Origin: Trichoplax adhaerens
Lineage: Eukaryota > Animalia > Placozoa
Direction: 5' to 3'
Length of the DNA stretch: 22,538 nt
Assembly (NCBI RefSeq): GCF_000150275.1
Contig: NW_002060982.1
Coordinates: 185,773 to 208,310 of the forward strand
Position numbers and translations under genes: made by a program. Below are positions 1 to 22,538 of the stretch, one piece after another (the first letter of the stretch is position 1; each line of letters opens with the position of its first letter). The notes below the pieces were generated by a model. It did no database searches. It worked only from the letters and a program-made list of their open reading frames with translations, and was not told the origin of the DNA.

Positions 1-199
1 GTTTTCAAGCTAAAAGATAAACTTAAAAATTGAATAATATTATTATATTAGAGTACATCAAAGCTATGTGACTTCTACTAATTTGTTATTGCGGAGATAA
101 GGCAAATGAATCATATTTTTAACTTATAATATCTATTTCTGCTTCTTAATTTTAACCTAACTTGCGGCTTTTACGATATTGTGCCATTAATATTGATTG

Positions 200-811
200 A
201 AAAATCAATCAAATAATACTAAATATAGATATTTCTATACATCATGTAATGCTTGAATACTTCGCATCTATTGGCGATAAAACTGCAATATAGTAAATAT
301 GGTCATTCTATTTTAATGGCTATTTGAAGCTTACAACAAAATAAATTATGACCATTTACTAATTATAAGTTTTATAAATAATTAATTAATCATTGTAATT
401 CTGATTAAATTTTCATATTGGTACTTAATATTACGTTAAAGCGGTAGCCTCTTGATTCGAGTTAAGTACCGCATTACAATTTGTTAATTTTTTCTCTAAT
501 TCTGCGCATATTTATCCTATTTTCAAAGTATATAGTAATGTATCCTTATTGCCTACTCTTATCAAATTTAATTTATAACATTCAGTACAAATATAAGTCG
601 AAGTACAAAAATATACTCAAAAGTTAGTAATTTCTATAGTTAATAACGTTATAGTTATGAGCATAGATGCCATATAAATTTTATGGCTAATCGTCATCAT
701 ACGTACTCCAACCAAATTTGAAACTTTATATCGACTGTAAGCTATATTGTAGTTCCTTTAATTGTACTATAACAACAAATGTCTAAGAGCCTTACTCATT
801 TCGTTTTCATT
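200..811. repeat. Diverged direct duplication, copy 1 (copy 2 at about 1270-1888); its 5' part (52-375) recurs at 3298-3620
   Basis: Shared tttgaaactttatatcgactgtaagctata (about 717 and 1796), taaagcggtag, tataagtcgaagta and cttactcattt. Confidence 0.88.
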
Positions 812-909
812 GCTGGATGATCTTTCTAACAGCTTTACGTGGAAGCTTTCTACATGAATCCATCCAAAGTGTAAATGAATGGCCCGTTGCCCATCANAGC
901 TTTCATTCT
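796..909 (-). CDS. Candidate 114-nt phase 1-1 exon of an unknown gene
   Basis: ttctatattAG|114 nt open frame (ENESxDGQRAIHLHFGWIHVESFHVKLLERSSSNENEM)|GTAAGG. The donor is retained in the duplicate at about 1872, but that copy has an in-frame stop. Confidence 0.25.
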
Positions 910-1269
910 CTAATATAGAATCGATTTAAATAGTAAATATCTTTATTGACAACGTGAAATAAGTGTGAAAACAATACCTCAACATTTGCACAACGTAATA
1001 TGTCAAACAAGTTACGGTTTAATGTTGTATAGTCGTATAGGCCTAACTACTACATACACAGCAAATATTATCATATTACAGCACTAGTAGATTACTTAGT
1101 ACTTACATATTTTTTTATATTGCACCATAATTTCAGTAGTCGAAAATATCATTGCGAAATTGCGACAGTTACATGATTATTAATTAAGTTCACAAAATAA
1201 AAATTATCAATAATAATTATCGCTTAACATCTCGCTATAATCATAGAGAATAGTCTGATAGTAGATTAT

Positions 1270-1888
1270 AGTAAAAAATTAAATGATATTGAAATTTGAT
1301 ATATTTATACATCACATGTGTATACTGTAATGTTTGAGTATTTCACCTCTATTGCGATAAAGCTGCATATTGCAAATATAGTCATTCTAGTTTAATAATT
1401 ATTGTAAGTTGACAAGGAAATCAATTATGACTCTTAATAAATTAAAAATTTTATAAATAATTAATTATTGTAACACTGATTTAATTTCATATCGGCATCT
1501 AATGTGTTACGATAAAGCGGTAGTTTCTTAAATCTAGTTGAGTGCCTCATTACAATTCGCTAACTTTTGCCTTAATTTTACTCATAACATGTTACAATTT
1601 TAAAGTATACTGTATTCATATTACCTATTCTTATAAAATTCAATTTATGTCATCAGTATAACTATAAGTCGAAGTATCAAAAAAATACTCAAAGCTTATC
1701 CCATGATCTCTCTAGTTAACGTTATGATTAAGGCCCCGAAATAGTTTCGTGACTAATGAACAGCAATCATCAATATGATTCTTTTCTAAACAGATTTGAA
1801 ACTTTATATCGACTGTAAGCTATACTGTAGTTTCACTTAACAGCACTATAAAAATGAATGCAAAGTCTTACTCATTTAATTTTCATTT
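1270..1888. repeat. Diverged direct duplication, copy 2 of 200-811
   Basis: Collinear matches to 200-811 along its length. Confidence 0.85.
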
Positions 1889-2230
1889 TATGGCGTAGCC
1901 TAGTTACGTAATAGTGTCCTGAAGTTTTTAATTACCATGTAACGCCTTGACGTATAACAATTTAAATTTTCGTGCGTGCCGCTTTGGTTAACTTAAATGA
2001 GATTGCTAGTGAGCGTGCTTAAAGCATGAATTCAGATTACGTTAGTGATCTAATTAGGAGCGATAAAACTAGATGTGACGTTAAGTACTACAGAGGCTAT
2101 GGTTGCAGATTGAAAACATGATTACAGATCAGTACTGATTATTAAATATTAAGTGAGCAAAAGAAATGCACGATTAATAAAAGTGTAGTATCAGTCTAAT
2201 CCGATACGTATATAATAAATTAAATGATTT

Positions 2231-2927
2231 CGATGATAAAATGTTACCGCACAACGTATTTTCTAATCAAATTTGAAAGCTGGATTTAGTCTTGACTGCT
2301 ACTTTTGCAATTACTGCTGTTATTTTGCTGCCACTAATTGAGCAAGTGGATAAGATTCAACAAATAATTTTATTTTACCTATAGTGTAGTAGGAAAGTAT
2401 ATTCGAGCTATTAATCATAAGTAGTAAAAGCAATGACAAGTTGTTACAAGTCTAGCCAATAAATTCATGGCTTATAGTAACCTGGAGAGACATGATGCAT
2501 TCTTAATTTACGATCAGATTGACAATGCTTAGGCCGAAGCCAAGTTATTACTTGTTATTACTTTTATTGAGCCAAGATAGAAGCACAACAAACGCTCTAT
2601 TAATAAAAGTGCTATGCTAATCTAATTCAATACCTATATAATAGAGTACGCGTAGGTGTTTCGATAAAACTACCGCACAGCGTATCCTAATCAAATTTGA
2701 AAGCTGGTTTTAGCCTTGTCTGCTAACGTTGCTAATGAGCCAACAAGTGGATAATAATACAAGCAATATTATTGCCAACAAATAATACTATTGTTCCTTT
2801 AGCATAAGGGGAAAGTATTTTCGGATTATAAACTATAAGATGTAGACGTAATCCCAAGTCATCAGAAGTCCAATGGAAAAAATCAAGGCGTTATGATATC
2901 CTGGAGATACATGATGCATTCCTAATC
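2231..2927. repeat. Diverged direct repeat pair, about 2231-2507 and 2662-2927
   Basis: Shared taccgcaca, ctaatcaaatttgaaagctgg, aagtggataa, ggaaagtat and cctggaga(g/t)acatgatgcattc. Confidence 0.88.
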
Positions 2928-3297
2928 CAATGTATCCATCGACATCAAGTAGTTATCTGACACTTTGACGTGCATACGAGTCGTATTGCAAGTTGACTCA
3001 ATTCAATCAGACAGTGAACTGCAGTAGTATAGAGTATTTCCCGAAGTCAAGTTTATAATTGGGTAAATATCAAGTTACAACTCAAATGTCACGTTAAGGT
3101 TTAACACGTTGGATTGTAAGAGCTATTATATATTTACTAGCTATGACAGCCTAAATCGATAGATCAATGTATACTTTTACACGTTACTGCGCTTAAGTCG
3201 CTGACACAACTGCATACAAGTACGCTAATGCTAGACTATCCAATATTCAAGTTAAAAGATACACTTCAAAACTAAACAAATACTACTACAGTAAAGT

Positions 3298-3620
3298 GTA
3301 CATCGAAGCACCATGACTTCTATTAATTTGTTATTACGCAGAAATTACGGACATAAGGCAAATGAATCATATTTTTAAATTACAATAGCTGTTTCTGCTT
3401 CTTAGTTAGCGGTTTTATACAATACTATGCCATTCTTGTTATAAAAAATCAAATGAAGTTAAATTTCGATCTATTTATACATCATGTAATACTTCAATAT
3501 TTCACGTCTAATGGCGATAAAACTACAACATAGAAAATATAGCCATTCTAGTTTATTGATTATTGTAAGCAAGCCAACAAGAAATTAAATTAGGACCATC
3601 GATAAATTAAAAATTTTAAA
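3298..3620. repeat. Third partial copy of the 52-375 segment, in the 3' flank of gene 1
   Basis: Shared ataaggcaaatgaatcatattttta, tttctgcttctta, tatacatcatgtaat and tggcgataaaact. Confidence 0.88.
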
Positions 3621-3969
3621 ATTTTTAGTATTTAATTGACATTTTTAATACTATAGTATAACGCTGTGTAAAACTGACAACCATCTATAAAATTAAGAAT
3701 GTTAATCCAAATTACTATTAGTTTGCTGGGAAGTTTAAAGTTTACTTGTAAAATCATCGTAAGCTGAAAAGTAACTAAGCTTGTATTGTATTCCCTGTTT
3801 TTGAAGGGTTATCTGTTAGGATAGTTAAATTAATTTAGAAGAGTAATTTAAGAAGGTAAAGGCATTCTATAATAATTTTGTCTTGGCGCATATTTTATAA
3901 GTTCAATTTAAATGTACGATAAATTATAAGCTGTATTGAAGATGGCTTTGAGGATAGGCTGTTTGCACT

Positions 3970-4232
3970 CTAGAAATTTTGTTCGTTGTTCTTTGACAGA
4001 ATGATGTCATTCCTACCAATAGTTTGCAAAGCCCGCTGCAATCGGCTAATGCTAACATTGGGATGTGCCTTTTTGTACCAGTAATTGAGCAATTCCATTG
4101 CCTGGTTAAAGACATGGTCGCGATTTTGTTCCATTATAACCTTAACACAAATCGTTGGATCTAGGATGGCCGCTAACTGTGGCCAGTCTGTGCCAATAGA
4201 GCTTGCAATAGGGTGAAAATACTTCCTAGGAT
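3970..4232 (-). CDS. Gene 1 terminal exon: death domain (DD-A1)
   Basis: Acceptor ttctacttgtactatatAG in phase 1. The translation DPRKYFHPIASSIGTDWPQLAAIL...QAMELLNYW...SISRLQRALQTIGRNDII matches the death-domain pattern (GxDWxxLA, LxxW, LxxAL...GRxDI). Confidence 0.85.
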
Positions 4233-7200
4233 CTATATAGTACAAGTAGAAACTTTACTATGAAGTACTATACGAGTATGTTGTAACAATTTCAATTGCA
4301 AATAAATTACTTGATTTTACATGATATAAAGTACAATATTTACATAATGAGCTCTTATGTCGCAATTAGAGTTGAATAATCATCTGGTTCGCTATAATTA
4401 TTTATGTAATGGTAATAATGGCATTAGCGATAGCACAGGTGGAACTGTACTTCTATTGTAAGACTAATAGAAATAAATGGCTCTAATTCGAATTTGAATA
4501 ACTCTGTAAACGAACTACTTACTGGACAAACAATGTACAAATAAATTAAGATTGAATATTTTTTAATTCATAAATCATTATTTATTATGTTCAGTAGCTT
4601 ACTAGTAGCAAGAATATTTTAATGACGATCTTAAAAATTCGTCAGTGATATCATTATCTAGTAAAACTGTATGCGATCATATCATCAGTGGCAAACGTAG
4701 CTTAAAGAATTACATCCATTGACGAGGTAAGGTATTCCTATGTTAGAATTTACACGAAGTAATTGCTCTTAATCATATTTGAATCGATCTACAATTGGAT
4801 TACTAAATGCAATTGAGAATGATTGATAGATATCAATTCAATAGAGGTTTACCTTCATCTTTGGTATCTGTCCATCGGTCTAAAGTAGTGGAATAAAAAT
4901 AGTAATAATCGATTAATAGTTCTATCGTTTAAGTAATCAATGCAGTAGATTAGTGCCCATAATTTTTGATAATAATCAACTATTGTTTACGCTATTACAA
5001 AATCACCTTATATTAAATAGTAAAATAGCTATGATACAGTACATTTATGTCTCTTTGCTTGCTCTATCGTATGAATTTAGTTTATGATATCATAAAAAGT
5101 GATAATATAAGAATGAAGCTGCTGTTTATTCTCACATGCTTACCTATCCAGAATTTTTCATTATAAATCATCCAATCGTTTAAAGATTGACTGGCAAATT
5201 CCATCTTACAATGCTTACATCGAATCCAATTTTGATCTCCTTCCTTGTATTCTTCAGTTATACTTGTTTGTGTATTACATTCACTACATTTGACGAAATA
5301 TCGACAATCGGCCCCTTTAAACTTAACCATCCTATCATTGACAGTGGAGATGAGTTTATTCTTGACAATTTCGTGAGGCCGTTTGACAAATATAGAATTT
5401 TTAACTTTATCGATAATCGATTGACTCCTCTTGAGCTCATTTATTTTCTGATAGCAATATTGTAAACCGATATGAGATTCCTCTTTCCTGACTACAAGAT
5501 AGTGATTGTCATTTGCTAAATAATATTTGGCACATTGATAGTATAATTCTACGTCCGTATTATTCCATTCCTTTAAACAGGAAGATAACAAGCAATAATA
5601 AATTCCATCTGGAAGATATGGAATATCTGTATGCTCGTATCCGATGTAGAGCCAATCTGATTGATGATATTTTGATAAATCGAATGGCTTAACATCATAT
5701 CGTAACAAGTATGGAACAAAGTATTGACATTCTTCGCCGTTGTCGTTCTTCTCATTTGTAATTGAACATAGAATATCATAAGCATGCATGAGTGCCAATA
5801 TAGTTTGCTTACTATTGTCATCTAAATTAAATTTATAAATAGCATGATCAATGTATGATCTTGATAATTTTCCTGTTTGGCTTGCTATATCATAGTCACG
5901 TTTTATTTGTGCACTTCCTTGTACAAAATCTTGTAATTGAATAATGGAACGAAATATACTTAACAACCAATCGACATTAGTTATAATAATTCCGTCGTCG
6001 CCTACTTTATCACAGTAGATGACTTCTCCTAAATCGTGTAGATACATTAGCATAGCGATTAATTCATCACGGTTTTCATATAATCCGTATTGTTGAGACA
6101 AGGTTACTATTTGTTGCATTGTCATAATATTATGCACTTGAGAATGTCTAATTTGATTCATAATAGAAGATGCGGGTTGATTGTTAGTAGGGAGCGATTT
6201 ATTTAATATTGTAGCCATGATATACCATCGAATAGGTATAGGATTCGTAATAAATGGCAGTGATTGTACAAATGCCTTAATGATACCATGTAAACGAAGA
6301 CAACATTGTTGACGCAGCTTCTGTGTCGATGGAGTACTATCAAGAGGATTGCAATCAAAAATAACACCAGAAGAATAGATATGACTGGCATAAGAAGGCA
6401 TGCGAGACGTCAATGTAGACACAAATTGATTGAATCGAGTTCGTCCATCTTTTTCATTGGTGATACAATCGCCATGAGAAGCTACTAAAATAATAATAGG
6501 TAATGAATGCTGTGAAGGTGGTAAATGCTGTTCATCTTCACTTTTAATGTTGACATTGATGGTACTTTGGCTTGTATGGCCAGCTATGATTGATGTAAGC
6601 CATTCTTGCATAGCTTGTAAATACGTCGTTTTGAGTAATTTGTTCTTCCTTGTTCTTACCTTGTCGTTAATGTCTTGCTTAATATTAAATACTAAAATAT
6701 AAATACTATTGACGGAGATAAAGGGATAATGAGTAACATGATAGACGGCATGACCTGCGAAATCCCATATTTTAACATACTGATTTTTATCATCTTTGTC
6801 TGCATTTTGACTTTCCATGGACGAACAGTAATATTGATGTAAGCCTCGTTTAGACTGTGATTCTATTGGAATCTCTGTCCTTGCTATCGCTGCATCTTGC
6901 GTAATGACATTAGTTGCAGAAGAATCGACACTGTGTTGTTGCCAATTTGACACAGGTGGATTATTGGCTATAACGGGTTGATCTATTGGATCCATGTCGG
7001 TTACTTGCTGGCTGATGTTATCTTGACTATCGATACTTGGCTGGGCTAAGTCTTGTATGACTGTCTTGACTTTATCGTCCAGTATTTCAGTCCAATCACA
7101 ACCCTCTAAGTTCATAATATTATAATATTCAGTGTCTACCATAATATCCAAACTCTCAGCCACTTGCGTCGGAGATGGACTGTTGAGTGGTTGCTTGGTA

Positions 7201-9025
7201 AATATTTTTCGAAGAGAAGTTTTGCCCACATTGCGAGGGCCAATGAACATGCCTCGTATTAAATGATTAAAGCAATGACCATGTTTTAAGCCTTTGCTAT
7301 ATGCATTGTAATATTTCTTTTCTTGCAAAGCTGTAGAATAACAAAATGCAGAATAGGGTTACGGTTATCCATCGCTCTCTCGTCTACTACTGTATTAAAA
7401 CTTCACTTACCTTTCTGTTGTATGTGTTGATTGTTCTGACTGCCGTCGATAGTATTTGCTGGCGCTGTAACGTTGTTGGTTTGATTCGGTTGAAACAGTT
7501 CAACGGTACTCTTGATGAAATTTCTCGCTGTTGATGTCGTCGATTTCTGCTTGCGGAGAGTGATTTCGATATTCTTTTTGGTCCTTGTAACTAGGCCATC
7601 ATTTCTGCTTAAGGCTGCGATCTGGAGTGACTTGTTAAAGTTATCCACAGCCTGATCGTACTTGCCTTGGCGCTCATAGATAACTCCTATGCTGTTATAT
7701 GACCGCGCAACATCAGGATGATTATGACCAAGGACTGACAATCGAATTTGCAGTGACTTGTCATGCATATCCACAGCCTGATCGTACTTGCCTTGGCGAT
7801 GATAGACAAGTCCCATGTTGTGATATGACCACGCAACATCAGGATGATTGTGACCAAGGACTGACAATCGAATTTGCAGTGACGTGTCATACATCTCCAC
7901 AGCCTGATCGTACTTGCCTTGGTGATGATAGACAACTCCTATGCTGTTATATGAGTTGGCAACATCAGGATGATTGTGACCAACGACTGACAATCCAATT
8001 TGCAGTGACTTGTCATACATCTCCACAGCCTGATCGTACTTGCCTTGGTGACGATAGACAACTCCTATGCTACCAAATGACCACGCAACATCGGGATGAT
8101 TGTGACCAAGGACTGACAATCGAATTTGCAGTGACTTGTCATACATATCCACAGCCTGATCGTACTTGCCTTGGTCATCATAGACAACTCCCATGTTGTG
8201 ATATGAGTTGGCAACATCGGGATGATTGTGACCAAGGACTGACAATCCAATTTGCAGTGACTTGTCATGCATATCCACAGCCAGATCGTACTTGCACAAG
8301 CGATCATAGACAACTCCTATGTTGTTATATAAACTGGCAACATCAGGATGATTGTGACCAAGGACTGACAGTCTAATTTGTAGTGACATGTTATACATAT
8401 CCACAGCCTGATCGTACTTGCCTAGGCGAATAAAGACATTGCCTATGATGTTATATGAGTTGGCAACATCGGGATGATTGTGGCCAAAGACTGACAATCG
8501 AATTTGCAGCGACTTGTCCGACATAGTCCGACAGAAGTCAAGCTTGCACAAGTCGAAGTAGACGCGCCCAATTTGATAATAACTATCGGCAAGACGAGTA
8601 TCCTTTTCGTCTAACCATTTTAATTTCATTTCCAACGATTTCTTAACGTCTTCCAGTGCTCCGATGTAATCCCCTTGGCGTCTCTTAATCTCACTTTCTC
8701 TTTGTAAACATTGAGCCGTGCTCACTTCATCTTGCAGTTTAGTAGCCACAGTTTGTCCCTTTTCACTCCATTCAACAGCTTCCTTGAATTGATATTGTAA
8801 AGTGTAAATGTCGCAAAGACCAAGATAAATATCGCATGCAAGTCGATCAATATCCGCACTAGGATTCGACAACGAAGCAATCTCATCGACAGCTTGTGTA
8901 TAACAAGATAGTCCGTCCACCAACTGGAAGGCAGTCTTGAATGAGTTGCCCTTGTCGTACAGTGATTGTATACGGGTATAGTGCGGAAGCACACTCGTGG
9001 AACGGACAGATTCATCATCAGCCAT
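3970..9025 (-). CDS. Gene 1: spliced TPR-Roc-COR-death domain (ROCO family) protein, join(complement 9025..7411, 7330..5144, 4879..4853, 4232..3970), about 1363 aa
   Basis: Exon lengths 1615+2187+27+263 = 4092 nt give 1364 codons with no internal stop. All three introns are GT-AG and phase 1. Domain motifs are listed under the individual exons. The ATG at 9025 follows an acceptor-like actaac...tgcag at 9032-9033, so upstream (probably UTR) exons may exist. Confidence 0.85.
4594..4788. repeat. Intronic block duplicated at 14741-14934 (about 90% identical) and more weakly at about 19509-19660
   Basis: Shared strings gtagcttactagtagc, aaaactgtatgcgatcatatcatcagtggcaaacgtagct, tattcctatgttagaattta and agtaattgctcttaatcatattt. 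Confidence 0.92.
4853..4879 (-). CDS. Gene 1 27-nt linker microexon, (D)RWTDTKDE
   Basis: ttccactactttAG|27 nt|GTAAAC, phase 1-1 and open. A positionally equivalent 27-nt exon with homologous flanks exists in gene 2. Confidence 0.7.
5144..7330 (-). CDS. Gene 1 exon: Roc GTPase plus COR domain with C-terminal CxxC..CxxC motif
   Basis: P-loop GPRNVGKT (7218-7241), switch-I Thr (SPTQ), G3 WDFAG (6753-6767) followed by VYHVTH, G4-like IILVASHGD. COR signatures PIPIRW, LMYLHDLGEVIY, VDWL, YFVPYLL and LPDGIY; then CSEC and CKHC. Ends at donor ATAG|GTAAGC (5144/5143). Confidence 0.92.
7331..7410 (-). other. 80-bp phase-1 intron joining the TPR exon to the Roc-COR exon
   Basis: Minus strand reads GTAAGT...ttgttattctacAG. 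Splicing gives G+CT = Ala, then LQEKKYY in frame with ORF 5082..7328. Confidence 0.9.
7411..9025 (-). CDS. Gene 1 exon: N-terminal TPR region (degenerate TPRs followed by about 7 conserved 42-aa kinesin-light-chain-type TPR repeats)
   Basis: ORF 7403..9037 contains the repeated unit HPDVAxSYxxIGVVYxxQGKYDQAVDMYDKSLQIRLSVLGHN. It ends at the canonical donor AAAG|GTAAGT (7411/7410); the ORF stop at 7403-7405 is intronic. Confidence 0.92.
7619..8519 (-). repeat. Coding tandem array of 126-bp (42-aa) TPR units, about 7 copies with high internal DNA identity
   Basis: The anchor (a/g)ggatgatt recurs at 7715, 7841, 7967, 8093, 8219, 8345 and 8471, an exact period of 126. Confidence 0.97.
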
Positions 9026-12000
9026 CTTTTCCTGCACTCAATTCAATAGTATGTTAGTTAAAGACTAGAACGACAGGTTAGAGACAAATAAGATTCAAAT
9101 CAAGCTTCGTCGCAACCATTAATTACTAATCATCGGATCGATATTATCTCTATGCATTAATGAGGGTATGTCGGAATGATTGTACTTGCGTGCCAGTCGT
9201 AGTTCAACAGAACAACATTAATTATTCCATTATACACAATTTTCAAGCATCAAAAAATCAACTTCTACAATGTCGCCTATTAATTCCGCATGGAAGATTA
9301 TCCGAAAATCAATCTCTGTAGATGATTACTGAAGGCAACGCTATCGGACAATCGTGTGCTTACGTGTACATTAACAAAATGCATTCCAGCTTACAAATAG
9401 ATTATACTCATAATCATAATAACCATCAAACAACAATCTTTTTATTCTAATAGACAACAGCAAATAAATGCTAGCCACATCAATGATAGTGTAAAATAAG
9501 AAAGGATGCTTGCAATATAGTTTCGTTGGCGTCGTTTACCTATCTTTAATTTCTATTTTTACTTGAAATACAATGTATAATGATGGATACCTAACGGAAT
9601 AGGTTACTTACCAATGGATGTTTTAAAAATCGGCTAATAACAACTTGATGATTTTGCTGTAACGTAGATTTAATCCTACCAATCCGACTGCGCGCTGCTT
9701 ATTGCAACAGGAGCTAATGGATAAAAAGAGAACGACAGGTGACATAAAACTCTACTCGGCTAAACAGCTCTATCCAACTGCATATACGCTAAATACACGC
9801 ACTGATCAGCACATCTAAATACTACAGTGTATCAGCGATTACAGACTACTAACTCATTGGTTATTTCCTAACTATAAAAACTCCTTGCAAAGTCCTGCAC
9901 GAGGAAGGGCACTATTGATAACCATGAAGCTTGCTTGCTAGAAATCCCAGTTAAACCTGCGGCTATGACACGCTTTTATTCGTAAGTAGTCCCTATGTGG
10001 ATGATGCGATAGCCGACGGATAAAGGTAAATAAATAAAATGAAGGTAAGGTAAATAAATAAATTAGGTTTCTTTGCAATGACTTGTGCATAGGCATAAGA
10101 CCTTATGAAATTAAAACAGCTCTTGTAGTGATGCACCCTATATTTGCTTGTAGCGATAGCTATATTTGATTGTGTTGTGTACTATATTTAGAATAGTTAA
10201 GTTTCTAAAAATAGATATTCTTGTGCTGCTAGATTTAGGTGACTGGTAACTACTATATTAGAAAGTGTTATTCACTAATATAGCTGTTAACTAATTATGG
10301 TACAGGACGTTATACGACTTGAAATACTAAGATTGTAAAGATGCCCAATACCTTACGGTGTTGGACATTAATGGTAAAGTAATAATATTGTAAGCAGTTT
10401 GATTAATACTGTAAAATGTAGTGATGATTCATGTCTGATTGTAGACGATGTTATTGCCTTAAATAGATTCAGAGAAAAGTATATAAGGTGTACAAATCTG
10501 AGCGTAAAGGTGGAGAAAAGATTTGATATCTAATTGAGCTCAGATTACTTTAGACTAGATTCTTGTGAGTAATTAATTATTGCTGTACTATTCTTTAGAA
10601 CCTTGTAATAAAAAGCTTTTATAGTACTGGATTCCTCTGTGGACTAAAATTACTGTGGAAACGATATTACAGCTCTAATTTGTATTAGTTTATTAAATAC
10701 GAGTTTAAGATTAACCTACGAGTATCTTCCCTACCGAATTTCTTATATCTTGTTAGCTTAGTAAGCCGTCAATCATGTTATTTGCAAAAGTTTGATTCCA
10801 ATGAACTATTGCATGGGTAGATACAAGTTACCAACAAAATATCTTTCTCTCTAAGTAAGGATAGTTGACATATTATCCTTATCCATTTTCTTCTATTACA
10901 GTCTATCAATAAAGCTATCATTTTATCAACAATTTAATTGCAGTCTACCGTACGCTATTTATTGTCGTGGCTCCGCAGTCTGTGTTTATTGCAATTCAAT
11001 TTGATAATGAGCTTGTTACTGCCATATAAAAGTCTCAAATTATCAACTATGAAATTCATCAAGTAATAACTTAAAGGGGCTACTGTTCAGGATAGGTTAC
11101 TGATAGTAAACTGCGAGAAAGAATAGCGATGAATATTATATAACATAGAGACATAGAGAAATGATAGCAGTCTATTTCAATATGCTTCATTGACATTATT
11201 CGATCCATTGAATCTACTGTAGCTCAACAAAGAATGTCATAAATTTAATAAAAGATATTGCTTGTTACAAATATTATCATTTTGTATACAACGTTCGTAG
11301 TCCGATGATGAATCAATGATAAACATTTGCATGGTCAAATTGTAAGCCATGCTAATAAAGATTGTACAATCGCAATCATGAATTTTTTAGACTAACCAGA
11401 TACATCAACAGCGGATTACAACATTGGATATGCAATAAAACGGATTAATCACTTGACTAATCAGCAGTAGCATATTCTACTGTAATTGGCAACAGGCATC
11501 TAATGCTGGCATTGCATTACAACAAGGCACTATCCTCTAAGTACTTACGCTCGCTGCATTCTCGCGCCAAAGAAGCTTCTTAGTTAACAAGTTCAGCTTC
11601 GATCCATCCTCACAGAACTCATTCTCAAGGGTAGGTAATCATTTCTACGAGCATACCTCAACAGTTTTCAACAAACAAGAAGTATTTTATGATCGGAATA
11701 GAGTAAAGTAAGATCAAATTAAAATCTCGTGACAGGATTGGCGTGAGTACTGTTTGGCCTGATTGCAAATTGCATGCTATAGATTCAAGATGTAATCCTC
11801 CATACGTACTGGAAGTACTGCAATCCATAGCAATTCCATATGATTACTACCTTAATTAATTTTATTCAATAATTAAGAATCAATGAATTGTTAATATACA
11901 CCATTTAAAGAAAATTTTTAGTATACTTTTATAAACTGTTTGACAAATGACAGTAAAAAATCAACGGAATACAGTAGCGCACGATGAAGATGATATCAAG

Positions 12001-14109
12001 CGATTCAGCAAGATGGCTTAGTTATTGGCCTCATCATTGATGATGATCACCAATAAAACAGTGGCCAACAGTAATTTCTGTCATCGGAAGAACAATCTTC
12101 ATACTAATTCAAGGAGGCTAAAAGATGCAACATAAAAAGAATCATCTACGCTTACTTCTCGTATGCACTAATTTGCACTACTTTAACATAGATGCCGAAG
12201 GAACGCTAATGTTGGCTTCAGACGATAGAGCTAAAATGGACATGGTTGGTACTTTCATCAACTACATGGAGGAGAATTACCAAGTCTATGCTATATGTGC
12301 ATGCCTACAAATTATTTCTATTCAAAATAATATACCAATCTCAGCTCTAAAAATGCTGCACAGTGCAAAATGGAACAGAGAATTTGGAAAGTCTCCACGC
12401 TGCACTACGTTATTTTAAGTAAACTTACGTCTTAAAGCTTCTTAAACTGTTTCTACATGAAGTTGATACAAATGCAATAAGTTCAAAACCAATATTCAGT
12501 GATTAACTGGTAATATCAGAGTAATTTGCTCAACTCTGGTTAAAACAGGTCACGACATTTTAAAGGTGCACTAGCAGCACTACCATCTTGTATCAAGTAC
12601 TAACTCCTCTAAAATAATCAAGACAGGAGCATTCTCTTAGAAGCTGATATGCTATCGAAACTGCGATTTGATGCAGTACACTAATGCCTTCTAGCTTATA
12701 AACTGTCCGTTTACTGTACAAGACTAATCAATTTCTCAATGAGGAGTACTAGAGTATCGTCTCAAACTTGGTTAATAGCCACAAAGGTTGTAGCCGCTCC
12801 ATGAGCAGTGGCGCTCGACGATTACAGGAAAGGTGCCAATGGTGCAATTTTAAACGAACCATAGACGGATTCTACTTGATTTTATTCATTTGATCTTCCA
12901 TTTACTCAAATTATTCAAGAGTCTTTTGCTCGTTTTAGCTCATACTGTCTTGATGAAATGTCGTACAAATTGGCATGGACAAGCCTGGAGCGAGATAGAA
13001 AGATCAAATACAGTCGTTGCCATAAATGTGAAAATTTTGCCTTGCCAATGTTACAATTTTCCAGCCTAAGGCTATATTGTTTGGTTCAGCGATTTAGCTA
13101 TGGACCATTGACTATACAACTTATGCAAGGTATGTTCTATCGTAGTCATCAGGTGTTGTTACACAGACATAGTTTTGAACTATCTTCATTGGATTTCTTG
13201 AGTGGCTTATAACCAAGTAGAGAAATGATTGGTCGCAAGGATGTTGGATGAAAGCAAATTAGTAGTAACTTCGTGTTTTGTTCAAATAATGATTGGCTTA
13301 CTCCACAATGTTATAAAGGTCATTTAATCTATCTCTTGACAAGTACTGTTTTACTTAATTATTTTATAGTTTAACTCGATTACATCACCTTTGGCTGTAG
13401 GACTGAATGCATTTTTCCTTAGTTTACTACCGGTTACAGTGAGTCTCCTCATGTAAAAACAGTAAAGCAATTTGGTCTTAATTTCGTACTTCGTAGCAAT
13501 CATGACTAGAAGCTATTCACAGTCGATAACTGGCAATTAACTAGCTCTTCTTACGATTCATTATAGCAAAAGATTTCTTTATTGTCAGGATCTTTATAAC
13601 TTTCATAAAGTAGGTTAATTTTACCGTCTGAAACAACGTCACTTTGCATAAAATAGTACAGCATTAACAAGTTTAACTCACGATTAGTACAAGCAAAAAT
13701 GAATAGTAACCGTAATTAAGAAACCTTTAGAATACTTTACAATAATAAATGTTTATCCTTTACCAGCAATTTATATGTGCTCCATAAGTATTTAAAATAA
13801 ATTTATGATGCTTATAATGTTGTCATTTCGTTGTGCACAGGAATAAAATGTTAAAAACTTAATTTTTATATTAGCAGATTCTTACACAAAACGTGATTGT
13901 GATGGCGAAGCTAACAAATTGAAATTAATCACATTGAGCATTGCTAACATTGTCCATTAAATTGTTGGTTTATTTCAACCAAGGCAAAAAATAAAACATT
14001 ATTTTCTTATAACGCTAATTATTTTGATCATGAAAAAATGTAAATAAGCACAAATAGACTATCAATAAATTAGAATCTACACTATAGTAGACGAAAGAAG
14101 ATTAGTCCT

Positions 14110-14366
14110 CTAGGAATTTTGTTCGTTTGGGATAATAATATCATTTCTGTCAATCGTTTCCAAAGCGTTCCGCAATAGATTAAGGGTAGCATTTGGGTAT
14201 TTCCTTCTGTACCACTGATTAAGCGATTGGATGGCACTGTTATAGGTATGACCACGATGTTTTGCTTCGATAACCTCAGTATCAATCGTTGGATCTAGTA
14301 CTATAGCTAATTTTATCCAGTCTACACCAACACAACTAGCGATGGAGTGAAAATAGTTTCTAGGAT
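14110..14366 (-). CDS. Orphan or alternative terminal death-domain exon (DD-A2), paralogue of gene 1 DD; absent from the ORF track in this frame
   Basis: Acceptor gtgccttatAG, phase 1, open frame: DPRNYFHSIASCVGVDWIKLAIVLDPTIDTEVIEAKHRGHTYNSAIQSLNQWYRRKYPNATLNLLRNALETIDRNDIIIPNEQNS*. About 45 of 85 residues identical to DD-A1, with the same acceptor position and equivalent stop. Confidence 0.8.
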
Positions 14367-14740
14367 CTATAAGGCACGAATGAACATATTACCACATACG
14401 TCATCTTAAAATTACAAATTGAAATTATCTTATCATGGACTAGCCGAACCCGCATACCCAGCTGTGTGCTATCAATATGACTCAATAATTTAAATGTGGA
14501 TACATTTGTTTTAATTTAACCTAATTCATTTTACTTATTGTTGGATACTCGCAAGTAAAGTAGTGGAGTAGTAGTTTATATGTTCTAATTATAATCTGAA
14601 ATATTCGCTGGCATTCTAATTAGCTAACAGAACTTTGTGCGATAATATCATACATAATAATCACTTCTGGTCACTATTATGATTAAATGGGCAAATTAAT
14701 TACTATATCTATGAATAAAAACGTAAAAAAAAGCTTAAAA

Positions 14741-14934
14741 GTAGCTTACTAGTAGCTAAATATTCTAATGAAAATCTTAAAAATTCGTTGGTGATATCAT
14801 CATGTAGCAAAACTGTATGCGATCATATCATCAGTGGCAAACGTAGCTGAAAGTATTACATCAATTAACGAGGTAAGATATTCCTATGTTAGAATTTATA
14901 CGGAGTAATTGCTCTTAATCATATTTAAATCGAT
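14741..14934. repeat. Second copy of the gene 1 intronic block, upstream of DD-A2
   Basis: Aligns directly to 4594-4788 with about 18 differences in about 195 nt. Confidence 0.92.
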
Positions 14935-15640
14935 ATTATATCGTATAAATGTTGTAATTATCATGGTAAATATCTTATCGAAGATGATCAAGTTCAACAC
15001 AGGGGTTGGATATCAAATCAATTTCATTTATAGTTTGCGTATAGCTAGCTAGATAGGCTTTCCACCAAATCATAAGCAGTCTCGTTATCCAGACCCTATT
15101 GATAGGGTGATTGTATATCTTGAGGTATCATAGAATGATCGCATTGATCAGCTGTTATGTTTTGCTAACAGTAATAACAACGAATGGATGGAAAGGATAT
15201 ACAGGTTTGATAGTCTATAGCATCAACGCCAAGTCAGTCATTAATATCAAGGAAAACTATTGGAAAGAAAAAGTTAAAAATAATGATTTTATTCCTACTA
15301 GAAGATCGATTACTTACAATTATAGGCTAGTCGCTGTTCTGTTAGTGGAGTAAATTATACCAACTCAATATTACTAATAAATTTGCTGTATTTGTAGAAT
15401 AGTAATCACTAAGTTATCAAGATTTCTCATCAACTAGATCCTTTAAATATAGACTACATCATTTGTTATATTTGCTGGTAATAATAATATGATAAAATGA
15501 GTAAGACTACAGTCAACTTGATGGATTGAATTTTTTGTTAACTTTATTTATCATCGATTCCTAATTTTGTTCAAGCTGTATTACACATTCTAATGTCTGC
15601 AACTGTATGCTGCAATGCCCATCTTTGCTATCCAAATTAC

Positions 15641-15694
15641 CTTGATTTTGAAAAGCATGGTTGATGCTCTCCTTGATACGATACATTCTGTATC
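15641..15694 (-). CDS. Candidate 54-nt symmetric exon (GYRMYRIKESINHAFQNQ in phase 1) between DD-B and DD-A2
   Basis: gcctttgtAG|54 nt|GTAATT with AAG before the donor; open frame. No homology support. Confidence 0.25.
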
Positions 15695-16659
15695 CTACAA
15701 AGGCATCATTTTTTTGTTTTGCTACTATGATCCACATAGACCTTTATTCAGTTATGACTTGTAAATTGATGGTGACGACCATGGACGTCAAAACAAGTCC
15801 TTGCATTTGCATTGTAAGATTAAAGAGAACATAGCAGCTAAAATGGTATTGCAAAAGTTAGCAAAAATATCTCATTCATGGTATTAGGTTATAAGAGCAT
15901 TTCCACACAAAATGGTTACAGTCAATGAAGCGAAATTCCTTGAAATAAGGAAGCAGAAATAGAAGCAAACACTATCACCTTTTAAGTAGTAATCAATAAA
16001 GACATTGGAAATCAGGCGTAACTTATATCTAAAACATTTCTACAATATCGTAGAGTGAACCGAGAAATAATGCACCTTCAATATTTTTAATTTAAGTGGG
16101 GCACTAAACGGCTACTTTCTGTCGTTCACTTTTACGAGTCTGGTGCAGAATACTTTTTTTGATTTTAATATGCTGCAATATGTTAACGCTAACCATAACA
16201 AAATTGTGCCAGATAAAGGAGGGTCGTCATACAAGATGCACTATCCGCTAGCAGTCGAATACTGACAATTCAGCAAAGTGTAAATATGTCAAAATTGTCC
16301 AGGCTATATCTCAGTCTTCATCATAATCACGCAGTCACTTATGGAATCAGATGTTGTAGACTATCAACTTCGTTAAAAAATTACGGCAATGGTTAACACG
16401 TTGTCCGCAATCATAGTTAAGTGTAAATTAAATAAAGTATAAACCAAACGCATGTGAGGCGCGACTTTACTTTATTGTGAATTGTTGCGAGACTAGGGAT
16501 CTCAACATGCCCTACTAGTAAAAAGTCTTGATTTTTATTATTTAATTAGCTCATACTGCTGAACTCACACGCTAGCTACTGCCACAATTGGTTATCATAA
16601 CTTATACATTAGTTCCATGGCTTCAACTCTTAATCAAGACTATTTAATTAATCTTTGCT

Positions 16660-16980
16660 AACTTTAGTCTTTAGGAAATGGCGTGAAGCCAGTATAGTAA
16701 ATTCAAAATCAGATGGTAAGGTCAACTAGTATTAATGGATGTGAAAATCGTGCCTTGCTAACTACCTCTAACATACAGTATAAGTTTGATATCTTGTTAA
16801 TATTAGTAGTTCCGTGGATTCAATTTCTGATCAAAACTGCTAGCTAATCTTGGCTAACATAGTTGTCAGGAAAATTTAGTGAAGTCGGTATACCAAGTTA
16901 GAAGGAAGATGGAAAGATTAACTAGTTTGAATGGATATGAAAATCCTGCCTTGAATGCGATCTTTAACTTACGGCATTGC
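16660..16980. repeat. Diverged direct repeat with a period of about 196 bp
   Basis: gtgaagccagtata...aactagtattaatggatgtgaaaatcgtgccttg (16683-16757) versus gtgaagtcggtata...aactagtttgaatggatatgaaaatcctgccttg (16879-16953). Confidence 0.75.
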
Positions 16981-18830
16981 CTTAGCGATATTGTAAGAGT
17001 ATTGATCTACATTGTTTTCTTTTGACAACAATTATCCCTGCACAAAGAGTAAATCTTTAAAAAGAAATAATCACTCTAATAGCACATTTATTCTTAGCCT
17101 TTGAATGACTTTTATATACCCTTTGAAACTTTTAATTTGAATTATTTTTTCTTATAACTAATCAGTACTTCCACTGAAGATTAATTTCAAAGTATGGCGT
17201 AGTTTTAGTTTACTTGCCAATCGGATAGAAAAGGTTATTTTTATCATTTTACACCATCCAGTACTTATATTTTCTAGCTTGACTACTCGAGCATTTGATA
17301 AAGGGTTTACTACATTTTTAACCTCAATAGAGTACAATAATGAGTTATAAGAGCTCAATTGAGCAATTATAGGCTCAGAAATTAAGTCTCTTGATTTACG
17401 ATAATTGCTTATAATTTTATTTTTATTTAAGTAATTTTATTATGTTGCTTTTGATGATAATATGACAGAATACGAGAAGTACTTTTTTCGATAATAAAAG
17501 TTAGTCACAGATATTGCAACCAAACTTAGCTAACTAATGCTATTGGTAATAAACAATGAAATCTTTATATTGCTTTTATCAAAGTTAGGAACGGCAGTAA
17601 CATAATTAATACCGGTGCTACAATTCAGAATAGTAATATCACTAGAAGTAAAATAGAGTAGATAAGATTTTTTAAATTTACGGTACGTTTATACTTCAAA
17701 ATAAGCGATCTTGTATGCATAACTTAACGCTATCAATAATAACATAATTATCTTCCAACTACCGCAAGCGCGTTTGTCTAATGGCTTAAAACTGAATTTA
17801 AAGCCGAAATGATTCTCTTAATCTATTCGCATGCATTATAAATTACGGGTATACTGTAATATCGTCCTAATGTACAATGGCAACTATCGATTTTAAGCCA
17901 CCGAAATTTCCATATTAAAAATTAGTTAGTGCTATCTATATATGCGCTTATGGTGATTTCAGTAAGCTACAGTAGTAGCAAGTTGACTGAGTCATTGCGA
18001 TAGCTTCTGCCTCATATGGTTATTGACAGGTATCCTTGGTTAGGTTGTTTGTGATAATTTATTAAAAAATTTACCTTAGCAATGGATCAACTCTATTAAC
18101 AGCTATGATTTTGCTATAGCTACAACTAATTTCTGTTTATCTGCATATTGAATAATGATTTAATCTTTCCTTTATTAAAATTATAAATGGCTACACTACT
18201 GCGTAGTTATAGAAAATCATAATTCTTAGTTTTTTGTTTTAAGTTTAATCCTTTACTCAATTTTTTGGCAATTAACGTTACATTATTGGCAGCTATAGAG
18301 AGCAAATAATAAATTGTTGCTGTTCATTATATTTATTAGTGTATAATAATTGATCCACTATAGAGCCTTTTACAACGTTAAATTACACAACAGAGGACTT
18401 CAGATGCAACAGTAAAAACTACTTGAGCCAGCAGTAAAAGCTAGAGGGATAATCATTCACAATGAAACGAAAGTACCTACGGCAATAAACTACTGCAAAA
18501 CTAGATTACGGTAAAGCGTTTCTAAGTAAAAAATATAAACATAAATATTACTAGATTTTGAATATCTTGATAAAAGTTTATTTACTACTGTCACGACCGA
18601 GGTTATGAAGCTTAGAGATGATATAAAATTGGAATACTGTACGTTCGTTGATCCAGTATAACTACCGTACCTCATAAATTAACATTGACTAGAATTGCTC
18701 TTGAAATATTAGTCTCTGTGCTGATATATATCTTAAGAATTACGATTTGTCTAGTTCAAATACTATGGAAGAAATTTATAAAATTAACCATAACATGACC
18801 ATTAGCAGATATGATATTTATCTCTAGTAT

Positions 18831-19096
18831 TCATTCGGTCATTTTTTTTTCGACTTCGTCAGCTAAAGCATTTATTTCCATCTTACGTAAAGCTTCAACC
18901 ACTGCAGAGATTTTAGCATTCATCCCAGCTTTATCTTTCCACGATTTTAAAACATTGTGCACTTTATCGTAACGTCCTTCATCCTGACTTGATTTAATTT
19001 CATTAATCTTTGTGTCCGTTAACTTTAATAACACTCCAAAACGAACTATATGGGTTCCATTTAGTTTTGCTGCTATTAAATCGAAGCATGCTCTCT
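18831..19096 (-). CDS. Gene 2 terminal exon: divergent death domain (DD-B)
   Basis: Acceptor tcctttgcttttacatgaaaatAG in phase 1. Translation ERACFDLIAAKLNGTHIVRFGVLLKLTDTKINEIK...KVHNVLKSWKDKAGMNAKISAVVEALRKMEINALADEV shows the six-helix DD pattern (LxxW, AxxxxLxxAL, LADxV). Confidence 0.82.
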
Positions 19097-19671
19097 CTAT
19101 TTTCATGTAAAAGCAAAGGAAAAATTCATGAAAAAAAATTGGCAATATTAGCATCGTTTCAAGTCTTCAGCAATGTATCTAATCTAGAACGCAGGCCTAA
19201 GAATGATATTCAGCAATTTTCCTTCACAATAACTGTAAATTTATTCTCATGATTGTAATATGCAATCTAATGTTAATATTAAATGCTATTATTGATTCTC
19301 AGTCACCATATTTTGCTGATTCAATTTCATAATAGTTATGAATACTTATTAAAGCTTGCCGGACGAGCTCTTTTAAAATTAAATTAAATCGAATAGTAAT
19401 TTATCAATGACTGTTTACTATATTGAGTGATTTTGGTAGTTAATATACCATATTGTAATTACAATCTTAAAATGTTCATTTTGCAATATCATAAGCTAGC
19501 AAAATTTTATGCGATCACATAATCAGCGACAAAATCGACAAAAATATTATATCCATTTAAAGCAGGATCTGTTGTAATATTTGCTCTCATTCGTACTTAT
19601 ATCAGTCTATAAATTAATTGCATTATGCATTTTTGAAATGACTGCTAGATATCAATTCAGTGGAGGCTCAC

Positions 19672-19698
19672 CCTTATCTTCCGCATATATCTTTTTCT
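19672..19698 (-). CDS. Gene 2 27-nt linker microexon, (E)KKIYAEDK
   Basis: ctcatttctttAG|27 nt|GTGAGC, phase 1-1. Flanks are homologous to those of 4853-4879 (gatatcaattca..., taataatc...ctatc). Confidence 0.72.
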
Positions 19699-20261
19699 CT
19701 AAAGAAATGAGGTGAAAATAGGAATAATCAATTAGTAGCTCTATCATAATATTTTAAAACAGATGATAGAGTCGTAGGCATGCAAGTGAAATGTATGACA
19801 TGTTTCTCTAAAGAATTTACGATGATAGTTTCCTCCCTTTATCATTTTAGGTGCTTTTACAAGCAGGGAATGCTATCTATGTTAATTTCTATACGCTGCA
19901 TAAAACGATGAAACTAATTGGCTATTAAACAGTTCAATATTGATGACTTATCATGCACTAACGTTAAAAAACAAAATACTATAGGGAAGAGCGATAAATA
20001 AAATCCAGCCGTTTCTATTTACTCCACAAATGAAATGCAGTAGATGAAGTACTCATTTGAAATATTACAATCCATAATACATTTTCAGTAATAAGAAATA
20101 TATTAAAATCAGAAAATATTATTGCAATTAAATAGTAAAATAGCTATGATAGAGTACATTTATATCTCTCGTTGCTTGCTCTATGCGTATGACTTTCGTT
20201 TATTATATCATAAAAAGTGATAATATAAGAATGAAGCTGCTGTTTATTCTCACATGCTTAC

Positions 20262-21480
20262 CTATCCAGAATTTTTCATTATAAATCACCCAATCGTTTA
20301 AAGATTGACTGGCAAATTCCATCTTACAATGCTTACATCGAATCCAATTTTGATCTCCTTCCTTGTATTCTTCAGTTATACTTGTTTGTGTATTACATTC
20401 ACTACATTTGACGAAATATCGACAATCAGCCCCTTTAAACTTAACCATCCTATCATTGACAGTGGAGATGAGTTTATTCTTGACAATTTCGTGTGGCCGT
20501 TTGACAAATATAGAATTTTTAACTTTATCGATAATCGATTGACTCCTCTTGAGCTCATTTATTTCCTGATAGCAATATTGTAAACCGATGTGAGATTCCT
20601 CTTTCCTGACTACAAGATAGTGATTGTCATTTGCTAAATAATATTTGGCACATTGATAGTATAATTCTACGTCCGTATTATTCCATTCCTTTAAACATGA
20701 AGATAACAAGCAATAATAAATTCCATCTGGAAGATATGGAATATCTGTATGCTCGTATCCGATGTAGAGCCAATCTGATTGATGATATTTTGATAAATCG
20801 AATGGCTTAACATCATATCGTAACAAATATGGAACAAAGTATTGACATTCTTCGCCGTTGTCGTTCTTCTCATTTGTAATTGAACATAGAATATCATAAG
20901 CATGCATGAGTGCCAATATAGTTTGCTTACTATTGTCATCTAAATTAAATTTATAAATAGCATGATCAATGTATGATCTTGATAATTTTCCTGTTTGGCT
21001 GGCTATATCATAGTCACGTTTTATCTGTGCACTTCCTTGTACAAAATCTTGTAATTGAATAATAGAACGAAATATACTTAATAACCAATCGACATTAGTT
21101 ATAATAATTCCGTCGTCGCCTACTTTATCACAGTAGATGACTTCTCCTAAATCGTGTAGATACATTAGCATAGCGATTAATTCATCATGGTTTTCATATA
21201 ATCCGTATTGTTGAGACAAGGTTACTACTTGTTGCATTGTCATAATATTATGCACTTGAGAATGTCTAATTTGATTCATAATAGAAGATGCGGGTTGATT
21301 GTTAGTAGGGAGCGATTTATTTAATATTGTAGCCATGATATACCATCGAATAGGTATAGGATTCGTAATAAATGGCAGTGATTGTACAAATGCCTTAATG
21401 ATACCATGTAAACGAAGACAACATTGTTGACGCAGCTTCTGTGTCGACGGAGTACTATCAAGAGGATTTGCAATCAAAAA
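20262..21480 (-). CDS. Gene 2 partial Roc-COR exon (COR portion), 5' part lost in the assembly gap
   Basis: Near-identical to 5144-6361 at offset 15118: four amino-acid changes (I>V, R>H, K>E, M>V) and about ten silent changes. Same donor ATAG|GTAAGC at 20262/20261. Confidence 0.9.
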
Positions 21481-21530
21481 NNNNNNNNNNNNNNNNNNNN
21501 NNNNNNNNNNNNNNNNNNNNNNNNNNNNNN
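21481..21530. other. Assembly gap (50 N)
   Basis: Run of N. The sequence beyond it does not continue the homology with gene 1. Confidence 0.99.
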
Positions 21531-22029
21531 TATCGATATAACTATAGCGACATTTTGCATTACAAATAGCATCCAATAAACTGTGCAGAACATTCGGTCT
21601 TCGCTATGACACGTCTTAACTTGTTAGATGCTTGTATAGTATCACATCAGTATATTAATGATATAATCCTTATAGATAAACAAGCTTAAAAAGTATTTGG
21701 TATTAATCTGTTTTTACATTACATAATTATGAAGACTCTTAGCATTTGTAGTAAGCTTAGTAAGCTATCAGTAATTGATACTTGTTGAAACTTTATCGTA
21801 CTAAAACAAAACTTAATGCAATACTGTAAGATAACTACATCAATTTTTACGTAAAGTAATACACGGATTGATTTCATACGGAGTATAGTAGAAATGCTAT
21901 TTAGTTATTATAACTTAAGATCGAATTTATAACTTATAAAATGCTACCATAAAAGCATAACCTAAATTTTGATAAATTGCTGCTCCAACTGAACTATAAA
22001 CGAGATCAAACCAATCACTCTATGCTTAC

Positions 22030-22131
22030 CAGCTTCCGGTACTACCTTTTTCACTTTTTCTTGCTGTTGATCTGTTGAAATGTTTTTGTGTTTCTCGGGC
22101 ATAGTTTGTGATGAGCCTTCTGATTGTTGAT
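22030..22131 (-). CDS. Candidate 102-nt phase 1-1 exon encoding a polar low-complexity linker (DQQSEGSSQTMPEKHKNISTDQQQEKVKKVVPEA)
   Basis: NAGNAG acceptor (aagcag), strong donor CTG|GTAAGC at 22030/22029, length a multiple of 3, Q/E/K/S-rich coding-like composition inside ORF 21962..22234. Confidence 0.5.
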
Positions 22132-22538
22132 CTGCTTCATAAGCAGGTTTTAGCATATATACAAAATGTATTAAAATTAGAAAGGTACCTGGTTTAAACA
22201 ACAATTTATCTATTATACTTCTAGGCAGGTGCAACAGTAAAAAGTACGACTAGTTTCTCTATAAGACTATGTTTTCTACAGGTAATTAAAATTGATTCAA
22301 TATCTGTGAAAGGAAGCTTTGGCAAAAATGACAGTGGATAAATTATTGCGAAATATATGATGTGATGAAGTAACTGTAACTATACTGTATTCGCCTAGTA
22401 AGTGTTCAATATTTCTATGATATACCGCTTGTGTTTACTTAATTATGAGCAATAATGCTACCTAGAAGTTTTTTTTCCTCGTAAATCATCCAGTCTTTAA
22501 CAGATTTGCTTCTTACACTATAAACAAATATAAGATCT

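What the first reader, a model, noticed from the sequence alone, without database searches (positions are those of the whole stretch)
3970..21480. Clustered TPR-Roc-COR-death domain receptors: a candidate NLR-analogous immune system built on a ROCO GTPase switch
Seen: the ORF track's separate TPR, Roc-COR and DD ORFs splice into one in-frame protein of about 1363 aa, and a second paralogue lies 15118 bp away in the same orientation. Established: NLR/STAND receptors combine a repeat sensor, a nucleotide-binding switch and a death-fold effector; DAPK1 ends in ankyrin-Roc-COR-DD; some prokaryotic Roco proteins are LRR-Roc-COR-TIR. Inference: this kinase-less TPR-Roc-COR-DD is a tripartite sensor-switch-effector receptor with NLR logic in reversed order. 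Its variable sensor, tandem clustering and divergent effectors fit non-self recognition. Expanded ROCO families with TPR or death-fold domains may already be catalogued in basal animals (from memory, needs a literature check), so the likely novelty is the diversification mechanism and the function rather than the domain list.
Basis: partly seen in the sequence, partly recalled or inferred. Interest (0 to 1): 0.85.

Follow-up and report, generated by a model that had tools for sequence, protein, structure and literature searches.

The report
Tandem placozoan TPR-Roco-Death genes, swapped tails
Two neighbouring Trichoplax genes encode kinase-less TPR-Roc-COR-Death GTPase proteins from an already catalogued placozoan gene expansion; the genes are real, an immune role is still untested, and the new detail is that their nearly identical GTPase cores carry unrelated death-domain exons.

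Summary
The window is Trichoplax adhaerens scaffold DNA. Gene 1 is as described: four minus-strand exons, GT-AG introns that are all phase 1, 4089 nt giving 1363 aa (TPR, Roc, COR, zinc ribbon, Death). All three junctions appear in public RNA-type contigs.

The "second paralogue" is only a COR-Death 3' half here, because a 50-N assembly gap cuts it at 21481. The 99%-identical Trichoplax sp. H2 contig has a 1299-aa TPR-Roc-COR-Death model at that position, although its TPR exon is frameshifted.

The fold matches LRRK1, LRRK2 and bacterial Roco RocCOR, and the G1, G3 and G4 motifs are conserved. The genome holds about 45-50 Roc-COR exons.

New here: the two genes share a 1.35-kb tract at 98.3% identity that ends abruptly 132 nt into intron 2. 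Their Death domains are 21% identical; one is ankyrin-like, the other FADD-like. COR and Death trees conflict (AU p = 1e-93).

Civiero 2014 already listed at least 17 Trichoplax ROCO genes with TPR and death domains. The idea of Roc as an NLR-like switch is also published. Function is untested. This scan reported the same family on other DNA of this genome.

The parts
7411..9025 (-). Gene 1 exon 1: ATG at 9025, an N-terminal helical region and the TPR array. It ends in phase 1.
   Evidence: Pfam TPR_12 2.4e-141 and TPR_10 8.3e-84. The H2 orthologue P0002 residues 1-539 are 99.4% identical. The donor reads AAAG|GTAAGT.
7628..8509 (-). Seven near-identical 42-aa (126-nt) TPR units. Variation is concentrated at unit positions 17, 20, 21, 24, 27 and 28.
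   Evidence: Self-similarity of 82-87% nt at 126-nt offsets. Per-position counts over all 42 positions give pS 0.145 and pN 0.131.
7331..7410 (-). Intron 1 (80 nt, GT-AG, phase 1).
   Evidence: A contig in run X8 skips 7330->7411 with CT..AC ends on the + strand. The H2 model P0002 uses the same junction.
5144..7330 (-). Gene 1 exon 2 (2187 nt, phase 1 at both ends): Roc, COR-A, COR-B-like region and zinc ribbon in one exon.
   Evidence: Pfam Roc and COR-A above cut-off. AlphaFold2 model with pLDDT 78 and pTM 0.81. Foldseek top hits are LRRK1, LRRK2 and C. tepidum Roco RocCOR at E 1e-14 to 1e-12.
6468..7241 (-). Roc G domain motifs: G1 GPRNVGKT (7241-7218), G3 DFAG (6764-6753), G4 SHGD (6479-6468). 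An insert of about 100 aa lies between G1 and G3, predicted disordered over about 7034-6864.
   Evidence: The motifs are conserved in the family copies whose Roc region is intact, except L007. G1-G3 spacing is 136-198 aa. pLDDT is below 50 at residues 99-155.
5703..6164 (-). COR-A domain.
   Evidence: Pfam PF16095 at 1.4e-10. The same place was found in the whole-genome search.
5208..5288 (-). CxxC...CxxC zinc-ribbon-like motif at the end of exon 2.
   Evidence: C681 and C684 are invariant, and C704 and C707 are at least 90% conserved, in 30 family sequences.
4853..4879 (-). Gene 1 micro-exon (27 nt, 9 codons, phase 1 at both ends).
   Evidence: The 4879/5144 joint is seen in 2 contigs of RNA run X15, and a loose end at 4853 reads into exon 4. 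Gene 2 has an equivalent 27-nt exon.
3970..4232 (-). Gene 1 last exon: Death domain DD1 (ankyrin-like) and the stop codon at 3972-3970.
   Evidence: Pfam Death 5.6e-10. The closest solved Death domain is ankyrin-1, E 8.1e-5.
5012..6361 (-). Near-identical tract shared with gene 2 (partner at 20127-21480). Its 3' edge lies 132 nt inside intron 2.
   Evidence: 98.3% over 1354 nt with 19 substitutions. Identity falls to 50-70% beyond 5012.
20262..21480 (-). Gene 2: the COR part of its large exon, cut at its 5' side by the assembly gap.
   Evidence: COR-A 7.9e-11. 99% aa identity to gene 1 residues 327-728. This is JGI model TRIADDRAFT_62367, P0030.
21481..21530 (.). A run of 50 N (scaffold gap) that hides the 5' part of gene 2.
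19672..19698 (-). Gene 2 micro-exon (27 nt, encoding EKKIYAEDK together with the flanking split codons).
   Evidence: Matches P0029, P0030 and P0008. GT-AG context.
18831..19096 (-). Gene 2 last exon: Death domain DD2 (FADD-like) and the stop codon.
   Evidence: Pfam Death 1.2e-10. The closest solved Death domain is FADD, E 3.4e-6. It is 21% identical to DD1.
14110..14366 (-). Orphan Death-domain exon of the DD1 type between the two genes. The frame, the acceptor (TTATAG|AT) and the stop are intact, but no Roc-COR exon lies upstream of it.
   Evidence: 69% nt and 42% aa identity to the gene 1 Death exon. Pfam Death hit in the genome scan at C1375:199906-200127. Sequence context.
14740..15127 (-). 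Relics next to the orphan exon: a copy of gene 1 intron 3 (14740-14934, 91%) and a decayed piece resembling the N-terminal exon (14978-15127).

Best explanation
These are two tandem members of a placozoan-specific expansion of kinase-less ROCO proteins. Each functional module sits on its own phase-1 exon: the TPR array, then Roc-COR with a zinc ribbon, then a 9-codon linker, then a Death domain.

Shown: both genes are real and gene 1 is spliced as proposed. The core has the Roc-COR fold with intact nucleotide-binding motifs. The family evolves by birth and death. Gene conversion or very recent duplication keeps the Roc-COR core of neighbours nearly identical. TPR units and whole Death-domain exons are exchanged.

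Inferred: the TPR array binds a ligand or guards a partner. This changes the nucleotide state and the COR-mediated oligomeric state of the switch. That in turn brings Death domains together to nucleate a death-domain signalling complex. Gene 1 would feed an ankyrin/UNC5-type partner and gene 2 a FADD-type partner. The likely pathway is cell death, stress or innate immunity. This is the sensor-switch-effector logic of NLRs, in the usual ROCO domain order.
For: Gene structure and splicing.

Organism and orthologues.

ROCO identity: Pfam Roc and COR-A above cut-off. G1 GPxxVGK[ST], G3 DFxG[HQ] and G4 [ST]H[GA]D are conserved in the family copies whose Roc region is intact. The AlphaFold2 model matches LRRK1, LRRK2 and CtRoco RocCOR at E 1e-14 to 1e-12.

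Expansion and clustering: 49 COR-A hits, 118 Death hits and 70 Roc-COR matches, many with stops.

Mosaic history:
- Paralogue identity is 92-96% in the 5' flank and N-terminus, 82-89% in the TPR units with whole-unit indels, and 98.3% in the COR tract between the two genes of this window. It is 100% over window 5200-6399 against H2 gene 2. It breaks abruptly at 5012.
- DD1 and DD2 are 21% identical and resemble different Death-domain subtypes.
- The Death-domain data reject the COR clades, AU p = 1e-93 and 0.005.
- All introns are phase 1.

Partner domains of the nearest non-placozoan Roc-COR proteins are apoptosis or immunity modules: Bcl-2 with caspase, Death with TIR, and ANK with Death.

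Published concept: Kaur 2021 (PMC8195603), Civiero 2014 (PMC4104024) and Teng 2024 (PMC11378527).
Against: No functional datum exists. There is no expression change on challenge, no ligand, no GTPase assay and no Death-domain partner.

The TPR_12 type of repeat also occurs in kinesin light chain and NPHP3, which are not immune proteins.

The elevated non-synonymous variation in the TPR units was measured at positions chosen because they vary. It could also reflect relaxed constraint.

The homodimer prediction for COR gave no verdict.

Several family copies are broken, so part of the family may be decaying.

The RNA-type contigs differ from the window by 1-5% and may come from a sister lineage or a near-identical paralogue.

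Both assemblies break in this repeat. Some of the 98-100% identities could therefore be affected by haplotigs or collapsed repeats.
Confidence: 0.55

Rival explanations
1. They are DAPK1-like intrinsic cell-death or stress regulators rather than receptors for non-self. The TPR array would tether endogenous partners. The Roc-COR-Death part would work as in DAPK1 but without a kinase. The expansion would reflect subfunctionalisation among cell types.
For: The Roc-COR-Death order is that of DAPK1, and a hemichordate ANK-Roc-COR-Death relative exists. The Death domains resemble ankyrin-type and FADD-type domains. Purifying selection acts on the N-terminal region, dN/dS 0.37.
Against: About 45-50 copies with many pseudogene fragments, near-identical neighbours, tail swapping and repeat-unit turnover are unusual for housekeeping death regulators. 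No one-to-one orthologue outside Placozoa appeared among the best hits.
Confidence: 0.2
2. They are trafficking or cytoskeletal scaffolds. Kinesin-light-chain-type TPRs would bind cargo. Roc-COR would act as in LRRK1/2 on membranes or microtubules. The Death domain would be a generic interaction module.
For: The TPR_12, TPR_10 and NPHP3-type repeats led the H2 annotation to name these proteins 'kinesin light chain' or 'nephrocystin-3'. The best structural matches are LRRK1 and LRRK2. Civiero 2014 speculates about chemotaxis and phagocytosis.
Against: There is no kinase or other catalytic output. The names come from the repeats alone. Relatives in other invertebrates carry caspase, TIR, CARD and Death partners rather than trafficking domains. 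Turnover is rapid.
Confidence: 0.1
3. Much of what is seen is recently duplicated, partly decaying DNA plus assembly noise. Gene 2 and the orphan Death exon would be non-functional remnants, and the near-identity would reflect haplotigs or collapsed repeats.
For: There is a gap at 21481-21530. Both H2 contigs end inside the repeat. Contig C1239 is unplaced. The TPR exon of H2 gene 2 has a +1 frameshift that the gene model skips. Many family fragments contain stops. A 3.2-kb copy of the gene 1 tail sits alone on scaffold C1404.
Against: Gene 1 is intact over 1363 codons and is spliced in RNA-type contigs. The 3' exons of gene 2 are intact, and independent H1 and H2 gene models agree on them. 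The two tails are not allelic; they are 21% identical and flanked by different sequence.
Confidence: 0.1

Closest known systems
Placozoan ROCO expansion catalogued by Civiero et al. 2014 (PMC4104024, Figure 1)
   Same: Same organism and same family: Roc-COR flanked by TPR or LRR repeats and CARD or death domains. Gene 2 is the JGI model TRIADDRAFT_62367.
   Different: That list has at least 17 genes and was built from fragmentary gene models. Here the genome shows about 45-50 Roc-COR exons. No T. adhaerens protein matching gene 1 appeared in the one protein search run. The earlier list does not describe exon phases, the zinc ribbon, the Roc insert, core homogenisation or Death-exon swapping.
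DAPK1 (kinase, CaM-binding region, ankyrin repeats, Roc-COR, Death domain)
   Same: Repeats N-terminal to Roc-COR and a C-terminal Death domain. Roc acts as the intramolecular switch.
   Different: There is no kinase or calmodulin region. TPR replaces ankyrin. A zinc ribbon and a 9-codon linker exon are added, and Roc carries an insert of about 100 aa. The family is multi-copy and lineage-specific rather than a conserved single orthologue.
Prokaryotic LRR-Roc-COR-effector ('AP-GTPase') conflict systems (Kaur et al. 2021, PMC8195603) and brown-algal LRR-ROCO candidate receptors (Zambounis 2012, cited in PMC4104024; Teng 2024, PMC11378527)
   Same: The same order of variable repeats, then Roc-COR, then a variable C-terminal module. 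The families are clustered and diversifying. Exon or cassette shuffling is proposed as the source of diversity.
   Different: The sensor here is TPR rather than LRR, and the effector is a non-catalytic Death adaptor. In brown algae the shuffled exons are the repeats. Here whole tail exons are also exchanged.
NLR/STAND receptors, including placozoan NB-ARC/NACHT-TPR/WD40 genes (Kamm et al. 2019, PMC6321704)
   Same: Tripartite logic of repeat sensor, nucleotide switch and death-fold module, with lineage-specific expansion. From memory, fungal NLRs also have highly similar internal repeats with hypervariable positions.
   Different: The switch is a Ras-like GTPase with COR, not a STAND ATPase. 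The domain order is reversed. The expected assembly is a COR dimer rather than a wheel. Kamm et al. do not mention Roc or ROCO proteins.
Invertebrate Roc-COR proteins with death-machinery partners found here: Owenia Bcl-2-Roc-COR-caspase, Branchiostoma Neuralized-Roc-COR-Death-TIR, Glandiceps ANK-Roc-COR-Death, and mollusc or sponge Roc-COR-Death/CARD clusters
   Same: A Roc-COR core at 24-29% identity, joined to apoptosis or immunity modules.
   Different: The sensors and effectors differ. None of those examined has the TPR_12 array together with the zinc ribbon.

Membership tests
ROCO (Roc-COR GTPases) | Ras-like Roc G domain with nucleotide-binding motifs | tested here: met
   Pfam Roc scores 46.2 bits against a cut-off of 27. 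G1 GPRNVGKT, G3 DFAG and G4 SHGD are conserved in the family copies whose Roc region is intact, except L007.
ROCO (Roc-COR GTPases) | COR domain (COR-A and COR-B) directly after Roc in the same polypeptide | tested here: met
   COR-A scores 41.7 bits against a cut-off of 35.3. The Pfam COR-B model was not hit. The predicted structure nevertheless aligns over about 740 columns with C. tepidum RocCOR (3dpu, 6hlu), with LRRK1 and LRRK2, and with the isolated COR domain 3dpt.
ROCO (Roc-COR GTPases) | GTP binding and hydrolysis, and nucleotide-dependent COR dimerisation | tested here: inconclusive
   Biochemistry cannot be tested with these tools. The homodimer prediction for COR residues 327-728 returned no verdict.
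NLR / STAND receptors | Central STAND NTPase (NACHT or NB-ARC) | tested here: not met
   None of the gene's exons hits NACHT or NB-ARC. The only NTPase is Roc, and the fold matches Roc-COR proteins.
NLR / STAND receptors | Repeat sensor plus death-fold module in one protein | tested here: met
   TPR array and Death domain are both present, but in the reverse order with respect to the switch.
DAPK1 orthologue | N-terminal Ser/Thr kinase with calmodulin-binding segment and ankyrin repeats | tested here: not met
   Exon 1 contains only TPR-type matches and there is no kinase hit. The ATG at 9025 agrees with H2 model P0002.
Death domain superfamily (Death subfamily) | Six-helix Death domain recognised by PF00531 | tested here: met
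   DD1 scores 39.7 bits and DD2 41.8 bits against a cut-off of 22.6. Weak sequence matches to the solved ankyrin-1 and FADD Death domains.

The most novel reading that the evidence does not exclude
Placozoans have no LRR-containing NLRs. In them, the roughly 45-50 ROCO genes would form the main diversifying intracellular receptor repertoire. Phase-1 single-exon modules would let TPR sensors and Death or CARD tails be recombined freely. Gene conversion would keep the GTPase switch uniform. This would be a GTPase-based counterpart of NLR immunity or allorecognition, with built-in rewiring of effectors.
Probability: 0.25. Interest if true: 0.75.

Novelty: new member of a known kind. Interest (0 to 1): 0.42.

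Why it matters
If these proteins are receptors, placozoans would show that an animal can build a large intracellular surveillance repertoire on a Ras-like GTPase switch instead of a STAND ATPase. That would link DAPK1, LRRK-type proteins and bacterial Roco conflict systems to innate immunity. This locus offers a clean natural experiment: two almost identical switches joined to different sensors and to different classes of Death domain. That is a convenient starting point for testing how ROCO switches couple to death-domain signalling. As it stands, the finding refines a published gene family and corrects its annotation. It does not establish a new system.

Tried and rejected
1. The reading that gene 2 is a genuinely truncated COR-Death gene is rejected. 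The break is a 50-N gap, and the H2 orthologous contig has a full-length model.

2. I looked for the missing Roc and TPR exons of gene 2 in the 10 kb upstream. None were found, but that stretch holds two long N runs.

3. The COR homodimer prediction gave no verdict, with a score of 0.00 in both runs. It is not evidence either way.

4. A sequence search of the Roc-COR exon against solved structures gave only weak hits to the Roc segment, E 1e-4 to 9e-3. The fold search was needed to see COR.

The tree work therefore rests on 20 loci that were chosen because they have a Death exon downstream. That choice biases any architecture count.

6. dN/dS for the TPR array between the two genes failed, because the H2 gene 2 TPR exon has a +1 frameshift and repeat indels.

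7. tRNA search: none found. Pfam on two intergenic ORFs: nothing.

8. The joined (spliced) protein was not sent to any search or folding tool. All searches were run exon by exon by reference. Frame continuity was checked by arithmetic and by a short in-script translation only.


Full report
**Origin of the window.** The window is G000:C1375:185773-208310 of a 105.6-Mb genome in 1414 contigs. The translated ORFs find their best relatives in Trichoplax sp. H2 (90-96% identity) and T. adhaerens. Gene 2 here is the T. adhaerens model TRIADDRAFT_62367, which sits on a contig of the same length as this scaffold, 284,262 bp. The DNA is AT-rich, 27-44% GC.

**Gene 1.** Pfam places three sets of domains on the minus strand:
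- TPR_12 and TPR_10 repeats in ORF 7403-9037.
- Roc and COR-A in ORF 5082-7328.
- Death in ORF 3970-4245.

Exons 9025-7411, 7330-5144, 4879-4853 and 4232-3973 are 1615, 2187, 27 and 260 nt long. Together they give 4089 nt, or 1363 codons, followed by a stop at 3972-3970. All three introns are phase 1. The Roc-COR exon and the 27-nt micro-exon are therefore symmetric 1-1 modules, and the Death exon starts in phase 1. That is the arrangement that permits in-frame exon exchange.

Public contigs laid on 3900-9100 show three things:
- The 7330/7411 joint appears in run X8, one contig.
- The 4879/5144 joint appears in run X15, two contigs. X15 is on record as RNA.
- In X15, a loose end at 4853 reads the first 13 nt of exon 4, and a loose end at 4234 reads back into the micro-exon.

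Caveats apply. These are Logan contigs, not reads. Some differ from the window by 1-5%, so they may come from a sister lineage or a near-identical paralogue. Unspliced contigs are present as well. The H2 model P0002 uses the same first intron, 99.4% identity over exon 1. No T. adhaerens protein matching gene 1 appeared in the one protein search that was run.

**The switch.** The family keeps G1 GPxxVGK[ST], G3 DFxG[HQ] and G4 [ST]H[GA]D in the copies whose Roc region is intact. L007 is degenerate in these motifs. All members have 136-198 residues between G1 and G3. In the AlphaFold2 model, residues 99-155 are low-confidence (mean pLDDT 78, pTM 0.81). I recall the usual G1-G3 spacing in Ras-like domains as about 45 residues, so this is an insert of roughly 100 aa. 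Foldseek ranks LRRK1, LRRK2 and the Chlorobium tepidum Roco RocCOR first, E 1e-14 to 1e-12 with about 740 aligned columns. The isolated COR domain 3dpt is also hit. Four cysteines (C681, C684, C704, C707) form a conserved CxxC...CxxC motif at the end of the exon. ROCO membership is therefore met on sequence and predicted fold. Biochemistry is untested, and the COR homodimer prediction gave no verdict.

**Gene 2.** The block 20127-21480 is 98.3% identical to 5012-6361, with 19 substitutions, same orientation and an offset of about 15118. It is followed by its own 27-nt micro-exon at 19698-19672 and a Death exon at 19096-18831. The homology stops at 21480 because 21481-21530 is a run of 50 N. 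The ORF listing entry 20203-21576 simply reads through that run.

No Roc or TPR exon is found in the next 10 kb upstream, but that stretch has long N runs. The H2 contig NOWV01000293.1 is collinear with window 19583-5801 at about 99%. It carries a P450 gene, a short TPR gene and then P0029. P0029 is a 1299-aa model with TPR, Roc, COR-A and Death, and it ends at the position that corresponds to window 18831. About 9.2 kb downstream is P0002, the gene 1 orthologue, which is cut by the contig end. A second H2 contig also ends inside this repeat.

In this genome the unplaced contig C1239 holds an intact 709-aa Roc-COR frame. The fetched part of it (L031) is 99.65% identical to H2 gene 2. It is probably the missing part of gene 2 or its other allele. 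The tandem pair is therefore real, but this window shows only the 3' half of the second gene. One caution remains. In H2 the TPR exon of gene 2 has a +1 frameshift after residue 211, which the gene model skips with an intron. This is either a sequencing error or a disabled copy.

**Mosaic history.** Window gene 1 was aligned to H2 gene 2:

| Region | nt identity |
|---|---|
| 5' flank and N-terminal region | 92-96% |
| TPR units | 82-89%, with whole-unit indels |
| Roc | 92-98% |
| COR, window 5200-6399 | 100% (none of the 402 COR codons differs) |
| Beyond 5012, 132 nt into intron 2 | 50-70% |

Because intron sequence is included in the near-identical tract, the identity reflects gene conversion or very recent duplication, not selection on the protein. 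The N-terminal region gives dS 0.10 and dN 0.038. Roc gives pS 0.046 and pN 0.031.

DD1 and DD2 are 21% identical. DD1 is nearest to ankyrin-type Death domains, E 8e-5. DD2 is nearest to FADD, E 3e-6. The gene 1 tail and its downstream flank (window 2192-5426) recur at 97.6% on scaffold C1404. There it is attached to unrelated sequence.

**Family-wide pattern.** The genome has 49 COR-A hits, 118 Death hits and 70 Roc-COR protein matches, or about 45-50 loci. Many are fragments with stop codons, and many lie in clusters. I fetched 20 loci that have a Death exon downstream of COR.
- 13 have a TPR exon upstream.
- Four are TPR-Death-Roc-COR-Death.
- At least two are Death-Roc-COR-Death.
- Four have a broken Roc-COR exon.

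Pairwise COR identity barely predicts Death identity (r = 0.26). L016/L017 are 99.5% versus 67% identical, and L008/L025 are 78% versus 19%. In the COR tree, gene 1, gene 2 and L019 form a starred clade. In the Death tree, gene 1 groups with L011, L012 and L020, while gene 2 groups with L013 and L019 across the deepest split. The Death data reject the COR clades, AU p = 1e-93 and 0.005. The groups were taken from the COR tree, but I had already seen the Death tree. Death-exon exchange is therefore recurrent in the family.

**TPR array.** There are seven 42-aa units. The positions with three or more residues are 8, 17, 20, 21, 24, 27, 28, 39 and 41. At those positions dN is 0.52 against dS 0.13, but they were selected for being variable. 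Over all 42 positions pN is 0.131 and pS is 0.145. This is suggestive of diversification but is not proof.

**Comparison with the literature.** Civiero et al. 2014 (PMC4104024) report at least 17 T. adhaerens ROCO genes flanked by TPR, LRR, CARD, death and AAA domains. They speculate about chemotaxis and phagocytosis. Teng et al. 2024 repeat this and propose brown-algal ROCOs as immune receptors. Kaur et al. 2021 describe the Roc 'AP-GTPase' replacing STAND NTPases in prokaryotic conflict systems, with N-terminal LRRs and variable C-terminal effectors. The placozoan immunity survey of Kamm et al. 2019 does not mention Roc or ROCO proteins.

A full HMMER scan finds 835 relatives. About 50 clusters score below E = 1e-30, and all of those I looked up were placozoan. 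More distant relatives occur in annelid, hemichordate, amphioxus and echinoderm genomes, with Bcl-2 and caspase, ANK and Death, Death and TIR, or kinase and ZU5 partners. The protein atlas adds mollusc and sponge clusters with Roc-COR plus Death or CARD.

The domain list and the NLR analogy are therefore not new. What this window adds is a corrected gene structure, the gap explanation for gene 2, phase-1 modularity, core homogenisation and tail swapping.

**Earlier notes of this scan.** After my own analysis I looked up the scan's notes. Several other windows of this genome were reported with the same family. One follow-up (s1-734983) also concluded that tail exons and gene body have separate histories.

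**Verdict.** I classify this as a new member of a known kind, of moderate interest.

Noticed in passing
window 14110-15127 (minus strand): An intact orphan Death exon of the DD1 type. It has a good acceptor and a stop. Beside it lie a 91% copy of gene 1 intron 3 and a decayed fragment resembling the N-terminal exon. It looks like the remnant of a third family gene with its middle deleted. Use as an alternative last exon of gene 2 was not tested.
   Followed up: partly
L027 (G000:C1404:926526-931252) versus window 2192-5426: A 3.2-kb copy at 97.6% of the gene 1 COR tail, micro-exon, Death exon and downstream flank lies on another scaffold. It abuts sequence that is 99.9% identical to a different H2 contig (L003). 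This is a recent segmental copy of a tail module.
   Followed up: partly
L005:10001-10640 (H2 contig NOWV01000293.1): The continuous frame of H2 gene 2 stops after 211 aa because of one extra base in a TPR unit. The annotated 1299-aa model P0029 avoids this with an intron inside the repeat array.
   Followed up: partly
window 5145-6350 versus L005 (H2 gene 2): None of the 402 COR codons differs between gene 1 of this genome and gene 2 of the sister lineage. Orthologous flanks differ by about 1%, and the two genes of this window differ at 19 sites. This could be concerted evolution, shared haplotypes between lineages, or assembly cross-talk.
   Followed up: partly
window 7788-8546: One contig of run X1 joins 7788 to 8546, skipping 757 nt (about six 126-nt TPR units). 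This is either repeat-number variation or an assembly collapse.
   Followed up: no
window 4233-4343: One contig of run X8 skips 111 nt directly upstream of the Death exon, with CT..AC ends, and then continues through intron 3. This is either an alternative splice form or an indel in that strain.
   Followed up: no
L002 (10 kb before the window start), about 4.0-4.5 kb and 8.2-8.7 kb upstream of window base 1: Two copies, 4.26 kb apart, of sequence resembling the 5' flank and N-terminal exon of the TPR-ROCO genes (46-64% aa, 73% nt). TPR-unit matches lie just beyond the farther copy. No Roc-COR match to gene 1 was found in L002.
   Followed up: no
L007 (G000:C1396:1056200-1065600): This family member has degenerate G1 (GKN) and G3 (WEFGS) motifs and a very long branch. 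It is possibly a GTPase-dead copy.
   Followed up: no

Follow-up and report, generated by a model that had tools for sequence, protein, structure and literature searches.

In the placozoan Trichoplax adhaerens, a tandem array of TPR units probably senses ligand for a protein predicted to carry Roc-COR and a death domain as well, and its groove residues have probably been diversified by selection among young paralogs.

Results

Anatomy of the repeat array

Translation of the minus-strand ORF at 9037-7403 gave seven in-register TPR units, each 126 nt or 42 residues long and each opening with HPDVA at the first position listed for it in Table 1 (8476, 8350, 8224, 8098, 7972, 7846, and 7720). All of the units lie within one exon. 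Over 7626-8534, Tandem Repeats Finder reported 86% matches for a period of 126 and 7.2 copies. The first nucleotide of codon p in unit k lies at 8476 - 126(k-1) - 3(p-1), and p = 6, 9, 10, 13, 16, and 17 were taken as the variable codons. An earlier note on this DNA had listed the residues that change radically from unit to unit, and the translation reproduced that list exactly for units 1-7: N,S,N,W,N,W,R at position 6; NI,NN,HN,GS,NS,HN,NS at positions 9-10; and IR,DR,DD,RH,HH,HR,ER at positions 16-17. Position 13 reads N,V,V,V,V,L,V.

The same note had called most of the 42 positions nearly invariant even at the DNA level. In units 1-6, no change is seen in 92 of 126 nucleotide columns or in 23 of 42 residue columns; with the diverged unit 7 added, 71 of 126 nucleotide and 15 of 42 residue columns remain invariant. 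The description is a little generous, since positions 28, 35, 30, 39, 26, and 29 vary too. Positions 6, 9, 10, 13, 16, and 17 hold 90 of the 258 pairwise residue differences, a clustering that is not due to chance, because only 1 of 200,000 random six-position sets matches it. The proposal that these positions form one face of a helix was likewise upheld: on a 100-degree wheel, their mean resultant length is 0.75, which is equalled by 60 of the 12,376 six-position sets of helix A. Codons at the variable positions differ by two or three nucleotides (AAC, AGT, and TGG at position 6), and most silent sites are unchanged.

Table 1. Features of the TPR-Roc-COR-death-domain gene as predicted in the window
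Feature	Position	Strand	Basis
N-terminal helical region, 141 codons, start ATG at 9025	8603..9025	-	near-identical across paralogs
Degenerate N-terminal cap TPR unit, in register, without HPDVA start	8477..8602	-	translation
TPR_12/TPR_10 array, seven 42-codon units	7595..8476	-	translation, Tandem Repeats Finder, Pfam
Unit 1	8476-8351	-	42-codon TPR unit
Unit 2	8350-8225	-	42-codon TPR unit
Unit 3	8224-8099	-	42-codon TPR unit
Unit 4	8098-7973	-	42-codon TPR unit
Unit 5	7972-7847	-	42-codon TPR unit
Unit 6	7846-7721	-	42-codon TPR unit
Unit 7, C-terminal cap, final nine residues diverged	7720-7595	-	translation
Linker, array to end of exon 1	7411..7594	-	sequence
Intron 1, 80 nt, GTAAGT...AG	7331..7410	-	sequence; junction agrees with H2 P0002; no H2 differences
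Exon 2: Roc GTPase, COR, and Cys-rich segment	5144..7330	-	Pfam, motifs
P-loop GPRNVGKTS in exon 2	7241-7215	-	motif
DFAGH in exon 2	6764-6750	-	motif
CxxC...CxxC motifs in exon 2	5288-5196	-	motif
Death-domain exon	3970..4232	-	Pfam Death; acceptor site predicted

Domain architecture of the host gene

The window, by which we mean the whole stretch of DNA analysed (22,538 nucleotides of contig NW_002060982.1), has a GC content of about 30%, only five ORFs of at least 100 aa in 22.5 kb, and GT-AG introns. Together with an assembly of 105.6 Mb and best named matches from Trichoplax, these features led us to reject a bacterial origin. A neighbouring copy of the gene is interrupted by a 50-N gap at 21481-21530.

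As predicted from the sequence, the host gene has the order TPR-Roc-COR-death domain. Pfam scored the array as TPR at 460.6 bits for TPR_12 (cut-off, 30.1) and 273.9 bits for TPR_10 (cut-off, 27.5). A single exon then carries Roc (46.2 bits; cut-off, 27) followed by COR-A (41.7 bits; cut-off, 35.3), the domain order of a ROCO protein, and the nucleotide-binding motifs GxxxxGK[ST] and DxxG are intact in the predicted Roc GTPase. The Pfam Death match (39.7 bits; cut-off, 22.6) lies at 3970-4245, and exon 2, with the donor site G/GTAAGC (the slash marks the junction), would be spliced to it judging from sequence alone. In relatives from Trichoplax sp. H2, the death domain (PF00531) falls within a single gene model; intact H2 relatives have the same domain architecture, and the first exon junction, between K and A, agrees with the H2 gene model P0002. 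The N-terminal cap occurs as two types among the paralogs. Searches and folding treated each of the two coding exons on its own. Pfam found no NACHT or NB-ARC domain in either exon, which places the protein outside the NLR/STAND class, and no kinase domain in the gene. With Roc-COR as the switch, the protein would therefore work like an NLR without being one.

Predicted fold and position of the variable residues

The AlphaFold2 model consists of alternating helices, with pLDDT values of 75-93 across the array; helix A spans unit positions 2-18 and helix B positions 21-39. The N-terminal helical region was modeled with low confidence from the single sequence. Foldseek matched the model as a solenoid with a probability of 1.00 to consensus TPR (CTPR) superhelices, to the KLC1/2 TPR-peptide complexes, and to LGN, which were the best matches. 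On alignment to the consensus TPR, unit positions 6, 9, 10, 13, 16, and 17 correspond to canonical TPR positions 2, 5, 6, 9, 12, and 13, which lie on the concave face, contact the ligand, and are the most variable (Magliery and Regan 2005, PMC1261162). The variable positions are thus the canonical ligand-contact set, in line with the concave groove that had been suggested for them; it is this alignment, read with the literature, that would place them on the concave face.

Selection at the groove positions

Family-wide, pS was 0.15-0.16, while pN was 0.43-0.45 at the a priori sites and 0.08-0.09 elsewhere. At the a priori sites, pN is about three times pS (~2.8 before multiple-hit correction), and this ratio is conservative because the Nei-Gojobori method ignores transition bias. 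Within our array, variable-site dN over dS was 2.9-4.8. Among 23 TPR arrays sampled from the genome, omega exceeded 1 at the a priori sites in 20, and in 19 of the 19 where pS was at most 0.56; the remaining sites of the 23 arrays gave an omega of 0.2-0.7. The minimum-step ratio was above 1 in all 23 arrays and reached 3.0 for units 1-6 of our array (p = 0.005). A two-class codon likelihood analysis of 43 internal units estimated an omega of 3.7 at the variable sites versus 0.87 elsewhere (LRT of 53 against omega = 1), with sites 6, 9, 16, and 17 individually significant. Pairwise, minimum-step, and likelihood analyses therefore all confirmed the excess of nonsynonymous change that had been anticipated at these positions.

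The tree-based site test also put sites 25, 28, 29, 35, and 37 above 1. Tree-based site tests are inflated because the units recombine, and these five sites were probably inflated by exchange between units; we therefore relied mainly on the pairwise measures, which are tree-free. A ratio of 4.6 obtained from the 25 closest unit pairs was set aside as an estimate, since this choice of pairs pushes dS down.

Paralogs and turnover of units

The family to which the gene belongs comprises at least eight paralogs, and their arrays, of 4-11 units each, differ mostly at the groove positions. Units diverge within arrays as much as between the arrays of different paralogs, and the paralog arrays draw units from one common pool. 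Comparison of the N-terminal domains of the paralogs gave a pS of 0.066 and a pN of 0.039. The scaffold of the units is accordingly not specially frozen, as the earlier note had supposed: unit pS (0.15-0.16) is higher than that of the nonrepeat N-terminal domains, and the scaffold is similar because the family is young. Among recent paralogs, unit counts already differ, and few groove residues are still the same. One paralog, C1295a, has an in-frame stop and irregular unit spacing, and another, C1295b, shares with our array the L18-C19 form of unit 2. For other uniform TPR arrays (C1413, C1383, and C1414), a search for partner domains returned only TPR matches or no matches.

Comparison with Trichoplax sp. 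H2

Our array, together with the linker and intron 1, showed 0 differences from its H2 ortholog in 1,707 nt, compared with 0.4-0.9% divergence in the flanks, so that this locus gives no hint of ongoing change. The C1295b array was also unchanged, with every variable residue kept. The array of the orthologous pair C1381/L032, in contrast, is 11% diverged between flanks that differ by about 1%, and its units are closer to units of other paralogs; no identical donor of these units was found, the best matches in other paralogs reaching 96%. Unit number was equal in all three orthologous pairs of the two lineages compared. The earlier note had named arrays fixed across individuals as a result that would refute its reading, and the H2 comparison qualifies that reading, with our array and one other unchanged and the third overhauled.

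Discussion

Comparison with known repeat receptors

The parallel with fungal NLRs drawn in the earlier note is apt (Dyrka 2014, PMC4986451). In Podospora anserina, NB-ARC/TPR arrays combine high internal conservation with selected concave-face positions and repeat-number variation (PMC4986451). Like our array, which matches the solved 42-residue repeat structures 4Y6W (E 2e-18) and 4Y6C (E 1.5e-17), the fungal NLR TPR arrays are built of 42-residue kinesin-light-chain-type units, and both groups have near-identical units, a few selected concave-face positions, differing unit numbers, and exchange of units within the family. Our gene differs in belonging to an animal, in having Roc-COR in place of NACHT or NB-ARC as the switch, in carrying the array on the N-terminal side of that switch, and in its predicted death-domain output. 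The fungal class of highly internally conserved repeats comprises units with at least 85% residue identity over at least 100 residues, and units 1-6 of our array, at ~76% (150 differences in 630 comparisons), fall below that value; mean identity of the array with its caps is 65%, and values of 85-87% occur in other arrays from this genome. The fungal class is also marked by positive selection at a small number of binding-surface positions, and our family shows this too. Repeat-number polymorphism is allelic in Podospora, whereas the variation in unit number reported here was seen between paralogs.

Trichoplax is known to have at least 17 ROCO genes with TPR, LRR, CARD, and death domains (Civiero et al. 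2014, PMC4104024). That survey contains the same architecture class, and our gene is a listed member or a close paralog of one; it presents domain cartoons only, without repeat uniformity, groove sites, dN/dS, unit number, or exchange among paralogs. In brown algae, LRR-ROCO and NB-ARC-TPR genes are expanded, are candidate immune receptors, and have shuffled, positively selected repeat cassettes (Zambounis et al. 2012, PMC3341825; PMC11378527). Each algal repeat is its own exon, subject to exon shuffling or alternative splicing, whereas all units of our gene share one exon; the algal ROCOs also have LRRs, not TPRs, and lack a death domain.

KLC, LGN, HOP, and designed consensus TPR proteins have their fold and groove geometry in common with our array, and their canonical positions 2, 5, 6, 9, 12, and 13 make contact with peptide ligands. 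The first three, however, are conserved single-copy adaptors that show no family expansion and no internal uniformity, and they lack the Roc-COR/death-domain fusion. DAPK1 combines ankyrin repeats, Roc-COR, and a death domain. It thus resembles our gene in joining a repeat domain, Roc-COR, and a death domain in one animal protein; our gene differs in having no detected kinase and TPR instead of ankyrin repeats, and in belonging to an expanded, fast-evolving family.

Alternative explanations

The groove residues could have been tuned once to parts of one conserved endogenous partner, for example a cytoskeletal or signalling protein, and now be under purifying selection, so that the excess of change would record past specialisation after unit and gene duplication and not an arms race or non-self recognition. 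The identity of our array with H2 over 1,707 nt and the retention of all variable residues in C1295b suit such a history, as do unit features shared by position between paralogs (L18-C19 of unit 2 in our array and C1295b) and the conserved cellular cargo bound by KLC and LGN, the closest solved TPRs. We nevertheless consider it unlikely: paralogs so recent that their N-terminal pS is 0.066 have already come to vary in unit count and at almost every groove residue, one orthologous array has been overhauled (11% diverged), genes are born and die in the family (C1295a, with its in-frame stop and irregular spacing), and a death-domain output together with family expansion suits sensor repertoires better than housekeeping adaptors. 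Positive selection would be dispensable altogether if the variable positions were unconstrained surface sites drifting neutrally on a young scaffold. Youth does account for the similarity of the scaffold, and TPR positions 2, 5, 9, 12, and 13 are the least conserved across all TPRs (PMC1261162). Neutral sites, however, cannot outpace the synonymous rate, and here pN is ~2.8 times pS, with the same direction in 20 of 23 arrays; the codons differ by two or three nucleotides beside mostly unchanged silent sites, and the LRT against omega = 1 is 53. Neutral drift fits these data poorly, and we judge it improbable.

Variation falls on one small set of positions in all of the units, which are otherwise interchangeable, and this is also what a TALE- or PPR-like modular code would produce, in which residues 6, 9-10, and 16-17 of each unit specify one element of a polymeric ligand. 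Solved relatives (the KLC and LGN complexes; HOP, PMC1261162) bind peptides across several repeats with no per-repeat code, however, and the variable positions take a wide range of residues (2.3-3.75 bits) instead of a small alphabet, which makes the modular code inferred in the earlier note very improbable. We give almost no credence to an assembly artefact, in which repeat units of several paralogs would have been collapsed or made chimeric. Several of the most uniform arrays do sit on small contigs (C962, C963, and C1028), and the 50-N gap breaks the neighbouring gene copy; the seven units are reproduced without a single base change in the independent H2 assembly, however, the ORF is uninterrupted, and neither the array nor its surroundings contain Ns.

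Proposed function and significance

If the array is, as we favor, a ligand sensor with a groove diversified by selection, then the N-terminal cap, the six near-identical internal units, and the C-terminal cap would stack as a kinesin-light-chain-like TPR solenoid. From one face of helix A, side chains 6, 9, 10, 13, 16, and 17 would line the concave groove and set the choice of ligand, which would most likely be an extended peptide or a protein surface. Units would be duplicated, lost, and exchanged between paralogs, and selection would then favor new residues in the groove; through this turnover and selection each paralog would gain its own specificity. Binding in the groove may be passed on by Roc-COR, acting as a GTPase switch, to the death domain, where other death-fold proteins may then be recruited, as happens in immune or receptor-to-cell-death signalling. 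A role in immunity or non-self recognition can only be guessed at from the architecture and the mode of evolution.

Canonical Toll-like and LRR-type NOD-like receptors are missing from placozoans (Kamm 2019, PMC6321704). The same paper regards the repeats of their TPR-type NLRs as probably not involved in pathogen-pattern recognition, which counts against a sensor role. The TPR-Roc-COR-death architecture is already listed for Trichoplax, and repeat arrays with selected variable sites are already known from fungal NLRs. Groove residues that change faster than silent sites, array lengths that differ among recent paralogs, and the predicted GTPase switch and death-domain output together make these genes a candidate sensor family. 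In each unit, the six variable positions are the residues to exchange between paralogs. It is possible, though less likely than not, that the family does for placozoans what NLR diversification does for fungi, with a ROCO GTPase in place of a STAND NTPase: TPR cassettes would be duplicated, lost, and exchanged, and selection on the groove would yield a germline repertoire for ligands of non-self, symbiont, or pathogen origin that is coupled to death-fold signalling. If this reading is true, a strategy known above all from fungal NLRs, in which selection varies a few sites of otherwise uniform repeats, would have arisen in an animal with another molecular switch.

Gene architecture

With a GC fraction of about 0.27-0.44, the window is rich in AT; it contains only five open reading frames of at least 100 aa, and lies in a genome assembly of 105.6 Mb and 1,414 contigs. 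The nearest named proteins come from Trichoplax sp. H2 (90-96% identity), those of Trichoplax adhaerens being more distant, which indicates a placozoan host and most probably T. adhaerens. The exons of the array-bearing gene were profile-searched and folded separately. The K-then-A exon junction coincides with that of the H2 gene model P0002, and we infer a splice joining the Roc-COR exon to the death-domain exon. Both the P-loop and the DxxG motif of the Roc-COR tandem are intact. Between COR and the death domain lie two CxxC pairs (CSEC...CKHC; window 5196-5288, minus strand), conserved in H2 relatives, that may form a zinc ribbon; this segment has no Pfam match.

A second COR and Cys-rich copy (window 18831-21576, minus strand) is about 98% identical to 5068-6362 and has its own, rather different death-domain exon (18831-19154). 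It is truncated by a 50-N assembly gap (21481-21530) where Roc and any TPR array would be expected, and no TPR was found in the next 1 kb.

Features of the predicted TPR-Roc-COR-death-domain gene (window coordinates)
Feature	Position	Strand	Basis
Open frame bearing the array	9037-7403	minus	translation
Start ATG	9025	minus	
N-terminal helical region, 141 codons	from ATG 9025	minus	
Degenerate cap TPR unit, n = 1	8602-8477	minus	
Seven in-register 42-codon units, each beginning HPDVA	8476-7595	minus	
Linker	after array, same exon	minus	
GTAAGT splice donor	7410	minus	
Intron, 80 nt	AG end at 7331	minus	
Roc and COR exon	7330-5144	minus	Pfam
Death-domain exon	about 4232-3970	minus	Pfam

Variable positions of the repeat array

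The residues listed in the earlier note at the variable unit positions match the translated array exactly. Tandem Repeats Finder gave a period of 126 with 7.2 copies and 86% matches; 92 of the 126 nucleotide columns are invariant across units 1-6, and unit 7 has diverged as the C-terminal cap. Of the 258 residue differences counted between unit pairs, 90 fall at positions 6, 9, 10, 13, 16, and 17, a share equaled by 1 in 200,000 random six-position sets. These positions cluster on one helix face, with a wheel resultant of 0.75 that 60 of 12,376 sets also reach. In an AlphaFold2 model of the array (pLDDT 75-93), helix A spans unit positions 2-18 and helix B 21-39.

HMMER alignment to a designed consensus TPR set unit position 5 at consensus position 1; in this register the variable positions correspond to canonical TPR positions 2, 5, 6, 9, 12, and 13. 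Among 6,887 TPRs, the most variable positions were 2, 5, 9, 12, 13, 33, and 34, all on the concave face; HOP holds its peptides through 2, 5, 6, 9, 12, and 13, and position 6 is often an Asn that contacts the ligand backbone (Magliery and Regan, PMC1261162). In the numbering of the present array this is unit position 10, at which 279 of the 351 units sampled genome-wide have Asn. The top Foldseek matches of the model were consensus TPR superhelices, KLC1/2 TPR-peptide complexes, and LGN, and a sequence search with the array also matched 4Y6C and 4Y6W, Podospora structures of 42-residue repeats. Alignment and literature together indicate that the variable positions lie on the concave face of a TPR solenoid. 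The earlier note was largely right about which sites vary.

Selection at the groove sites

Measuring dN on sites picked for their variability would be circular; the a priori site class was therefore the canonical set (unit positions 6, 9, 13, 16, and 17). By Nei-Gojobori pairwise comparison within the array, dN/dS at these sites was 2.4-4.8, depending on the units included, and 0.44-0.57 at other sites. Across 23 arrays (351 units, 30 loci), the a priori ratio exceeded 1 in 20, including all 19 with pS of at most 0.56; the remainder gave 0.67-0.90, the ratio declining toward 1 as silent sites saturate, and other sites gave 0.19-0.71. The same positions were the most variable in the other arrays (6, 13, 16, and 17, then 35 and 9). 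Counting minimum steps between distinct codons, which is very conservative because it saturates early, gave ratios above 1 in 23 of 23 arrays (0.3-0.8 at other sites), with 3.0 for units 1-6 of the present array (p = 0.005) and 1.9 for all seven (p = 0.047).

A two-class codon likelihood analysis of the closest paralogs (43 internal units) estimated omega at 3.7 for the a priori sites and 0.87 elsewhere (likelihood ratio statistic against omega = 1, 53), with sites 6, 9, 16, and 17 individually above 1. It also scored sites 25, 28, 29, 35, and 37 as positive, which is probably explained by exchange of units, since exchange breaks the single-tree assumption. The pairwise results need no tree and were therefore given more weight. 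With dN exceeding dS at the a priori sites in pairwise, minimum-step, and likelihood tests, the diversifying selection proposed in the earlier note is largely borne out.

A common pool of repeat units

At least eight paralogs with a common N-terminal domain are present in the genome: the present gene and those denoted by contig as C1295a, C1295b, C1404, C1381, C1239, C449, and C1386 (the last by DNA match only). Their N-terminal domains differ by a pS of 0.066 and a pN of 0.039. For internal units, pS was 0.160 within and 0.153 between arrays, and pN was 0.43-0.45 at groove sites and 0.08-0.09 elsewhere. Of 43 units, 12 had their nearest neighbor within their own array, compared with 5.3 expected by chance. 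Units are not grouped by gene; the family draws on one common pool, and recent paralogs, with 4 to 11 HPDVA-type units each, differ in array length and groove residues. Given the pS values of units and N-terminal domains, describing the scaffold as frozen was an overstatement: it is young.

The C1295a array (near 2322-3198 of C1295:1-10000) has an in-frame TAA, and its units are irregularly spaced, at 252 and 246 nt where 126 would be regular. This copy is probably decaying, which suggests gene birth and death. The genome's most uniform TPR arrays (10-29 units, 85-90% nucleotide identity) lie on C962, C963, C1028, and C1413:6718606-6722259, several of these on tiny unplaced contigs; no partner domains were found in the flanks examined.

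Comparison with Trichoplax sp. H2

Three orthologous array pairs were compared. The present gene shows no difference from NOWV01000293.1 throughout window 7246-8953, a span of 1,707 nt covering the array, linker, and intron. Flanking divergence is 0.4% just upstream and 0.9% over the next 8.9 kb (longest identical run, 816 nt), whereas the Roc-COR exon differs at 46 of 1,528 positions (window 5801-7328; 3.0%), including a 6-nt indel. The divergence boundary between this exon and the TPR exon with its intron is sharp and may reflect paralog conversion in one lineage. The array is thus not hypermutable, and by the earlier note's own criterion its identity counts against continuing change and contradicts the expected variation between lineages at this locus, in a comparison with little power because neutral divergence is only about 0.5-1% (about 2-3 groove changes expected at omega 3.5). 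C1295b and NOWV01000105.1 have 11 units each with identical groove residues and 5 mismatches in 4,479 nt.

The five-unit array of C1381 (425000-434999) and NOWV01000207.1 (stretch L032, 6218-6847) differs at 69 of 630 nt (11%), in clusters, between flanks diverged by 0.8-1.2%. The cap unit changes type between lineages, and the units resemble those of other paralogs more closely than their positional counterparts, a pattern that fits paralog conversion or long-standing allelic lineages. No assembly gap lies nearby, although a chimeric assembly is a possible, less likely source of the divergence. The same pair has a separate cluster of 26 differences at L032:4447-4946. About 5 kb upstream of P0001, a member of the family in H2, there is a small CARD-only gene (92 aa, L032:148-582).

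Relation to known systems and proposed mechanism

Trichoplax has at least 17 ROCO genes with TPR, LRR, CARD, and death domains (Civiero et al. 2014, PMC4104024), and placozoan NLR-like genes carry TPR or WD40 repeats, with a doubted role in pathogen recognition (Kamm et al. 2019, PMC6321704). In fungal NLRs, the TPR, ankyrin, and WD repeats are uniform and have concave-face sites under positive selection; only 0.8% of repeat proteins in metazoans have repeats of such uniformity (Dyrka et al. 2014, PMC4986451). In brown algae, LRR-ROCO and NB-ARC-TPR families have undergone shuffling (PMC3341825; PMC11378527). For placozoan TPR arrays, we found nothing in the open-access literature on variable groove sites, dN/dS, or unit exchange. 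The present protein follows the same logic as an NLR, namely sensor repeats, a nucleotide switch, and a death-fold output, but is not one because it is without a NACHT or NB-ARC domain, neither of which was found by Pfam search.

The reading of the array as a per-repeat code finds no support. The protein combines a TPR solenoid, in which the variable positions line the groove and carry an excess of amino-acid change, with a Roc-COR tandem and, through the predicted splice, a death domain; its paralogs share units and change their number. A ligand bound in the groove would alter the switch state of Roc-COR, and this change would expose or assemble the death domain for death-fold signaling.
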